Below are positions 1 to 64,000 of a stretch of DNA of 64,000 nt, piece by piece. The stretch is from an uncultured Fibrobacter sp. (lineage in GTDB: Bacteria > Fibrobacterota > Fibrobacteria > Fibrobacterales > Fibrobacteraceae), in contig CAKUXP010000002.1 in NCBI GenBank assembly GCA_934700345.1, positions 50,515 through 114,514 of the forward strand, given 5' to 3'. The position numbers and the translations under genes were made by a program. The notes beneath the pieces were generated by a model, which was given only the letters and a program-made list of their open reading frames with translations, was not told the origin of the DNA and did no database searches. Each line of letters starts with the position of its first letter. Position 1 is the first letter of the stretch.

Positions 1-540
1 TGAGACGTCCCTTGACATCGTAGCCTGCGGCGTTGAAGTAGCGAAGCGCGGCAAAGCGGATTCCGCGGAGCTTGTCGTACCAGTTCAAAAACTTTTCGAT
101 GGCGAGCTTGGTGAAACCGTAATAGTTTTCGGGGACGGTCGGGTGCTTTTCATCGACGGGCATGTATTGGGGGGAACCATAGACGGCTGCGGAACTGGAA
201 AAGACGATGTACTTTACTTTGTGCGCTGCAGCCGCATTTAAAATGTTGACGGAACCGTTGATGTTGTTTACGCTGTACTTTTCGGGACTTGTCATGGATT
301 CGCCCGCAGCCTTGAATGCGGCGAGATGCACGAGCCCTTCGGGCTTGAAATTTTCAAAGAATGAGTCCAGATCTCTCGGATTTAAAATATCGCCTTGGGT
401 GAATCCCGCTTCCGGGAAAAGATTTTGGCGAAGTCCGGACGAAAGGTTGTCAAAGACGTGGACGTCATGCCCTGCGTCGAGAAGTTCCCGGACCGTGTGG
501 GAACCGATGTAGCCTGCGCCGCCGATCACTGCAATTTTCA
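1..540 (-). CDS. galE: UDP-glucose 4-epimerase, N-terminal ~180 aa (gene runs off the window start)
   Basis: Reverse complement of 538-540 is ATG. Translation begins MKIAVIGGAGYIGSHTVRELLDAGHDVHVFDNLSSG, the GxxGxxG NAD-binding Rossmann N-terminus typical of GalE. The frame stays open to position 1, so there is no stop in the window, which is why it is absent from the ORF track. Confidence 0.8.
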
Positions 541-847
541 TAAAATCCTCCGAAGTCAAGAGTCTTCTTGCCTGCAATTTAAAAATTATAGCTGTTTGGA
601 AATATCTATCTGTAAAATTTGGAATGGCGAAAATCATAAAAACCAAAAGATTCTTGAAAAATATTGACAAATATTTTTTTCCCTTATTGTTTTGAAGCCA
701 CTTTAAAATATAGGAGAAAAAAAATGAAAACGGTTTTGGCGTTGACATTGCTTTGCGGAATGGCTTTATTTTTGGTTGTTCACAGAATTTGGCGAGAGGG
801 ACTGCTACGAAGCGAAAGGCAAGGCGATTCGCGTCGGAAATTAAGCC

Positions 848-2608
848 TCACCCGATTCCGTCCAAAATTTCAAAACGTTCGTAGGCTGCTTCCAGGAGTT
901 TTTCCTTTTCGGAGAGGTTTTTTTGCGTTTCAATGAGTTTTGTCGGATTCGTATAGACTTCTTCCTTCCCTAGCAACTCTTGCAGGCCGGCGATTTCCTG
1001 TTCTAACTTTTCGATAGTTTCGGGAAGCCCTTGGTATTCGCGCTCTTCCTTGTAGCTGCGCTTCTTCTTTTCCCTAGGCCGTTCTTCGTTGGGTTTCTTT
1101 TCGGGACTTGTCGATGATTCCGCTTCCTTGATGCGTAATTTTTTCGCTTCCGCGTAATCGCTAAAGCCTCCGACGTTTTCATGGATGTCTCCGACGCCTT
1201 CGAATCCCAGGATTTCCGTGGCGACGTTGTCGAGAAAGTCCCGGTCGTGGCTGACCGTGATAACCGTTCCGTTGTATTCGGCGAGCAGATCGGCAAGCAG
1301 GTCGAGCGTTTCCATGTCGAGATCGTTTGTGGGTTCGTCGAGTACCAGCACGTTGGACGGATGAGAAAAAAGACAGGCGAGAAGTAGGCGGTTCCGCTCT
1401 CCGCCGGATAGCGCGCTGATCGGTCCGCGTGCGCGTTCCGCCGTAAAGAGAAAGTCTTGCAGGTAGCTCAATACGTGCTGTTTCTGTCCGTTCAGAACGA
1501 CATATTCCTGACCGTCCCCGATATTTTCGACAAGCGTCCTGTCTTCGCGTAGGCGGGTTCGCATCTGGTCAAAGTAGGCTATCTGGAGGTTCGTACCTAA
1601 TCGGACGGTTCCGGTTTGCGGGGCGAGTTCTCCTAGGAGAATCTTGAGAAGGGTCGTTTTGCCGCAGCCGTTCGGTCCGACGATTCCTATGCGGTCTCCG
1701 CGGGAAATCTCTGTCGAAAAATTCTGGATAAGGGGTTTTCCTTCGTAGGAATAGGAAATGTTCTCGGCGCGGACGACAATCCTTCCGGAACGTTCCGCTT
1801 CGGTGATTTGCATCTTGACGTTTCCCGTCCGGTTCCTGCGTTCGGCGCGTTCTTTTCGCATCTTGATCAAAGCCCTGACTCGGCCTTCGTTGCGAGTGCG
1901 CCTTGCCTGTATTCCCTTGCGAATCCAGACTTCCTCTTCGGCGAGCCTCTTGTCAAAAAGCTTGTTCGCCTTGGCTTCTTCGGCGAGTGCTTCGTCGCGA
2001 TGGCGTACAAATTCATCATAGGGAAAGTTCCAGGAGCGGATGCGTCCTCGGTCGAGTTCTAGAATCCGCGTGGCGAGCCTTCGGGCAAAGGCTCTGTCGT
2101 GGCTGATGAATAGGACTGCACATGAAATTCGTGCCAAAATCCCTTCTAGCCATTGGATGCTCGGAATGTCTAAGTGGTTGGTAGGTTCGTCAAGCAGAAG
2201 CAGGTCGGGTTCTTCGGCGAGAGCCTTTGCAAAGAGGACGCGACGCTTTTGGCCTCCGGAGAGAGAATTGTAAGAAACTTCGGGGTCAATACCGGTTTTT
2301 CCTAGGATGTCCTCGCCTGCGGTATGGCGTTCCGCTGTGTCTCCGATGACTATGCCGCGGACAGTTCCGCCTAGGTTGGCAGGAATTTCCTGGATGAGAC
2401 GCGCTGTGCGCAGCCCGATTTTTCGGATGATTTCGCCCGAGTTCGCTTCCATTTCGCCGGAAAGAATCTTGAGTAGCGTACTTTTTCCTTCACCGTTTCT
2501 GCCCATAAGGCATATGCGCTCGTTTTCCTGGATATCGAAGGATACCTTGTCTAAAAGGGGCGGGTCGCTAAAGCGAAGCGTTAAGTCTCTAACGGATAAC
2601 AGTGCCAT
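848..2608 (-). CDS. ABC-F family ATPase (two tandem ABC domains, Uup/EttA-like) with a C-terminal coiled-coil
   Basis: 586-aa ORF with two Walker A motifs (GRNGEGKST, GPNGCGKTT) and two ABC signature motifs (LSGGQKRRV, LSGGERNRL). It has no transmembrane domain and a K/E-rich C-terminal tail. Confidence 0.85.
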   Translation of the reverse strand: MALLSVRDLTLRFSDPPLLDKVSFDIQENERICLMGRNGEGKSTLLKILSGEMEANSGEIIRKIGLRTARLIQEIPANLGGTVRGIVIGDTAERHTAGEDILGKTGIDPEVSYNSLSGGQKRRVLFAKALAEEPDLLLLDEPTNHLDIPSIQWLEGILARISCAVLFISHDRAFARRLATRILELDRGRIRSWNFPYDEFVRHRDEALAEEAKANKLFDKRLAEEEVWIRKGIQARRTRNEGRVRALIKMRKERAERRNRTGNVKMQITEAERSGRIVVRAENISYSYEGKPLIQNFSTEISRGDRIGIVGPNGCGKTTLLKILLGELAPQTGTVRLGTNLQIAYFDQMRTRLREDRTLVENIGDGQEYVVLNGQKQHVLSYLQDFLFTAERARGPISALSGGERNRLLLACLFSHPSNVLVLDEPTNDLDMETLDLLADLLAEYNGTVITVSHDRDFLDNVATEILGFEGVGDIHENVGGFSDYAEAKKLRIKEAESSTSPEKKPNEERPREKKKRSYKEEREYQGLPETIEKLEQEIAGLQELLGKEEVYTNPTKLIETQKNLSEKEKLLEAAYERFEILDGIG

Positions 2609-3017
2609 GCGCTAAAGGTAGAAAAAAGACGCTCGTTGTGCCGGCTTGAATTAGTGCAGATTCTCTTTGTTTTTTTGGGGGGACTTCTTTCAAGTCTCGC
2701 TTTTTGCAACAGAAGTTTTTTCTGCTCCTCTTTTATCCATATCGGTTTCGCTTCCGCTTTTACTCAAAAGATTTCGCTTCTGACGGAAAGTTTTCCCTGG
2801 CTGTTTTTGAAAGCGGGAAGGAAAGAGCGTCGTCTTTTTTCGAAAACTTGCTGGAGTTTGAAAATATCGAGAATTCTTGAAAATACGAATGATGGAAAAA
2901 TTGCGGATGACGGCGACCGCTTTTCTCGTTATCGATATGGCCGTTCGTGTTAACGGTTGGATTCGACAGCCCATCTGTAAATTTTATAACTTTACGTAAA
3001 AGATAAAGGTGAATTTT

Positions 3018-4361
3018 ATGTCTGTCTTGATGCGTTCGGTTTCTGGAATCCGTGGAATTGTCGGTGATACGCTCACTCCGCAAGTTTTGACGAATCATGT
3101 GAAAGCCTTTCTGGAGGTAATCGGTGCGCGAAAAATCGTCATCGGGCGCGACAGCCGACCGACGGGCGAAGCGATTGCGTCTTTCGTTTCCGGGCTTTGC
3201 CGCTTGGCGGGAGCCGACGTCGTCGATGTGGGACTTGCGACAACTCCGAGCGTCGAACTCTTTGTGACAAAGCTTCATGCCGATGCGGGAATCATCGTGA
3301 CGGCGAGCCACAATCCGCTAGAATGGAACGCTCTCAAGTTTCTCGACCAGAGGGGAATTTTCCTCGGACCGGACGAAGTCAAGGAGCTTTTCGCTATTGC
3401 GGATTCGGGAAGGTTCATCTACCCGGATTATCGTCAGATGGGAACTTGCGAGAAGCTTGAAGACGCGGACGCTTTCCATATCGACGAGACGCTTGCGATT
3501 CCGTTTATGGATGTGAAGAGAATTCGGGAGAAGCGTTTCAAGGTGGCTATCGATGCCGTAAACGGTGCGGGTTCCCATATCGTCCCGCGACTTCTCGAAT
3601 CTCTCGGCTGCGACGTGGTGCGTGTCCACTGTGAACCGGACGGTACTTTCCCGCGAGGACCGGAACCGATTCCGTCGAACCTAAAGGATCTGGAAAAGGC
3701 TGTTCGGGAAAACGGGTGCGCTGTAGGATTTGCGCTCGACCCGGATGCGGATCGCTGTGCCCTTGTCGATGGAAACGGTCACGCTGTCGGCGAAGAATAT
3801 ACGCTTGCGATGGCGACAGAGGCTGTCCTTGCGAAGAAGAAAGGTCCCGTGTGCGTGAACCTTTCCACGTCTCGGATGAGTGCCGATATCGCGGAAAAGT
3901 TCGGCGTCGGGTTCTCCCGTGCGAAGGTGGGCGAAGTCAACGTAAGCCTGCAGATGATGCGGGAAGGCTGCGTTATCGGAGGCGAAGGAAACGGTGGCGT
4001 GATTTTGCCGGCAGTCCATTACGGTCGTGATTCGCTGGTCGCGGCGGCCATGGTCCTTTCGTGGATGGCGGAAAACGGCGGCGGTCCGGAAAAATTCAAG
4101 GCGGAACATCCACAATATGTAATGCCAAAGAAAAAGTTCCCGCTAGGGGAAAAACCCGTACAGGCTGTCTTTGAGGAGGTTCTGCGGGAATTTTCTGATT
4201 ATTCCGCAGACACGCGCGACGGTCTATGGCTAGGAAAAGGCAAGAGCTTTGTCCATGTCCGCGCGTCCAATACGGAGCCGGTCATCCGTGTCATCTCCGA
4301 GGCGCCGACCGAAGCGGAAGCGGAAGAACTCTGTGCGAAGGTTGAAGCGAAAATCCATTAA
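3018..4361 (+). CDS. Phosphoglucosamine mutase / phosphomannomutase family protein (alpha-D-phosphohexomutase); GlmM-like by its position next to glmS
   Basis: Active-site serine loop TASHNP, metal-binding DPDADR, and GEGNGG in the sugar-binding loop. AAAGG lies 8 nt upstream of the ATG at 3018; the track ORF starts at an upstream GTG at 3009. glmS follows 9 nt downstream. Confidence 0.75.
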   Translation: MSVLMRSVSGIRGIVGDTLTPQVLTNHVKAFLEVIGARKIVIGRDSRPTGEAIASFVSGLCRLAGADVVDVGLATTPSVELFVTKLHADAGIIVTASHNPLEWNALKFLDQRGIFLGPDEVKELFAIADSGRFIYPDYRQMGTCEKLEDADAFHIDETLAIPFMDVKRIREKRFKVAIDAVNGAGSHIVPRLLESLGCDVVRVHCEPDGTFPRGPEPIPSNLKDLEKAVRENGCAVGFALDPDADRCALVDGNGHAVGEEYTLAMATEAVLAKKKGPVCVNLSTSRMSADIAEKFGVGFSRAKVGEVNVSLQMMREGCVIGGEGNGGVILPAVHYGRDSLVAAAMVLSWMAENGGGPEKFKAEHPQYVMPKKKFPLGEKPVQAVFEEVLREFSDYSADTRDGLWLGKGKSFVHVRASNTEPVIRVISEAPTEAEAEELCAKVEAKIH

Positions 4362-4370
4362 GAGGTCGGT

Positions 4371-6203
4371 ATGTGCGGAATAGTCGGTTATATCGGAAAT
4401 CGCGATGCGGTGAATGTCCTTCTCGGCGGGCTGAAACGCCTGGAGTATCGCGGATATGATTCGTCGGGAGTCGCTGTAGCCCATCCGGACGGAACGCTCG
4501 AAATGGAAAAGGCGACAGGAAAAATCGCTTCGTTGGAAAAGAAGCTGAAGTCGCACCCTCTTGCGGCTCATATCGGAATTGCGCATACGCGCTGGGCGAC
4601 TCATGGTGCGCCGACCGAAAGAAATGCGCATCCCCAGGTGAGCTTTGACGGGAAGATTATGGTGGTGCACAACGGCATCATTGAAAATTACGTACAAATT
4701 AAGAAAAAGCTGGAAGCGGACGGGATAAAGTTTACTTCCGAAACGGATACAGAAGTCGTTGCGCATCTAATTGCAAAGCTTTACCGTGGCGATATCAAGT
4801 CCGCAATTTTGGAGGCTTTGAACAGGATCGAGGGAACCTTTGGGCTTGCGGTCCTTTGCGCAGAGGAACCGAATGTCTTAATCGGCGCGCGTCGCGGAAG
4901 TCCGCTGGTTTTAGGCCTTGGCGGCGACGGCGAATATTTTCTTGCAAGCGATGTGACCGCCATTGTCGATTATACGCAAAAAGTTGTCTATCTGAACGAT
5001 GATGATGTCGTCATCGCAAGCCGTACCGGTTATGAAATCATGACGGTTTCAAGCCATACGGTGAACCGCAATGTCGAAGAGGTGGAATTTGATGCCGATG
5101 CGGCAAGCAAGGGCGGATTCGAGCATTTTATGCTCAAGGAAATTTTCGAGCAACCCGAAGCGCTTCGCAATACGATGCGCGGACGTCTCCTTCTCTCCGA
5201 AGGTTCTGCAAAGCTTGCGGGACTTGATTCGAACCGCTTGGAACTTCGCAACCTGAACCGTATCATTATCACGGCCTGTGGAACGAGCTATTATGCGGGA
5301 ATGGTCGGGGAATATCTGATCGAAGACTTGGCCGGTGTTCCGGTGGAAGTCGAATACGCATCCGAATTCCGCTACCGCAATCCGATCATCAAGCCGGGAA
5401 CGCTCGTGCTAGTCATTTCGCAATCCGGCGAAACCGCCGATACGCTTGCCGCTCTCCGCGAAGCGAAAACAAAAGGCGCGACGGTTCTCGGCATCTGTAA
5501 CGCGGTCGGTTCGACGATTGCCCGCGAAAGCGATGGCGGAGTCTATCTGCATGCGGGACCGGAAATCGGTGTGGCGAGTACAAAGGCGTTTACGGCGCAG
5601 GTGACGGTTCTTGCGATGATTGCGCTTCTCCTCGGTCGGGAACGCCGCGTGTCCGCGGAACAGGGAATCGAACTTGCACGCTCCATTTCGAATATCCCGG
5701 GCGTTGTCGAGGAAACGCTGAAACTTTCCGAAAAAATCCGTGAAATTGCGAGAAAATACGCTCTTGCGAACAATTTTCTCTACCTCGGGCGGCATTACAA
5801 CTATCCCGTCGCCATGGAAGGCGCGCTCAAGCTGAAGGAAATCAGCTACATCCATGCGGAAGGCTATCCCGCAGCCGAGATGAAGCATGGGCCGATTGCG
5901 CTCATCGACGAGAACATGCCGGTGGTCGTTATCGCTCCGAAGGACAGCCTCTTTGACAAGGTCCTTTCGAATGTGCGGGAAATCAAGGCCCGTGGTGGCC
6001 GAATTATCGCCGTAACGACTTCCGACTGCACCGAGCTTTCCGAGTTTGCGGACGACATCATCTTTGTCCCCAAGATAAATCCGATGCTGATGCCTCTTGT
6101 CACCTGCGTTCCGCTCCAGCTGCTTGCCTACCACATCGCGGTTCTTCGCGGAAACGATGTCGATCAGCCGCGGAATCTTGCCAAAAGCGTGACCGTGGAA
6201 TAG
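4371..6203 (+). CDS. glmS: Glutamine--fructose-6-phosphate aminotransferase (isomerising)
   Basis: N-terminal MCGIVGY class-II glutamine amidotransferase nucleophile. Two SIS domains. Characteristic C-terminal VTVE. 610 aa. Confidence 0.95.
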   Translation: MCGIVGYIGNRDAVNVLLGGLKRLEYRGYDSSGVAVAHPDGTLEMEKATGKIASLEKKLKSHPLAAHIGIAHTRWATHGAPTERNAHPQVSFDGKIMVVHNGIIENYVQIKKKLEADGIKFTSETDTEVVAHLIAKLYRGDIKSAILEALNRIEGTFGLAVLCAEEPNVLIGARRGSPLVLGLGGDGEYFLASDVTAIVDYTQKVVYLNDDDVVIASRTGYEIMTVSSHTVNRNVEEVEFDADAASKGGFEHFMLKEIFEQPEALRNTMRGRLLLSEGSAKLAGLDSNRLELRNLNRIIITACGTSYYAGMVGEYLIEDLAGVPVEVEYASEFRYRNPIIKPGTLVLVISQSGETADTLAALREAKTKGATVLGICNAVGSTIARESDGGVYLHAGPEIGVASTKAFTAQVTVLAMIALLLGRERRVSAEQGIELARSISNIPGVVEETLKLSEKIREIARKYALANNFLYLGRHYNYPVAMEGALKLKEISYIHAEGYPAAEMKHGPIALIDENMPVVVIAPKDSLFDKVLSNVREIKARGGRIIAVTTSDCTELSEFADDIIFVPKINPMLMPLVTCVPLQLLAYHIAVLRGNDVDQPRNLAKSVTVE

Positions 6204-6210
6204 TTTTTCG

Positions 6211-7386
6211 ATGCCTGAAATTTCCGAATCCTACGAAGTCCATATCGGAGCATTTGAAGGTCCGATGGATCTCCTGCTGTATCTGGTGCAGCAGAGCGAG
6301 GTCAAGATCACGGACATCTCGATCGCCGAAATTGCGGACCAGTATCTCGCCTGGATCAAGAATCTTTCGCAGATGGATCTTTCTCAGGCCGGGGATTTTC
6401 TTGTCATGGCGAGCCGTCTCATGGCGATGAAGACGCGTGAACTTTTGCCAAAGGACGAGCGTACTCCCGAGGATGAGGAACAGATTGATTTTTCGCGGGA
6501 CGAATTCATCCGGCAAATGCTCGAATACCAGCGTTACAAGCAGGTGGCGAAGGAAATGCAGGAAATGGAGAACCGCAATTTCGGGACGTGCTACCGGGGA
6601 CGCCTGGAAAAAACGGAAAGCGAGGAGGATACGCTTGCCGATGCGAATGTCTGGCAGTTGTTTCGGGCATACCAAAAAACACTGAAAACACGCGGAAACG
6701 AAAATGTCCACCATATCGAACTGGACGATGTGACCATCGAGGACCGGCAACAGTTTATTTCGAACACGCTCCGCAGGGATGGACGCGTCCTGTTCGAAGA
6801 TCTTCTCGGGCGCGATCCGCTTCCGATCGTTACCGTGGTAACATTCATGGCGCTAATGGAAATGATCAAGACGGACGAGGTCGTTTTTCGCCAGAGTGAA
6901 CTTTTCGGAGCTATCTGGATCTACCGCAAAAAGGACAACCAGGAATTTGCCGAGGAAATGGCAAACGAAACGCGCCTCTACGAACCGGAGCGCGAGTTTA
7001 AAACCGGCATTGTCGAAAAGCTCCGAGAACGCGAACTTCTGCAGGGAGAAAATTCGGGTAGCGAAAGGGACGTTCCGCTCGACCAGGCGCTTCGTACGGT
7101 ATCCGCCCTGGTTGCGCAGGGAAAGAGCGTCGGTTCGGAAGACATCAACGCGCTGCTTTCCGGGAAGCTTGATTTTAAAACGCTAGAAGCGGAACTTTCA
7201 AGGCCGGACGAAAGACTGGTCGAACCGGAATTGCAAGCAATCGAGGATGCGGCTGAGCTTGTGGAAAATGCGGAAATCGAAGCGAGCCTTGCCGAAAATG
7301 TCGAACCGAACGAAAAATCCGCCGCGGAATCCGCAACGGATGACGAACGTCCGGAAAATCCGGAAGACGATTCCCCGGAACCCTAA
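6211..7386 (+). CDS. scpA: Segregation and condensation protein A (ScpA kleisin) with an ~140-aa acidic C-terminal extension
   Basis: N-terminus MDLLLYLVQQSEVKITDISIAEIADQYLAWI is the conserved ScpA start. At 391 aa it is longer than typical ScpA; the tail is E/D-rich and low-complexity. Confidence 0.7.
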   Translation: MPEISESYEVHIGAFEGPMDLLLYLVQQSEVKITDISIAEIADQYLAWIKNLSQMDLSQAGDFLVMASRLMAMKTRELLPKDERTPEDEEQIDFSRDEFIRQMLEYQRYKQVAKEMQEMENRNFGTCYRGRLEKTESEEDTLADANVWQLFRAYQKTLKTRGNENVHHIELDDVTIEDRQQFISNTLRRDGRVLFEDLLGRDPLPIVTVVTFMALMEMIKTDEVVFRQSELFGAIWIYRKKDNQEFAEEMANETRLYEPEREFKTGIVEKLRERELLQGENSGSERDVPLDQALRTVSALVAQGKSVGSEDINALLSGKLDFKTLEAELSRPDERLVEPELQAIEDAAELVENAEIEASLAENVEPNEKSAAESATDDERPENPEDDSPEP

Positions 7387-7661
7387 TCCCATTCGAGCCT
7401 TGGCGGCTCTTTTAGGTTCGGGTTGTTCTTTGCCGCTTCGAACTTCTTTTCAATTTCGGAGAGCCGGTTCTTTTCCTTTTCCCTCGCTTCGGCAAATTTT
7501 TTGTCCAGGTCCGCAGACCGCGTCTTTTCACTTTGGATAAAATCTTCCAGCGAAAGTTTTTCCTTTTTGAATTCCCTGTGTTCGAGAACCTTGCCCGAAT
7601 CCCTGTCGACGATCAAGATGCCGTGGCACATCGGGCATTCGATTTCGAGCGTTTGCGTCAT
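7383..7661 (-). CDS. Small hypothetical protein with an N-terminal CPxC knuckle and a K/E-rich helical tail
   Basis: Internal ATG at 7659-7661 gives a 93-aa product, MTQTLEIECPMCHG.... Its start overlaps the stop of the upstream peptidase gene as ATGA. The longer track ORF (148 aa) would run across the upstream gene. Confidence 0.4.
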   Translation of the reverse strand: MTQTLEIECPMCHGILIVDRDSGKVLEHREFKKEKLSLEDFIQSEKTRSADLDKKFAEAREKEKNRLSEIEKKFEAAKNNPNLKEPPRLEWD

Positions 7662-8383
7662 CAGTCGTCTCTCCGCCCGCCGAGAAGCCCTGCGCGGAGT
7701 GCCCAGTAGAGAAGCTGCATGATGGAGGAAATCGCTGCGGCGACATAGGTGAGGCCCGCTGCGAAAAGGACGCCCGCTACGACGTCGCGTTCCCTGCCCG
7801 GAGCGAGAATGTTCAGTCTCGCAAGACATTTCTTGGCGCGGGACGATGCGTCAAATTCGACGGGGACCGTCACCAACGTAAAAAGCGTTGCGATGCCGAA
7901 AAGAACCACGCCGACAATCGCGATGTTCTGCCCGACCGTCTTTCCGGCGGACATCAGGATGATTCCCAAAATGACGATCCACGGACCGAAATTGGAACCG
8001 ATGTTTGCTGCCGGAACGATGAACGAGCGGAGCCACATCGGAAAATAATTCTGGGCGTGCTGGATTGCATGTCCGACTTCGTGGGCGGCGACGCCTGCGG
8101 AACTTGCGCTGCGACCGTGATAGACGTCGCGCGAAAGGTTCAACGTCTTGTCTATGGGATTGTAGTAATCCGAGAGGAATCCGCTTGTTTCGCGGATCCG
8201 TACGTCATAGATTCCCGCATCGGCGAGGATCGCGGAAGCGACTTCCGCGCCGGTGAGACCGCTCCGGATCTGGACTTTTTGCCCGGCCTTGAAACGGGCG
8301 CTGACCAAAGCCGAGACTGCCCCGGAAACGAGAAGCGTAACGAGCAGGATGCCCATATAGAGAGGGTCGAACATCATTTTCAA
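7661..8383 (-). CDS. Membrane zinc metallopeptidase, YugP-like (Zn_peptidase_2 family)
   Basis: HEVGHAIQH zinc-binding motif, flanking hydrophobic helices, ~240 aa. This pattern is typical of the YugP / putative neutral zinc metallopeptidase family. Confidence 0.65.
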   Translation of the reverse strand: MKMMFDPLYMGILLVTLLVSGAVSALVSARFKAGQKVQIRSGLTGAEVASAILADAGIYDVRIRETSGFLSDYYNPIDKTLNLSRDVYHGRSASSAGVAAHEVGHAIQHAQNYFPMWLRSFIVPAANIGSNFGPWIVILGIILMSAGKTVGQNIAIVGVVLFGIATLFTLVTVPVEFDASSRAKKCLARLNILAPGRERDVVAGVLFAAGLTYVAAAISSIMQLLYWALRAGLLGGRRDD

Positions 8384-8453
8384 ATTCTCCTATTTTCCTT
8401 CACAAATTACACAAAATAAAGGAAAAAAGGAAGGCGAAAATCGGGAAAAACGT

Positions 8454-8753
8454 CTATTTTTCGTCCCAGAACGGTCCCTTGTCAGCGACCATTCTCTCGG
8501 AATCTTTCGTGTTGGAATCCTGTAGAAATGAATCCAGGGATGCGCCTAGGTCGGCGAATGTTTTTTCCAGGGGAACGAGAATCTGCAACAGGGAGTCGAG
8601 TCTCGGCAGCTGTTTGCAAGCCTCTAGGCGGGACAGGTATTGCTTGGAAAGTCCGCTGATCGCCGAAAGCTGTTCCTGGCTCAAACGCTTTTCGATGCGC
8701 CACTTGATAAGCGTCTTGCTCAGAGCATGTTGGACTTTCCGTGTATGATACAT
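8454..8753 (-). CDS. XRE-family helix-turn-helix transcriptional regulator
   Basis: Internal start MYHTRK at 8751-8753 (the longer track ORF has an implausible N-terminus). The HTH segment LSQEQLSAISGLSKQYLSRLE matches the XRE/Cro-C1 type. Confidence 0.55.
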   Translation of the reverse strand: MYHTRKVQHALSKTLIKWRIEKRLSQEQLSAISGLSKQYLSRLEACKQLPRLDSLLQILVPLEKTFADLGASLDSFLQDSNTKDSERMVADKGPFWDEK

Positions 8754-8910
8754 AAAAATAAACACTATGAAAAGTCCCGTGAATTTCCTGCAACCGAACG
8801 ATTGCAAAAGCAAAGGTCTTTTTTTTTGCCGAGAAAGGATATTTTCCTGTTTTTTGGGACAGAAAATTTTTATCTTAGCGGTAAATAGAATTTTATCCAT
8901 AAGGACGGTT

Positions 8911-9648
8911 ATGAAAAAACTGATTGCAATTGGTCTCTGTGCGGCGTTTCTCGCCGGCTGTAATGAAATCGGCGCATCCCGGAAGACATCCCTTGTGACG
9001 GAAAAGGAAAAGGTCAGCTATGCGCTCGGTTCCATCTTTGGAACGCAGGCTCATGCCCAGCTTGTCGCCCGTGATTCCATTGACTTGGACCTGGAAGTTT
9101 TCAAGCAGGCTTTCGTGGATCATTACGGCAAGGACAGTGCCAAGTACCTGCTTTCGGATTCCGCGGTAAAGGCCGTGCTTAACGACTTCTCCGCAAACCT
9201 CCAGGCGGAACGCAAAAAGAAGGATAGCATCGCCAGTGCGAAGACTTTGGAAGAGGGCCTTGCGTTCCTCGCAAAGAACAAGACCGCAGAAGGTGTCGTT
9301 GTTACGGAAAGCGGCCTCCAGTACAAGGTGATCACCGAGGGCAAGGGGGAATTCCCGAACGATTCCTCGACGGTTTCTGTCCACTATACGGGAAAGCTCC
9401 TGGACGGTTCGGAATTCGACAGTTCCGTTAAGCGCGGCCAGCCGGCGGAATTCCCGGTCCGCGCGGTCATTCCCGGCTGGACGGAACTCCTGAAGCTGAT
9501 GAAGACGGGCGGAAAGGTCGTCGCCTGGATTCCGAGCGAACTCGCATACGGCACATATGGCCGCCCTCCGCTGATTCCGGGCAACAGCGTCCTCGAATTC
9601 GAGGTGGAACTGCTGAGCGTCAATGCTCCGGATTCTGTGAAAAAGTAA
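8911..9648 (+). CDS. FKBP-type peptidyl-prolyl cis-trans isomerase lipoprotein (FkpA/FklB-like)
   Basis: Lipoprotein signal MKKLIAIGLCAAFLAGC with AAGGA 6 nt upstream of the ATG at 8911. FKBP_N dimerisation helix followed by the FKBP_C domain (VHYTGKLLDGSEFDSS, AYGTYG). Confidence 0.85.
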   Translation: MKKLIAIGLCAAFLAGCNEIGASRKTSLVTEKEKVSYALGSIFGTQAHAQLVARDSIDLDLEVFKQAFVDHYGKDSAKYLLSDSAVKAVLNDFSANLQAERKKKDSIASAKTLEEGLAFLAKNKTAEGVVVTESGLQYKVITEGKGEFPNDSSTVSVHYTGKLLDGSEFDSSVKRGQPAEFPVRAVIPGWTELLKLMKTGGKVVAWIPSELAYGTYGRPPLIPGNSVLEFEVELLSVNAPDSVKK

Positions 9649-9663
9649 TTTACGCTTTTTTGG

Positions 9664-9690
9664 AAGGCCCGCTTTCGGCGGGCTTTTGTC
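9664..9690 (+). terminator. Rho-independent terminator after the FKBP gene
   Basis: aaGGCCCGCtttcGGCGGGCtttt: a perfect 6-8 bp GC stem with a 4-5 nt loop and a T-run. Confidence 0.6.
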
Positions 9691-9698
9691 GTTAGATA

Positions 9699-11054
9699 AT
9701 GCAACGTTTTTTCTCCCGTATATTCCTTTCGTTGGCCGTTTTTCTTTGCGTTGCCTGTAAAAAAGGAACGATCGTAGAGCTTTCTTCGCAAATCGAATCG
9801 TTAAAAGCGGAACTTTCCCGGATTGACTCGGAACGCGATGCGTTTGAACGGGACCGCTTGCCGCCGCTTGCGATTTTGAGCGATACGGTCCATCCGGGGG
9901 AGGGACTGTATCAGGTTTTGGAGAGGCTCCGGGTTCGCTTCGACGACAGGCGCTCCATCGTACTGGCGATTCAGGATAGCGTGGAACTTTCGAATTTGCG
10001 GGTCGGGCAGGCGTTCCATGTGGCGCAGGATTCTGCGGGAAATGTGCAGGTCTTTCGTTATTCCCCGAATCCGGCGACGGTGCATCTCCTGCTTCGGGAC
10101 GCTCCTGGCGATGCGTGGGAATACAGGCTCGTCTCTAAACCGTTGACGGTCAAGCATTCCGTGTTCGAAGGTACGATTCTTTCGGGGGGGACTTTACACG
10201 GCACGCTTCTTTCGGTGGGAATTCCCGCCCGGATGTCGGGAATCGTCGCAGGGGTTCTCCAATGCAAGATTCCCTTTTCGAGTGTCCAGGCCGGGGACCG
10301 CTTCCGCATCATGCTTGAAGAATCGTTCTACCGGGACAGCATCTGGATTTCGGGCAAGGTGCTTTATGCCGAGTTTGAAGGGCGGACTGTAGGGCATCAC
10401 GAAGCGTTCCTGTACGAGGAGGACGATCCGAAGAGCACTTATAACGCACATTACACGGCAAGTGGCGAGGCTTTGATTTTCAATGGGCTTCGCTATCCGC
10501 TGGACCGTCTGCACATTACAAGCCCTTTCGGTTCGAGGATCCATCCGATTACCGGCAAGCGTAAGATGCATAGCGGTATCGATTATGGCAGTCCCAAAGG
10601 TTCACCGGTCTATGCGGTGGCGAAGGGAAGGGTCGTCGTTTCGGGTTTTGACGAGTTTAGCGGCAATAAAATCGCGATTCGCCATGCGGACAATTCGGTC
10701 AGTTACTACATGCACTTGAACTCCCGGGGCGTGGGTGTCGGACAGGAGGTCATGGGCGGGCAGATTATCGGGCGCGTAGGCAGCACGGGACGCAGCACGG
10801 GTCCGCACCTTCATCTCGGATTTAAGGACGCTCGCGGAAACTGGATCAATCCGAAGTCCAAGACGATGATTGCAACGCCGAAGCTCCAGGGGGAACGCCT
10901 ATCCCGCTTGCAGGGACAGGTTTCGCAAATTCGGATCGAAATCGAGAAAACCGAGGCGGTCGAACCGCAGGCGATCGAAGGCTCGACGGTAAAGGTCAAG
11001 CAGCGGGTCGTTTCAAAGCCCTGGAAACTCCCGGATGGCCATTCCACGCTTTAA
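9699..11054 (+). CDS. M23 family metallopeptidase lipoprotein (LytM-like murein endopeptidase) with an N-terminal coiled-coil
   Basis: Lipobox LCVACKK. M23 motifs HSGIDYGSPKGSPVYAVAKGRV and GPHLHLGF. 451 aa. Confidence 0.8.
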   Translation: MQRFFSRIFLSLAVFLCVACKKGTIVELSSQIESLKAELSRIDSERDAFERDRLPPLAILSDTVHPGEGLYQVLERLRVRFDDRRSIVLAIQDSVELSNLRVGQAFHVAQDSAGNVQVFRYSPNPATVHLLLRDAPGDAWEYRLVSKPLTVKHSVFEGTILSGGTLHGTLLSVGIPARMSGIVAGVLQCKIPFSSVQAGDRFRIMLEESFYRDSIWISGKVLYAEFEGRTVGHHEAFLYEEDDPKSTYNAHYTASGEALIFNGLRYPLDRLHITSPFGSRIHPITGKRKMHSGIDYGSPKGSPVYAVAKGRVVVSGFDEFSGNKIAIRHADNSVSYYMHLNSRGVGVGQEVMGGQIIGRVGSTGRSTGPHLHLGFKDARGNWINPKSKTMIATPKLQGERLSRLQGQVSQIRIEIEKTEAVEPQAIEGSTVKVKQRVVSKPWKLPDGHSTL

Positions 11055-12365
11055 TTCCCGGAGCGCTTCTGCCGGGGAGAAGCGCTTGACTTGCTTGCGC
11101 ATCGAGGAGTTCCAGTACGGCTGGACTTGCTGGCTGTATCCCGCGGTTCGCTTGGATGTCTTTCCGCTTGCCAGCTCGACCGCCTTTTGGAACGCGGAAT
11201 CCGCATCGGCGATATAGAAGTCCGGTTCAAACCCGTAGAGGTGATAGCTCTGGTAATTCTTGTCTAGGAAGAGGAACGAAGTGGCAACGCCGAAGGCGCT
11301 GTCGGGCGTTGTCACGTATGTCTGCCCGATACCCTTTCCGAAGGAGTTTGTTCCGACAACGGGAACTTTTAGGTTTGAAGTAAGTGCCGCAGCGAAGATT
11401 TCCGTGCAGCTCGCACTGCCGCTGTCGAGCATCATCACGTAATATCTGCCTGCTCCGATGCCGTCCTTTTCGACCGTAACGACCTGCTCGGACGAATCCC
11501 GCCCCTTTTTCCCGTAGCCCCATTTCCTCTCGACGATAACCGTGTCGCCGCGCTGGAGAACCGCCTTGGCCATGCGTACGCAAAGATCCACCGAACCGCC
11601 TCCGTTTCCGCGCAAGTCGAGAACCGTCGAAGCGGCTCCCTTGGTTCGGGAAAGCGCCTCTTCGAATTCAAGCGCAGTCCCGTCGGAATCGAATCCGTTC
11701 GTCTTTCCGACAAATTCCGTGATGCGGATAACCGGAATGTTTTCGGCGGAGTCGAGATATACCGTGGGGGAAATGACCGCCGTCCGGATCATTTCGATTG
11801 ACATCGTATCGTTTGAACGGGCAACGGAAAATGTAAACTCGTCCTTCTTCGCCGAAAGGATCGCTTTGTAGATAGAGTCGTTTCCGTTTAGCGGAACGTT
11901 GTCAACCGCAAGAAGAATGTCGCCTTTTAAAACTCCCGCCGAGGCTGCCGGTCCGACCCTGAAGACTGTCTTGACCCGGAGTTCGCCGTCGAGTTCCATG
12001 CCGAACGACTTGTCTTCCGTATCCGATTCCCGAATCGCCGAGGAGACCGCGGAATAGAAAGTGCGCGGGTAATAGGTCGTGAGCGGATCCGACATGGATT
12101 CATACATCACGATGACGTCCGCAACGTCTGCATATTTTTCGTTGATGATGGCTTTTAGCGGGCTTTCCAGATAGACTTCGGAATCTTCCAGTTCGTCCGC
12201 GGACTTGTAGTAATAGTAGTAGAGGAAGGAATAGTTAAACTGGAATTCCTTGCTCGCCTTGTCGGATACTTCGACCTGTGGCGAAACGGTATCGGTCGAG
12301 CATCCAAAAAAATATGCCGCGAGGGTGAGAGACGCCGCGGCGAGAAAAAGCTTGTTCTTTGGCAT
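11013..12365 (-). CDS. S41 family C-terminal processing peptidase (tail-specific protease) lipoprotein
   Basis: Lipobox FFGCST. PDZ-like segment, then LDLRGNGGG and a catalytic Ser/Lys region typical of Ctp/Prc. Its 3' end overlaps the convergent M23 gene by 42 nt. Confidence 0.8.
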   Translation of the reverse strand: MPKNKLFLAAASLTLAAYFFGCSTDTVSPQVEVSDKASKEFQFNYSFLYYYYYKSADELEDSEVYLESPLKAIINEKYADVADVIVMYESMSDPLTTYYPRTFYSAVSSAIRESDTEDKSFGMELDGELRVKTVFRVGPAASAGVLKGDILLAVDNVPLNGNDSIYKAILSAKKDEFTFSVARSNDTMSIEMIRTAVISPTVYLDSAENIPVIRITEFVGKTNGFDSDGTALEFEEALSRTKGAASTVLDLRGNGGGSVDLCVRMAKAVLQRGDTVIVERKWGYGKKGRDSSEQVVTVEKDGIGAGRYYVMMLDSGSASCTEIFAAALTSNLKVPVVGTNSFGKGIGQTYVTTPDSAFGVATSFLFLDKNYQSYHLYGFEPDFYIADADSAFQKAVELASGKTSKRTAGYSQQVQPYWNSSMRKQVKRFSPAEALRELKRGMAIREFPGL

Positions 12366-12369
12366 ACGG

Positions 12370-13122
12370 TTACGAATCGATTTTCAGTCCCTGCCTGTTG
12401 GCTAGGGCTTTGGGTAGCGGTTCCGAGAGTGGATTGTTTACCAGGGAAAGCGACTTGAGTGCGGAACATGCGGAAAGTTCTTCCGGGATGGAATCCAGCT
12501 CGTTTTCGTCGAGGACCAGTTCACGAAGCTTTTGCAGCTTGCCGATAGAGGCGGGCAGGGCGACCAGGCTGTTCCCCGAAATCATCAGGACTTCGAGACT
12601 TTCGAGATCTCCGATGCTTGCGGGAATCGTCGAAAGGTCATTGTTGTCCAGGTAGAGTTTTTCGAGCCGCTTCATCTTGCCCAGGGTCTCGGGAATTTTC
12701 GAAAGCATGTTGTCGTGCAGGGAAAGTTTTTCCACGTTTTCCCAGCCTCCGACTTCATCGGGCAGTCCGAACAGCTGGTTCCGCGCGATATTTACCTTTT
12801 TCAGGTTCTTGAGCGCGCCGATCTGCTTCGGAAGCTCGGACAGGCTGTTGTAGCCTAGATACAGGTTTTCGAGTTTGGATAGTTCGGCAATCGTTTCGGG
12901 AAGTTCCATCAGGTCGTTTTCGCTGACGGAAAGGCTCTGGAGGTTCTTGAGACGCCCGATTTCGTCGGGAAGCTCCACGAGCAGGTTTTGGTCGAGGACG
13001 AGCTCCTCTAAATCTTCGAGTTCGAAGAGCTGTGACGGGAGAAGGCGCAGATGCATTCCCACAAGGTCCAGTTTCTTCGCTTTTTCGGCTTTCGCCTTGG
13101 CAATGACTTCGAGAAGATTCAT
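12370..13122 (-). CDS. Leucine-rich repeat protein (~10 LRRs), no signal peptide
   Basis: Tandem LxxLxLxxNxLxxLPxxIGxL repeats of ~23 aa throughout. Sits 4 nt upstream of the S41 peptidase gene on the same strand. Confidence 0.75.
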   Translation of the reverse strand: MNLLEVIAKAKAEKAKKLDLVGMHLRLLPSQLFELEDLEELVLDQNLLVELPDEIGRLKNLQSLSVSENDLMELPETIAELSKLENLYLGYNSLSELPKQIGALKNLKKVNIARNQLFGLPDEVGGWENVEKLSLHDNMLSKIPETLGKMKRLEKLYLDNNDLSTIPASIGDLESLEVLMISGNSLVALPASIGKLQKLRELVLDENELDSIPEELSACSALKSLSLVNNPLSEPLPKALANRQGLKIDS

Positions 13123-13364
13123 AGTATCGACTCCATTTTTTCAAATGATAGCATTTTTGTGCATTTTGCGGACTTTTTGCGGCAAAAGAGCGGATATGTG
13201 GCAAGTTTTTTTTGTTCCAAGCAGGAATATTCAAGAGGTTGCAGGGCTCAGTAATTCGTTGATAGTAGGGATAACTCAGAAGCCAGAAGTTGGGTGATGT
13301 GTGAGGAATTGGCTGCCGAGCGGACTTTCCATGTCCCGAGTCCCTCGTACCGCTTTTCGAAAAG

Positions 13365-13399
13365 CCTAGACGTCTGCGGACTAATCCCTAATTTCTCAT
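13365..13399 (-). repeat. Dispersed copy (reverse orientation) of the AGACGTCT-centred repeat family that is clustered at 20.7-21.6 kb
   Basis: cctagacgtctgcggactaatccctaatttctcat matches the reverse complement of atgagaaattagg...ttagtccgcggacgtctaag found at 20703-20752 and 21083-21132. Confidence 0.45.
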
Positions 13400-13606
13400 G
13401 TTCTCGACCGTCCGCTTCCTAATTTTAATTCTTCTCCGACAGGAAAATTCAAAAAGCGTGTTTTTGCATACAGAAATGCGTTTTAAATGGTTTGTAAAAA
13501 TTTTGAAACATCTTTTTTCGTGGAAAATCTCGAAAATAAGTGATATTTTAATTATCTATGTATAGTATAGTCAAAACTCCGGGTCCGGAGTTACTAGAGG
13601 ATTAAA

Positions 13607-15490
13607 ATGGAACTGACGAAAGCGCAAGAACGTAGACTTTCTTTTGTGGCCAGCTTGCTGAGCTTGAACCCGAACGATCCGACGGATCGCATCAAGGCTT
13701 TAAGGCATTTGAACCTGGATGAAGAGGGATGTTTTCACGGATTCCAGTATTCCCAGGGATTCCTTGAAATTTTCATTTTTATTGACGAGTCGACCCCGCT
13801 CGAAAAGGCCGTGCACAATCTGGCGCACGACCTGAAACAGCTCCAGATAGCCGTTTTCCGTACAAGTGATCCGGACAATCCGTTCTTTATGTCGCTCCGC
13901 GAAGAAGCCGATCCGTGGGATGTCATCAAGATGGACGCTTCGGACGCGGAGGAGGACGGCGACCAGCCGGCGAGTCGTCCTTACATGGAAACGCTTGAAA
14001 TCACGGTACTTAGGACGCTTTCTAGCCGTTACGTGACCGATGCGGAAATGGAACGCACGCTCAAGGATATGCGCCGCAAGTTGAACATCTGGAAGTCCGA
14101 TGTCCGGGCGAAGCTTGAAATCCGGGCGGAACATGACGATCTCGCAAAGGATTTTCGCAACAACGACGACAAGCTCGATATCGTAATGCAGGACGAACCT
14201 CTCCACATGACGAGCAAGAGTGGCGAGCTTTTTGTCGGGTTCTGCCCGATCCGCACCATCTTCGACTACCACCAGTCTTTGGGAAAGCGTCTCAAGACAA
14301 AGCATAATATGGCGATTGTTTCGAGCAACATCCGCACGTATCTCGGAAACCTGACCCATACGAACGCAGCCCTTATCGATGCGTTCCAGGAAATGGAAAA
14401 GGCGAATGACGCAAGCGATTTCCCGTTCCTCCACAACGGCATGACGCTCACGGGCGACGATCTGCGCCTGAAGGACCGCGACGGCAAGAAGGTCCTGCAA
14501 ATCGAACGTCCGAAGATTATCAACGGGGCGCAGTCGCTTTTCACCTACGAAAGCTATTTCAAGAAGAGCAAGAATCCGGTGAATCCGTTCGTGCTGATCA
14601 AGGTCGTGGTACCGTATCCCGAAGCGGACGCGTTTTTGCGACAGGTGACGATGGCAAACAACCGCCAGAACCCGGTGTTCAGTTACCATCTTCGCGCTGC
14701 GGACGATTTGCAGTTCTTCATCTGGCAGCGTTACCAGGAAGAAGGCTTTACCTACGTCTATAAGGACGGTGTCCGCCTGAAGGCTCGCACGCGCAAGCTC
14801 GAAGTCCGTATGCGGCCCGAACTCGCGAAGACTCTCTTCATGATGGACGGGAAAATTTCCGAAAGCCGTTCCTCGGACTGCATCTTTGACAAGGAAAGCC
14901 TTTACCAGCATTGCTTCGGCGCATTCCTGCGGGTCGCTCCGGACAAGGAACGCGACTTTGTACGTAAAACCATCGCCTATACGAAGGCGTGGCAGCTTCT
15001 CACCCGGCTTCCGATCAAGAACAGAAACGTCGTTCCGGGAAAAGGAGTTTCGATCGAAGCGAACGATGCAAACCCGCTCACGCGCATCACGTGGAACGGT
15101 CGCTTGGAGGACAAGTTCCTCTTCCGCAGCGCGGTCCGCGATGTCGTCGTAGCGATTGCGCTTCGCCATTGGCTCATCTACGGCAATCCGATCCAGGATT
15201 TTGAATATCTGGTCGTAAACGAGATTGATTTCAACAATTCGCTGCTCAAGTATGCGTCGCATATTTACGGCGACTACCTGAAATCGATTCTCGTAAACGA
15301 ATTCAAGGACAACAAGGATTACTACGACACGATTACCACAATCGACAAGGATTCCGGCGAAAATGTGGAACGTCGCCTGTGGAAAGGCTTCGGCACGACC
15401 GCTACCTATGACAAGATCATGCAGATGCTCGTGGCGAAGGACAAGTCCTGGGAAAAATGCCTAGGCGATATCGATGTCTTTTTGAAGTAA
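13607..15490 (+). CDS. Hypothetical 627-aa cytoplasmic protein with no confident family assignment
   Basis: Long ORF with GAGGAT 6 nt upstream of the ATG and natural amino-acid composition. The 520-aa antisense ORF at 13700..15262 is R/L/V-rich and looks like a shadow. Preceded by a ~480-bp AT-rich non-coding leader. Confidence 0.6.
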   Translation: MELTKAQERRLSFVASLLSLNPNDPTDRIKALRHLNLDEEGCFHGFQYSQGFLEIFIFIDESTPLEKAVHNLAHDLKQLQIAVFRTSDPDNPFFMSLREEADPWDVIKMDASDAEEDGDQPASRPYMETLEITVLRTLSSRYVTDAEMERTLKDMRRKLNIWKSDVRAKLEIRAEHDDLAKDFRNNDDKLDIVMQDEPLHMTSKSGELFVGFCPIRTIFDYHQSLGKRLKTKHNMAIVSSNIRTYLGNLTHTNAALIDAFQEMEKANDASDFPFLHNGMTLTGDDLRLKDRDGKKVLQIERPKIINGAQSLFTYESYFKKSKNPVNPFVLIKVVVPYPEADAFLRQVTMANNRQNPVFSYHLRAADDLQFFIWQRYQEEGFTYVYKDGVRLKARTRKLEVRMRPELAKTLFMMDGKISESRSSDCIFDKESLYQHCFGAFLRVAPDKERDFVRKTIAYTKAWQLLTRLPIKNRNVVPGKGVSIEANDANPLTRITWNGRLEDKFLFRSAVRDVVVAIALRHWLIYGNPIQDFEYLVVNEIDFNNSLLKYASHIYGDYLKSILVNEFKDNKDYYDTITTIDKDSGENVERRLWKGFGTTATYDKIMQMLVAKDKSWEKCLGDIDVFLK

Positions 15491-15547
15491 TTTTCGTCGT
15501 TCTCCTAAAAGCGGAAAAGGTTCGAAGCGATTCGGGCCTTTTTATAT

Positions 15548-16708
15548 TTGACGGTGATGGCAAATCTGCTTTTAGCGGTCATTTACGTTTCGTTTATAAG
15601 TTTGGGACTGCCCGATTCGCTGCTCGGTGCGGCGTGGCCGTCTATCTACCCGGAACTCGGGACGCCTATCTCGTCCGCGGGCATTTTGTCGATGATTATC
15701 GCGGTGGGGACGGTCGTGTCGTCGCTTGTGAGTGACCGGGTGACGCGCCTTTGGGGGGCGGGAAAGGTAAACGCTTTTAGCGTGCTTCTGACCGCGATTG
15801 CGCTTTTCGGCTTTTCGTCGAGCGGTTCGTTTGGGGAACTTTGTCTATGGGCGGTACCCTATGGTCTCGGGGCGGGAGCCGTCGATGCCGCTCTCAACAA
15901 CTACGTCGCGCTTCATTATAAGAGCCGTCACATGAGCTGGCTCCATTGCATGTGGGGAATCGGAGCGACCCTCGGTCCATACGCGATGGGATATGCGCTT
16001 TCACACGGGATGAATTGGACTGGCGGCTACCGGATTATTTCGGTTGTCCAGTTCGGGCTTGTCGCCGTCCTGTTCGCAAGTCTCCCTTTGTGGAAAAGGC
16101 GTTCGGATATGGCGAACGAGAAAAAGTCGGAACCGTTGCCGCTGCGGAAAGCTCTTGGAATGCCCGGAGCGAAAGAGATGATGCTCTGCTTCTTTTGTTA
16201 CAGCGCCGTGGAGCAGACGACGGGACTTTGGGCGGCGAGCTATCTGAACGGTGCCCGTGACTTTTCGGCAGAGGTTTCCGCAAGTCTTGCCGGGCTTTTC
16301 TTCGTGGGGATAACGGTCGGGAGAGCACTTTCGGGATTTGTCACGATGCGCCTTTCCGACGACCAAATGATTCGGCTCGGGCTTTGTATCATTCTCGTTG
16401 GAATTTTCCTCTTGTTCTTGCCGGTGAAGACGCTTTCCTTGGCGGGGCTTGTCGCCATCGGGCTTGGCTGTGCGCCGGTTTATCCCTGTATCATCCATTC
16501 GACGCCGGAGCGTTTCGGGGCGGAAAATTCGCAGGCTTTTGTGGGAATCCAGATGGCGAGCGCCTATGTCGGGACGACCTTGATGCCTCCGCTATTCGGA
16601 CTTATCGCAAGAAATTTGGGCATTTCTCTTTTGCCTGTATATTTAATCCTGTTTCTGTCACTTATGCTCTCGATGCATTTGAAATTGACGAAAATCACCC
16701 GGAAATAA
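15548..16708 (+). CDS. MFS transporter
   Basis: About 12 predicted transmembrane helices, a charged central loop, and an N-terminal GLPDSLLGAAWP-type MFS signature. Confidence 0.8.
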   Translation: MTVMANLLLAVIYVSFISLGLPDSLLGAAWPSIYPELGTPISSAGILSMIIAVGTVVSSLVSDRVTRLWGAGKVNAFSVLLTAIALFGFSSSGSFGELCLWAVPYGLGAGAVDAALNNYVALHYKSRHMSWLHCMWGIGATLGPYAMGYALSHGMNWTGGYRIISVVQFGLVAVLFASLPLWKRRSDMANEKKSEPLPLRKALGMPGAKEMMLCFFCYSAVEQTTGLWAASYLNGARDFSAEVSASLAGLFFVGITVGRALSGFVTMRLSDDQMIRLGLCIILVGIFLLFLPVKTLSLAGLVAIGLGCAPVYPCIIHSTPERFGAENSQAFVGIQMASAYVGTTLMPPLFGLIARNLGISLLPVYLILFLSLMLSMHLKLTKITRK

Positions 16709-16819
16709 CTTTTTAACCACCTCTTTTAAAAATGATAAGCTATATTAAACGATTGAAAACGGTTTAATGACGCTGTATGAAAGTTCAGAAAGCCGAAATA
16801 ACACGCAGAAGGGATTTTT

Positions 16820-17956
16820 ATGATAAAATGGTGTGCGCTTGGCATTTTGACGGTTGCACTCTTGTCCGCTTGCGGTGACGATGTGACAAAGACCGTCGCA
16901 GGAGAACCGCAAGGCTTGGAAATTGCGGCGGACGTGGATTCGCTTCCCCTGTGCGATGCGAAAAATATCGGCGGGATGTTCTTAATTCCGAAAAAGGAAG
17001 AAGTCTATGTGTGCCTGGATTCGGGCTGGAAGAGCCTTACGCCGGATGTAAAAGGGCATTCCTGCATGACGGAGATGCTCCCGGACAGTTCGGGCAGCAA
17101 GATTGTCTGCGACGGGGATTCGCTCGGCGTCGTCTCTAACGGAAAGAACGGCAAGGACGGCGAAACCGGGGACGTTGGCGAAAACGGTGCCGCAGGCAAG
17201 ACGTGCCACTCGGCGGATAACGGCGACGGCTCGTTCTGGCAGATTTGCGGCGAAGATTCCGTGATGCTCTATAAGGCTTTTTGCCGGGATGTGTTTTATG
17301 ATCCGGACAGCGCCTTTTGCGATTCGCGGAATATGCGGCTATATCGGATGGTTCGAATCGGCGAGCAGGTGTGGATGGCGGAAAACTTGAACTATTCAGG
17401 ATATAAGACGTATGTTCGCGACAGTACGAGTGGTAAGAGTGGTTGGGGTTGTCTTTTTAGTAGTGGCGCCGATGGTAGCGGTAGGTTTTTGCTTGGGGTT
17501 TGCTATGAGAAGAATGGAGAGTATTGTGAAAAGTTTGGACGGCTTTATACAAACCGGGAGATTGAAACGCTCTGCCCTGCCGGTTGGCACATGCCGGATT
17601 CGACGGAATGGAAATCCCTGTTCGCTTTCGTGGCGGAAAATGGCGGGGGAAATGTGGGGGGCAGTCTGCGTTCTGTAAATGGCTGGAGTAAAAATATTCT
17701 GGCAACGGACGAGTTCGGCTTTGGAGCGCTTCCTGGCGGTTTTATGGAAGAACATTTTGACAAGCAGGGCTATTGTATTGAATCTAGGGATTTTTATAGA
17801 ATCTCTATCGAGGCGCGTTTTCTGAGTGCTGAAGGCGGTTATTTTGTTTTTGACAGTTATGACGCTCTTGACACTTTTTCCGATGGCGTAAGATATGTAG
17901 AGAACGAGGGCATTACGAAAGGTTCCTCGGTCCGGTGTATTCGGGACGATGGCTAG
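16820..17956 (+). CDS. Lipoprotein with a Fibrobacter-succinogenes-major-paralogous-domain (FISUMP / Fib_succ_major-like) C-terminal domain and a short collagen-like GXY tract
   Basis: Lipobox LLSACGDDVTKTV. GKN-GKD-GET-GDV-GEN-GAA-GK (7 GXY). C-terminal domain with VRIGEQVWMAENLNY and CPAGWHMPDSTEWKSLFAFV, which I recognise as the FISUMP paralog family signature. Confidence 0.6.
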   Translation: MIKWCALGILTVALLSACGDDVTKTVAGEPQGLEIAADVDSLPLCDAKNIGGMFLIPKKEEVYVCLDSGWKSLTPDVKGHSCMTEMLPDSSGSKIVCDGDSLGVVSNGKNGKDGETGDVGENGAAGKTCHSADNGDGSFWQICGEDSVMLYKAFCRDVFYDPDSAFCDSRNMRLYRMVRIGEQVWMAENLNYSGYKTYVRDSTSGKSGWGCLFSSGADGSGRFLLGVCYEKNGEYCEKFGRLYTNREIETLCPAGWHMPDSTEWKSLFAFVAENGGGNVGGSLRSVNGWSKNILATDEFGFGALPGGFMEEHFDKQGYCIESRDFYRISIEARFLSAEGGYFVFDSYDALDTFSDGVRYVENEGITKGSSVRCIRDDG

Positions 17957-17988
17957 CGGTCAAGGAATTTAACCAAGAGGATTTGTCG

Positions 17989-19257
17989 ATGAGAATAGGA
18001 AAGCTTTCCCTTGTAATCTGCACCGTGGCGTTCTTTATTGCCTGTAGCGATTCCGTGACGGAGGTCGTCCGCCCCGTGGAGACCGTCGTTCTTGGAAAGG
18101 CGGATTCCCTGCCGGAATGTTCCCCCGAAAACCAGGGACAGATGGCGGTAATTTCGGAAGACGCTTCGGCGTATGTCTGTGAAAATTCGAAATGGGAAAA
18201 TCTGGTATCAAAACCCGATGCGGAGCCTTGCGTCTTGATAGCCCTTTCGGACGGTTCCGGCTATAAAATCGTCTGCGGCGAGGACACGGTGGGAACGGTT
18301 TTGAACGGAATGGATGGACAGAACGGAGCAAAGGGCGAGCAGGGAAAAAGCGGCTTGGATGGACGGGACTGCTTTTTTATCGACAATGCCAACGGAACGA
18401 TTTTGCAGATTTGCGGCGAGGATTCGACCGTGCTTTCGAAAGCGCTGTGCGGCGGCGAACCCTATGACCCGGCGACGCATTTTTGCTATAGTGATAGGCT
18501 TTATGCGCAAGTCGTTTATGATACGCTTATCGATGCGCGCGACGGCTTCAGCTATCGGACGGTCAAAATCGGGAGCCAGACTTGGATGGCGGACAATCTT
18601 CGCTTTGTAACGGACAGCAGTTCTTGCTTGGACGATACGCTGCGTTGTCTGGAATATGGCCTCTACTATAAATGGTTTGACATGATTGATTCTATTGGTA
18701 AGTACAGAGGAACTCCTCTTATCTGTTCGAATCCTTATGGTATTGTTGATAACGGTGGTGAGGCGCGAGTTACGGAATGTAATCTGGAAACACCGGCGCG
18801 AGGCATTTGCCCGGAAGGCTGGCATATTCCGACATCCGAAGAATGGGCTTGGCTGTTTAACACTGTGGACCGGATGGCGTACGAAGGGATTGGCAAGGTT
18901 TTGAAGTCAAGAACGGGATGGGATTTCGTGGGAGGTGATAACGGAATCGACTTGTTTGGGTTTGACGCAAAGCCGACCGGTGCTAAAGGCGAACCAACTG
19001 AATATGGTGAAGGTGGCTGGGGTGAACGCGAAGCGGAAATAATGGATGATATTGCTTCTTTTTGGGCTGCGGACTTTTATCAAGGCGATTCTTCTTGGTG
19101 TGCGAGCGGCTCGTGCTTTGGCTACATTTTTGCCCAGCTAGCCGCAGGGAATGGAATGAGCCGTATATATTTATCTAGAATGTTCAAAAAAGTTGGCCGT
19201 GATTATGATAGGGAATTTTTATCAAGTGTCCGTTGTGTTCGAGATGAACAGGACTGA
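17989..19257 (+). CDS. FISUMP-like paralogous lipoprotein (second copy)
   Basis: Lipobox FFIACSDSVTEVV at an internal ATG at 17989 (the track ORF starts at GTG 17935 and overlaps the previous gene). GMD-GQN-GAK-GEQ-GKS-GLD-GRD (7 GXY). VKIGSQTWMADNLRF and CPEGWHIPTSEEWAWLFNTV. Confidence 0.6.
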   Translation: MRIGKLSLVICTVAFFIACSDSVTEVVRPVETVVLGKADSLPECSPENQGQMAVISEDASAYVCENSKWENLVSKPDAEPCVLIALSDGSGYKIVCGEDTVGTVLNGMDGQNGAKGEQGKSGLDGRDCFFIDNANGTILQICGEDSTVLSKALCGGEPYDPATHFCYSDRLYAQVVYDTLIDARDGFSYRTVKIGSQTWMADNLRFVTDSSSCLDDTLRCLEYGLYYKWFDMIDSIGKYRGTPLICSNPYGIVDNGGEARVTECNLETPARGICPEGWHIPTSEEWAWLFNTVDRMAYEGIGKVLKSRTGWDFVGGDNGIDLFGFDAKPTGAKGEPTEYGEGGWGEREAEIMDDIASFWAADFYQGDSSWCASGSCFGYIFAQLAAGNGMSRIYLSRMFKKVGRDYDREFLSSVRCVRDEQD

Positions 19258-19291
19258 AAATCAGAATTTTACTCCGAGGTAGGAATTTTCA

Positions 19292-20596
19292 ATGAAAACA
19301 GATAAACTCTTTTTGTCCAGTCTTTTGGTTGCGGCTTTTTTCGTCGCCTGCGGTGACGATGTGACGCGGGTAGTCTCTCCGTCCGGGATGGAAACGGTTT
19401 CGCTCGGGGAATGTTCAAGCGAGACTCTCGGAAAAATGCTCTATGTCGCCGAAAGGAAAAGCGCCTATGTTTGTGGCGATACCGGCTGGTTTCCGCTTGC
19501 TTCCCGCAGGGAAAAGCTCGCCTGTGATTTCGAAATCTTGGAGGATTCTTCGGGCTACCGGATGGTTTGCGACGGCGATTCCGTCGGCGTCATCTATCAT
19601 GGAAAGGACGGTGCGGATGGGACGCTTGGGGCAAATGGCGAGAACGGCTCTTTGGCAAGTTGCTCGATAATCGAAAAGGAGAACTGGATTTTTCTCCAGG
19701 TTTGCGGTTTGGATACGACTTTCCTTTACCAGGCGATTTGCGGGGGCGAGCCTTTTGACCCGAAGGCAAATTTTTGCTTTGAAGGCAAAATTTTCGAAAA
19801 ACCTGTTTTCGGGACTGTTACCGATTTGCGGGATTCCGAAGTCTATCGGACTGTTCGGATAGGAAAGCAGACTTGGATGGCGGAAGATTTGCGAAGGGAT
19901 ATTCCGGGTAGCGTTACAAATGATCCCAAAGCCTGTCTTACAACGGATACGAGTGCTTTTTGCACATATTGGAGGGGTAGGAAAAATGGACCTAGTGGTG
20001 TGGGTATGTGGATGTTTGATCGCGCCTTTGCGGATTCTGCCGCTGAATTGATTCTTAGTGCGGGACGCCTGTATGAAGCCGAAAGCCTTTCTGTCTCGGA
20101 CAAGGCCGGGCTGTGCCCTGCCGGATTCCATCTTCCGGACAGCAGCGAATGGAATGAATTGCTTGCTTTTGTAACGGCTCATAGCCAAGGTGTCGAGCCG
20201 CTGCTTGCGCTTTGGGCTAATTATGGTTGGGCGGGTTGTACTGAAGGCGGTTGGGGGTTTTTGACGCCAACAGGATCTGGTACTACTTCTGATGGGCAAA
20301 ACCGAGGGGTCAACGGCGTGGATTTGTTTGGCTTTTCGACTTTGCCTGTATGGACGCAGACGATAGATATTACTAGACAAAATTTAGACGCAGATTTTTC
20401 GGATATGTACGGAAATCTTTCTGCCTATATAACGGATGAAGGGTTGTTTACGATGCTAGCTGCTGATGGAGGCTTTCATTATCGTAACATCTTGGCGGGT
20501 GGTACTCCTTGTTTGACATGTACAGCGACGCGTGAAATTTCAGACCATTATGGAGTAGAAGTTTATAGAGGCTTTGTCCGTTGTGTGGGGGACTGA
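19292..20596 (+). CDS. FISUMP-like paralogous lipoprotein (third copy)
   Basis: Lipobox FFVACGDDVTRVV. GKD-GAD-GTL-GAN-GEN-GSL (6 GXY). VRIGKQTWMAEDLRR and CPAGFHLPDSSEWNELLAFV. Confidence 0.6.
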   Translation: MKTDKLFLSSLLVAAFFVACGDDVTRVVSPSGMETVSLGECSSETLGKMLYVAERKSAYVCGDTGWFPLASRREKLACDFEILEDSSGYRMVCDGDSVGVIYHGKDGADGTLGANGENGSLASCSIIEKENWIFLQVCGLDTTFLYQAICGGEPFDPKANFCFEGKIFEKPVFGTVTDLRDSEVYRTVRIGKQTWMAEDLRRDIPGSVTNDPKACLTTDTSAFCTYWRGRKNGPSGVGMWMFDRAFADSAAELILSAGRLYEAESLSVSDKAGLCPAGFHLPDSSEWNELLAFVTAHSQGVEPLLALWANYGWAGCTEGGWGFLTPTGSGTTSDGQNRGVNGVDLFGFSTLPVWTQTIDITRQNLDADFSDMYGNLSAYITDEGLFTMLAADGGFHYRNILAGGTPCLTCTATREISDHYGVEVYRGFVRCVGD

Positions 20597-20624
20597 ATAA
20601 GTTGGCCTACCCGGCCTGGGGCAA

Positions 20625-20670
20625 GGTAGGGGGACCTTTCCAAGTTGCGAAGGCCAAGGTCCCCCTTCCT
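20625..20670 (+). terminator. Strong GC-rich hairpin downstream of the third FISUMP gene (terminator-like, no T-run)
   Basis: aggtagggggacc-N20-ggtcccccttcct pairs at 12 of 13 positions with a G5/C5 core. Confidence 0.3.
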
Positions 20671-20947
20671 TGCAACCACCCCCAGGACCACGCTTATCAT
20701 CGAATGAGAAATTAGGAGTGAGGAATGAGGAGTTAGTCCGCGGACGTCTAAGTTTAGGGACTAGGGAACAGGGATTAGGGAATAGTCCGCGGACGTCTAA
20801 GTTTAGTGGACAGTGATTAGTGGGCAGAGACGCAGACGTCTAGGTTTTTGGGATGAAGGAGTAGGGATTAGTTTGCGGACGTCTAAGCTTTTGGGAAGCG
20901 GTACGAGGAACACGGGATTCAGAGCTTAGTTGAGAGTGCTTAGAATT
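20670..20947 (+). repeat. Direct repeat copy 1 (~278 bp) containing three GCGGACGTCTAAG / GCAGACGTCTAGG palindromic-core sub-motifs and an internal 50-bp sub-duplication
   Basis: ttgcaaccacccccaggaccacgcttatcatcgaatgagaaattaggagtgaggaatgaggagttagtccgcggacgtctaag ... cagagcttagttgagagtgcttagaatt is repeated at 21050-21295. Confidence 0.85.
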
Positions 20948-21049
20948 GGCGGTTAGATTCGGAACGAGAAATTTGAAGCGAACAGACTGTTATTAACAAC
21001 GGTCGATGATTAGCTAAGTTCTCTATACGAAGCTCTATGTTCCGATAAC

Positions 21050-21295
21050 TTGCAACAACCCCCAAGGCCACGCTTATCATCGAATGAGAAATTAGGAGTG
21101 AGGAATGAGGAGTTAGTCCGCGGACGTCTAAGTTTAGTGGACAGTGATTAGTGGGCAGTGAGCAGAGACGCAGACGTCTAGGTTTTTGGGATGAAGGAGT
21201 AGGGATTAGTTTGCGGACGTCTAAGCTTTTGGGAAGCGGTACGAGGAACACGGGATTCAGAGCTTAGTTGAGAGTGCTTAGAATTTAGAACAGCG
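21050..21295 (+). repeat. Direct repeat copy 2 (~246 bp), >90% identical to copy 1 apart from a 50-bp deletion and a 7-bp insertion
   Basis: Read directly from the sequence; the two copies lie 380 bp apart. Confidence 0.85.
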
Positions 21296-21610
21296 GGATT
21301 TAAATTGCTGAAAAACAGAATCTAGTCGTCTGCAAATTTCAGCACTAAGCTCTCAGCTCTGACAACGGCTCGCTCGACAGTCTAATCCCTAATCCCTTCT
21401 CCCTGTTCCCTAGCTGCTCGCTAGTCACTGATCACTGATTTCTAACTTCTGTCAACTACCAACTAAGCTCTAACCACTGATTCCTGACAACTTACAGTTC
21501 GCTAGACTGTCAATTCCTCATTGCTCATTGCTCATTGCTAATTCCTCCCTAATCCCTATTCCCTTCCCCCTAATCCTTGATAGCGGTTCGCTGAACAGCC
21601 CGCATCCTAA
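21296..21610 (+). repeat. Degenerate, mostly inverted units of the same repeat family (TTCGCT-A/C-GAC-A/T-GTC-T/A-AAT-T/C-CC...), low-complexity
   Basis: ctcgctcgacagtctaatccctaatccc, ttcgctagactgtcaattcctcattgctcattgctcattgc and ttcgctgaacagc resemble reverse complements of ggattaggg, gaggaatgagg and ttagtccgcggac from the forward copies. Confidence 0.4.
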
Positions 21611-21730
21611 AACAAACAGAGCAAAAATTATTACTTTCTATCGGCTTTTGTGGGCGGAAAGGCGCTTTTTCTGTATTTTGGAAAACGTTTTTTGCCCTGC
21701 ATGTATGATGACGTCCGGATTGAAACGAAA

Positions 21731-24700
21731 ATGAAAAGGCTTTTAGCCGTTTTTGCCCTGTTGGTGTCGCTGTCTCCTGCCGAGCCGGCGGATTCCGCTG
21801 TGTCCGAAAATGCGGTGAGTTCGGGCAAAAGTTCCGTCCAGTATATTCCGCTCCCGCCGAGCGTGACTCCTCTCTCGGATTTGGTCCCGAAGAGCGGTAT
21901 TGGCCAGAGCGACCGGCTGATGAATCCCCCGAAGAGCGAACGGTTCGAGCACAACATCGACTTTGAAAACCGCGAAATGGAAGTCTCCAAAAAGTATGTG
22001 AACCCGATAAGCCGCGATACGGCGGAAATGTGGTCTGCGACTTACCCCGAGATTGCCTCTTACGTTTCGGACATGTACGACATCGGATTCAACCGCCTGT
22101 GGCTGAACTCCTTTGCCGGTCAAAAGGACGGTGGCTATGCCGCCCCGGAAGGCGCAACGCTCTACGACATTGACATTCCCATCAACATGCCCTCGTGGAT
22201 GAAGGACTTTGGATTAGACAAGCCGAAGCTCATGCTGCAAGGGACGATGGATATCCGGCTTTCGGGCCGTGGAGAAAAGGACGATGCTCCGGGCAGCACC
22301 AAGGACAACCTGTTCCCTAGCCCGACACTTTCCTATGACCCGAGCTTTATGGTCAAGGGAAAAATCGGTCCGTATATCACCGTGGAAGTGAACAACGTGG
22401 AAAGCGGTCTCGGTGCGAAAAACCAGATTCGGGTCGTGTACGAGGAATCCTACAAGGATGAATTCGAGGATTACATCTTGCAGCGCATCGAGGCCGGTAC
22501 GACGTCGCTTGCGCTTCCCGGAACGGAACTCACGGGATATTCCGAAAATCACAAGGGACTGTTCGGCATCAAGGCCGAATGGAAGCTCGGAGACTGGTGG
22601 CTTACGACTATCGCTTCGCAGGACGGAGGAAGCCAGGAAAAGTACACGATCAACGCGAGCACAAGCACGACGGAATTCCAGATCCAGGACAAGCAGTTCG
22701 TCGCTTACCGCTACTACTTTTTAAATCAGGAAGCGCGTAGCAATTATGTCAGCGCGGGACTTGCCGGACGCAGCACGTCTCCGTATGCGGCGACGAACCT
22801 GAAGCTTTACCGCCGTGCACCGACCAACACGACGACGAATGTCGTGGAAAATATCACGGCGGTCTATGTGACGCCTTCGGGCGCGCGCGTCGAAAAGAAA
22901 ATCGACCGCCTGGTCCCGATGTCGGCAAACGACTATTCCTATGACAGCAAAACGGGCATCGTGAAAGTTCTCGGGGCGAACAAGAATACGCTTATCGCGG
23001 CGAGCTTCTCGGACGATGGGACGGGACGCTCCGGGACTACCGTGAACAACAATTCGAGGGTAGTCCTTATCCAGTGGGACGCGACGCTTTCGGAACTCGA
23101 AGGCATCGACAAGCTGATGCTTCGGAACGTCTATTCGGTCGGAATTTCGGACGAGAGTGCTTCGAGCTTCGTGCTCCGCTTAAAGAACAAGTCGGGCGTT
23201 TCGAGTTCCTACCTGAAGACTCTCGGACTGGTCGATTCGACGACGGGAACCGTTCTGACCGGCGACGCGACGATTTTTAAAAAGGACGCTTCGGGAACTT
23301 ACACGGGCGAAATGTGGTTGCCCTGCCGCCCGCTTTCGTGGTATTCCGGTGCGAATTCTTCGGCTCGAGCGCGGGAAAACTGCCTGGAGCCTTTCCGCAA
23401 CGTGGACTCTTCCGCGGCGATGGCGAATCTTTACTCGCTTCCCGTTTCGAACATCGCGTCTAAGTACACGAGCCGCTTCTACTTTGAAAGTGTCGGCAAG
23501 AGGCGCAACTCGGTCATCAGCGTGCGCGATCCGAATTCGAGCTATTCCGTCAGCGCTGGCAGCTGCATGGATATTTCGGAAGGCTCGGAAAAGTTGAAGG
23601 CCGGCTCGACGGTTCTCACCCGCGGCGTGGATTACGATGTGAACTACGAACTCGGGCAAATCGAACTTTTGAGCGAGACCGCTCTCGATCCGAACAAGGA
23701 AATCTCGGTGGAATTCGAGTGCGAACCCCTGTTCGAAATCGACAACAAGGTGCTGCTCGGCGCTCGCGCGGAACTTCCCCTTTCGCGGTATGGATTTGGA
23801 AACGGGTCGCTCTTCGGCATTACGGCTCTCTACAAGAGCCAGAGCACGACCGCTTCGACGCCGACGCTCGGGAGCGAACCTTATTCGAGCTTTCTCTGGG
23901 GCATGAACCTGCGCCTGCAGGATACGACGAAGTGGATGACGGATGTGGTGAACTGGATTCCCGGAATCGAAACGAAGGCCGCTTCGAACTGGCGCTTCGA
24001 AACGGAATTTGCGAGCAGCTATCACGATGCGAATACGAGCAGCGGCAAGACTGCGCTTCTCGAAGATTTTGAAAGCAGCGAATCGGGGCTTGTCTATCCG
24101 CTGTCTAGACTTTCCTGGTACCAGGCCTCGCCTCCGGGGGGCGTCGATACGGATCCGAGCACCTACATCGAAAGCCAGGATTACAAGCACAAGGGCGAAT
24201 TCATCTGGCACAGCAACAACACGGTTCTCTACAAGCACATCTACCCGACTGTAGGAAACAGCGATGTCGATAACCAGCGTTTAACGGTCCTGAAGCTCAC
24301 GCTCCGCCCGAACGACAACCTGATGGGGAACAGCTGGGGCGGTATCATGCGCCCGAATTCAAGTTATTACCAGGACCTGAGTGACATGAAGTATATCGAA
24401 GTCGTCGCGCGGGGAAATGTCGGAAGCATCTATTTGGATTTGGGGCTTGTGAGCGAAGACCTTTCCATCAACGGCGATGCGCCGAACGGGCAATATGACG
24501 GCGAAAACGATCTGGGAACGACGACGGCTTTGCACGATAAGGGTCTCGACGGACTTTCCGGGTCGGAAGAACATCTGACCGTCTGGGACTGCCGCATGAA
24601 CGGCTGCGTGAGCACCATCAAGACGAGTGCGAATTCCGATGCGACGAATACGGACATTGCGCGTGACAACTTCGACGACAGCCTCGACGATGCCAGCGAT

Positions 24701-27700
24701 CCGCCGGTAGCCATCAACGGGACGGAAGGCAACTCGGGCGAACGCGCTTATGATACGGAAGATATCAACAGGAACGGCTCACTCGACACGGACATCGGGT
24801 TTGTCCGCTACCGGATAGACCTTTCCGACAACGATGACGCCCATTTTGAAACGCTCAAGAACGGCTGGCGCAAATGGAAAATTCCGCTCGACCAGTTTGA
24901 CACGGTCGTTTCCAAAAACGGCGAAAGTTACCAGACGATTCTGGCCCAGGCGCAGTTTTCGAGGCTTTGGATGGGAAAGCTCAATAACGGCGTTGCCGAG
25001 GCGAAGGTGCAGATAGTGAAGCTTGGCGTGATGGGAAATTCCTGGGAAGCTTCAAACGTTTCGAGCAAGTTCGTCACCTCTTCGACGGGCGGTTCGCAGA
25101 CGGCAATCGTTGACGGCAGCGAAGTGGATATTTCGGGTTCGACGACGACATCCGACACGACCTACCTGAACGTTTCGACGATCAACAACCGCGAAAATTC
25201 GGGGACGTATTACAAAAGCCCGAACACCAAGACGGAACGCGACTCGGAGACGAACGCCGCGCTGAAGGAAACGGCCCTTGTCCTGACATATAAGAACCTT
25301 TCGCCGGGACAGTCGGTCGGTGCAACGCGGACTTTCGATTCGGACGAAAAGGACTTGACGAAGTACAAGACGCTCAAGATGGAAATCCACTATACGACCG
25401 ATGCGACGCGGACTCCGGTGCGATTCGCTTTCCAGTTCGGGGAAGGATCGCTGGAAGGTTCGACGGATTATTACGAGTGGAGCTTTAGGCCCGTGAAGAT
25501 CAACTGCTCGGCAGCGGAGCGGGCTGCGGATTGTCACGAACGGAACTGGCTCGCAAACGCGTTCTCCGAAAAGCTCTCCGCGTTTTCCGACCTGAAGAAG
25601 GGGCGCCGTCCACCGTTCCTCGAAGCGGTCGTCGATTCTATCGGCGGCGAAAGGGAAGAAGTCTTGAAGCTTGTCGGAAACCCTTCGACGACTTCGGTGG
25701 ACTGGATTCGCTTTGTGATTATCGCGGACGAGGACGCTTCGCCTGCGGATCTCGAAGGCGAATTCTGGATTGACGATTTGCGGCTTTCGGGAATGGATAA
25801 CGACTGGGGCTATGCATTCCGCACTTCGGGCCAGGCGAACTTTGCGGATTTCCTTTCGGTTTCCGCATCGGCGCGTTACCAGGACGGAAACTTTGCGACG
25901 CTTTCGACAAGCGGATCGTCGCCCAAGCCGACGCTTTCCGAAGCGGAATCCAAGCTGGACATCGCCGCGGATGCGAGCGTGAACTGGAACAAGTTCTTTG
26001 CCGACGAACAGGGATTCCACATGCCGATGAGCATCGGCTACAGCAGCACGACGGAGCGTCCCTACCTGAAGCCGACGGACGATTTGGAACTTTCGCATGA
26101 TAACCTGGGCGATTTTGCAAAGGATGTTTGGGACGGCAAGTTGACCGTTGAAAACGCCGACGAGGAACAGAAGATTCGCGACGACGCGGAGTCTCGCGGA
26201 TACCAGTCGTTCAGCCGTACGCGCCGCTTCAGCTTTAGTTACAGCAAGGATTACAAGGAAGAATCAAGCCCTGTCAAGGAAGTCCTTTCGCAGATTTTCC
26301 TGGAGCGTCCGGCGTGGAGCTACAGCTATACGGAGACCGAGTCCCGATCGACGACATCCGCGGATTCCTCCTATTCGTATCACACGATCATCGAATACAG
26401 CCTCGGAACCTTTAACCGATTCAACTACAAGCCTTTTAGCTTCTTGAAAAATTCGTCATGGGCGAAGAGCTTTTCCGATGCGTCGTTTGAACCGTGGCCG
26501 CAGACGATAGACCTCACCCTTTTCGACCTGAGCTATATCCGCTATGTGAACCAGGAGCGCGACCCGGACTTTACGGAACCGCAGACGGCAAAGACCGTCA
26601 CTTACACGGTGGATCTTTCGCACAAGGCAAATCTTCGTTGGAATATCTTCCCCTTTCTTTCGACAAGCTACAGCCTGAACATCTCTCGCGACATGTACGG
26701 TGGCGGTGACCAGGAAGATTTTGCAAAAGAGAATTTCTGGACGTTCAAGAACGGCGGATTGTTTGCCGCGGACGATATCTTCGACTTTGACCATACGGAC
26801 AGGAAAGTCTATGTCTCGCCGGACAGCGTCGTCATCATACCCTACGATACGGTCGCCGTGGTGAATGCAAAAGGCGATACAGCTTTAATCGACATGGACG
26901 ATCCGAGTACCTACCGGATTTTATACGACAGCACGGTCTATTACAAGGTTGATAGCGTCGGGCATCGCGAATACGGACGCGCTTACGGTATTCTCAAGAA
27001 TGAACGTAGCCGCAGCCAGCAGTTCAAGACGACGTTTAGTCCCGCAGTGATCCCCTTCCTTCCGATGTCATTCTCGTTTACGTCTTCGTTCCGGCAGCAA
27101 AAGACGATTCCCGACGAGTATGACCTGTACGATCCGACGATGATCGAGAAGAACTACTGGACGATTTCCCAGACGAACCGCTTCGAGTTTACGCCGTCTT
27201 TCCGCATTGTAAATTTCTTGAAACTTTTTGGCGACAAGAACGCGGCTGCGGGATTCTTCGAAAAGCTCAAGTGGCGTGACGTGAAGGCTGCGTGGACGGT
27301 CGATATCTCCACGGTGGGCGAGAACTTCACCCTGTCGCAACTCTATGAAGAACAGGGCGTGACACCGTTCCAGTATTACCTTTACGGCCTAGGCATCGGA
27401 AACGGCTACCGGAACCGCGGAATTTGGAACATCGTTTCGGGCGACATGGGACTTGACCATCGGAACGATTACACGCGTTTTGCGCAATACCGGAACGGAC
27501 ATGTCGATACGCTCGTTTACCAGGGGAACTTCACCCATTCGGTAAACCGGACGCTTAACCTCTCGACAGGATTCACGCTTCCGTTCTGGAATATAGGCAT
27601 TGTAACGGATATGCAGTGGAAACAGGACTTTAGCCAGTCGCGCGAATATCCGCTCTATACGGATTCGACGATTGTCTGGCCGAAGTGGGGCGTCGGCGTA

Positions 27701-28507
27701 ACCGTACCGAATTTCTCGCAGCGCGTCGGATTTTTGAACTCTTTCCGCAGTGTAAGCACGACGCATCGGGTCGATTATACGCATACGCGGGTTTCTAGGC
27801 CTTTCCAGAGCGCGGAAGACAGTTGGACAACGACATGGAATTTCAATCCGCTGATCCGCATCAGCTTTCTCACCCAGCAGAACATCCGTATCGAGGACAA
27901 TACCTATCTCAAACTGGAATTTACCGATCGGCGTCCCAAGCAGGAAGTCATCTCGCAGACGAACTGGCCGTCGAATGTCGAGGACCTTTCGGATACGACA
28001 AAGTATTTCTACACGCCTTGGATGCCGACCGCGCTTTACAAGGATTTCGGCTACAATGTCGGAAACGACTTGACGATTTCCTACCCGCTCAAGACGAAGC
28101 GCGGATTCCAGTTCTGGAAATGGTACTTCAAACTGAAAAACGATATCGATCTTCGCCTTACCGCCGGCTATGAATACACGAAGACGATTCGGGAATCCTA
28201 CGAGCCGGTTTCCGGCTACAACATGAACGAGAAAAACGAGGCGGCGGGCGATGTCTATCGGCGTTGGAACATCAACGGCAGTGATTACACGGTCTATTTT
28301 CCGAAGCTCGAAAAAACGGAGCGGACAGTTCCTTCGCGGGTTCACGAATGGTTTGTCCGCCCGAGCGCCGGTTACCAGTTCAACAAGATGGCGAGCATGA
28401 GCGCCTATATCGAATACCGTCAAATTCACGAAAAGCTCGACGACGAAACCGCTCACACGGAGCAGATCCTTTCGTTTGAAATCGCGCTTCTCCTGAGATT
28501 CAACTAG
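21731..28507 (+). CDS. Giant (~2260 aa) secreted outer-membrane protein, SprA/Sov-like (candidate type IX secretion translocon)
   Basis: Signal peptide MKRLLAVFALLVSLSPAEP at ATG 21731. The in-frame track ORF starts at 21650 (GTG). Size, abundant alternating aromatic and polar beta-strand-like segments, and S/T-rich loops are consistent with the SprA family (TIGR04189-like). The assignment is by size and composition, not by a named motif. Confidence 0.45.
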   Translation: MKRLLAVFALLVSLSPAEPADSAVSENAVSSGKSSVQYIPLPPSVTPLSDLVPKSGIGQSDRLMNPPKSERFEHNIDFENREMEVSKKYVNPISRDTAEMWSATYPEIASYVSDMYDIGFNRLWLNSFAGQKDGGYAAPEGATLYDIDIPINMPSWMKDFGLDKPKLMLQGTMDIRLSGRGEKDDAPGSTKDNLFPSPTLSYDPSFMVKGKIGPYITVEVNNVESGLGAKNQIRVVYEESYKDEFEDYILQRIEAGTTSLALPGTELTGYSENHKGLFGIKAEWKLGDWWLTTIASQDGGSQEKYTINASTSTTEFQIQDKQFVAYRYYFLNQEARSNYVSAGLAGRSTSPYAATNLKLYRRAPTNTTTNVVENITAVYVTPSGARVEKKIDRLVPMSANDYSYDSKTGIVKVLGANKNTLIAASFSDDGTGRSGTTVNNNSRVVLIQWDATLSELEGIDKLMLRNVYSVGISDESASSFVLRLKNKSGVSSSYLKTLGLVDSTTGTVLTGDATIFKKDASGTYTGEMWLPCRPLSWYSGANSSARARENCLEPFRNVDSSAAMANLYSLPVSNIASKYTSRFYFESVGKRRNSVISVRDPNSSYSVSAGSCMDISEGSEKLKAGSTVLTRGVDYDVNYELGQIELLSETALDPNKEISVEFECEPLFEIDNKVLLGARAELPLSRYGFGNGSLFGITALYKSQSTTASTPTLGSEPYSSFLWGMNLRLQDTTKWMTDVVNWIPGIETKAASNWRFETEFASSYHDANTSSGKTALLEDFESSESGLVYPLSRLSWYQASPPGGVDTDPSTYIESQDYKHKGEFIWHSNNTVLYKHIYPTVGNSDVDNQRLTVLKLTLRPNDNLMGNSWGGIMRPNSSYYQDLSDMKYIEVVARGNVGSIYLDLGLVSEDLSINGDAPNGQYDGENDLGTTTALHDKGLDGLSGSEEHLTVWDCRMNGCVSTIKTSANSDATNTDIARDNFDDSLDDASDPPVAINGTEGNSGERAYDTEDINRNGSLDTDIGFVRYRIDLSDNDDAHFETLKNGWRKWKIPLDQFDTVVSKNGESYQTILAQAQFSRLWMGKLNNGVAEAKVQIVKLGVMGNSWEASNVSSKFVTSSTGGSQTAIVDGSEVDISGSTTTSDTTYLNVSTINNRENSGTYYKSPNTKTERDSETNAALKETALVLTYKNLSPGQSVGATRTFDSDEKDLTKYKTLKMEIHYTTDATRTPVRFAFQFGEGSLEGSTDYYEWSFRPVKINCSAAERAADCHERNWLANAFSEKLSAFSDLKKGRRPPFLEAVVDSIGGEREEVLKLVGNPSTTSVDWIRFVIIADEDASPADLEGEFWIDDLRLSGMDNDWGYAFRTSGQANFADFLSVSASARYQDGNFATLSTSGSSPKPTLSEAESKLDIAADASVNWNKFFADEQGFHMPMSIGYSSTTERPYLKPTDDLELSHDNLGDFAKDVWDGKLTVENADEEQKIRDDAESRGYQSFSRTRRFSFSYSKDYKEESSPVKEVLSQIFLERPAWSYSYTETESRSTTSADSSYSYHTIIEYSLGTFNRFNYKPFSFLKNSSWAKSFSDASFEPWPQTIDLTLFDLSYIRYVNQERDPDFTEPQTAKTVTYTVDLSHKANLRWNIFPFLSTSYSLNISRDMYGGGDQEDFAKENFWTFKNGGLFAADDIFDFDHTDRKVYVSPDSVVIIPYDTVAVVNAKGDTALIDMDDPSTYRILYDSTVYYKVDSVGHREYGRAYGILKNERSRSQQFKTTFSPAVIPFLPMSFSFTSSFRQQKTIPDEYDLYDPTMIEKNYWTISQTNRFEFTPSFRIVNFLKLFGDKNAAAGFFEKLKWRDVKAAWTVDISTVGENFTLSQLYEEQGVTPFQYYLYGLGIGNGYRNRGIWNIVSGDMGLDHRNDYTRFAQYRNGHVDTLVYQGNFTHSVNRTLNLSTGFTLPFWNIGIVTDMQWKQDFSQSREYPLYTDSTIVWPKWGVGVTVPNFSQRVGFLNSFRSVSTTHRVDYTHTRVSRPFQSAEDSWTTTWNFNPLIRISFLTQQNIRIEDNTYLKLEFTDRRPKQEVISQTNWPSNVEDLSDTTKYFYTPWMPTALYKDFGYNVGNDLTISYPLKTKRGFQFWKWYFKLKNDIDLRLTAGYEYTKTIRESYEPVSGYNMNEKNEAAGDVYRRWNINGSDYTVYFPKLEKTERTVPSRVHEWFVRPSAGYQFNKMASMSAYIEYRQIHEKLDDETAHTEQILSFEIALLLRFN

Positions 28508-28509
28508 TA

Positions 28510-29067
28510 ATGAAACGGCAAAATTTATACCTGGATTCCTTTCTGACTTTTTTTAAAATCGGGCTGTTTACGCTCGGCGGCGGCTACGCCATGATTCCGC
28601 TGATCGAAGCGGAAATCATCGAAAAGAAACGGTGGATTGCCAAGGAAGATTTTTTGGATCTCTTGGCGATTGCGCAGAGCTGTCCCGGAATCTTTGCGGT
28701 GAACATCAGCATTTTCATCGGGTATCGGCTGAATCGCGTGAAAGGCGCGGTTGTAACGGCTCTCGGGACGGCTCTGCCGTCTTTTCTCATCATCCTTCTG
28801 GTTGCGCTTTTCTTTCACCAGTTTGAGGACAATGCAGCGGTCGCGGCGATGTTTCGCGGAATTCGTCCGGCGGTCGTCGCCCTGATTGCTGTCCCGACGT
28901 TTAACCTGGGAAAGAAGGCGAAGCTCAACCGCTTTACGATTTGGATTCCGATTGTAAGCGCTCTTTTAATCTGGCTTCTGGGTGTCTCGCCTATCTTGAT
29001 TATTTTGTGTGCAGGAATCGGCGGCTTCTTTTTCGGCAAGTTTACTCGGAAGGAGAATCAAAGGTGA
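28510..29067 (+). CDS. Chromate transporter (CHR) family, short-chain N-terminal-half homolog
   Basis: FLTFFKIGLFTLGGGYAMIPLIE is the conserved CHR motif. 185 aa, hydrophobic. ATG lies 2 nt after the stop of the SprA-like gene. Confidence 0.75.
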   Translation: MKRQNLYLDSFLTFFKIGLFTLGGGYAMIPLIEAEIIEKKRWIAKEDFLDLLAIAQSCPGIFAVNISIFIGYRLNRVKGAVVTALGTALPSFLIILLVALFFHQFEDNAAVAAMFRGIRPAVVALIAVPTFNLGKKAKLNRFTIWIPIVSALLIWLLGVSPILIILCAGIGGFFFGKFTRKENQR

Positions 29068-29642
29068 TTTTCCTTTCGCTCTTTGTAACGTTTTTTCAAA
29101 TCGGGCTTTTTGGTTTTGGCGGCGGCTACGGGATGCTTTCGCTCATCCAGCGGGAAGTCGTCTTCAATCACCGTTGGATGACTTCCGGCGAGTTTACGGA
29201 TATTGTCGCCATCAGCCAGATGACTCCCGGTCCGATTGGGATAAATTCTGCAACGTATGCCGGATTTACCGCGTTGCAGAATGCGGGAGCGGGAAAGCCC
29301 CTCTGCATCCTCGGAAGCTGTACCGCGACATTTGCGGTCGTACTGCCTTCGCTTATCCTGATGATTCTCATCAGCCGTTACCTGATGAAGTTCAAAGACC
29401 ATCCGGCTGTCCAGCATATATTTGAAGGCTTGCGCCCAGCGGTCGTCGGGCTTTTGGCAGCGGCGACGCTGATGCTCTTGACAAAGGAAAATTTCGGTTC
29501 GGCGCTTGAAAACATTCCGGAATTTGCGATTTCTGTCGGACTTTTTGTTCTGACCTTTGTCTGCACTAAATTTTTCAGGGTCGGTCCCATCAAGATGATT
29601 CTCGTGTCCGCATTGATTGGGCTTCTAGTCTATGGATTGTAA
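29064..29642 (+). CDS. Chromate transporter (CHR) family, short-chain C-terminal-half homolog
   Basis: GTG start at 29064 overlaps the TGA stop of the partner (GGTGA). FFQIGLFGFGGGYGMLSLIQ is a second CHR motif copy, giving a split ChrA pair as in YwrA/YwrB. The track ORF from 28941 has an implausible N-terminus. Confidence 0.7.
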   Translation: MIFLSLFVTFFQIGLFGFGGGYGMLSLIQREVVFNHRWMTSGEFTDIVAISQMTPGPIGINSATYAGFTALQNAGAGKPLCILGSCTATFAVVLPSLILMILISRYLMKFKDHPAVQHIFEGLRPAVVGLLAAATLMLLTKENFGSALENIPEFAISVGLFVLTFVCTKFFRVGPIKMILVSALIGLLVYGL

Positions 29643-29647
29643 TCATC

Positions 29648-31294
29648 TCATCTAGCGACTCGCAATGACCGGAAAGGTTCATTTGCATATCTGTAACAAA
29701 GTATGTAAGTGCCGCGTTGCAAACCGGATTTAGCACTTTCCCAAGCTTCCGAGGCGGATTTAGCTGAAACTTTAGACGATTTGAGTAGCTGTCCGTTAAG
29801 GTCGAATACCTGAATATGGAGCTCTTCGAAATTTACGCTTCGCCGATAGTTTGGAGTAATTTTGTCTAGGCCTGTGATTTCGAACAGGATTTTGTCGATA
29901 TTTACGTAGCTGTCGTCAATTGACAATCGAAGTTTTTGTATTCCTGGCGAAAGTTCTAGCTTGCCGGCTTCCACTTCGGAATAGGAGTCCCAGTTTTCTC
30001 CGCCTGGAATTTTTGCCTGTAGGCTTTGTTCCCCGATGGAAAGTGTTACGGACGATTCGTTCGTGTTCCCTGTTGCTCCCCATACGCTTATTGCGTATTT
30101 GCCCTTTGTTTTGACATTTAGCGTGTATTCAAAAAAGTCTCCGGTGGTTGTATAGCCTAGCGCAAATCCTTGGCCTGCTTTAACGACGCCAGCATCGTCT
30201 GTTCTGTAGCCTGTCGAGTCGCTTTTCCCGTCAGCGTCGCGAAAGGCGTTTATGTCGTAGTTTTCGGCTTCGATAATTCCTGGAATTTCAATCGGTCCTT
30301 GAAAAGGAAGGGCTTCGATTACGGTAGTCGTGTCGGAAACGTTGGCGACGACGATGTCCCCGCCATTGGGAATTGCATCGAAATAAATGTAGCCGTCGCG
30401 AAGTTCCGTTTCTAGAGGCGAACCTTTTTGAGTCGCCTTTACCGATTGCCAGTTGCCCGCATTTTTTATTCGGATGGAGAGCGGGTAGTCAAATTTAGAA
30501 AGGGATGTCTCCAGGGAATGACTTAGACGATAGGTTTCGCTGTTGGCGTTGCCTTCGATTTTGGTGATTTTTGCCGCATCGCGTTCTTTGGAATACATAA
30601 TCGCATTTCGAAAGGTCGTTACCCAGATTTTAGAATCGTTCTGCTTTGCCCAGCTTAACGCACCGTCGATTGCGGATGAGCTTGTAGGGGAATAGCCGCT
30701 ACCCTCGTCCACCTCGTGGATTAAGAAAGTTACCCAGCCGTTTTTATTGATCGCTTCCTGCATTTTTTGCTGGAAAGCCTGCGCGCTGTTTACGTTTCCG
30801 GTGTTTCCGCAGATGATGGAACTTATCCTGTTGTAATTTTGAGGCGTCTTGCCGTCGATTTGGCCGCTGCAAATTCGTCCGCCGATGTAGTTTTGGGATA
30901 TTAGAGATTCGTTCGGTACATTGCAATTAGGATATGTAATCGTATTGCAGGATTGGTTTGGAATTCGACTTTCGATAGTCTTCTTGGACGATGCGATTTC
31001 GTTATCGGGCATTGTTTGGGAATGTGTATCGGAGTGGCTGCCGATTTCGTATCCCCGTTCAACGAGTTCCTTGTATTTGCTGTAATTGGGGCTCCAGTTG
31101 TTTACGATATAAAAGCTAGCCTTATAACCGTATTTGTCAAAGATGGGGACGGCAATTGTCAGCTGGTTGGGAAGGTTGTCGTCAAATGTAAAAGTAGCGA
31201 CTCCGTTCCGAAAACCCGACCAGATCGCAATTTCTTGGGTCCATAGGAAATTCGAACCGAGTAAAAACGTTATGGTAAGGAAGATCTTTTTCAT
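29648..31294 (-). CDS. Secreted CE4 polysaccharide deacetylase with a CBM6/35-like domain and a Por (T9SS) type-A C-terminal sorting domain
   Basis: Signal peptide MKKIFLTITFLLGSNFLWTQE at the internal ATG 31294. TFDDN and SHSDTH are NodB/CE4 motifs. A galactose-binding-like segment (GDFFEYTLNVKTKGKYAISVWG). C-terminal ...IQVFDLNGQLL...GTYILCYR... resembles T9SS CTDs. The gene is visibly AT-richer than its neighbours. Confidence 0.65.
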   Translation of the reverse strand: MKKIFLTITFLLGSNFLWTQEIAIWSGFRNGVATFTFDDNLPNQLTIAVPIFDKYGYKASFYIVNNWSPNYSKYKELVERGYEIGSHSDTHSQTMPDNEIASSKKTIESRIPNQSCNTITYPNCNVPNESLISQNYIGGRICSGQIDGKTPQNYNRISSIICGNTGNVNSAQAFQQKMQEAINKNGWVTFLIHEVDEGSGYSPTSSSAIDGALSWAKQNDSKIWVTTFRNAIMYSKERDAAKITKIEGNANSETYRLSHSLETSLSKFDYPLSIRIKNAGNWQSVKATQKGSPLETELRDGYIYFDAIPNGGDIVVANVSDTTTVIEALPFQGPIEIPGIIEAENYDINAFRDADGKSDSTGYRTDDAGVVKAGQGFALGYTTTGDFFEYTLNVKTKGKYAISVWGATGNTNESSVTLSIGEQSLQAKIPGGENWDSYSEVEAGKLELSPGIQKLRLSIDDSYVNIDKILFEITGLDKITPNYRRSVNFEELHIQVFDLNGQLLKSSKVSAKSASEAWESAKSGLQRGTYILCYRYANEPFRSLRVAR

Positions 31295-31387
31295 GATTTG
31301 TTCCGATAAATTGGGTGTGGTTCCTCTCTTGAGATAAATCTTTTTTTTTTGAAATGACCGTGGCGTTTTGCTTCTTTTGTTGTATAG

Positions 31388-31409
31388 AACTACAACAAAC
31401 AAAAGTTTT
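31388..31409. promoter_or_regulatory. Perfect 8-bp inverted repeat TTGTTGTA-N6-TACAACAA in the divergent promoter region between the deacetylase and SPFH genes
   Basis: Read directly from the sequence; the surrounding region is AT-rich. Confidence 0.35.
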
Positions 31410-31463
31410 TTGCCTTTTTTCCAAAATTTTGTGTAAATTTTTGAAAAAAAAAGGAGTTGCACG

Positions 31464-32537
31464 ATGGGCATTCTAGATAAGCTAAAAGGCGAATTCATAG
31501 ACATTGTCGAATGGATTGAGAATGAGCCCGATGTCCTGGTATGGCGTTTTCCGCGTTACCAGAATGAAATCAAGGACGGGGCGCAGCTCATCGTTCGCAA
31601 AGGACAGCTTGCTGTCTTTGTCGCAAACGGGAAGGTGGCGGATGTCTTTTCGCCCGGGATGTATGAACTGAAGACCGAGAACCTGCCGATTCTTTCGACG
31701 ATTCTCGGCTGGAAATATGGATTTCACAGTCCATTCAAGGCTGAAGTCTATTTCATCAGTACTCGTTGCTTTATTAATTTAAAATGGGGAACGCGCAATC
31801 CCGTCATCGTTCGGGATGTCGCGCTTTCCATGGTGCGCATACGGGCTTTTGGCTCTTACGTGATCAAGGTGCAGGAACCGCGGATCCTGATTCGCGAACT
31901 TATCGGAACGCAAGGAAAGTTTTCCGTGGAGACGATTTCGGAACAGATTCGGAACCTGGTTGTTTCGAGTTTTGCGGATGTTGTCGGCGAAGCGAAGATT
32001 CCTGTGCTGGATTTAGCTGCTCATTATGACGAGCTATCGCAAAGATTGCTAACAAAAATTTCCGATGAGGTTAAGTCTTATGGGTTGATTTGTACGCAAA
32101 TGAAGGTGGAGAACATATCTCTTCCCGAAGAGACGGAACGTGCGATCGACAAGAGGGCGGCGATGAGTGCTGTCGGGGAATCGGATTTCTCTCGGTTTCA
32201 GGCTGCGATGGCTGCGGAAGCCGCTGCGAAAAATTCCGGGGAAGCCTCGGGCGGAATCGGGCTTGGCATCGGAATGGGAATGGCGCAGCAGGTCGCTCGG
32301 ACGTTTTCCGCTCCGCCTCCGTTGCCGCAAGCGGAAACGCTCTGGTATTACGCGGACGGAAATGATCGCCGAGGTCCTGTCCCGCAGAGCGAACTGAAGC
32401 GTCTCATCGAAACCGCTGCCATCGGGCGGAAAACACGGCTCTGGCGAGAGGGGCTTCCCGATTGGAAATTCGCCGGGGAACTTCCCGACTGGAAATTGCT
32501 CTTCCCGATGGAACCGCCCCCGCTTCCGAAGGACTGA
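31464..32537 (+). CDS. SPFH/band-7 domain protein (Band_7_1 / virion-core-like) with a C-terminal GYF-like (DUF4339) domain
   Basis: N-terminus MGILDKLKGEFIDIVEWIENEPDVLVWRF is typical of PF13421-type SPFH proteins. C-terminal TLWYYADGNDRRGPVPQSELKRLIETAAIGRKTRLWREGLPDWK is GYF/DUF4339-like. Confidence 0.65.
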   Translation: MGILDKLKGEFIDIVEWIENEPDVLVWRFPRYQNEIKDGAQLIVRKGQLAVFVANGKVADVFSPGMYELKTENLPILSTILGWKYGFHSPFKAEVYFISTRCFINLKWGTRNPVIVRDVALSMVRIRAFGSYVIKVQEPRILIRELIGTQGKFSVETISEQIRNLVVSSFADVVGEAKIPVLDLAAHYDELSQRLLTKISDEVKSYGLICTQMKVENISLPEETERAIDKRAAMSAVGESDFSRFQAAMAAEAAAKNSGEASGGIGLGIGMGMAQQVARTFSAPPPLPQAETLWYYADGNDRRGPVPQSELKRLIETAAIGRKTRLWREGLPDWKFAGELPDWKLLFPMEPPPLPKD

Positions 32538-32542
32538 TTCCG

Positions 32543-33187
32543 ATGGCGACCTGTAAATATTGCGGTGCGCCGCTTCTCGAAAACGTTCCGGTGTGCAGCT
32601 ACTGTCACGCAAAAATCGATGTCGATCTTTCGGCGAAAGGTTTCCAGACGGTCCATGCTCCGGAAAAATTTCGGATATGTCCGGTTTGCAAAAAGGAAAT
32701 GAATGTTTTAAACATCGGGCAGAAAGGCGATCCGTTTTTCATCGACCGCTGCCCGACATGCCTCGGAATTTTTCTGGATACCGGAGAGCTGGATGCGATT
32801 GTCCGCGAAACGGTTCCGTCCGTTCGCCACGTCAACATGGAAAAGTTGAAACAGTTGAAACGCGAAATGCTTGATTACAACAAGACGGTTTCCTATCGGG
32901 CGTGCCCGGTTTGCGGAAAGCTGATGAACCGGGAGAATTACGGAAAGTTTTCAGGCGTTATCGTCGATCGTTGCCGAGAACATGGCGTCTATCTGGATGC
33001 CGGGGAATTGCAGTTGATTCAGCGTTGGGTGGCTGCGGGCGGGAATCTGCAGACGCTTCCGGAGCCCTGTATTGCGAAACGTGCGGATGCATTCCGTCGG
33101 TCGGAACCTGAAGCGGATGTTTTCAAGAGGCGCTCAGCAAGATCCGTCGATTGGCTTCTCCAGAAACTGGTGGATTTGATATTCTAG
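32543..33187 (+). CDS. Double zinc-ribbon protein (two zf-TFIIB-like CxxC...CxxC modules)
   Basis: ATG at 32543, 3 nt after the SPFH stop. CKYCGAP...CSYCHAK; CPVCKKEM...DRCPTCLGIFLDTGELDAI; CPVCGKLM...DRCREHGVYLDAGELQLI. The second and third pairs match the zf-TFIIB (PF13453) pattern. Confidence 0.55.
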   Translation: MATCKYCGAPLLENVPVCSYCHAKIDVDLSAKGFQTVHAPEKFRICPVCKKEMNVLNIGQKGDPFFIDRCPTCLGIFLDTGELDAIVRETVPSVRHVNMEKLKQLKREMLDYNKTVSYRACPVCGKLMNRENYGKFSGVIVDRCREHGVYLDAGELQLIQRWVAAGGNLQTLPEPCIAKRADAFRRSEPEADVFKRRSARSVDWLLQKLVDLIF

Positions 33188-33199
33188 ATTTACGCCGCC

Positions 33200-33724
33200 A
33201 TGAAAAATTTGGAAGATTATATTGTGAGCGTCCTGGACTTTCCGAAGCCGGGGATTGTCTTTCGCGACATCACCGGAATCCTGGATTCGCCCGAAGGGCT
33301 CCATCTCGCTTTTGAACGTCTCTACAAGGCGCTTGAAAACATCGAATTCGATGTCGTCGCCGGGCTCGAAGCGAGGGGCTTTCTGTTTGGGGTGAGCCTC
33401 GCCGAGCATTTTCACAAGAGCTTTGTACCGATCCGGAAAAAGGGGAAGCTCCCGCGGGAAACGGTTTCTGCGACGTATGAACTGGAATACGGCAACGCGA
33501 CCATCGAAATGCACCGCGACGCGATAAGGCCCGGGCAGAAAGTGGTCCTCTTTGACGACCTGCTAGCGACCGGTGGAACGATGAACGCCGCGGCCTCCCT
33601 CGTGGAAACCGTCGGCGGAACCGTTGCGAAAACGCTTTTTATCGTGGAACTCTTTGACTTGGGCGGCAGACAGAAACTGTCAAAATACGATGTGACGTCC
33701 CTCGTCAAGCTTCCCGGACATTGA
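33200..33724 (+). CDS. apt: Adenine phosphoribosyltransferase
   Basis: 174 aa. PRPP-binding motif VVLFDDLLATGGT and N-terminal DFPKPGIVFRDIT. Confidence 0.9.
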   Translation: MKNLEDYIVSVLDFPKPGIVFRDITGILDSPEGLHLAFERLYKALENIEFDVVAGLEARGFLFGVSLAEHFHKSFVPIRKKGKLPRETVSATYELEYGNATIEMHRDAIRPGQKVVLFDDLLATGGTMNAAASLVETVGGTVAKTLFIVELFDLGGRQKLSKYDVTSLVKLPGH

Positions 33725-33748
33725 GAATTTTTATTCGACGGAGAAACC

Positions 33749-35170
33749 ATGTTGGAAAAACTCTTTAAAATCACCGAGAACCGTTCTAGCGTTCGAACCG
33801 AAATCCTGGCGGGTCTCACCACGTTCATGACGATGGCGTATATCCTTGCGGTAAACCCCAGCATCCTTTCCGCTTCGGGAATGCCCAAGGGCGGCGTTTT
33901 TATCGCGACGGCTCTCGCGGCGGCTCTTGGCTCGACGCTGATGGCGCTCTTTTCGAACTATCCCTTTGTCCTCGCTCCAGGTCTCGGGCTGAACGCGTTT
34001 TTCTCCTACACGGTTGTCATCACGATGGGATACAGCTGGCAATTTGCCCTGCTTGCCGTCTTTGTCGAAGGCATTGTCTTTCTTGCGCTTTCGCTCACCT
34101 CTGTCCGGGAAAGCCTTTTCAACGCGATTCCGCTTTCGCTCAAGTCCGCCGTGGCGGTGGGCATCGGGCTTTTCATCACGTTCATCGCGTTTCAAGGGGC
34201 AAAGATTGTCGTCAATTCCGATGCGACGCTCGTAACGGTCATCAACTTCCACCGGGCGGATTTTCACACGACGGGAATCTGGGCGCTTCTCGCGATCATC
34301 GGGACGATTGTCACGGGATTTCTCGTTTCGAAAAAAATTCGGGCGGGAATTTTGCTCGGCATGTTCATCACGTGGTTTCTAGGCGTTCTCGCGGAACTTG
34401 TAGGAATCTACGTGCCGGATGCTTCCAAAGGATTTTTCTCCGTGGTCCCGCATTTTGGAAACTACTTCAGCGATTTGGGCAAGACTTTTTCGGAATTCGG
34501 GTCGATAGCCTTTGCCATTTTCCATCCGTCGTCTTGGACGCATTCGGTAAACGGCGCCGTGGATTTTTCGGGCTGGACCCTCGTCAAATCCTTGGACTTC
34601 TTTGTCGTGATGTTCGCCTTTTTCTTTGTCGATTTGTTTGATACGCTCGGAACGCTCATCGGCGTTTCGCTCAAAGGCGGCTTCCTGGATGCGAACGGAA
34701 AGCTTCCTCGGATTTCGGGCGCCCTCTATGCGGATTCCATCGCGACTTCGGTTGGAGCCGTTCTCGGAACTTCGACCACGACGACTTTTGTCGAAAGCGC
34801 AGCGGGCGTCGCCGCCGGGGGAAAGACCGGGTTCACGTCCATCTTCGCCGCGTTCCTGTTCATTGTATCAATTGTTTTCGCTCCGGTATTCTTGGCGATT
34901 CCCGGGTTTGCGACGGCTCCGGCCCTGGTCATTGTCGGCTTTTACATGATAAGCTCCGTATCGAAAATCGAGTTCAAGGATTATTCCAAGGCGATTCCCG
35001 CGTTCCTGTGCATTGTCGCGATGCCTCTAACCTACTCGATTTCGGACGGGATCATGTTCGGCGTAATCTCCTACACGGTGCTGAACTTTGTCCTCGGAAA
35101 GCGGAAGGATATCCATTGGATCATGTACATTCTGACCGTGCTCTTCGTGCTGAAATACGCTTTGATGTAG
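33749..35170 (+). CDS. NCS2 family nucleobase permease (AzgA/PbuG-like adenine/guanine/hypoxanthine permease)
   Basis: ILAGLTTFMTMAYILAVNPSIL and an ~14-TM architecture typical of the AzgA subfamily. Adjacent to apt. Confidence 0.8.
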   Translation: MLEKLFKITENRSSVRTEILAGLTTFMTMAYILAVNPSILSASGMPKGGVFIATALAAALGSTLMALFSNYPFVLAPGLGLNAFFSYTVVITMGYSWQFALLAVFVEGIVFLALSLTSVRESLFNAIPLSLKSAVAVGIGLFITFIAFQGAKIVVNSDATLVTVINFHRADFHTTGIWALLAIIGTIVTGFLVSKKIRAGILLGMFITWFLGVLAELVGIYVPDASKGFFSVVPHFGNYFSDLGKTFSEFGSIAFAIFHPSSWTHSVNGAVDFSGWTLVKSLDFFVVMFAFFFVDLFDTLGTLIGVSLKGGFLDANGKLPRISGALYADSIATSVGAVLGTSTTTTFVESAAGVAAGGKTGFTSIFAAFLFIVSIVFAPVFLAIPGFATAPALVIVGFYMISSVSKIEFKDYSKAIPAFLCIVAMPLTYSISDGIMFGVISYTVLNFVLGKRKDIHWIMYILTVLFVLKYALM

Positions 35171-35190
35171 CGAATCGTTTTTTGGAAAAG

Positions 35191-35218
35191 GACCGTCTTG
35201 CTGGCGGTCTTTTTTTTT
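35191..35218 (+). terminator. Rho-independent terminator after the permease gene
   Basis: GACCGtcttgctggCGGTC followed by a 9-T run. Confidence 0.6.
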
Positions 35219-35240
35219 GTGTGCACAATGCTTTGAAAAA

Positions 35241-35354
35241 TCGTTTCGACTTGTTATATTTCGATTCTCATAAAGAGGTTTTTAAATCAATGCATTTACG
35301 CGTCTTTTTCCTGTTGCTTCTTGTGTCCCTGGGGAACGTTCTTGCCGTGCAGTT
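35241..35354 (+). repeat. Cassette X copy 1: 5'UTR + RBS + signal peptide (MHLRVFFLLLLVSLGNVLAVQ), 114 bp
   Basis: 112 of 114 positions are identical to 36731-36844. The two copies are fused to completely different downstream coding sequence. Confidence 0.9.
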
Positions 35355-36366
35355 GCCCCAAGCGGTTTTTGCAGTTGGAAAGACTCAATACATAGAAACA
35401 GAGAAAAAACAAAACTACAGAATCTGTCTAGAAAATAATCAAAAAGGATTTTGGGATGGATCCATTCCGTTTGTGATGTCGACGGAAAATTGCCTTTTGG
35501 TGACCACTCCAAATCGAACAGGAAGTTTTTTGTTCGTACACTTTAACGATTCGATTTCCTCAGATAGCATTTGGCTTTTAAACAACCAAAAATTAATCGA
35601 TTTGTCAAAAGACGTTCATTTGTTGTGGAGTTTGGATTCCGTTGTTGGACCGTTCAACAAAAGACGCGTGTATGGTTCGTATAAAGCGACTCGATTGAAC
35701 AAGATTCTTGTCGTCGATCGAACGGAAGCGACGGTTGGCGAAGTAAAATATCTGTGTGATTATTTTGGAGTGGCTTACAAAGCTTCTAATTCGTGGTATC
35801 CAGACAATAACGCGTTAAATCATCCCGATATGCCACAAGATCCGGGGTTTGCCACAGTTCCTAATTACGCTAACAATAGAAGTAAACTGGAAGGTTTTGA
35901 AATTTCTTCGTATGCAAACGGAGCGGATACAACCAAAAACGGGTATCGGCTTCCTACTCGAGATGAATGGGTTGCTTTACAGAGAGGCGCTTCTAAAAAA
36001 GATTATTATTGGGGAAATGACACGGATTCACTAACCATTTCCCAATATGAATGGTATAGGTCCGCCAAGGAACGAGTTCATGATGTCGGGTTGTTGAAAC
36101 CAAATCCGTACGGATTATATGATGTCATGGGAAATGCGATTGAATACACTTTACAGGGACGCGAATGTGTCAGCAAGGATGAAAAATCTCGAGAATGCTT
36201 TATAAAAGACGATTTAAAACAACACGAGGCAAAGAACGTTTGCTATACGCGTATAAAATATAATGCGGATAAAAAAATACAAACAAAGGAGTGTCGTGTC
36301 GGATTTTCCCTAAACGAATTTTGGGGCTTCAGATTGGTCCGCCAGCTTTTTATAGATAATCATTAG
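35290..36366 (+). CDS. Secreted FGE-sulfatase/SUMF1-domain protein (paralog A), AT-rich body
   Basis: Signal peptide from cassette X. NGYRLPTRDEWVALQRG, PNPYGLYDVMGNAIEYT and C-terminal GFRLVRQLF are hallmark FGE-sulfatase domain motifs. The true start is the ATG at 35290; the track ORF from 35008 overlaps the permease. Confidence 0.7.
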   Translation: MHLRVFFLLLLVSLGNVLAVQLPQAVFAVGKTQYIETEKKQNYRICLENNQKGFWDGSIPFVMSTENCLLVTTPNRTGSFLFVHFNDSISSDSIWLLNNQKLIDLSKDVHLLWSLDSVVGPFNKRRVYGSYKATRLNKILVVDRTEATVGEVKYLCDYFGVAYKASNSWYPDNNALNHPDMPQDPGFATVPNYANNRSKLEGFEISSYANGADTTKNGYRLPTRDEWVALQRGASKKDYYWGNDTDSLTISQYEWYRSAKERVHDVGLLKPNPYGLYDVMGNAIEYTLQGRECVSKDEKSRECFIKDDLKQHEAKNVCYTRIKYNADKKIQTKECRVGFSLNEFWGFRLVRQLFIDNH

Positions 36367-36683
36367 ATGGTAAAAAACATGAAAGCCAAAATAATTCTTT
36401 TTCAAGCCTTGACGGTGTTGGCTTTTTCGGTGGTGGCCGAAATGTCTCGCTTCTTTCATGCTGCCTATACTATATTTTTCTGTAAAGATAAGTTTTGCCG
36501 ATGTTACGAAAACCAATGGGATTGTCTGCATCGTCTGTCGGAAGAGAGCTGCGCGGATCCTGAAATGTGGAGGATTGACTGATGAAAATTTTTACTTGGT
36601 TCACCGTTCTTTTTCTAGTATTGAGCGAAGTCTTTGCGCTGGAGTACAATGCCGTATTCAATGCGAAGGGTGTGCCGCTTTGA
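36367..36683 (+). pseudogene. Two gene remnants. The first is the 5' end of a paralog-B-like gene (MKAKIILFQALTVLAFSVVAE...). The second is a truncated paralog-C-like start (MKIFTWFTVLFLVLSEVFALEYNAVFNAKGVPL*) preceded by cassette Y.
   Basis: ggtaaaaaacatgaaagccaaaataattcttttt parallels ggtaaaaaccatgaaaatcaaaataatccttttt at 41477. Positions 36504-36673 are ~88% identical to 42876-43046 (cassette Y plus the first ~30 codons of paralog C), then stop abruptly at TGA 36681-36683. Confidence 0.55.
36504..36673 (+). repeat. Cassette Y copy 1: 5'UTR (GGAGG RBS) plus start of a paralog-C-like ORF, truncated
   Basis: Read directly: acgaaaaccaatgggattgtctgca(t/c)cgtctgtcggaagagagctg(c/t)gcggatcctgaaatgtggaggattgac(t/c)gatga(a/g)aattttta... 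is shared with 42876-43046. Confidence 0.85.
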
Positions 36684-36730
36684 AAAAAAACGAAAACTAG
36701 TCTTTTTTTTGTAAACAAAGTTTTGGAAAT

Positions 36731-36844
36731 TCGTTTCGGCTTATTATATTTCGATTCTCATAAAGAGGTTTTTAAATCAATGCATTTACGCGTCTTTTTC
36801 CTGTTGCTTCTTGTGTCCCTGGGGAACGTTCTTGCCGTGCAGTT
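36731..36844 (+). repeat. Cassette X copy 2
   Basis: See copy 1. The two copies are 1490 bp apart. Confidence 0.9.
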
Positions 36845-39797
36845 CCCCCATTCGAAATGGAACCTCGCCACCTATCACGGAGCCTACGCGATATTCGGCG
36901 AGGGCTTTGTCTCCGTGACGGACGGAGGCTCCGACTATTGGCATGTGCAGCTGACTAGGAGCGGCATCGAGCTGCGTGCCGGGAAAACCTACGAAGTACG
37001 GTTCTTCCTGCAGGGCGTAAGCGCGAGGCGTTATGTGGAGGTCCGCATCGGCAGGGACGGTTTTCCGTACGACGCGTTTGCCGAGTTCGGCGAGGTCGTG
37101 GCGACCGCGAACGGAAGGACGGTGACGAGAACTTTCACGATGCAGTCGGGAAGCGTAAGCAACGCCCGGTTCGAGTTCAATCTGGGCAAGGCTACGGGAA
37201 CGGTATATGTCGCCGACATTAGCCTGGACTGCCTCGATTGCGGCGATGATGTCGGAGCCGGCGATTTGCCGGTGTTTCCCGGGGAAAACCTGGACTATGC
37301 GGTCGTAGCCGATACGGTCGATTTCCGGGACGGCTCCATGTCCTTGGGGAGCGTGTTCGGGACAAGGCTTGAACTGGGGGCGGACTCCAAAGTCTTCGGC
37401 GATGTCGATGTCGCGGCGGCGTGCTTCCTTCGGGAACGCACAAAAATTGATGGCGGCTTGCGCTACGGGCGTCCGTGCGCGGAGCAGAACGGCGTGTCCG
37501 CGAAGACGAAAAGCGCCGCCAAACTATCGAAACCCGCATTCGGCGTCCCGAATATCGTTCCCGGGATTTCCCCGGTTTCTGTCGGATTGAAACAGTCCGC
37601 CGAGCTTCCTCCCGGGAGTTACGGGACTTTCTATGCCGCGGCGAAGTCCAGAATCCGTTTTTCTTCGGGAGCTTACGCGTTCCAGTACTTTTACACGGAA
37701 CCCGATGCTGAAATAATTTTTGACTTGTCCGCTGGGCCGGTTACGGTCGGCGTGTCCGGAAGCGTTCGCTTTGGCGACAGGAACCGGTTCTCCGTTATCG
37801 GTGGAAACCCGAGCGAAATTTTGTGGAACGTTTCCGGGGAAAGAGTCGATATGGGGACCGACGGCCTTTATTTCGGAAAATTTGTCGCCCCGGATGCCTG
37901 CGTGCGCATCCCCTCCCGTTCGCATCTCGTCGGTGGCGTCTATGCGAGAAAGTTCGCGATCGAGCCGCAATCGACCGTGTCCAGGGAACCTCGCGCCAGG
38001 GAAATCTCCCACAGCGAAGAGCACTTCGGGCCATTTTTCGAACCGGGAAGGTTTCGCTACCGTTCCCAGGTTTCGCCTTCCCTGTCCAGGATAGAGATGT
38101 TCGTCTATGCGGACAGCCTCCAGGTCACGGTGAATGGAGGCCCTTCAAGGGTCGTTGAGCTTTCGTCTTCGGAAGTTTCTGTCAAAGTGTCGCTCAGGCG
38201 GAACCCGGTGGCGGGGTTCCCTTCCGAAGCGTTCCGCAGCAGCTATCGGTTTGACTTTCTGAAAAATGCGAATTACCGCATCTACTGGAATCCGCAGACG
38301 CCGTGCAGGCAGGGTTGCGACGGGATGACCGCGGCGACGGCCGTCGGCGATTTTGGAAAGGCTCTCGAAACGGCAAGAACGACCGGTCGGGAAATCAACA
38401 TGGCCGGCGGGACCTGGAACGCCTCGGAAAGTTTCCCGGACAGCGTCGTCTCCTGGAAAGTGGGCTTCGAGCTTGTCGGCAACACAGAAAACCTGGGGGA
38501 CCTGTCTTCCGAAAACGACCTGCCCCTGATCGATTTGGGAAATGCCTCCCACATCGAGATAGAGGGGCGCTCTCCGCGCAGCCTGACCGGTTTCCGCATC
38601 GCGAACGGATACAATGCCGGTGACGGCGGCGCAATTTATTCGAACAGCCAGAAGCTCGGGCTTAAAAATCTTCTGGTTTCTTCGTCAAAATCTGGAGGTG
38701 CTGGCGGTGCGGTCTTTGCTTCCGATACGATAAATTTGGAAAATGTCCGTATTTTAAAAAGCTCGTCATTTGGAAACGGAGGAGCTGTTTCTGTCGGCGG
38801 ATTCGCAAAGTTTCTCAACGTTCTGTTTACGGAAAATACTTCTGCAAAAAATGGTGGGGCGCTTGGATTGAATGGTGCAAATGCTTATATTGGAAATGGC
38901 ATATTTTATGGAAATCGATCCGGACTTTCTGGCGGAGCGGTTTACAATGAAAATTCTTTGCTCAATATATGGAATTCAACGTTTTTTGCAAATTTGGCAA
39001 CTACGGCAAACGGAGCTCTTGGGGGAAATGCAAAAGGAATGATTGGAAATAGCATTTTTTGGAAAAATATCACTTCTAAATGCAGCTCAGAAGATTGTTC
39101 TTCGGAGGTCGTTGTTGGTTATTCCGCTACAAATTCCTCCTTTACAAATGCTTATGTTGGCAATAACATTTATGTTGGTGATCCGAAGTTTGCGGATGAA
39201 AAAAATCCAGAAGGCAGAAATGCATATATGGATTATGATGCAGGAATCAACTTGTCCGAGGACTCTCCTCTTTTAAAAGCGGGAATAGCGGATATAAATG
39301 TTCCGACTGACGATTTACTGTCGGAAATTCGAAATATGGCGAATATTGCCTTGGGTGCCTATGCGTATGCAAAACCTAAGCGTGAAACATCTTTTGGTGT
39401 ATTAGATAAGGATGGATCGGTTGTTTCAATAAAGCCTTCAATTCCCTTGATAAATGCAATTTCTGGAGATTATTACAGGGAATATCTAGCGACATCGCCT
39501 TATGCTCGTGTTTGGAAGGCGACGGTTAAAAAGCACAAGAAAACAAAAAAAGATAAGGCTCATGTCAAAATGTGGGTAGTGAACAGACGTGGTGAAAAAA
39601 TTACAAAAGAACCCGTAGAATTTGAAGTTTACCGAAATGGGGAAGAGAACGGTCGCTATGTATTTCAAACGATGACCAAAACTGCCGGTAAACCGGTTTT
39701 ATTTTCGATGCGCCCTGAAGATGCTGGAAATTATAAGGATGCTATTGTTTTATATATGAAGTCTGTTTCTGATTATTTCTATTACGAGGCGGAATAG
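36780..39797 (+). CDS. Large secreted surface protein (1006 aa): N-terminal CBM4/9-like domain, central repetitive region, parallel beta-helix with Pmp/GGA-type repeats. The C-terminal ~380 aa are compositionally distinct (AT-rich).
   Basis: Signal peptide from cassette X (ATG 36780; the track ORF from 36723 includes UTR). The CBM-like region is WHVQLTRSGIELRAGKTYEVRFFLQG. The beta-helix shows repeated GGAIYSN / GGAGGAVFAS / NGGAVSVG / NGGALGLN / SGGAVYNE. G+C drops abruptly near 38640. Confidence 0.6.
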   Translation: MHLRVFFLLLLVSLGNVLAVQFPHSKWNLATYHGAYAIFGEGFVSVTDGGSDYWHVQLTRSGIELRAGKTYEVRFFLQGVSARRYVEVRIGRDGFPYDAFAEFGEVVATANGRTVTRTFTMQSGSVSNARFEFNLGKATGTVYVADISLDCLDCGDDVGAGDLPVFPGENLDYAVVADTVDFRDGSMSLGSVFGTRLELGADSKVFGDVDVAAACFLRERTKIDGGLRYGRPCAEQNGVSAKTKSAAKLSKPAFGVPNIVPGISPVSVGLKQSAELPPGSYGTFYAAAKSRIRFSSGAYAFQYFYTEPDAEIIFDLSAGPVTVGVSGSVRFGDRNRFSVIGGNPSEILWNVSGERVDMGTDGLYFGKFVAPDACVRIPSRSHLVGGVYARKFAIEPQSTVSREPRAREISHSEEHFGPFFEPGRFRYRSQVSPSLSRIEMFVYADSLQVTVNGGPSRVVELSSSEVSVKVSLRRNPVAGFPSEAFRSSYRFDFLKNANYRIYWNPQTPCRQGCDGMTAATAVGDFGKALETARTTGREINMAGGTWNASESFPDSVVSWKVGFELVGNTENLGDLSSENDLPLIDLGNASHIEIEGRSPRSLTGFRIANGYNAGDGGAIYSNSQKLGLKNLLVSSSKSGGAGGAVFASDTINLENVRILKSSSFGNGGAVSVGGFAKFLNVLFTENTSAKNGGALGLNGANAYIGNGIFYGNRSGLSGGAVYNENSLLNIWNSTFFANLATTANGALGGNAKGMIGNSIFWKNITSKCSSEDCSSEVVVGYSATNSSFTNAYVGNNIYVGDPKFADEKNPEGRNAYMDYDAGINLSEDSPLLKAGIADINVPTDDLLSEIRNMANIALGAYAYAKPKRETSFGVLDKDGSVVSIKPSIPLINAISGDYYREYLATSPYARVWKATVKKHKKTKKDKAHVKMWVVNRRGEKITKEPVEFEVYRNGEENGRYVFQTMTKTAGKPVLFSMRPEDAGNYKDAIVLYMKSVSDYFYYEAE

Positions 39798-39799
39798 CG

Positions 39800-41476
39800 A
39801 TGTTTGGAGATTTGGTGAAATGGTGTCTGCTTCTTTCTTTTTTTATGACTTTGATTGCTTGTGATGACGACAAGGTCACTGGGAATACGCGTAAAGAAGA
39901 TTGCGATGAAAGCAACAACCCAAATTGCTATAAGACTATACCGGGAGTTTCTCCGATAAGTGGTGATTATGATTATAAGTCATATGATGATGGGGATGTG
40001 GTCACGTTCCAATGGGACCAGACGCTGGCTTGGTTTCTTCAATCCGAAAATCACCAATATGGTTATGATCGAGATCCTTTTTCAAATTTAGAAGATTATG
40101 TGGAACGCGGAAAGGATGTGTATATGTCTGTCCTAAAAGGTGAAATGGCAAAAGTGAAAATTGTTGTAGACCAAAATTCAAAAAAGATTTATCGAGTGCA
40201 TCGAATTAGTGAAAATAAAGAAATTTTAGAAAAAAATATTATCGTTGGAACGGATGTGTGTCAAGAAAAAAGCTGTGTAAAAGAATACGCCTTGCCTGTT
40301 GGACATTATGCTGTATTTTATGATGAATTGGATAAAAAAAGATATTTGCACATAATTGAATACTCAAAAAAGACGAACGATATTTATTTTGTGCAGCTTG
40401 GAGATGAATATGGAAATACATGCAATATCGGAAATGCTAATGGATGTTATACCAAGAAATCTGTTCAGGACAATTATAACCGAGTGATGGCTCAGGTGGT
40501 AACTGAGGGAAATTTTATCGAAGTCGATCCGACAAAGATGGATTTGGAAACGGCAGGACCGAATAACATTCTTATTGTTGATTTGAATAGTACGAAAGAC
40601 TCAAAATTACCGCTTGTCAATCAAATCTATGATAAAATTTTAGCAAGCAAGGAATTTGGCTATGGGAATGAAGAGGAAAAATATAACGAGATTAGAGAAA
40701 AATATGAAAACGGTGAAGTAGATGTTTCTATCTTCAATTATGCTGTCGAAGCTTATAATTCCGCTGTGTTACGGCATCGGCAGAAGCATATTGTTTTAGC
40801 GATTAACGAAATGCGGATACGATGGAAATTTTTTATAGGGGATGATTACTCTTTAGGCAATTTGAGTGCGTTTGAACGCGCTTGTGAAGTGGATGAAGAT
40901 GTTTGTCAATCGGGTTCTTTGGCTATGACATTGGAAAGTAGCTGTGGCGATAAGGACGTCCCTATAAAATTGAGTGTTGCAAAAACAAAAGACAACGATC
41001 AGTTTATTCCTAAGATTTCTGGATTTGGGGCTTTAAAAAATGGTTGCGAATACAGTATCTATGCGGATGTTTATCCTTTTGTCCCCGATGATCCGAATGC
41101 CGCCCAAATAACCATCACTAACTATAAATCGGAAAAAGATAAAACGGTAATTGGTGGCATGGTATGGGGAAGTCATTTGAATGGTTCTGCTTCACTGAAT
41201 ACGATTGTTCATGAAATCGGTCATTCGTTTGGTTTGACGGATTTACATAAGGATCCAAATGACCCTTCCAATGCTCCAGAACGTTATTACTATTTTGCCT
41301 TTAATGAAGGCAATATCATGGCGAGCTATGTGCCGTCCGGAGAACGGCTTCGTTATCGACCGCTTTTTGTTGTAAATACGGGGACTAACGATAGGATTCT
41401 TTTAGGAAATGGGTGGTATGCCACCGAAAACCAGTGGGATTGTGTCCGTTCAACAAGTAAATGTTATAAAAAGTAG
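39800..41476 (+). CDS. AT-rich lipoprotein with an HExxHxxGxxD putative zinc-metallopeptidase motif
   Basis: Lipobox FFMTLIACDDD. HEIGHSFGLTDLH near the C-terminus. Starts 3 nt after the previous stop. Markedly AT-rich; the ORF itself is confident but the function is not. Confidence 0.5.
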   Translation: MFGDLVKWCLLLSFFMTLIACDDDKVTGNTRKEDCDESNNPNCYKTIPGVSPISGDYDYKSYDDGDVVTFQWDQTLAWFLQSENHQYGYDRDPFSNLEDYVERGKDVYMSVLKGEMAKVKIVVDQNSKKIYRVHRISENKEILEKNIIVGTDVCQEKSCVKEYALPVGHYAVFYDELDKKRYLHIIEYSKKTNDIYFVQLGDEYGNTCNIGNANGCYTKKSVQDNYNRVMAQVVTEGNFIEVDPTKMDLETAGPNNILIVDLNSTKDSKLPLVNQIYDKILASKEFGYGNEEEKYNEIREKYENGEVDVSIFNYAVEAYNSAVLRHRQKHIVLAINEMRIRWKFFIGDDYSLGNLSAFERACEVDEDVCQSGSLAMTLESSCGDKDVPIKLSVAKTKDNDQFIPKISGFGALKNGCEYSIYADVYPFVPDDPNAAQITITNYKSEKDKTVIGGMVWGSHLNGSASLNTIVHEIGHSFGLTDLHKDPNDPSNAPERYYYFAFNEGNIMASYVPSGERLRYRPLFVVNTGTNDRILLGNGWYATENQWDCVRSTSKCYKK

Positions 41477-41485
41477 GTAAAAACC

Positions 41486-42856
41486 ATGAAAATCAAAATA
41501 ATCCTTTTTCTCGCCATTGCGGTGCAGGCCTTTGCCGCCAAGGATTCTCTCTACGAAATCAATGGAACGGTTTTTAACAAGGAACACGGGCCGAGAGGTC
41601 CCAAGGCGATAGTCAAGGTTTCCCGTACTGTACCGAGGATAAAGCCGCTCCGCGCAAGCGAGGATTCGTTTCAGGTTTCCTTGAGAAAAGGTGGAGATGA
41701 GCGTTGGCTTGAAATGGAAAAGAATACGGTCTATTCCGTCTGTGTCGATGATGATGGCGGCTTTTGGAAAGTTGAAGATTTCAAGTACGAAAAAGAGGGA
41801 AGTTCATGCATTAGATTGCATTCCGGGAATTACGTGAAAAACGGGAAAATTCAGTATGCGACCAGGATGGGCAACGGTTACACTTTTCAGTTGTTGGTCG
41901 GAATGAAGTACATCGATCTCAGGGGGAAAAAACATCTTTTGGGGTATTTAGAGCTGGGCGAAGGCTTCTATTACAAGGAAGGCCTTTGGTATCCGATCGA
42001 TCCGGGAAGGTACGAAGCTATGGACAAGGTTCTGGCTGTGGATAAGTATATGGTCACCGAATGCGAATTTGTTCAGGCTCTGTGGGACTCCATTCCTGCG
42101 CAAGCCAAAAGGGAGTACCAGAGGAATCATCCCTTTTGGATAGAGAAAAAAAAGACCATGACGAAAAACGGATTTTGCGATGCGCATGATTCCGCGGTGG
42201 TCCGTGTCAATTTGTACTATGCCCTTGTCTATGCGAATCTTCGAAGTGTTCGGGACGGTTTTCAACCGGTCTATTCTTTCGAATGGACGGATAATGGATA
42301 CGGCCTTGCGGAAGACGGCAGCTTTGTCATTTCCGATGTCAATTTTCACGTAGAAAACTCGGCTGTCCGCGTGAGGATAGATACAAGCGCGAACGGCTAT
42401 CGTTTGCCCTATTACGATGAATGGATGGCGTTGGGACGCGCCGGACATGATTATACGTTTTATGTATGGGGCCGTGATGGCGATTCCGCAATTGCCGCTC
42501 GGCACGCTTGGTTTGGCGTCCGGGACCCGGAAGACAAGTATTTAAAAATGAACAGGAACGATTGGAATGAACGAAGCCGCTTGGAACGTTCTTGCGGGAA
42601 ATGGCTACAAAAATCTAAGCCGGTAGGAATGCTGAAACCGAATGACTACGGATTGTATGACATGTTTGGTCTTGTGTGCGAAAACGTTATCATGGAAAAA
42701 CACCAGGTATATTTCCATGGGGTTGCGGCTACCTGCAAGGGCGGCTTTTTGGCGGATACCCTCAAGGCGTTGAACTTTAAAGCGAAGTGCAGGACTGATT
42801 TTTTTGATCCGGAAAGACTTTTCCAAGGATTGCGCCTGGTCAGGCAAATCAAGTGA
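41486..42856 (+). CDS. Secreted FGE-sulfatase/SUMF1-domain protein (paralog B)
   Basis: Signal peptide MKIKIILFLAIAVQAFAA. VTECEFVQALWD, ANGYRLPYYDEWMALGRAG, KPNDYGLYDMFGLVCENV and C-terminal GLRLVRQIK. Confidence 0.7.
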   Translation: MKIKIILFLAIAVQAFAAKDSLYEINGTVFNKEHGPRGPKAIVKVSRTVPRIKPLRASEDSFQVSLRKGGDERWLEMEKNTVYSVCVDDDGGFWKVEDFKYEKEGSSCIRLHSGNYVKNGKIQYATRMGNGYTFQLLVGMKYIDLRGKKHLLGYLELGEGFYYKEGLWYPIDPGRYEAMDKVLAVDKYMVTECEFVQALWDSIPAQAKREYQRNHPFWIEKKKTMTKNGFCDAHDSAVVRVNLYYALVYANLRSVRDGFQPVYSFEWTDNGYGLAEDGSFVISDVNFHVENSAVRVRIDTSANGYRLPYYDEWMALGRAGHDYTFYVWGRDGDSAIAARHAWFGVRDPEDKYLKMNRNDWNERSRLERSCGKWLQKSKPVGMLKPNDYGLYDMFGLVCENVIMEKHQVYFHGVAATCKGGFLADTLKALNFKAKCRTDFFDPERLFQGLRLVRQIK

Positions 42857-42875
42857 TGGTGCAAAATGTTGAAAT

Positions 42876-43046
42876 TACGAAAACCAATGGGATTGTCTGC
42901 ACCGTCTGTCGGAAGAGAGCTGTGCGGATCCTGAAATGTGGAGGATTGACCGATGAGAATTTTTACCTGCTTCGCCGTTCTTTTTCTGGCGTTGAACAAA
43001 ATCTTTGCGTTGGAGTACCATGTCGTATTCGATGCGAAGGGGCGGC
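42876..43046 (+). repeat. Cassette Y copy 2 (intact; drives paralog C)
   Basis: See copy 1 at 36504-36673. Confidence 0.85.
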
Positions 43047-44281
43047 TTATCGGAAAAACAGAGGGCTCGGCAAAGATCGGTTACGAGAATTTCGGGAAAG
43101 GCGCCTATTTTGTACTCCGTAAAGGCACTGCGGATAAAAAATCGCCGGAATATAAACGCTCCGTTCCCGCCTTAGAATCTGGTCGGACAAGGTGGTATGA
43201 GGCGGAAAAAAATGAACATGTCAAGATTTGCCCGTCCAATTCGTCGAGCGGAGGAGTTTGGCTTGCCAAGATTCAAGCCGAGGTGGATGCTTCAAACTGT
43301 CTCGGTGTCTTTACGGGTCAATTTGTCCGGAGTCTTTTCGCCCTGTATGTTCCGGACACTTTGAAAATGGAATCTGCGGATACGAGCTGGATTCTTGTCG
43401 GACAAAAAATCGCGCCCATTTCGAAGGGAACGCATCGTTTCTTCGAGGGGAAAGAAGCTCCGCTTCGAAAGATGCAAAATCCGGAATCGGGATATCGAGA
43501 TATAAATTTCTCTTATGATTTGATTGTCGATGCTATGGAGTTCCGTGTGGGCGATGCGGAATGGTTGATTGGTTCGGCTGAAACAGACTCTTTGATAGGA
43601 AAGGACTTGGATTTCATTGATGAACGGAAACTTTTTAACCGAAGTTCCTTGCCCATGGAAACATCGGAAATATATCGCCTGGCAAACGCCCGCAGCGCAC
43701 GTGACGGCCTAGATTCCGTGTACAGGCTTTTACCAAAGGATGTGTGGGAAAAAAGCGGGCTTCCCTTTTTGGACATTTCCGAACGGAGAAATTTAGTCCT
43801 TGTACTTGACACTTCTGCGAATGGCTACCGAGCGCCTTTTTTTGAAGAATGGGCCGCTCTGCAACGCGCAGGAGGTTCGGGAGATTTCTTCTGGGGTAAC
43901 GATAATTCTCTGTCTGGAGAAGCGATCAAATACGAACAACTGTTTGGGGATACGGCCTCTGCCTTTTGCCGTCCGTCGGGCCAAAAGACGCCGAATCCGT
44001 ATGGCCTGTACGATGTCTATGGAAATGCTTTGGAATATGTCTTGAAACGGTCCGTATCGTCGGGGCGTTATTACCACATGATCGAATGCCAAACGGATTT
44101 TAAATATGACCGCAGCCCGGTGTGTTCTCTGTTCTTTGACATGGTCGGCTACAGGGCGAGCAAGAGGCGAAAAATCTGCATCGGAGAGTTTGATGCAGAG
44201 GGAAATGTCTCCGAGACATGCACGCCCTATATGAAGCGGACCTTTGTCAAAGGCTTCCGCCTTGTGCGAAAGCTGCGGTGA
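42953..44281 (+). CDS. Secreted FGE-sulfatase/SUMF1-domain protein (paralog C)
   Basis: Signal peptide MRIFTCFAVLFLALNKIFA. ANGYRAPFFEEWAALQRAG, PNPYGLYDVYGNALEYV and C-terminal GFRLVRKLR. Confidence 0.7.
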   Translation: MRIFTCFAVLFLALNKIFALEYHVVFDAKGRLIGKTEGSAKIGYENFGKGAYFVLRKGTADKKSPEYKRSVPALESGRTRWYEAEKNEHVKICPSNSSSGGVWLAKIQAEVDASNCLGVFTGQFVRSLFALYVPDTLKMESADTSWILVGQKIAPISKGTHRFFEGKEAPLRKMQNPESGYRDINFSYDLIVDAMEFRVGDAEWLIGSAETDSLIGKDLDFIDERKLFNRSSLPMETSEIYRLANARSARDGLDSVYRLLPKDVWEKSGLPFLDISERRNLVLVLDTSANGYRAPFFEEWAALQRAGGSGDFFWGNDNSLSGEAIKYEQLFGDTASAFCRPSGQKTPNPYGLYDVYGNALEYVLKRSVSSGRYYHMIECQTDFKYDRSPVCSLFFDMVGYRASKRRKICIGEFDAEGNVSETCTPYMKRTFVKGFRLVRKLR

Positions 44282-44300
44282 GGTCGCAGTAATTATTCCC

Positions 44301-44729
44301 TCAGATATAATACATATATCCCGAGGATTTTTTGGAAATGAGTTTGTCTAAGGTGATGCTTTTTAGGACCGCGGAAAGCGCTTCGTCGATTTTGTCGTAA
44401 AGCCCGATGCGCAGGGCCTTTCGAAACGGAGTTTCTTCTGCTGTCGGGAGCGGCGGATCGATGATTTTCAGGTCGCCTTCCAGGGCTTCCAGAATGCTGT
44501 CGAGGTGAATGTCGGCGGGAGGCTTGGCGAGAACGAATCCGCCGCTCGAACCCTTGATGGATCGGATGAATCCCGCACGCTTCAGGACGATGGCGATTTG
44601 CCCGAGATAGGTTGAAGATATCTGCTGCCTTTCCGAAATTTCGGCAAGGGTCGTGTGCGAGTTTGGCCCCTGCTCCGCGATATCGATTAAAAAGCGGATG
44701 CCGTAGCGTCCCTTGGTGGAAATCTTCAT
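44301..44729 (-). CDS. Rrf2-family transcriptional regulator (no Cys cluster)
   Basis: MKISTKGRYGIRFLIDIAEQG... is a typical Rrf2 winged-helix N-terminus. Start ATG 44727-44729 overlaps the stop of the upstream Rrf2 gene (ATGA). Confidence 0.8.
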   Translation of the reverse strand: MKISTKGRYGIRFLIDIAEQGPNSHTTLAEISERQQISSTYLGQIAIVLKRAGFIRSIKGSSGGFVLAKPPADIHLDSILEALEGDLKIIDPPLPTAEETPFRKALRIGLYDKIDEALSAVLKSITLDKLISKKSSGYMYYI

Positions 44730-45154
44730 CCGATGAAAACTCCTTGCACTCCGCGGTAAATGGTCGCAAGGTCTTCGAGCGATACCGTCTTGAGGGTGGC
44801 TTCGAGCGCGCCGCTCACCTTGTCCCAGACCTCCTTGGATTCGCAAGCTTCCTTGCGTGGACATTCGCCGCCGTTTTGGCAGGGAACGGACCGGAGCGAC
44901 GTCTCCATCTTGCTTAGAATGTCATACGCGGAAATCTCCCCGGGTTTCTTGGCGAGCCTGTACCCGCCTTGTACGCCGCGGGTTCCGGTGATGAATCCCG
45001 CCTTTTTGAGCGGAATGAAAAGCTGTTCCAGGTAGCCTTCCGAAAGCTTTGTCTCTTCGGCAATCGAATGGATGCTGCGAGGCTTCTCGGAAGTCCCCGT
45101 GGCGAGATTTAAAAGTGCTTCAATGGCGTATTGTCCGCGGGTGGAAATCTTCAT
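44726..45154 (-). CDS. Rrf2-family transcriptional regulator with three Cys (CQNGGECPRKEAC), an IscR/NsrR-like Fe-S type
   Basis: MKISTRGQYAIEALLNLATG... with the cysteine triad in the position used for cluster ligation in IscR/NsrR. Start at 45154 overlaps the OMP gene stop (ATGA). Confidence 0.8.
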   Translation of the reverse strand: MKISTRGQYAIEALLNLATGTSEKPRSIHSIAEETKLSEGYLEQLFIPLKKAGFITGTRGVQGGYRLAKKPGEISAYDILSKMETSLRSVPCQNGGECPRKEACESKEVWDKVSGALEATLKTVSLEDLATIYRGVQGVFIG

Positions 45155-45699
45155 CTGCTGACGTCGATGGCTTTTAATCCCGGGCGGGAATTGGCAAACA
45201 GGATTCCCAGCGAGATGCCGAACCCGTGTTCGGTCTCCTTGGCGAACGTCCACTGGTAGGAACCCTTGATGCGGAAGGAGATGAACGATTCGCGGAAAAA
45301 GTAAAGTCCCGCGTTGGCTTCTACGGTCGGTCCGAACCGGTCGCCGAACGTATCGAGAATGTCGTCTTCGGGAAGCGCGCTTACGCCGGCCATGCCGCCG
45401 ACAAAGGGTGTGATGCTTGCCGGGAGAAGCATTTGCTGCAGACCGAGCTTTACGTTAAATCCGTTTCCCGGGAACGAGTAGCCGATGTCGCTCGTTAGGC
45501 TCGTGTAGGGGAGAAGCTGGATGTTCGAAACAAAGTTCACTACGCCGAATGCCGAGCGTTCGTCGCTCCAGGAATCGTTTACGGGTTTGAATGCTCCGAG
45601 TTCAAGGCCAAAACTCGAAAACGGGTTATAGACGGGACGTCCTTCGCCTGCGAAAGCCGCGATAGCCAGAGAACCGATAAAAAGAATCCATTTTTTCAT
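45151..45699 (-). CDS. Small secreted outer-membrane beta-barrel-like protein
   Basis: Signal peptide MKKWILFIGSLAIAAFAGEG at ATG 45699. Alternating hydrophobic beta-strand pattern with G/Y/F-rich segments, 182 aa. First gene of a three-gene translationally coupled unit. Confidence 0.45.
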   Translation of the reverse strand: MKKWILFIGSLAIAAFAGEGRPVYNPFSSFGLELGAFKPVNDSWSDERSAFGVVNFVSNIQLLPYTSLTSDIGYSFPGNGFNVKLGLQQMLLPASITPFVGGMAGVSALPEDDILDTFGDRFGPTVEANAGLYFFRESFISFRIKGSYQWTFAKETEHGFGISLGILFANSRPGLKAIDVSR

Positions 45700-45717
45700 A
45701 TTGAATCTCCAATCACA

Positions 45718-45783
45718 GAACATTCTGCAAGGTAGCAAAATAACAAATGCGAAAAGCGTTCTACTAGGAATTGCGGAACATTC
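45718..45783. promoter_or_regulatory. Two copies of GAACATTC (45718-45725 and 45776-45783) in the promoter region of the OMP-Rrf2-Rrf2 operon
   Basis: cacaGAACATTCtgc and gcgGAACATTCgga, 58 bp apart. Each has a dyad-like gaa..ttc core. These are candidate Rrf2 operator half-sites. Confidence 0.2.
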
Positions 45784-45862
45784 GGATAATGCGCCTAAAA
45801 TCCTATCTGGGCGGAATGTTTTCTATATTAAGTGGAAACCAAAACTTAACAGAAGGATATCT

Positions 45863-46474
45863 ATGTCTAAAATTCTGCGCATCTTTGCTCTTTCTGCCTT
45901 GGCGATGGCTTTTGTGGCCTGCTCTAGCGGCGGTAAAAAGGTTACCCGCATCGAATCGGATTCCGTGGTCGATCTTTCCGGAAAGTGGAACGATACGGAT
46001 TCCCGTCTTGTCGCGGAAGAGATGATCCAGGACTGCATCGCGCGTCCTTGGTATGGCAAGCTCCTCCAGAACAAGAACGGCGAACTTCCGACGGTCGTCA
46101 TCGGCAGTGTCCGCAACAAGAGCCACGAACACATCAACGTGGAAACCTTTATCAAGGATATGGAGCGCGCCCTTATCAACTCGGGCAAGGTCGATTTCGT
46201 CGCGAACGCCGAAGAACGCGGCGAACTTCGCGCGGAACTCGCAAGCCAGTCCGGCAATGCGACCGAGGAAACCCGCAAGGAAGCCGGCCAGGAAATCGGC
46301 GCGGACCTGATGCTCACGGGAAGCCTGAATTCAATCGTTGACCAGGAAGGCGGCGAACAGGTCGTCTTCTACCAGATTGACTTGCAGCTCGTCGATATCC
46401 AGACCCACAAGACTGTCTGGATCGGTGACAAGAAAATCAAGAAGTATATGAGCAAAAGCTCGGTCAAGATGTAA
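45863..46474 (+). CDS. LpoB-like lipoprotein (penicillin-binding-protein-activator LpoB / COG3417-like fold)
   Basis: Lipobox AFVACSSGG at ATG 45863. VVIGSVRNKSHEHINVETFIKDMERALINSGKVDFV...GADLMLTGSL follows the LpoB C-terminal domain pattern. Confidence 0.45.
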   Translation: MSKILRIFALSALAMAFVACSSGGKKVTRIESDSVVDLSGKWNDTDSRLVAEEMIQDCIARPWYGKLLQNKNGELPTVVIGSVRNKSHEHINVETFIKDMERALINSGKVDFVANAEERGELRAELASQSGNATEETRKEAGQEIGADLMLTGSLNSIVDQEGGEQVVFYQIDLQLVDIQTHKTVWIGDKKIKKYMSKSSVKM

Positions 46475-46486
46475 TCGGTATTCGCC

Positions 46487-47899
46487 ATGAAGAAAATCCG
46501 CTTTTCTCTACTTGCAATCTGTCTGTTCCTTTTTGCCTCCTGTGCCAACAAGTCGATGACTCGGTACGAGGAACTTTCAAAACCGATGGCGAAAGGCGGA
46601 TTTTCCGCTGCGATTGATGCCGTTCAGAAAAACCAGAAAAAACTTTACGGTTCCAATTCGGAATTTCTTTATCACTTTGACCTGGCGACCCTCTATCATT
46701 ACGATGGCAATTACCGGAAAAGCGCTGACGAGTTCGAAAAGGCGAAGCAGGTCTATGACGACCTCTATACAAAGTCCGTAACCAACGAAGCCGCTTCTGT
46801 CTTGACAAACGACAATGTCCGTCCGTATCGGGCGAGACCTTTTGAAATCCTTTCCCTTTACGAAATGAACATCGTAAACTATCTCGCGATGGGAGATGTC
46901 GATGGAGCGCTTGTTGAAGCCCGGGCTTCGGATATCGCTTTGCAACAGCTGTACCAGAAGAGTGACAAGAAGACGAATGATGCCGGATATTTGCGCTACC
47001 TGATCGCTCTGGTATATGAAATGGGCGGAGAAACGGACAATGCCGCAATATCCTATTACAAGACGGTTCGTGCCTATTCCGAGGAACCGACGAAGCTTCC
47101 CGCCGAGGCGCAGGCGTTTATCGTAAACCGCCTCGAAAAGAGCGGTCGAGCAAATGATATTTCGACTTTGAACTTTCCGAATTCGAATGTTTCGGAGACG
47201 GTCCCGATGTATGTCGATAACGCGAACGGTGAAATCGTCGTCATTGGCTATGCGGGCCACAGTGCGATTCTCGGGGAATGGATGCTTTCGGGAACCTATG
47301 TGCGCGGCGGGATTCTGAACGTGATGGGAAAGAATCCGCAATCGGGAAAAGTGGAAAGTCTGACGATTCCGTTCCCGGCGACCGCTGTCGGAAGCCACGG
47401 TGGAACGACATTTTCTGTCACGATTGCAATTCCGGAACGCAAGGATGTTCCGTATCATGTAGAGAACTTTGAAATTTTGCTGGACGGAAAACCTTTGGGC
47501 TACCAGCCGGAAGTTTTTTTGGACAATACGAAAAACCTGGTCAAGAATCTGGAAGACGAGCGCGCGGTGACGCTCGGACGGACCGCGGTTCGCGTTCTTA
47601 CCCGGACTATCGCTGCGCAGACCGCCAAAAAGCAGATGGAGACGAACAATGTCCTGCTGAATCTTGTGACGAGCATCGGCACGGACGTCGCAGCAGCCCA
47701 ATTGGAACAGGCCGATCTGCGGGTTGCGCTTTTCCTTCCGCATGATGTCCGCATGGCGCGGATTCCGGCGACTCCGGGTACGCACAAGGTAACGGTTCTT
47801 GCGACAAACCGGAACGGCGGTGCGGTCAAGCGTTACGAGTTTACGGCGAATGTCAAGCCCGGCAAAAAGGCGCTGGTCGTTGTTCCCGCAATCCGATAA
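46487..47899 (+). CDS. Hypothetical lipoprotein (470 aa), helical TPR-like N-terminal half, beta-rich C-terminal half
   Basis: Lipobox LFASCANK. Begins 13 nt after the LpoB-like gene. No family assigned. Confidence 0.5.
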   Translation: MKKIRFSLLAICLFLFASCANKSMTRYEELSKPMAKGGFSAAIDAVQKNQKKLYGSNSEFLYHFDLATLYHYDGNYRKSADEFEKAKQVYDDLYTKSVTNEAASVLTNDNVRPYRARPFEILSLYEMNIVNYLAMGDVDGALVEARASDIALQQLYQKSDKKTNDAGYLRYLIALVYEMGGETDNAAISYYKTVRAYSEEPTKLPAEAQAFIVNRLEKSGRANDISTLNFPNSNVSETVPMYVDNANGEIVVIGYAGHSAILGEWMLSGTYVRGGILNVMGKNPQSGKVESLTIPFPATAVGSHGGTTFSVTIAIPERKDVPYHVENFEILLDGKPLGYQPEVFLDNTKNLVKNLEDERAVTLGRTAVRVLTRTIAAQTAKKQMETNNVLLNLVTSIGTDVAAAQLEQADLRVALFLPHDVRMARIPATPGTHKVTVLATNRNGGAVKRYEFTANVKPGKKALVVVPAIR

Positions 47900-48333
47900 T
47901 TTATGCAGACGGAAGAAATCCTGACACGGTTTGACGACATCGCGCTTTCTTTCGTCTTCGATTCCTTCTCCCAAAACGATTTTGAATTTTGGGGCGGGAA
48001 CAGGGTTGCGTTCAAACTTTGAATTTTCCGTCTTGGACTATACCGAAATCTGCCCACTTGAAAGTTTGACCCGATAGCTTCCGCCCTTTCGATACACCAT
48101 TTAGAAGAATGCGCAGGAAAATGCTCTAACGGAATATCTTTGAACGTCTCGAGCATGGCTATTGGTGAACCTCGACCGGTTCGATGCGGAATTTTCCGAA
48201 GTGCTATCCGGGAAAGCGGCCTTTCGAAATTGGAATTTGAACGCTAGATAGCGCGGAAAGCCTTGGAGCGCGCGAATCGGTAAGACGAAACTCGTCGAAA
48301 AAAATCCACTGCTAGGATTAGTCGCTAGAGTCG

Positions 48334-48996
48334 CTAGATGTTTCGCAAGACTTCTTGGGAGGTTTGTGGCGCGAGTTCCGTATCCATGACGAAATGCCGG
48401 ACCTCGTTCGGGTTGATGCGTGCATATTCGGAAAGGGCCTGCCCGATGCCTGTGCGGATGTAGTAGTTGTCGTCCTTGGCGCAGTGCAGGCAGCAGGACT
48501 TGAGAAGATCCCAGTCCGTATGGTCGCGGTATTGCAGCTGGAAAAGGATGACGCTGCGGCGGACCCAAATGTTCGGGTCGCGAATCCACGTGGCGATCTT
48601 GTGGCGGATCGGAGGAATTCTCCAGGCGAGGTTGCCGAGAACGCTTGTGGCGATTGTATCGACCGTGTCTTTCCACGGGCGTGTCTTGATGAGTGTCTTC
48701 AGGAAGTTGAGGTGCTGTCCGCCGAGAAGAGCCTTGTGCTTGAACAGGTAGTCGCAGGCGGCGTATTGGACTTCGCGGTAAGGCTGGGCCCACATGTCGG
48801 AAACCCTTGCCGCCAGTTCGTCCCCGTTCTTGGGCGGATACTTGTCGAAAATCGGGTAGGTGGCTTCACGACGCTTGATGACGCTTACCCCGAGAAAGTC
48901 AAAGGAATCGCGCATACTTTTTGACATCGTACGCGCTTCTTCTTCGTTTGAGCGTGCTCGGAGCGTTAAAAGAATTTCTTGTGTGAATCGGAGCAT
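48334..48996 (-). CDS. DNA alkylation repair protein (AlkC/AlkD-like HEAT-repeat glycosylase family)
   Basis: HEAT-like helical repeats. W/R-rich segments (WAQPYREVQYAACDYL, IRDPNIWVRRSVILFQL) resemble the PF08713 DNA_alkylation family. Confidence 0.5.
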   Translation of the reverse strand: MLRFTQEILLTLRARSNEEEARTMSKSMRDSFDFLGVSVIKRREATYPIFDKYPPKNGDELAARVSDMWAQPYREVQYAACDYLFKHKALLGGQHLNFLKTLIKTRPWKDTVDTIATSVLGNLAWRIPPIRHKIATWIRDPNIWVRRSVILFQLQYRDHTDWDLLKSCCLHCAKDDNYYIRTGIGQALSEYARINPNEVRHFVMDTELAPQTSQEVLRNI

Positions 48997-49207
48997 TTGC
49001 GTAAAAAATACAACACTATTTCAAGAATTTCTAGGTCTTGACAAATAGATTTTTTTAATTTAAATGTTGTTCGCTGATTTTATAATCAGGGTCGGCTCTG
49101 AAAATCGCCTTGGTAAGGAAAGCTCCGCTTGGGTTCTTGCAAAGTTTCCTTATCGGTTTCTGGAAAATGAATTTTTGGAGAGTCCCATAGAATCCCTAGC
49201 ATTTTTG

Positions 49208-49957
49208 ATGAACACGATGGAAAATACACCGATAGAAAATCTCCCCGTGATAGAAGTCCCCCCCGAGTTGCGCGGTCTTTCCGACGAAGAAATCCTGGCG
49301 CTTCATCCGGTCGATCCCGAAAAGCGCGACCGCTTTCGCCTTTCCAAGAAGGAACGCGCTGCGAAGAAGCTCGCCAGGGAACAGGCGAAGTTTCGCCGCC
49401 TAATGGAACAGTATGAGAATCGAGATAGGATTGTCCATTCATCGAGACCGATGCCCAAGATGTCGGATTTCGACGGGAATGCGGCAACTCAAGCCGCTAG
49501 GCGTTCTACGGTGACGCCCGCCCCTCGGAAAACCCTTTTTGTCCCGAGCCAGATGAAAAAAACGGTTACTGCGCAGGCTCCTATTGCCGTTCCGGCAAAG
49601 TCTGTTCCTGCTCCGCTGCCGCCTAGGCAAAGTTCGGGCCGCGTACTTGTCGGTTCGTTTGGCGGGGCAAAGTTCGGCGCAGCCAAGACGCAGATTATTT
49701 CCGAGGACGAACTGGCGAAGAAACGCGCCGCGGAAGAGGCGAAGCGCAAACGCGAACTGGCGAAAAAGCGCACAGCGATGGAGCGCGCCGCCCTCGAACG
49801 CACAGTGTTGACAGCCCCCGAAGTTCCGCAAAAGCTCGATCCGAATTCCCTGTTCAAGCCGGACTCGCCGCTGGGAACGGCGCAGACGCCGGAAATACCG
49901 GGAGTGCCTGTGAAGCGCAAGCGCGGTCGTCCGCGGAAAAATCCGCTTCCCGAATAG
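49208..49957 (+). CDS. Hypothetical low-complexity protein ending in an AT-hook (KRKRGRPRKNP)
   Basis: Internal starts MNTMENT at 49208/49217 (the track ORF from 49064 is longer). A/K/R/P-rich and predicted disordered. A TTGACA-N17-TAAATG promoter-like sequence lies at 49039-49067. Confidence 0.4.
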   Translation: MNTMENTPIENLPVIEVPPELRGLSDEEILALHPVDPEKRDRFRLSKKERAAKKLAREQAKFRRLMEQYENRDRIVHSSRPMPKMSDFDGNAATQAARRSTVTPAPRKTLFVPSQMKKTVTAQAPIAVPAKSVPAPLPPRQSSGRVLVGSFGGAKFGAAKTQIISEDELAKKRAAEEAKRKRELAKKRTAMERAALERTVLTAPEVPQKLDPNSLFKPDSPLGTAQTPEIPGVPVKRKRGRPRKNPLPE

Positions 49958-50031
49958 CTTTAACCTGGTTTTTTTTACTTTTTTCTCCGTAATTCGCAAT
50001 TTTTGGCAAGGATTGAATATATCTTTGTGGT

Positions 50032-52002
50032 ATGCGATATGGTGATATTTCCAGCTATCAGAGCGGTGTTGCGGTTCCCCTGTTTTCGTTGCGTTCCAAG
50101 GATAGCGTCGGCATTGGCGAATTTTTGGATTTGGTGCCTTTTGGCGTTTGGGCGAAGAAATGCGGATTGAATGTTATCCAGATTCTCCCGGTGAACGATA
50201 CTGGTTACGAATCTTCTCCCTATAGCGCACGTAGCGCCTTTGCGCTTAACCCGGCGTTTATCCGTTTGCAGATAATCATCGGTGCAGAACGCTTTATGCC
50301 GGAAATAACGGCCCTGCAGGAGAAATATGCATCGGAAACGAAGGTCCGCTACCAGGAAATCGCTCGGGAAAAGCGAGTCATTCTCCGGAAAATTTTCGAT
50401 TCGCGCTATGCGCTTCTAGAACACAACGTTGCATTCCTCAAGTGGGTCGATGCGAATCCGTGGGCAAAACCCTATGCGGTCTATGCGGTTCTCAAGGAAA
50501 GGAATCGGGAAGCTAGCTGGAAAAGCTGGGCGGAAGATGTAAATCCGTCGCCAGCCCGCGTGAGCGCCTTGTTCCGCAAGATGCACAAGGATTCGCTGTT
50601 TCAATGCTGGATGCAGTTTGAAGCGGAAGCCCAGTTCAAGGTGACATCCGACAAGCTGACCGAAAGCGGCGTTTACCTGAAAGGAGATATTCCGATTCTC
50701 CTGAACGAGGACAGTGCGGATGTCTGGTATAACCGCAAGTACTTTTCCCTCTCCGACCGGGCCGGGGCGCCTCCCGATATGTTCAGCTATAGCGGGCAGA
50801 ACTGGGGCTTTCCGACGTATCGCTGGGATGTTCTGGAACAGGACGGTTTCAAGTGGTGGTGCAACCGCCTTGCCGAAGCGGCGAAATTCTATCATGCTTA
50901 CCGCATTGATCATGTTCTGGGCTTTTTCCGAATTTGGGCGATTCCCGAAAATCAGCGGACGGGAGTCCTCGGGCACTTTTCGCCGGCGATTCCGCTTACG
51001 GAAACGGCCCTCTTCGCGTCGGGATTCAAGAGGGAAACGCTCGGCTATCTGCAAAACCCGAATTTTTCCAGGGGGCAGCTTCGGGAGTTCCTGGGCGAGG
51101 CTACGGACGCCTGCATCGAAAGGTTCTTTGAACTTCTGCCGTTTACGAGCGACCGCTACGTCTTGAAAGAAGGGTTCCGCTGTGAAAGTGCGATCGTCGA
51201 TTCCGATGAAGAACAATCCGTAAAGGACGGGCTTTTGAAAGTCTTGTGGAACCGCGTCTTTGTGCCGGGGACGAAAGACGGAAACTACTACCCGTTCTGG
51301 TATTGGTATAACGCTCCGGTTCTCGGGACGCTTCCGCAAAGCGAGCAGGAATTGCTTCGGAATTTAATCCGTGCGAACGAAGCCGCTCAGGAATCCCTGT
51401 GGTATGCGAACGGGAAAAAACTTCTCTCCGTTCTAGCCAAGGCGACGGATATGACCGTCTGCGCCGAAGACCTGGGAGCCGTTCCGCGTTGTGTGCCTCA
51501 GGTTCTTTCGGAACTTCGGATTAATTCGCTTCGCGTGGAACGCTGGGCGAGAAACTGGGATGCGCCTTCCCAACCGTATTACGAACTTTCGGAATACCCG
51601 AGACTTTCGGTCGCGACGACAAGTGTCCACGATACGTCAACTCTGCTAGGCCTCTGGAAGGAAAAGGATTTTGATAAAAACTATTTCTGGTCGAGCCATC
51701 TACACTTAGACGGTCCCGCCCCGGAATCCCTGACACCGGATACGGTCAAGCTTCTTATTCGGAATATCTTCAAGGCGAACAGTCTCTTCTGCATTCCGCC
51801 ACTCCAGGATTTTCTTGCTCTAAGCGCGCGCTTTTCGCCTGCGAATCCCGAGGAGGAACGCGTCAATACGCCGGGAACGGTCGGCCCGCAGAACTGGACC
51901 TATCGGATGCCGTGCACAATCGAGGAGTTGGAAGAAAACGTCGCGCTGGTCCGCGAAATTGCCTGCCTGACGGATGAACGCTCCAGGCGTTCCCTCGTCT
52001 GA
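50032..52002 (+). CDS. malQ: 4-alpha-glucanotransferase (amylomaltase, GH77)
   Basis: 656 aa. LPVNDTGYESSPYSARSAFALNP and overall GH77 pattern. Confidence 0.9.
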   Translation: MRYGDISSYQSGVAVPLFSLRSKDSVGIGEFLDLVPFGVWAKKCGLNVIQILPVNDTGYESSPYSARSAFALNPAFIRLQIIIGAERFMPEITALQEKYASETKVRYQEIAREKRVILRKIFDSRYALLEHNVAFLKWVDANPWAKPYAVYAVLKERNREASWKSWAEDVNPSPARVSALFRKMHKDSLFQCWMQFEAEAQFKVTSDKLTESGVYLKGDIPILLNEDSADVWYNRKYFSLSDRAGAPPDMFSYSGQNWGFPTYRWDVLEQDGFKWWCNRLAEAAKFYHAYRIDHVLGFFRIWAIPENQRTGVLGHFSPAIPLTETALFASGFKRETLGYLQNPNFSRGQLREFLGEATDACIERFFELLPFTSDRYVLKEGFRCESAIVDSDEEQSVKDGLLKVLWNRVFVPGTKDGNYYPFWYWYNAPVLGTLPQSEQELLRNLIRANEAAQESLWYANGKKLLSVLAKATDMTVCAEDLGAVPRCVPQVLSELRINSLRVERWARNWDAPSQPYYELSEYPRLSVATTSVHDTSTLLGLWKEKDFDKNYFWSSHLHLDGPAPESLTPDTVKLLIRNIFKANSLFCIPPLQDFLALSARFSPANPEEERVNTPGTVGPQNWTYRMPCTIEELEENVALVREIACLTDERSRRSLV

Positions 52003-52007
52003 TTCCT

Positions 52008-53453
52008 ATGGCGAACAGTTCAACGGATTTTGCCAGCTTCCCGGAATGGGTGAAGTCGGCGGTCTTTTACCAGGTCTTTCCGGATCGATTTGCGCGCAGC
52101 CCGCGTTATTCCGCGCCGGGGCATTTTAGAAATTGGGGTTCAAAGCCTGAAACGTCCGGGTTTTGCGGAGGAAATCTCCGAGGGATTCTGGAACATCTCG
52201 ATTATATCCAGCGGGTCGGGGCGAATGCGATTTACCTTTGCCCGATTTTTATGAGCGCGGCGAATCATCGCTACCACACGGTCGATTATTTTCGGATAGA
52301 TCCTGTTTTAGGTACGCTTGAAGATTTCGACGAGCTGGTGCGCGAAATCCATCGTCGCGGGATGCGCCTGATTCTCGACGGGGTTTTCAACCACTGTTCG
52401 CGCGGATTCTTTCCTTTTTTGAGCGTGATGGAAGAGGGCGAAGCGTCTCCGTTCAGGGACTGGTTCCACATCCATTCGTTCCCGGTCAAGGCTTATTCGG
52501 GGCGCCCGAATTACGAATGCTGGTGGGGAATGCCTCCGCTCCCCAAGTTCAATACGGACAATGTCGAGGTCCGGGAATACTTGATGCGCGTTGCCGAATA
52601 CTGGTTGCATCGCGGAATCGACGGCTGGCGACTGGATGTTCCGAATGAAATCGACGATGACGGTTTTTGGCGCGAGTTCCGCTTGCGGGTCAAAAGGATC
52701 AATCCCGAAGCGTATATCGTCGGGGAAATCTGGGAAGATCCTTCTCGCTGGCTTGCCGGCGACCAGTTCGACGGCGTAATGAACTATCCGGTGCGAAAGC
52801 TTGCCCTGGATTTTCTTTTTCCGCAAGGAATGCGCTCGGCGGACGCGGTTTCGACAGGCGATACGACGGGGGCTGCAGGCAAGGAAGTCGGCCTTTCCGA
52901 ATTTTGCAAGAAGTTTCAGGCGCTTTTTGAACGGGATCTTTTTGGCGTCCAGATGAACCTTTTCGGGAGCCATGATACGGCTCGCTTGCGGACTCTTGCC
53001 GGGAAAAATCCGGACGGTGCGATCCTCGCCTGTGCGCTTCTCCTGTGCCTGCCCGGAGCGATTTCCATGTATTACGGTGACGAAATCGGGATGGAAGGCG
53101 GCAAGGACCCAGATAACCGGCGCTGTTTTCCGTGGCAGGAAATGCCCGAGGCGGAGAATTCCGAAATATTTCGTCTGGTGCGGACCTTTCTGTCGTTTCG
53201 CAAACGCGAAGCCGCGATGACGCAAGGAGCTTTTTTGATCCGTCCCGAAGGACAGGGTATTCTCGTTTGCCGGACGTATGAAAACACGGTCGTGGAACTT
53301 CGGCTGGGATTTCCCGGTGCGGCTCCCTTGCCTGGAATTTCGGCGCGGACCGAGATCGTTTACGAGAAAAATCGCAAGCCAATCGAAAATGTGGCTGGCT
53401 ATTTCGTGGCAAAAGGCGGAATCGTTCTCACCAAAAGGATTCTCTCTTACTAA
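52008..53453 (+). CDS. GH13 alpha-amylase-family glycoside hydrolase (neopullulanase/cyclomaltodextrinase-like catalytic domain)
   Basis: GH13 conserved regions LILDGVFNH, DGWRLDVPNEI, GEIWE and FGSHDT. Confidence 0.8.
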   Translation: MANSSTDFASFPEWVKSAVFYQVFPDRFARSPRYSAPGHFRNWGSKPETSGFCGGNLRGILEHLDYIQRVGANAIYLCPIFMSAANHRYHTVDYFRIDPVLGTLEDFDELVREIHRRGMRLILDGVFNHCSRGFFPFLSVMEEGEASPFRDWFHIHSFPVKAYSGRPNYECWWGMPPLPKFNTDNVEVREYLMRVAEYWLHRGIDGWRLDVPNEIDDDGFWREFRLRVKRINPEAYIVGEIWEDPSRWLAGDQFDGVMNYPVRKLALDFLFPQGMRSADAVSTGDTTGAAGKEVGLSEFCKKFQALFERDLFGVQMNLFGSHDTARLRTLAGKNPDGAILACALLLCLPGAISMYYGDEIGMEGGKDPDNRRCFPWQEMPEAENSEIFRLVRTFLSFRKREAAMTQGAFLIRPEGQGILVCRTYENTVVELRLGFPGAAPLPGISARTEIVYEKNRKPIENVAGYFVAKGGIVLTKRILSY

Positions 53454-53500
53454 ATTTGAACGGCACTTTAGGTTTTTTACGCCTTTAAGGAAAAGATCAG

Positions 53501-56095
53501 ATGAAGAAAAAAATATTCGGTTTGCGCGAGGTTATCATTCTCGCTATCCTACTTCTTTCGTGCTACACGATCATTCCTTCGATTCGCGTCCATTCCAAGA
53601 CTGGCGAGGCGAAAAAGGAATACGTGAAGCAAAATCCGAAGGTCGCTGCGAAGGCGGTGAACTTTGGACTTGACCTAGCTGGCGGTACGAGCATCACGCT
53701 GCAGATCGACGGCAAGGGACTGAAGGATGAAGACATCAAGGATGTCCAGCAGCAGTCCCTCGAAATTGTGCGGAACCGCGTGGACCAGTTCGGCCTATCC
53801 GAACCGCTAATTTCCCCATCGGGCAAGGACCGCATCATCGTCGAACTTGCGGGCGTGGATGATTCCACGGCGAAGAGCCTTGTCGGTAGCACGGCAAAGC
53901 TCGAATTCAAGATTCTCGCGGAACAGGAAAAGTTCGGGCAGGTTATTTCTGTCATCGACAACTACCTGTTAAACCGCGGAGCGATTGCGGATTCAAATGT
54001 CGCGGCTGCTTCGAGCGATTCGTCGAAGGCTTCCGAAAGGACCGCGGAAGTTTCGGATGCGGAACTCTTTGCCGGCAATGCAGCGGGCAAGACGGACTCT
54101 GCTTCGAAACCGGACAGCGTGTCTGTAAGCGAAAAATCCCAGGGCGTTGCGCTTTCTGCCCTGTATATGTCTTTTGGAAACGGTGGCTTTGTCGCCCAGG
54201 AACAGATCGAAACCATCAAGAAGCTTTTGTCGGACCGCACCGTGCAGAGCCTGATTCCGCATGATGTCGTTTTCGCCTGGGGGTCGGGACTTGAAAAGGT
54301 AAATGGCTCTGCTGTCAAGGCCAAGCGTCTTTATCTGCTCAAGCGGCGTGCGGAAATGAGCGGTGAATACGTCTCCGATGCGCGTCCTTACCGTGTAAGC
54401 GACGGTACGAATTCCGGTGAAGTCGCCGTGAGCCTCAAGTTCGCAGGCATCGGTCCGAAACGCTTTGGCGCAATTACCGCGGCGAACATCGGCAAGCAGA
54501 TGGCGATAGTTCTCGACGACCAGGTGATAAGCGCCCCGGTCATTCGCGACCGCATCCCGAACGGCGAAGCCCAGATTACAGGTCTTGACGATATGGCGGA
54601 AGCGAACCGTCTTGCAGTCGTTCTCCGTTCCGGCGCCCTCAAGGCTCCGATGAATATCATCGAAAGCCGTACAATCGGAGCGACTCTTGGCGAAGACAAC
54701 ATCCGCTCCGGATTCGGATCCGCCCTGATAGGACTTCTGATTACCGTGCTCTTTATGATTATGTATTATCGCTTTGGCGGTCTTATCGCAAGCGCGGGTC
54801 TTATCTGCAACGCTTTGATTACCGCCGCAGTGCTTTCCGTGTTCCATGCGACGATGACGCTTCCGGGAATCGCCGGTATGATTTTGACCGTCGGCATGTC
54901 GATTGACGCGAACGTGATTATTTTCGAGCGCGTGCGAGAAGAACTCCGCGAAGGTAACAAGGCGCGCATGGCAATTGCCAAGGGCTACGAAAGGGCGTTC
55001 AGCGCGATCTTCGATTCGAACTTGACGACTTTCCTCACCGCGCTCATTCTCTACAAGGTCGGTTCCGCTTCGGTCAAGGGTTTTGGTCTCACGTTGATGA
55101 TCGGTATCGCGGCTTCGATGTTTACCGCGTTGACGGTTACGCGCGCTATTTTTGACATCAAGCTTGCCAAGCAGGATTCGAATACGATTTCGATCGGAAA
55201 CGGAATTTCCGCTTTGAACAATGCGCAACTTACGATTATCAGCCGGGCGAAGATCTTTGGGACGATTTCCGCCATCCTGATTCTCGCGGCGTGTGGACTT
55301 GCGATTTTCAAGGGATTCAACTTCAGCATTGACTTCACGGGCGGTACGGTTTTCCGCGTCCAGTATAATGATTCCAAGGATCACATCCAGGACTTGAACG
55401 ATGTCCTTGCCAAGTTTAACGTAACCGATGGAACGGTACGCGCCGTGGGCGGCACATCCATCCAGAACGCTTACGAAGTTTCCGTGAAGAGCGAAAAGGG
55501 ACAGGATGTCGTGAAGGCTATCGATTCCGACGATAATGTCCACATCCTTTCCCAGAACGATGTCGGTGCGACAATCGGGAAGGAGCTGCGCTTCAACGCG
55601 ATTCTTGCCGTCATCTTCGCGTGGATTGCGATTTGTCTCTACGTGTGGTTCCGCTTCGGAAAGCTCGGTCTGGGCTTCGGTCTCGGGGCGATTATCGGTC
55701 TGATTCACGATACGGTTATCACCATCGGCTTGATTTCCCTCCTGGGACTTTCTGTCGATGGCGCCTTGATAGCGGCGCTCCTTACGATGATCGGTTACTC
55801 GGTGAACGATACGATTATCAACTACGACCGCATTCGTGAAAATGTTCGCTTGCATGGTTCCGCGAACTTTGCTGGTCTTGTCGATACGTCGGTTTCGCAG
55901 TGCTTAAGCCGGACCGTTATTACATCGTTCTCGACGCTTTTTGTGTGCGTCATCCTTGCGGTGATGGGCGGTTCCTCGATTCGCGACTTCGGTATCGTGA
56001 TGTCGTTCGGTGTGCTGATTGGAACATATTCTTCCATCTTCATCTGCTCGCCGTTTGTCGTGTGGTTCAATTCTCGGATCCGCCGCATCGTGTAA
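53501..56095 (+). CDS. secDF: Protein translocase subunit SecDF (fused)
   Basis: 864 aa. N-terminal TM, large periplasmic domain, 6 TM (SecD), second periplasmic domain, 6 TM (SecF). Conserved LDLAGGTSITLQ. Confidence 0.9.
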   Translation: MKKKIFGLREVIILAILLLSCYTIIPSIRVHSKTGEAKKEYVKQNPKVAAKAVNFGLDLAGGTSITLQIDGKGLKDEDIKDVQQQSLEIVRNRVDQFGLSEPLISPSGKDRIIVELAGVDDSTAKSLVGSTAKLEFKILAEQEKFGQVISVIDNYLLNRGAIADSNVAAASSDSSKASERTAEVSDAELFAGNAAGKTDSASKPDSVSVSEKSQGVALSALYMSFGNGGFVAQEQIETIKKLLSDRTVQSLIPHDVVFAWGSGLEKVNGSAVKAKRLYLLKRRAEMSGEYVSDARPYRVSDGTNSGEVAVSLKFAGIGPKRFGAITAANIGKQMAIVLDDQVISAPVIRDRIPNGEAQITGLDDMAEANRLAVVLRSGALKAPMNIIESRTIGATLGEDNIRSGFGSALIGLLITVLFMIMYYRFGGLIASAGLICNALITAAVLSVFHATMTLPGIAGMILTVGMSIDANVIIFERVREELREGNKARMAIAKGYERAFSAIFDSNLTTFLTALILYKVGSASVKGFGLTLMIGIAASMFTALTVTRAIFDIKLAKQDSNTISIGNGISALNNAQLTIISRAKIFGTISAILILAACGLAIFKGFNFSIDFTGGTVFRVQYNDSKDHIQDLNDVLAKFNVTDGTVRAVGGTSIQNAYEVSVKSEKGQDVVKAIDSDDNVHILSQNDVGATIGKELRFNAILAVIFAWIAICLYVWFRFGKLGLGFGLGAIIGLIHDTVITIGLISLLGLSVDGALIAALLTMIGYSVNDTIINYDRIRENVRLHGSANFAGLVDTSVSQCLSRTVITSFSTLFVCVILAVMGGSSIRDFGIVMSFGVLIGTYSSIFICSPFVVWFNSRIRRIV

Positions 56096-56115
56096 TTTTT
56101 ACAAATAATTTCCGA

Positions 56116-56150
56116 AAGACCTAGGCACTTGCCCGGGTCTTTTTTATTTT
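56116..56150 (+). terminator. Rho-independent terminator after secDF
   Basis: aagacctaggc-actt-gcccgggtctt (11-bp stem with one mismatch and one G-U) followed by ttttttatttttg. Confidence 0.55.
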
Positions 56151-56190
56151 TGGGACGAACCCGAAGCGTCCATCATCTAAGAAGGCTCGT

Positions 56191-57111
56191 ATGCACAAGT
56201 ATTATAAAATCGAGAATGGCCGCATCACGCAAGCCGAGGACGAAGATTCTGCGGACATCGTGCTGATGGGAAGCCCGAGCCCGGAACAGCGGGGCGCCCT
56301 GGTGAAGAAGTACGAAATCGCCGAGCATACAATCGCTTCCGCATTTGACAACGACGAGCTTTCCCGTGTGGAATATGACGACGATTTCATCACGATAGTT
56401 TTCAAGAAACCGCGCAACTACACGTCGGCGGACAATTTCGAATTTCGCGTAGAATCTTTCGGAATATTCCTTTTTTCGGATTGGGTGCTGCTTCTTTCGG
56501 ATGCGGAACTTCCACTGATGGATCCGCGCCGCTTTTCGAAAATCGACAGCCTGAATACTTTTGTCATCAAGCTTTTGAACTATTCCGTCTATCATTTCAA
56601 CGAGCACTTGAAAATCATTAGCCGAATAAGCGACGAACTGGAGGACAAGCTCCAGAATACGCTTGACAATAAATATCTGCAATATATGTTCACGCTGAAC
56701 AAGGGATTGATTTACTATGTCAGCGCGCTAAATTCCAACGAGGCCCTTTTGAAAAAGTTGCAGATGGGACGCGGAATGCATTTTGATGAAAACGAACGCG
56801 AACTTTTGGACGACGTGGTGATTGAAAACAGGCAAAGTTTGCAGCAGGCGGAAATCTACGCGAACATTCTTGCTTCGTTGATGGATGCGCGGGCGAGCGT
56901 CGTGAACAACAACATGAACGCCTTGATGAAAACGCTAAACGTTATCACGATTGCGATTACGATTCCGACTTTCGTCGCAAGTATTTTCGGGATGAACGTT
57001 GCGTTTCCCTTTGGCCTTGGTCCGGAAAATCCCTATTCGTTCTGGATTATTGCGGCGATTTTTGTCCTCTCGGTTGCCGGAGTCCTTTTTGTGTGGCGCA
57101 AGCGCAAGTAG
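56191..57111 (+). CDS. corA: CorA-family magnesium/cobalt transporter
   Basis: Two C-terminal TM helices with the FGMNV (GMN) signature, preceded by a soluble N-terminal domain. Confidence 0.75.
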   Translation: MHKYYKIENGRITQAEDEDSADIVLMGSPSPEQRGALVKKYEIAEHTIASAFDNDELSRVEYDDDFITIVFKKPRNYTSADNFEFRVESFGIFLFSDWVLLLSDAELPLMDPRRFSKIDSLNTFVIKLLNYSVYHFNEHLKIISRISDELEDKLQNTLDNKYLQYMFTLNKGLIYYVSALNSNEALLKKLQMGRGMHFDENERELLDDVVIENRQSLQQAEIYANILASLMDARASVVNNNMNALMKTLNVITIAITIPTFVASIFGMNVAFPFGLGPENPYSFWIIAAIFVLSVAGVLFVWRKRK

Positions 57112-57117
57112 CTTCCG

Positions 57118-58857
57118 ATGAAAAAAATTTCCAGGCTGTTCATCGTCAATTCCTATGTTCCTAAAATTTTACTCGCCGCGTTTATCGGTTTTGTGACGGG
57201 TGTCGTCGCTGTCGTCTTCCGGCTCTGTCTGGAACATACATCTTTATTTGTGCACAATACGTTCACCGGTTGGACGCTTTATGCGGCTCCGGCTGTCGGC
57301 GGGCTTCTTTGCGGTCTGTTCCTGTTTGTCGTGACGAAAACCCCCGAGGCTTCCGGGCAGGGGACTGATCGTTCCATTTACGCGTTTCACCATCACGGCG
57401 GAGTTCTTAGGAAGCGCATTGCTCCGGTGAAGCTTATCGCTAGTACGATTACGCTCGGCAGCGGTGGCAGCGCAGGCTATGAAGGTCCCGTCTCGCAAAT
57501 AGGCTCGGGAATAGCCGGCTTGATTTGTCGCCTTTTTAAGATGCCGCGAGCGGTTCGTCGGCAGTTCGGTCTTGCTGGAATGGCCGCAGGTCTCGGTGCA
57601 ATTTTCAAGGCGCCGCTTTCGGGGGCTCTGACTTCGGTCGAAATTCTCTATCGCGAGGATTTTGAAAGCAGTGCGTTTGGAACGTCGATTGTCGCTTCGG
57701 TTGTCGGATTTGCCGTATATTCCAGTGTTTTTGGAACGGCTCCCACGTTCAATGTGCCGAACTTTTATTTTGCCAATGGTGTCGAACTTTTGTTTTGTGC
57801 ATTCCTCGGATTGATTTGTGTTCCGCTGTCGTTCGCTTATGTAAAATGCTATTATGCGGTCGAGGATTTTTTCTCCCGGTGGAACGTCCCGAATTGGTTA
57901 AAACCCGCAATCGGTGGCATTATATGTGGAATCGTCGCTATCGGATTTCCGCAGGCAATGGGCGGAACCTGGGATTACGTGGAAAGCATGACCCGCTTGG
58001 TGGATCCTGCGTGCGCGCCTTCTGTGGTTTTTCTTCTCGGACTTGTCCTTGCGAAAATTCTCGCCACCTCCTTTACCGTGGGAAGCGGAGGATCGGGCGG
58101 AGTCTTTGGACCATCGCTCTTTTTGGGAGGTGTCATCGGGGCCGCATTTGCCGTCGCCGTCGAAACGCTTGCGCCGGGAATCCTGCGGGAACCCGGAGCG
58201 ATGCCGCTTGTGGGCATGGGAGCATTTTTTGCCGGTGCCGCCAAGGCTCCGCTCGCCGGGGTCGTCATGGTTTGCGAAATGACGGGCAGTTACCAGCTTT
58301 TGCCGGGAATCATGATCGCCGCGGTCGTCCATGTCGCTTTTAGTCGCAAGTGGAGCATCTACCGCAGCCAGGTCCTCAACAAGTTCGCATCTCCCGTTCA
58401 CAGGCTTGAAATGGACCCGGATCTCTTGCGAACGATTTCCGTCGAATCCGTGATGCAAAAGACTCCCGTACTGGAACTTTCGGCGTCAAAGACCTTCCAC
58501 GAGGCAGAACGTGAAATTGACGCTTTCAATATGGAACATGTCGATTCGGCGATCGTCCATTCCTACCCTGTTTTCGAGGACGGAAAGTATATCGGAATTC
58601 TGGACTGGAGTCTCGCCTTGCAGAACATCGTTTCGATAGAAGGCTCGGCTTCTGTACTGCTTGTCGCAGATTGTGTTTCACGATCTCCGCTTTTGCCGGC
58701 GAGCTCCGATTTGCACACGGCGATGAAGTTCATGCTCAAACATTCCCTGAACGAAGTCTATGTCAAGAACTCTGCAGGAAAAATCGAAGGTGTCCTTTCG
58801 ACAGAGGTTATCCTTGACACCTACGACCGCGTTGTCCGGGAAAGCTTTAAAAACTGA
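57118..58857 (+). CDS. ClC-family voltage-gated chloride channel / H+-Cl- antiporter with C-terminal CBS pair
   Basis: GSGGSAGYEGP, GKAPLSG and GGVFGPSLFLG selectivity-filter motifs. CBS-like C-terminus. Confidence 0.8.
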   Translation: MKKISRLFIVNSYVPKILLAAFIGFVTGVVAVVFRLCLEHTSLFVHNTFTGWTLYAAPAVGGLLCGLFLFVVTKTPEASGQGTDRSIYAFHHHGGVLRKRIAPVKLIASTITLGSGGSAGYEGPVSQIGSGIAGLICRLFKMPRAVRRQFGLAGMAAGLGAIFKAPLSGALTSVEILYREDFESSAFGTSIVASVVGFAVYSSVFGTAPTFNVPNFYFANGVELLFCAFLGLICVPLSFAYVKCYYAVEDFFSRWNVPNWLKPAIGGIICGIVAIGFPQAMGGTWDYVESMTRLVDPACAPSVVFLLGLVLAKILATSFTVGSGGSGGVFGPSLFLGGVIGAAFAVAVETLAPGILREPGAMPLVGMGAFFAGAAKAPLAGVVMVCEMTGSYQLLPGIMIAAVVHVAFSRKWSIYRSQVLNKFASPVHRLEMDPDLLRTISVESVMQKTPVLELSASKTFHEAEREIDAFNMEHVDSAIVHSYPVFEDGKYIGILDWSLALQNIVSIEGSASVLLVADCVSRSPLLPASSDLHTAMKFMLKHSLNEVYVKNSAGKIEGVLSTEVILDTYDRVVRESFKN

Positions 58858-59246
58858 ATGAAAAGTCGCTCCGGCTGTGCGTGAGTCCAAATGGAAAGTT
58901 GGCATCAGGGAAAGCTGGTAATTTCTCTTTGCGACATAGGAATCCTTCCGTCCCTGGAGTTTCCGGGCATTCCGCCTCTGTTTTCCGCCACCGGTCTTTA
59001 GGATGATTTCTGCGTTAGGTAGAGAAAAAGAAGGTTATTAAAATCCCTGTCGAGAACAGATCGTCTGCGCTATCGGGATGTCATGATGCAGAGACTGCTT
59101 TCGAGAAAAAGTTCGCTCGAGACTGGGAAAATGTTTCTAAGGCGTAAAAGATTTTCGTGGCGGAGTTCGTACTTTTCGGTTAGGTTGTCGTGAATTGACA
59201 CGCTGTCTGGTTCGAAAAGCATTTGACCGGAAACGGAAATTAATTT

Positions 59247-60206
59247 TTAGAAATGCCTTTTTCCGCAGATGTTTTCGATGTCAATCTGGAAAACGGCGGT
59301 GTTGTCGATTGCCCTGTCGATATAGGCTTCGCCTTCTTTTTGAAAATTCGGGCTGTATTTTTTGACGAGCCTTTGCAGGGCGAAACGCGGATCCTTCGCC
59401 CTTCGGATGCGGCCAAAAACGATGCAGCTTTCGAATGCGGAAGAAAACTGTTCGGGATGTACTTTGGAATTCCGGACAACGGTAAAACATACCTTGGAAT
59501 CGCGTTCAAATGCAAAAAATTTTTCACCGCAATCCTTAACCCCGTGGAAGTAGAGTCTCTTTCCGTCAAAGGCGAAGTTTAGCGGAACTCCGTAAGGATA
59601 GCCTATCGAATTTGTCGTCGAAAGGATTCCGTATTCACTGTTTTTTAAAATATCTTCGGCTTCGTGCAGTGATATTTGGCGATCTTTTCTGCGCATTGGC
59701 GGAAATGCGGAGAGCGAGCCAAAGGAAAAATCTTCGACGTGGACAGGCTTTTCGTTGAGCAGGGCCTCGACAAGGACGCCTTTTTGATAGGAAAGCTTTA
59801 GGGAAAAGAAGGGCGCCTCCCTGTCGAGAAGCGTAAGGAAAATCCGGTCGCCGTCCCAATGCGGAAGCTCGGCAAACTTTTCCTTGGGAATCCATTCCAG
59901 GATGCCTTCGTCGCATTCGCGAATCTTTCCGGAGAACTTCGTCGCTCGAAAAAGATGCATAAATTCGATTTCTGCCATCTCATCGCTCTGGAAAGTGACG
60001 ATTCCGGAGTAGCGCAGGGCTTTCAGTTTAAGACCGGTCTCTTCGAAAACTTCGCGCCTTATGCAATCCTCGGGGCTTTCACCCTCTTCAAATTTTCCGC
60101 CGATTCCAATCCACTTGTCGTGATTGATATCGTTCTTCTTTTTGACGCGGTGTAGAAGCAGGTAGGAACCGTTCTGTTCGATGTAGCAGAGGGTCGTGTT
60201 GATCAT
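59247..60206 (-). CDS. NUDIX hydrolase (MutT-like) fused to a pyridoxamine-5'-phosphate-oxidase-like FMN-binding domain
   Basis: NUDIX box GGKFEEGESPEDCIRREVFEETGL in the N-terminal half. The C-terminal half (EYGILSTTNSIGYPYGVPLNFAFDGKRLYFHG) resembles the PNPOx-like split-barrel. Confidence 0.6.
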   Translation of the reverse strand: MINTTLCYIEQNGSYLLLHRVKKKNDINHDKWIGIGGKFEEGESPEDCIRREVFEETGLKLKALRYSGIVTFQSDEMAEIEFMHLFRATKFSGKIRECDEGILEWIPKEKFAELPHWDGDRIFLTLLDREAPFFSLKLSYQKGVLVEALLNEKPVHVEDFSFGSLSAFPPMRRKDRQISLHEAEDILKNSEYGILSTTNSIGYPYGVPLNFAFDGKRLYFHGVKDCGEKFFAFERDSKVCFTVVRNSKVHPEQFSSAFESCIVFGRIRRAKDPRFALQRLVKKYSPNFQKEGEAYIDRAIDNTAVFQIDIENICGKRHF

Positions 60207-60281
60207 GCGGGAAATTTAGAATTAAAATAGAAGAGGCGGATTTCTTTTTGAAATCCGCCACGTTTAAAATAATTTGTACGC

Positions 60282-60959
60282 TTATTTTATTTCTTCTCCG
60301 CTTAGGAGATTCATCCCGTGGCGCATTCCCGTTTCGGCAAAGATAACCCAGCCGGCGACGTTGCTCGCATGATCCCCGATTCGTTCCAGGTATTTGGCGA
60401 CCATTACCGAGTTGATGACGCTTTCCGCATCGTTTAAATTGTTGCGGATGGATTCGATCAGCTCCTTTTTTGCCGCAGAGAAAAGGGCATCGACTTCATC
60501 GTCGCTGTCGATGACATGGTGCGCAAGATTCAAGTCTTTGCGAACAAAGGCGTCAACGCTTTGCGTAAGCATCTTGACCGTTGCGGCTCCCATCGGTGGA
60601 ATGGCGGAAAGCTTTGCCGGGGAACCGTCCGTTTCGGAAGCTTCGAAAATGATTTCCGAAATGTCGGCTGCCTGATCCCCGATGCGTTCCAAATCGCTGA
60701 CCATCTTGAGCGAGGCGGAAATCAGTCGCAGATCACGGGCGACGGGCTGTTGGCTCAGGAGAAGCCGAAGGCAGAGCGTTTCGATGTCCTTCATCTTTTG
60801 GTCGATATCCTTGTCGCCGGCGATGACTTTTTGGGCAAGAGGCTTGTTGAATTTTAGAAGCGCTTCGATGGAAAAACTAAGCGACTCTTCGACCATTGCG
60901 CCCATTTCGATGATGCCGTTGTTTAAAATTTCGAGTTGAGAGTCAAAACGATTTCGCAT
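60282..60959 (-). CDS. phoU: Phosphate transport system regulator PhoU
   Basis: Two PhoU repeats with the (E/D)xxxD motif (ERIGDQAADI and ERIGDHASNV). Located 3' of pstB. Confidence 0.85.
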   Translation of the reverse strand: MRNRFDSQLEILNNGIIEMGAMVEESLSFSIEALLKFNKPLAQKVIAGDKDIDQKMKDIETLCLRLLLSQQPVARDLRLISASLKMVSDLERIGDQAADISEIIFEASETDGSPAKLSAIPPMGAATVKMLTQSVDAFVRKDLNLAHHVIDSDDEVDALFSAAKKELIESIRNNLNDAESVINSVMVAKYLERIGDHASNVAGWVIFAETGMRHGMNLLSGEEIK

Positions 60960-61714
60960 TATCCGAATCTCCCTGTGATGTAATCTTCCGTACGTTTGTC
61001 CTTGGGCATGGAAAAAAGCGCTTCTGTCTTATCGACTTCGACGACTTCGCCTAAGAGAAAAAATGCGGTTCTGTCCGAGACGCGCGTTGCCTGCTGCATA
61101 TTGTGCGTGACCATGACGATCGTGTAGTTCTGCTTCAATTCCAAAACGAGATCCTCGATTTTGGATGTCGAAATGGGATCTAGCGCGCTGGTGGGTTCGT
61201 CCATCAGGAGAACTTCCGGGGCAACGGCTAGGGCTCGCGCAATGCAAAGACGCTGTTGCTGTCCACCGGAAAGTCCGAGTGCATTTTTCTTGAGACGGTC
61301 CTTGAGTTCTTCCCAGACGCCGGAACCTTTTAGGGACTTTTCCACAATTTCATCTAGGTCTGCCTTGGAACGGATGCCGTGCGTGCGCGGTCCGAAGGCA
61401 ATATTGTCGTAAATGCTCATCGGGAATGGATTCGGTTTCTGGAATACCATGCCGACACGCTTGCGGAGAATGTTTACGTCCATGTCGCCGTAAATGTTTT
61501 CTCCATCGAGTTTGAGATCGCCCGTGATTTTACAGCCTTCGACGAGGTCGTTCATCCGGTTAAGCGATTTGAGAAGCGTACTTTTTCCGCAGCCGGAAGG
61601 CCCGATGAAAGCCGTAATTTCGTTGGCGTGAATATTTAAATTCACATTTTTAAGCGCATGGAAATTGCCATAGTGCAAATTCATGTTTTGAATCGTGATT
61701 TTATCGTTTTCCAT
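60959..61714 (-). CDS. pstB: Phosphate ABC transporter ATP-binding protein
   Basis: Walker [19 protein letters not shown] signature, and the PstB-specific N-terminus. Confidence 0.9.
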
Positions 61715-61716
61715 TT

Positions 61717-62568
61717 TTATACTTTCCCGATTTTGTGAGCGAATTTGTTTGAAATCCAGTTGATGAGAAGAACCACCGCGATGAGGATGACGGAGGTGGC
61801 ATAGGCTTCGCCGGTGTGTAGGCCTTCGCGGGAAAGTTCATACATGTGGACGGCAAGCGTTCTGCCCGATGAAAAGATTCCTTTTGGAAAATCGGCAACG
61901 GTTCCTGCCGTATAAATTAACGCGGCGGTTTCTCCGACGACGCGCCCGACAGAAAGGATGATGCCCGCTAGGATTCCGGGTATCGCTGCTGGGAGGACGA
62001 TGGAACGGACTGTACGGAGTTTTCCTGCGCCTAGGCCGTAGGAACCTTCCCGGTAGCTGTCGGGAACGGCTTTCAGCGCTTCTTCTGTCGTGCGCATAAC
62101 CAGCGGGAGAATCATGATGGATATGGTTAAAATTCCCGACAGGAGCGAATAGCCGAAGTGCAGCGCCGTGGCAAAAAAGAGCATTCCGAAAAGCCCGTAG
62201 ATGATGGATGGAATTCCCGAAAGCGTCTCCGTCGTTAGCCGGACGATTTCCACGATCTTGTTTCCGCGACTGGCGTATTCCACAGTATAGATCGCTGCGA
62301 AAATTCCGAGCGGTCCCGCGATAAGAAGCGATCCGAGAACGATGATAATCGTGTTTAGAATTGAAGGTAGAAAAGATACGTTTTCGGAATTGTATGTTAG
62401 CGAAAAGAGGGATGGTTTGAGAAACGGAATACCCTTAGCGAGAATATAGACGATTAAAAATCCAAGAGAAAGGATCGTGACTAGAATGGAGAGTGTGACT
62501 GCGATCCGCAATAGAAGGGACAGCGGAGACCTCCTGTAGATTTTGAATATTTGAAGAATCTTTTTCAT
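61717..62568 (-). CDS. pstA: Phosphate ABC transporter permease PstA
   Basis: 6-TM ABC permease with EAA loop. Second permease in the operon order. Confidence 0.85.
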
Positions 62569-63437
62569 TGGAAGGCTCTCTTTTTGAGGATGGAGAAAAG
62601 CAGATTGATAACCAGGATGAATGCGAACAGAACAACACCGGTTGCAATCAAGGCTTCGCGGTGAAGGTCTGTTGCGTATCCCATTTCGAGAACGATGTTT
62701 GCCGTGAGGGTTCGGACACCGGCGAGAATTCCGGTTGGCATTCGAGCCTGGTTTCCTGCGACTAGAATGACTGCCATTGTTTCGCCGATCGCTCGACCGA
62801 ATCCAAGAATTATTCCTGCGACGATACCCGATGTCGCTGCCGGAAGGACTGCGAAGAAAACGCTGCGCTCGTGGGTCGCTCCGAGCGCGAGCGCGCCTTC
62901 GTAATAGCTATTGGGGACTGCCCGCAATGCGGCTTCCGAAACAGAGATTATTGTTGGCAGGATCATGATTCCGAGCAGGATGGATGCGGCAAGGATGCTC
63001 GCTCCGCTTCCTCCGAAGTTTTGCCGGACAAATGGTACGATAACGACCAATCCGAAGAATCCATAGACGACGGACGGAATGCCTGCGAGAAGATCTACTG
63101 CCGGCTTTAGTTTTTTATGGATTTTGTTGGAACAGAATCGGGAAAGGTAGATAGCGGAAAGAAGTCCGACTGATACGCCGATGGCGAGAGCTCCGAGTGT
63201 TACATAGATACTTCCCAGAATCATCGGAAAAATTCCATAGACAGCCGGCTCATCTGTCGGAGTCCATTCCTTTCCGAACAGAAAGTCTGTTACTCCGATC
63301 TTGAGAATGGCGGGGACGCCATTTGCAAAGAGAAATATGCAAATCAGGGCAACGAAGAGAATGCTCGCAAGTGCCGAAAACAAGAATACGCCTGATGCCG
63401 TTTTTTCCTTGAGCTTATTGTATGTCTGAACTTTCAT
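62565..63437 (-). CDS. pstC: Phosphate ABC transporter permease PstC
   Basis: Internal start MKVQTYNK at 63437. 6-TM permease. First permease in the operon. ATGA overlap with pstA. Confidence 0.8.
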   Translation of the reverse strand: MKVQTYNKLKEKTASGVFLFSALASILFVALICIFLFANGVPAILKIGVTDFLFGKEWTPTDEPAVYGIFPMILGSIYVTLGALAIGVSVGLLSAIYLSRFCSNKIHKKLKPAVDLLAGIPSVVYGFFGLVVIVPFVRQNFGGSGASILAASILLGIMILPTIISVSEAALRAVPNSYYEGALALGATHERSVFFAVLPAATSGIVAGIILGFGRAIGETMAVILVAGNQARMPTGILAGVRTLTANIVLEMGYATDLHREALIATGVVLFAFILVINLLFSILKKRAFQ

Positions 63438-63504
63438 ATTGAATCCTTGGAAATCCGTATAGGAAAATGGTTTTCCGAAAATTTCGGAAAACCATTGAAA
63501 TGCG

Positions 63505-64000
63505 TTACTTGATGGTTGTCGTAAGCCTTGCCGCAAGCGCTACTTCGGAAATTTTCTTTTCGCTGTAGAGTGTAACTTGCGCCTTGCTGCGGGAACCGAT
63601 TTTCTTGACAAGTCCCACGGCCCAGCCGAGTTCATCCGAGTCCTTGTTCAATTCGTCGCGATCCTTGATGTATTCGATTTCAACGAACGCCTTATCCAGG
63701 ATTCCTGCGGTCGGAATTTCTACGCCTGCATAGACGGGGTAGTATTTGGTGTCCTGTGCGTAATCGGATGCGGTAGCTTCCTTGTTCTGAATCGATTCTG
63801 CATTGACGTCCTTGTCCTTTCCGGTTACGATTGCTGCAGCTTCGCCATAGACGGTGAATTTTTCGGCGAGCTTGACATTTGCCCGGAGGCTTCCGCGGTG
63901 CGTCACTACGGCGGTGTATTGGATCGGGTCGATGATATTGGCGCGGTATCCTAGTCCGAGCTTGAACGATTTGTTCAGCTTGATGTCGTCGGTAACGCGG
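63505..64000 (-). CDS. Partial ORF (C-terminal part), beta-strand-rich, possibly an outer-membrane porin preceding the pst genes
   Basis: The frame is open to the window end. Alternating polar/hydrophobic pattern (…VTLYSEKKISEVALAARLTTTIK*). Does not resemble PstS. Confidence 0.3.
   Translation of the reverse strand, partial: RVTDDIKLNKSFKLGLGYRANIIDPIQYTAVVTHRGSLRANVKLAEKFTVYGEAAAIVTGKDKDVNAESIQNKEATASDYAQDTKYYPVYAGVEIPTAGILDKAFVEIEYIKDRDELNKDSDELGWAVGLVKKIGSRSKAQVTLYSEKKISEVALAARLTTTIK

Follow-up and report, generated by a model that had tools for sequence, protein, structure and literature searches.

A co-inherited pair of Rrf2-type regulator genes joined to the gene of an OMP-like β-barrel protein in Fibrobacteraceae

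The Rrf2 regulators IscR, NsrR, RirA, CymR and RsrR are regarded as homodimeric sensors, each encoded by one gene. The cluster ligands of Escherichia coli IscR are Cys92, Cys98, Cys104 and His107, and in NsrR and RsrR the first helix of the partner subunit supplies the residue that completes the Fe-S cluster, with Glu8 and His12 serving as ligands in RsrR and Asp8 in NsrR. For CymR, a crystal-supported study found that the pentapeptide YMFYI binds the CysK active site at 25 nM, and the CymR-CysK-OAS mechanism has been summarised (PMC2940859; PMC3828012). In Clostridium acetobutylicum, the CymR-like CAC2236 adjoins cysK and the IscR-like CAC1675 adjoins isc genes, and the two have similar binding motifs (PMC3828012). 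Here we describe a locus in which genes for two Rrf2 proteins, RrfA and RrfB, follow that of an OMP-like protein. It lies in a 64,000-nucleotide stretch of an uncultured gut Fibrobacter sp., referred to below as the window, and comprises the following genes and junctions:

ATG 45699 to TGA 45151, minus strand: OMP, 182 aa, first gene of the transcription unit
ATG 45154 to TGA 44726, minus strand: RrfA, 142 aa, Rrf2 protein with C92-x5-C98-x5-C104
ATG 44729 to TGA 44301, minus strand: RrfB, 142 aa, Rrf2 protein, Cys-free
45151-45154, minus strand: ATGA overlap of the OMP stop with the RrfA start, kept in 15 of 15 Rrf2-bearing genome loci
44726-44729, minus strand: ATGA overlap of the RrfA stop with the RrfB start, kept in all Fibrobacteraceae loci with the pair
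45863-46474, plus strand: LpoB-like lipoprotein, divergent from OMP (PF13036 LpoB, E 7e-46)
46487-47899, plus strand: 470-aa lipoprotein-like protein, constant partner of OMP

The three minus-strand genes thus run from OMP through RrfA to RrfB and are joined by two ATGA stop/start overlaps, a chain already described in the first-pass annotation of this DNA and now found, together with the RrfA cysteine triad, in 15 of 15 species-level Fibrobacteraceae loci carrying the pair. The overlapping starts, whose possible mis-assignment that annotation had raised, stand because position 1 of the profile model falls on MKIST in RrfA and RrfB alike and because the longer upstream ORF extensions (GTG 45253, ATG 44864) vary in extent between loci. 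Judged by conserved stop/start overlap, both junctions have the appearance of a translationally coupled operon. No Shine-Dalgarno-like sequence can be read before RrfA, which therefore probably depends on re-initiation, and an AAGGAG lies 10 nt upstream of the RrfB start, within RrfA. A sigma-70 and terminator scan gave no internal promoter or terminator of note. The leader and the junctions were also considered as sites of an RNA element, which was rejected: no Rfam match at E ≤ 1 was obtained over positions 44000-46600, and the 56-nt leader folded no better than shuffled sequences (z -1.1).

The same annotation had proposed that the two regulators are distinct Rrf2 proteins, the first with an IscR/NsrR-type cysteine triad and the second without, and profile searches bear this out. 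RrfA is a full-length Rrf2 protein (PF02082, E 1e-34, 120 bits for a cut-off of 30; TIGR00738, 123 bits for a cut-off of 73), and so is RrfB, the one whose membership had been in question (PF02082, E 6e-30, 104.5 bits; TIGR00738, 102.6 bits; same cut-offs), their matches spanning model positions 1-130/132. The RrfA cysteines, C92, C98 and C104, form a triad present in all orthologues, including those of the Treponema type; position 107 is a lysine (K107), and Lys or Arg but not His among orthologues, and Glu12 is conserved in A-clade proteins. RrfB has none of Cys92, Cys98, Cys104 and His107. RrfA falls below the cut-offs of the equivalog models for IscR (97.4 against 207.55 for TIGR02010, 75.3 against 275 for NF008110) and CymR (104.3 bits against 195 for NF047409), and RrfA and RrfB reach 41.4 and 39 bits on that for NsrR (NF008240, cut-off 182). 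From its sequence, we regard RrfA as a putative Fe-S cluster-binding sensor.

The best NCBIfam model for RrfB is that of CymR, NF047409, onto whose positions 1-139 of 139 its residues 1-142 align with 108.2 bits, below the cut-off of 195; the IscR models score 83.1 (TIGR02010) and 62.1 (NF008110), both below cut-off. Its C-terminus, GYMYYI, aligns with those of S. aureus CymR (3T8R, GYMFYI) and of 4CIC (GYMYYI), is kept in 11 of the 15 Fibrobacteraceae RrfB orthologues, and has its counterpart in all Treponema-type B proteins, which end in YM[YF][YF]I. At the level of sequence, RrfB is therefore CymR-like, and its C-terminus, of the CysK-docking type, closely matches the YMFYI of S. aureus CymR. 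The YI tail is lost in the clade of L015, L016, L019 and L027 as well as in L025, all of which retain the pair, so that CysK docking cannot be essential everywhere. A cysK gene was looked for in the 64-kb window and not found.

The unit of interest at this locus is the Rrf2 pair, not the three-gene operon, because the same pair adjoins cysteine-synthesis genes in spirochaetes. Contigs labelled Treponema or Spirochaetaceae, as well as L055, L057 and L109, carry an A gene (three cysteines) followed with a 4-nt overlap by a B gene (no Cys triad, YM[YF][YF]I tail), and then by genes for a PALP protein (CysK-like, 306-309 aa) and a Cys_Met_Meta_PP protein; the overlap is ATGA or GTGA in the Treponema-type pairs and in L034, L055, L057 and L109. 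In Treponema-like and other anaerobe contigs, the pair usually stands directly upstream of cysK-like and metY-like genes, and it directly precedes cysK-like and Cys_Met_Meta_PP genes in L032, L033, L036, L055, L057 and L109; it is also seen behind two Cys_Met_Meta_PP genes (L030), behind proS in a Fibrobacterales contig (L034) and behind ThiF. Within Fibrobacteraceae, the order OMP-A-B persists in each of the 15 Rrf2-bearing species, and in additional lineages with different downstream flanks; neither RrfA nor RrfB occurs alone in any locus examined, and the surroundings of the pair contain no cys, met, isc or suf genes, either in the window or in any of these loci. Orthologous loci of other groups likewise have no isc or suf genes. 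In a neighbour-joining tree, the A proteins of 4-nt-overlap pairs form one clade and the B proteins another, with matching branching orders, and the recognition-helix regions of A and B differ, each being invariant within its clade (GYLEQLFIPLKKAG in A, YLGQIAVVLKRAG in B). A second class of A/B pairs has the two genes 79-141 nt apart and shows no coupling. A followed by B, overlapping by 4 nt, thus constitutes an old, co-inherited cassette, and a joint function of A and B is likely because the two are inherited together with mirrored trees.

A metagenome scan with RrfA returned relatives at 35-46% identity and no further Fibrobacter loci among the matches listed; these relatives served as a background sample of Rrf2 contexts. 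The gene of a more distant single Rrf2 protein, L038, adjoins a class-V aminotransferase gene.

The first gene of the chain had been called a secreted β-barrel-like protein, and this too holds: OMP has a signal peptide (MKKWILFIGSLAIAAFA, ending before GEG) and is predicted by AlphaFold2 (pLDDT 79, pTM 0.68) to form an 8-strand antiparallel barrel with a disordered tail, for which the top Foldseek matches are NspA, OprF-N, OmpA-TM and OmpX (E 1e-4 to 1e-3, TM-scores 0.5-0.57). It matches no Pfam or NCBIfam family at E ≤ 0.01, such as Pfam OMP_b-brl or OmpA_membrane, and its family is rare, with 55 representatives in 1.84 billion proteins. The C-terminal tail of 14 residues, ANSRPGLKAIDVSR, is conserved, being invariant across 14 homologues down to 52% identity with the pattern RPG[LI][KR]x[LI]D... 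at the protein level, and its synonymous sites vary, including a TCC-to-AGC switch of serine codons. Since synonymous sites vary and the tail is also kept in loci without Rrf2 genes, the constraint lies on the protein, and a nucleotide-level coupling signal was rejected for the same reasons.

The divergent arrangement of OMP with the LpoB-like gene and the gene of the 470-aa protein is found in 20 of 20 genome loci. In five of these species loci (F. intestinalis L018, L022, L023, L024, L026), no Rrf2 gene follows OMP, and three of them, L018, L022 and L026, have a GC-rich hairpin and a T run after the OMP stop codon. Two distant OMP homologues, P0020 and P0027, have the same LpoB neighbourhood and no Rrf2 genes. 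OMP is therefore, in evolutionary terms, part of a divergent LpoB-like module, with or without Rrf2 genes. A functional unit of barrel protein and regulators, as implied by the first-pass annotation, is not supported by this comparison: the OMP/LpoB module exists without the pair in these five species and both distant homologues, and the pair elsewhere follows proS, Cys/Met genes or ThiF, or heads cysK-metY operons.

On balance, we consider it probable, though by no means assured, that the locus consists of two joined units, an envelope module and an Rrf2 cassette for sulfur and Fe-S metabolism that rides on the OMP gene. In one Fibrobacteraceae lineage, the cassette would have come to lie at the 3′ end of OMP, from whose promoter it would now be expressed. 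Ribosomes finishing OMP would then probably re-initiate at the ATGA to translate RrfA, and RrfB translation would make use of the second ATGA and its own AAGGAG. RrfA would act as an Fe-S-cluster-type sensor through Cys92, Cys98 and Cys104, and the YMYYI tail of RrfB would dock in the active site of O-acetylserine sulfhydrylase (CysK), such that its DNA binding reports cysteine/O-acetylserine status. Together, the two would most likely regulate genes at other places in the genome that serve sulfur-amino-acid and Fe-S-related functions. As single Rrf2 proteins with both a Cys triad and a [YF]xI tail are common in anaerobes, the pair looks like the subfunctionalised duplicate of one such protein.

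RrfA and RrfB may, in addition, control their own operon through one or both of two conserved sites, a CTAGGAAT-core block and a GCAGAAnnTTCTGC palindrome, which lie in the region between OMP and the LpoB-like gene:

45700-45862, no strand: divergent control region of OMP and LpoB-like genes, 163 bp, aligned across 15 species
45824-45829, plus strand: TATATT, putative LpoB -10, a conserved block of the 15-species alignment
45715-45728, no strand: imperfect palindrome GCAGAAnnTTCTGC (minus strand GCAGAATGTTCTGT), just downstream of the putative extended -10
45729-45737, minus strand: putative extended -10 TGCTACCTT, TGCTAnATT in relatives, assigned by position and consensus only
45762-45770, plus strand: TACTAGGAA (minus strand TTCCTAGTA), core of a conserved block and the sole exact copy in the 64-kb window
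45718-45725, plus strand: proximal GAACATTC box, inside the palindrome
45776-45783, plus strand: distal GAACATTC box, conserved only in the 7-8 closest species

The blocks conserved across this region are TATATT, TTATCCGA, CAAyTCCTAG, TGCTAnATT, GCAGAAnnTTCTGC and GGAG. The sigma-70 scan made a single promoter call, which runs into the LpoB coding start, and did not call the putative extended -10 at 45729-45737. The palindrome at 45715-45728 would overlap the transcription start and is a candidate operator. In the form GCAG(A/G)(A/C)...TCTGC, it occurs in 14 of the 15 aligned Rrf2-bearing loci, the window included (all but L021), and is absent from five of five Rrf2-less loci, from L021 and from the Treponema-type loci. 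It has no other exact copy in 126 loci (about 1 Mb), and allowing up to two mismatches gives 5 matches in the window against 3.6 expected. Its use as a regulon-wide motif was accordingly dropped, and no regulon can be inferred from it.

The other candidate, TACTAGGAA, could be a CymR/IscR-type half-site. Most Rrf2-bearing loci conserve the CAAyTCCTAG block to which it belongs; the block is degenerate in L015, L019 and L025 and missing from L021, and nothing corresponds to it in L018 and L022, the two Rrf2-less loci that were inspected by eye. The same (C/T)TACTAGGA(A/T) precedes cysK-like genes in L032, L055 and L109, where it is placed between the -10 and the gene start. In the 150 nt preceding each of 76 distinct Rrf2 genes, CTAGGA is about 10-fold and TAGGAW 3.7-fold enriched and control words are depleted, with CTAGGA itself upstream of only 8 of the 76. 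The CTAGGAAT-core block shows no obvious palindrome, and of what we take to be the 27-bp B. subtilis CymR box, only the GGAATT core was matched here.

The two GAACATTC boxes reported earlier for this region do exist, 58 bp apart; their role as repeated operators does not hold up, since some direct 8-mer repeat is expected in 163 bp of this composition with a P of about 0.32 and the distal copy is not conserved beyond the closest species. The flank of the distal box, ATCCGA, is broadly conserved, also in Rrf2-less loci, and the window has 7 copies of GAACATTC where 3.5 are expected, a count reached in 10 of 100 shuffles. Only the proximal copy was kept, as part of the palindrome.

The first-pass annotation implies another view, that the pair is tied to the envelope module, autoregulating the OMP operon and perhaps LpoB and making outer-membrane and peptidoglycan functions responsive to redox, Fe-S or cysteine. 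We hold this to be unlikely. It accords with the retention of OMP-A-B in 15 Rrf2-bearing species and in lineages with differing downstream flanks, with the occurrence of CAAyTCCTAG and GCAGAAnnTTCTGC in most Rrf2-bearing loci and their absence from the Rrf2-less loci inspected, and with a palindrome that abuts the putative -10, a typical repressor position; yet 5 of 20 species and two distant homologues have the OMP/LpoB module and no pair, the same cassette elsewhere follows proS, or follows or precedes Cys/Met genes, and L021 has the pair with neither the palindrome nor the CTAGGA block. Moreover, OMP would not become a physiological target simply because the pair regulates its own operon. 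Even less can be said for RrfB being a decaying, non-functional duplicate of RrfA without cluster ligands, the overlaps reflecting the packing of a compact genome, to which we give hardly any credence. The two paralogues share 36% identity, RrfB lacks all three cysteines, and 4-nt gene overlaps are common in bacterial operons; against this, both genes are under purifying selection, which is stronger on RrfB (omega, i.e., dN/dS, 0.09-0.15) than on RrfA (0.14-0.23), and RrfB is full length in every locus, belongs to a distinct, widely distributed clade and keeps the C-terminal motif shared with CymR.

A further possibility concerns how A and B would act together: RrfA and RrfB could be an obligate heterodimer, with the Fe-S site on one subunit, the CysK-docking tail on the other and a single asymmetric operator, ATGA coupling providing for 1:1 synthesis and co-translational assembly. 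We entertain this only tentatively and think it improbable. Such a heterodimer would have arisen by duplication and subfunctionalisation of an ancestral regulator with a Cys triad and a YxI tail. The structurally characterised Rrf2 proteins matched here are all named as single proteins with no partner and are not known to be other than homodimers; to our knowledge no natural Rrf2 heterodimer has been described, and a literature search for Rrf2 and heterodimer gave no title or abstract on a native one. The second, uncoupled class of A/B pairs, 79-141 nt apart, also speaks against it, and co-inheritance would be equally expected for two homodimers in one pathway. What it would explain is the constancy of A-then-B order and of the 4-nt overlap in Fibrobacteraceae, the Fibrobacterales contig and the Treponema/Spirochaetaceae-labelled contigs, the mirrored trees, the absence of solitary genes from Fibrobacteraceae, the clade-invariant but differing recognition-helix regions and the lack of an obvious palindrome in the CTAGGAAT-core block.

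Under the preferred reading of a sulfur and Fe-S cassette joined to an envelope module, a fixed two-gene Rrf2 cassette splits an Fe-S-type Cys triad and a CysK-docking-type tail between coupled paralogues. If A and B act together, as a heterodimer or through shared promoters, this would be a simple natural link from Fe-S to cysteine in strict gut and rumen anaerobes; were the heterodimer true, one DNA-bound complex would integrate Fe-S/redox status with cysteine supply. The practical lesson is that an operon that reads as an OMP plus two regulators is probably a secondary fusion and not a functional triad. OMP itself belongs to an uncharacterised, deeply conserved module of LpoB-like protein, 470-aa protein and tailed OMP, which may matter for the envelope biology of those Fibrobacteraceae and relatives that have it.

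Compared with known systems, OMP shares the signal peptide and 8-strand antiparallel barrel of the OmpA N-domain, OmpX, NspA and OprF-N, and is unlike them in its rarity, in having no Pfam or NCBIfam match, in its near-invariant 14-residue periplasmic tail and in its constant linkage to an LpoB-like gene. RrfB resembles CymR, the cysteine master repressor of B. subtilis and S. aureus, in being free of the Cys triad and of the same length, in aligning end to end with the equivalog model and the structures 2Y75 and 3T8R, in ending in YMYYI where CymR has the YMFYI pentapeptide that inserts into the CysK active site, and in that, in other phyla, a cysK-like gene directly follows the orthologous cassettes. 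It differs from CymR in scoring 108 bits against a cut-off of 195, in being always paired and coupled with a three-cysteine paralogue, in having no cysK nearby in Fibrobacteraceae, in the loss of its tail in some Fibrobacter clades, and in its host, which is Gram-negative, anaerobic and from a different phylum.

The three cysteines of RrfA are spaced like Cys92/98/104 in E. coli IscR (C-x5-C-x5-C), and the IscR structure of Thermincola potens, 4CIC, is the best PDB match for RrfA and for RrfB alike; the 4CIC protein, like RrfB, ends in GYMYYI. Unlike IscR, RrfA lies below the equivalog cut-offs, has Lys or Arg in place of His107 and no adjacent isc or suf genes, and its cluster is only putative. 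With NsrR and RsrR it has in common a three-Cys region, for which a fourth ligand could come from the other subunit (Glu12 of the A clade); unlike them, it shows very weak similarity (41 bits against 182 on the NsrR model, E 1.5e-4 for 5N07) and has no NO-detoxification genes nearby. A parallel to the two together is offered by the clostridial CymR-like and IscR-like paralogues, both kinds of which are found in one genome. In C. acetobutylicum, these occupy separate loci with their own target operons, whereas RrfA and RrfB appear to form a single cassette, translationally coupled and passed on as a whole.

The three-gene unit is encoded on the minus strand and combines a small outer-membrane β-barrel protein (OMP) with two Rrf2 proteins, RrfA and RrfB. 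Its genes and surroundings in the window are:

45699-45151, minus: OMP-like reading frame, 182 aa
45154-45151, minus: ATGA overlap of OMP stop and rrfA start
45154-44726, minus: rrfA, 142 aa
44729-44726, minus: ATGA overlap of rrfA stop and rrfB start
44729-44301, minus: rrfB, 142 aa
45863-46474, plus: LpoB-like lipoprotein gene, divergent from OMP (PF13036, E 7e-46)
46487-47899, plus: gene for a 470-aa protein, on the divergent side

RrfA and RrfB are full-length Rrf2 proteins (PF02082, E 1e-34 and 6e-30; TIGR00738 above cut-off) sharing 36% identity, and neither reaches the equivalog cut-offs for IscR, CymR, NsrR, RirA or the SUF regulator. As the first-pass annotation had claimed, the genes are chained by two ATGA overlaps, and one regulator carries a cysteine triad (C92-x5-C98-x5-C104 in RrfA) while RrfB has no cysteine; the overlaps and the triad are kept wherever the Rrf2 pair follows the OMP gene. 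That annotation had also considered mis-assigned starts and a second protein outside Rrf2. The PF02082 match of RrfB speaks against the latter, and both starts are secure, because each protein aligns with position 1 of the Rrf2 model at its MKIST and upstream extensions of the reading frames vary in length among relatives. Purifying selection acts on each of the three (dN/dS 0.05-0.16 for OMP, 0.14-0.23 for RrfA and 0.09-0.15 for RrfB). A convergent gene ends at 44281, 20 bp past rrfB, so the unit terminates with RrfB.

This convergent side (39800-44281) holds a series of paralogues, secreted or lipoprotein-like (558, 456 and 442 aa), that weakly resemble the FGE-sulfatase domain; their copy number, order and intactness vary among close strains (flanks of L001, L002, L007 and L012), with one copy split in L002 and L010 and about 2.5 kb extra in L007. 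Two neighbouring genes, at 35290-36366 and 36780-39797 (358 and 1005 aa), share their first 21 residues, MHLRVFFLLLLVSLGNVLAVQ, which suggests a recent duplication or recombination at the 5' end, and three tandem paralogous lipoprotein genes at 16820-20596 (378, 422 and 434 aa), with similar lipobox N-termini (…AC(G/S)D(D/S)VT…), are followed by a 2268-aa reading frame (21701-28507). The window comes from a human gut Fibrobacteraceae bacterium, with counterparts, identical or 97% identical, among Hadza gut assemblies and in one Hallerella MAG. The same local gene order, with an OMP-like protein 82-95% identical to that of the window, is found on contigs as long as 325 kb in genome records titled Oscillospiraceae, Alistipes onderdonkii, Methanomethylophilaceae archaeon, Sodaliphilus, Senegalimassilia and Eggerthellaceae (L009-L014, H076xx-L1_cleanbin series); these bins look mislabelled or contaminated.

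The OMP carries a signal peptide and is predicted to form an 8-stranded barrel (AlphaFold2, pLDDT 79), with NspA, OprF-N, OmpA-TM and OmpX as the nearest solved folds. We found no Pfam or NCBIfam family for it, and an exhaustive profile search of 1.84 billion proteins yielded 55 representatives. Its last strand (…GILF) is followed by a 14-residue tail, ANSRPGLKAIDVSR, which does not vary among 14 homologues as distant as 52% identity and is near-invariant in the remaining ones. That the tail is kept for the overlap with rrfA was rejected, since its synonymous sites vary, including a TCC-to-AGC serine codon switch, and distant homologues retain RPG[LI][RK]x[LI] in their tails, which argues for constraint on the peptide itself. 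The tail resembles a peptide that docks onto a partner, which could be the LpoB-like or the 470-aa protein.

With the OMP profile we recovered 20 species-level genome loci, in all of which OMP is divergent from LpoB-like and ~470-aa genes, as it is in the distant homologues P0020 and P0027; no Pfam family matches the 470-aa protein. The Rrf2 pair lies behind OMP in 15 of these loci. In the other five (L018, from F. intestinalis ATCC 43854, L022, L023, L024 and L026) no Rrf2 gene follows, and in L018, L022 and L026 a hairpin and a T run come after the OMP stop codon. Additional Fibrobacter lineages (L027-29, L124-126) have OMP-rrfA-rrfB with other downstream neighbours. The gene structure originally described holds, and its reading as one functional unit is not supported, OMP being linked to the LpoB-like genes with or without Rrf2: the observation was confirmed and the interpretation supported only in part. 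In this lineage specifically, an envelope gene has become fused to a conserved cassette of two Rrf2 genes, predicted to comprise an Fe-S-type and a CymR-type paralogue.

The envelope module itself (45151-47899; also L018, L022, L026, L120 and L122), with its ~470-485-aa protein, LpoB-like lipoprotein and divergent 8-stranded OMP, shows deep conservation, and the near-invariant C-terminal tail of its OMP, RPG[LI][KR]x[LI]D…, is periplasmic. In one Hadza-gut strain (L006, 2421-3789) a PF00302 chloramphenicol-acetyltransferase-family gene and a methyltransferase are inserted between a DNA-alkylation-repair gene and the 470-aa gene, an insert missing from the window and other strains.

A 163-bp control region separates OMP from the LpoB-like gene; it matches no Rfam family, and RNA folding is not significant. 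Phylogenetic footprinting resolved the following elements:

(a) TATATT, on the LpoB strand
(b) TTATCCGA, present also in Rrf2-less loci
(c) 45762-45770: CAAyTCCTAG, reverse complement TACTAGGAA, one occurrence in the window
(d) 45729-45737: extended -10-like TGCTAnATT
(e) 45715-45728: palindrome GCAGAAnnTTCTGC, right after (d)
(f) GGAG

The GAACATTC boxes previously singled out are present (45718-45725 and 45776-45783), but as a repeat they do not stand out: the probability of an 8-mer repeat within 163 bp is about 0.32, and the distal copy is kept in the closest species alone. Two candidate operators are CAAyTCCTAG and the GCAGAAnnTTCTGC palindrome, found in most Rrf2-bearing loci and missing from the Rrf2-less loci inspected; L021 has the pair and neither element. 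The core (C/T)TACTAGGA(A/T) is found as well between the -10 and the cysK-like gene start in L032, L055 and L109, and upstream of 76 distinct Rrf2 genes CTAGGA is enriched ~10-fold and TAGGAW 3.7-fold, with control words depleted. The palindrome occurs at this promoter only, among all DNA compared. At the level of translation, AAGGAG lies 10 nt ahead of the rrfB ATG and GGAG ahead of that of OMP, and no Shine-Dalgarno-like sequence precedes that of rrfA (…GACGTCAGCAGATGA), which would fit RrfA synthesis by re-initiation.

The cassette is the interesting part, a variant of known Rrf2 regulation; no description of coupled Rrf2 pairs was found in the literature searched. In L032, L033 and L036, a Cys3 RrfA (with the triad) and an RrfB with a YM[YF][YF]I tail overlap by 4 nt and precede PALP (CysK-like) and Cys_Met_Meta_PP genes; in L030 two Cys_Met_Meta_PP genes precede the pair, and in L034 (Fibrobacterales) proS, rrfA and rrfB are joined by 4-nt overlaps throughout. 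We further sampled 80 metagenome loci among the matches listed, picked solely by RrfA similarity, of which L055, L057 and L109 have a 4-nt-overlap pair followed by CysK-like genes (MetY-like genes additionally in L057 and L109), and L056, L066 and L079 have pairs 79-141 nt apart, that of L079 between ThiF and Cys_Met_Meta_PP-MnmA. By neighbour-joining without bootstrap, the A proteins of 4-nt-overlap pairs form one clade and the B proteins another, with matching internal order, so that the pair is older than its entry into Fibrobacteraceae and is passed on as a unit, a mobile, ancient cassette. Most single Rrf2 relatives in anaerobes, among the listed matches, combine the triad with a C-terminal [YF]xI, so that the pair appears to stem from a duplication, with A retaining the cysteines and B the tail. 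Among the single Cys3 proteins sampled from anaerobe metagenomes (L040-L119), most have such a [YF]xI end, for example …DYVI, …DYCI, …EYSI or …MYYI. Two human gut metagenome contigs (L094 and L105, 3567-4450) carry another tandem pair, of two Cys3 Rrf2 genes 11 nt apart. An RrfA-RrfB heterodimer is a possibility.

The best curated model for RrfB is CymR, aligned end to end. The last residues of RrfB, GYMYYI, line up with GYMFYI in S. aureus CymR and with an identical GYMYYI in 4CIC, a structure of T. potens IscR. The C-terminal decapeptide of CymR binds CysK with a KD of 25 nM, its pentapeptide YMFYI entering the active site and the terminal Ile carboxylate filling the O-acetylserine site (bioRxiv 10.1101/2024.09.19.614015), and CymR-CysK acts as a cysteine sensor via O-acetylserine (PMC2940859, PMC3828012). 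These findings, and the cysK and metY genes beside orthologous cassettes, speak for a CymR-like role of RrfB, with predicted docking to CysK by its tail. The nearest relatives of RrfB outside Fibrobacter are 144-aa proteins of Treponema and Spirochaetaceae (47-51% identity), and the YI tail is missing in L025 and in the L015/L016/L019/L027 clade. In L027-L029 (5533-6948), of the same tail-less clade, a cysteinyl-tRNA synthetase gene is convergent on rrfB, which may be coincidence. The GYMYYI end of 4CIC, with the [YF]xI ends of single Cys3 proteins, suggests that CysK docking may be common among Fe-S-type Rrf2 regulators, beyond CymR. RrfA, from its triad, is most likely an Fe-S-type regulator: it resembles IscR in the spacing of the three cysteines, but differs in that Lys/Arg replaces His107, one of the IscR cluster ligands; Glu12, conserved across A-clade proteins, could complete a cluster across the dimer.
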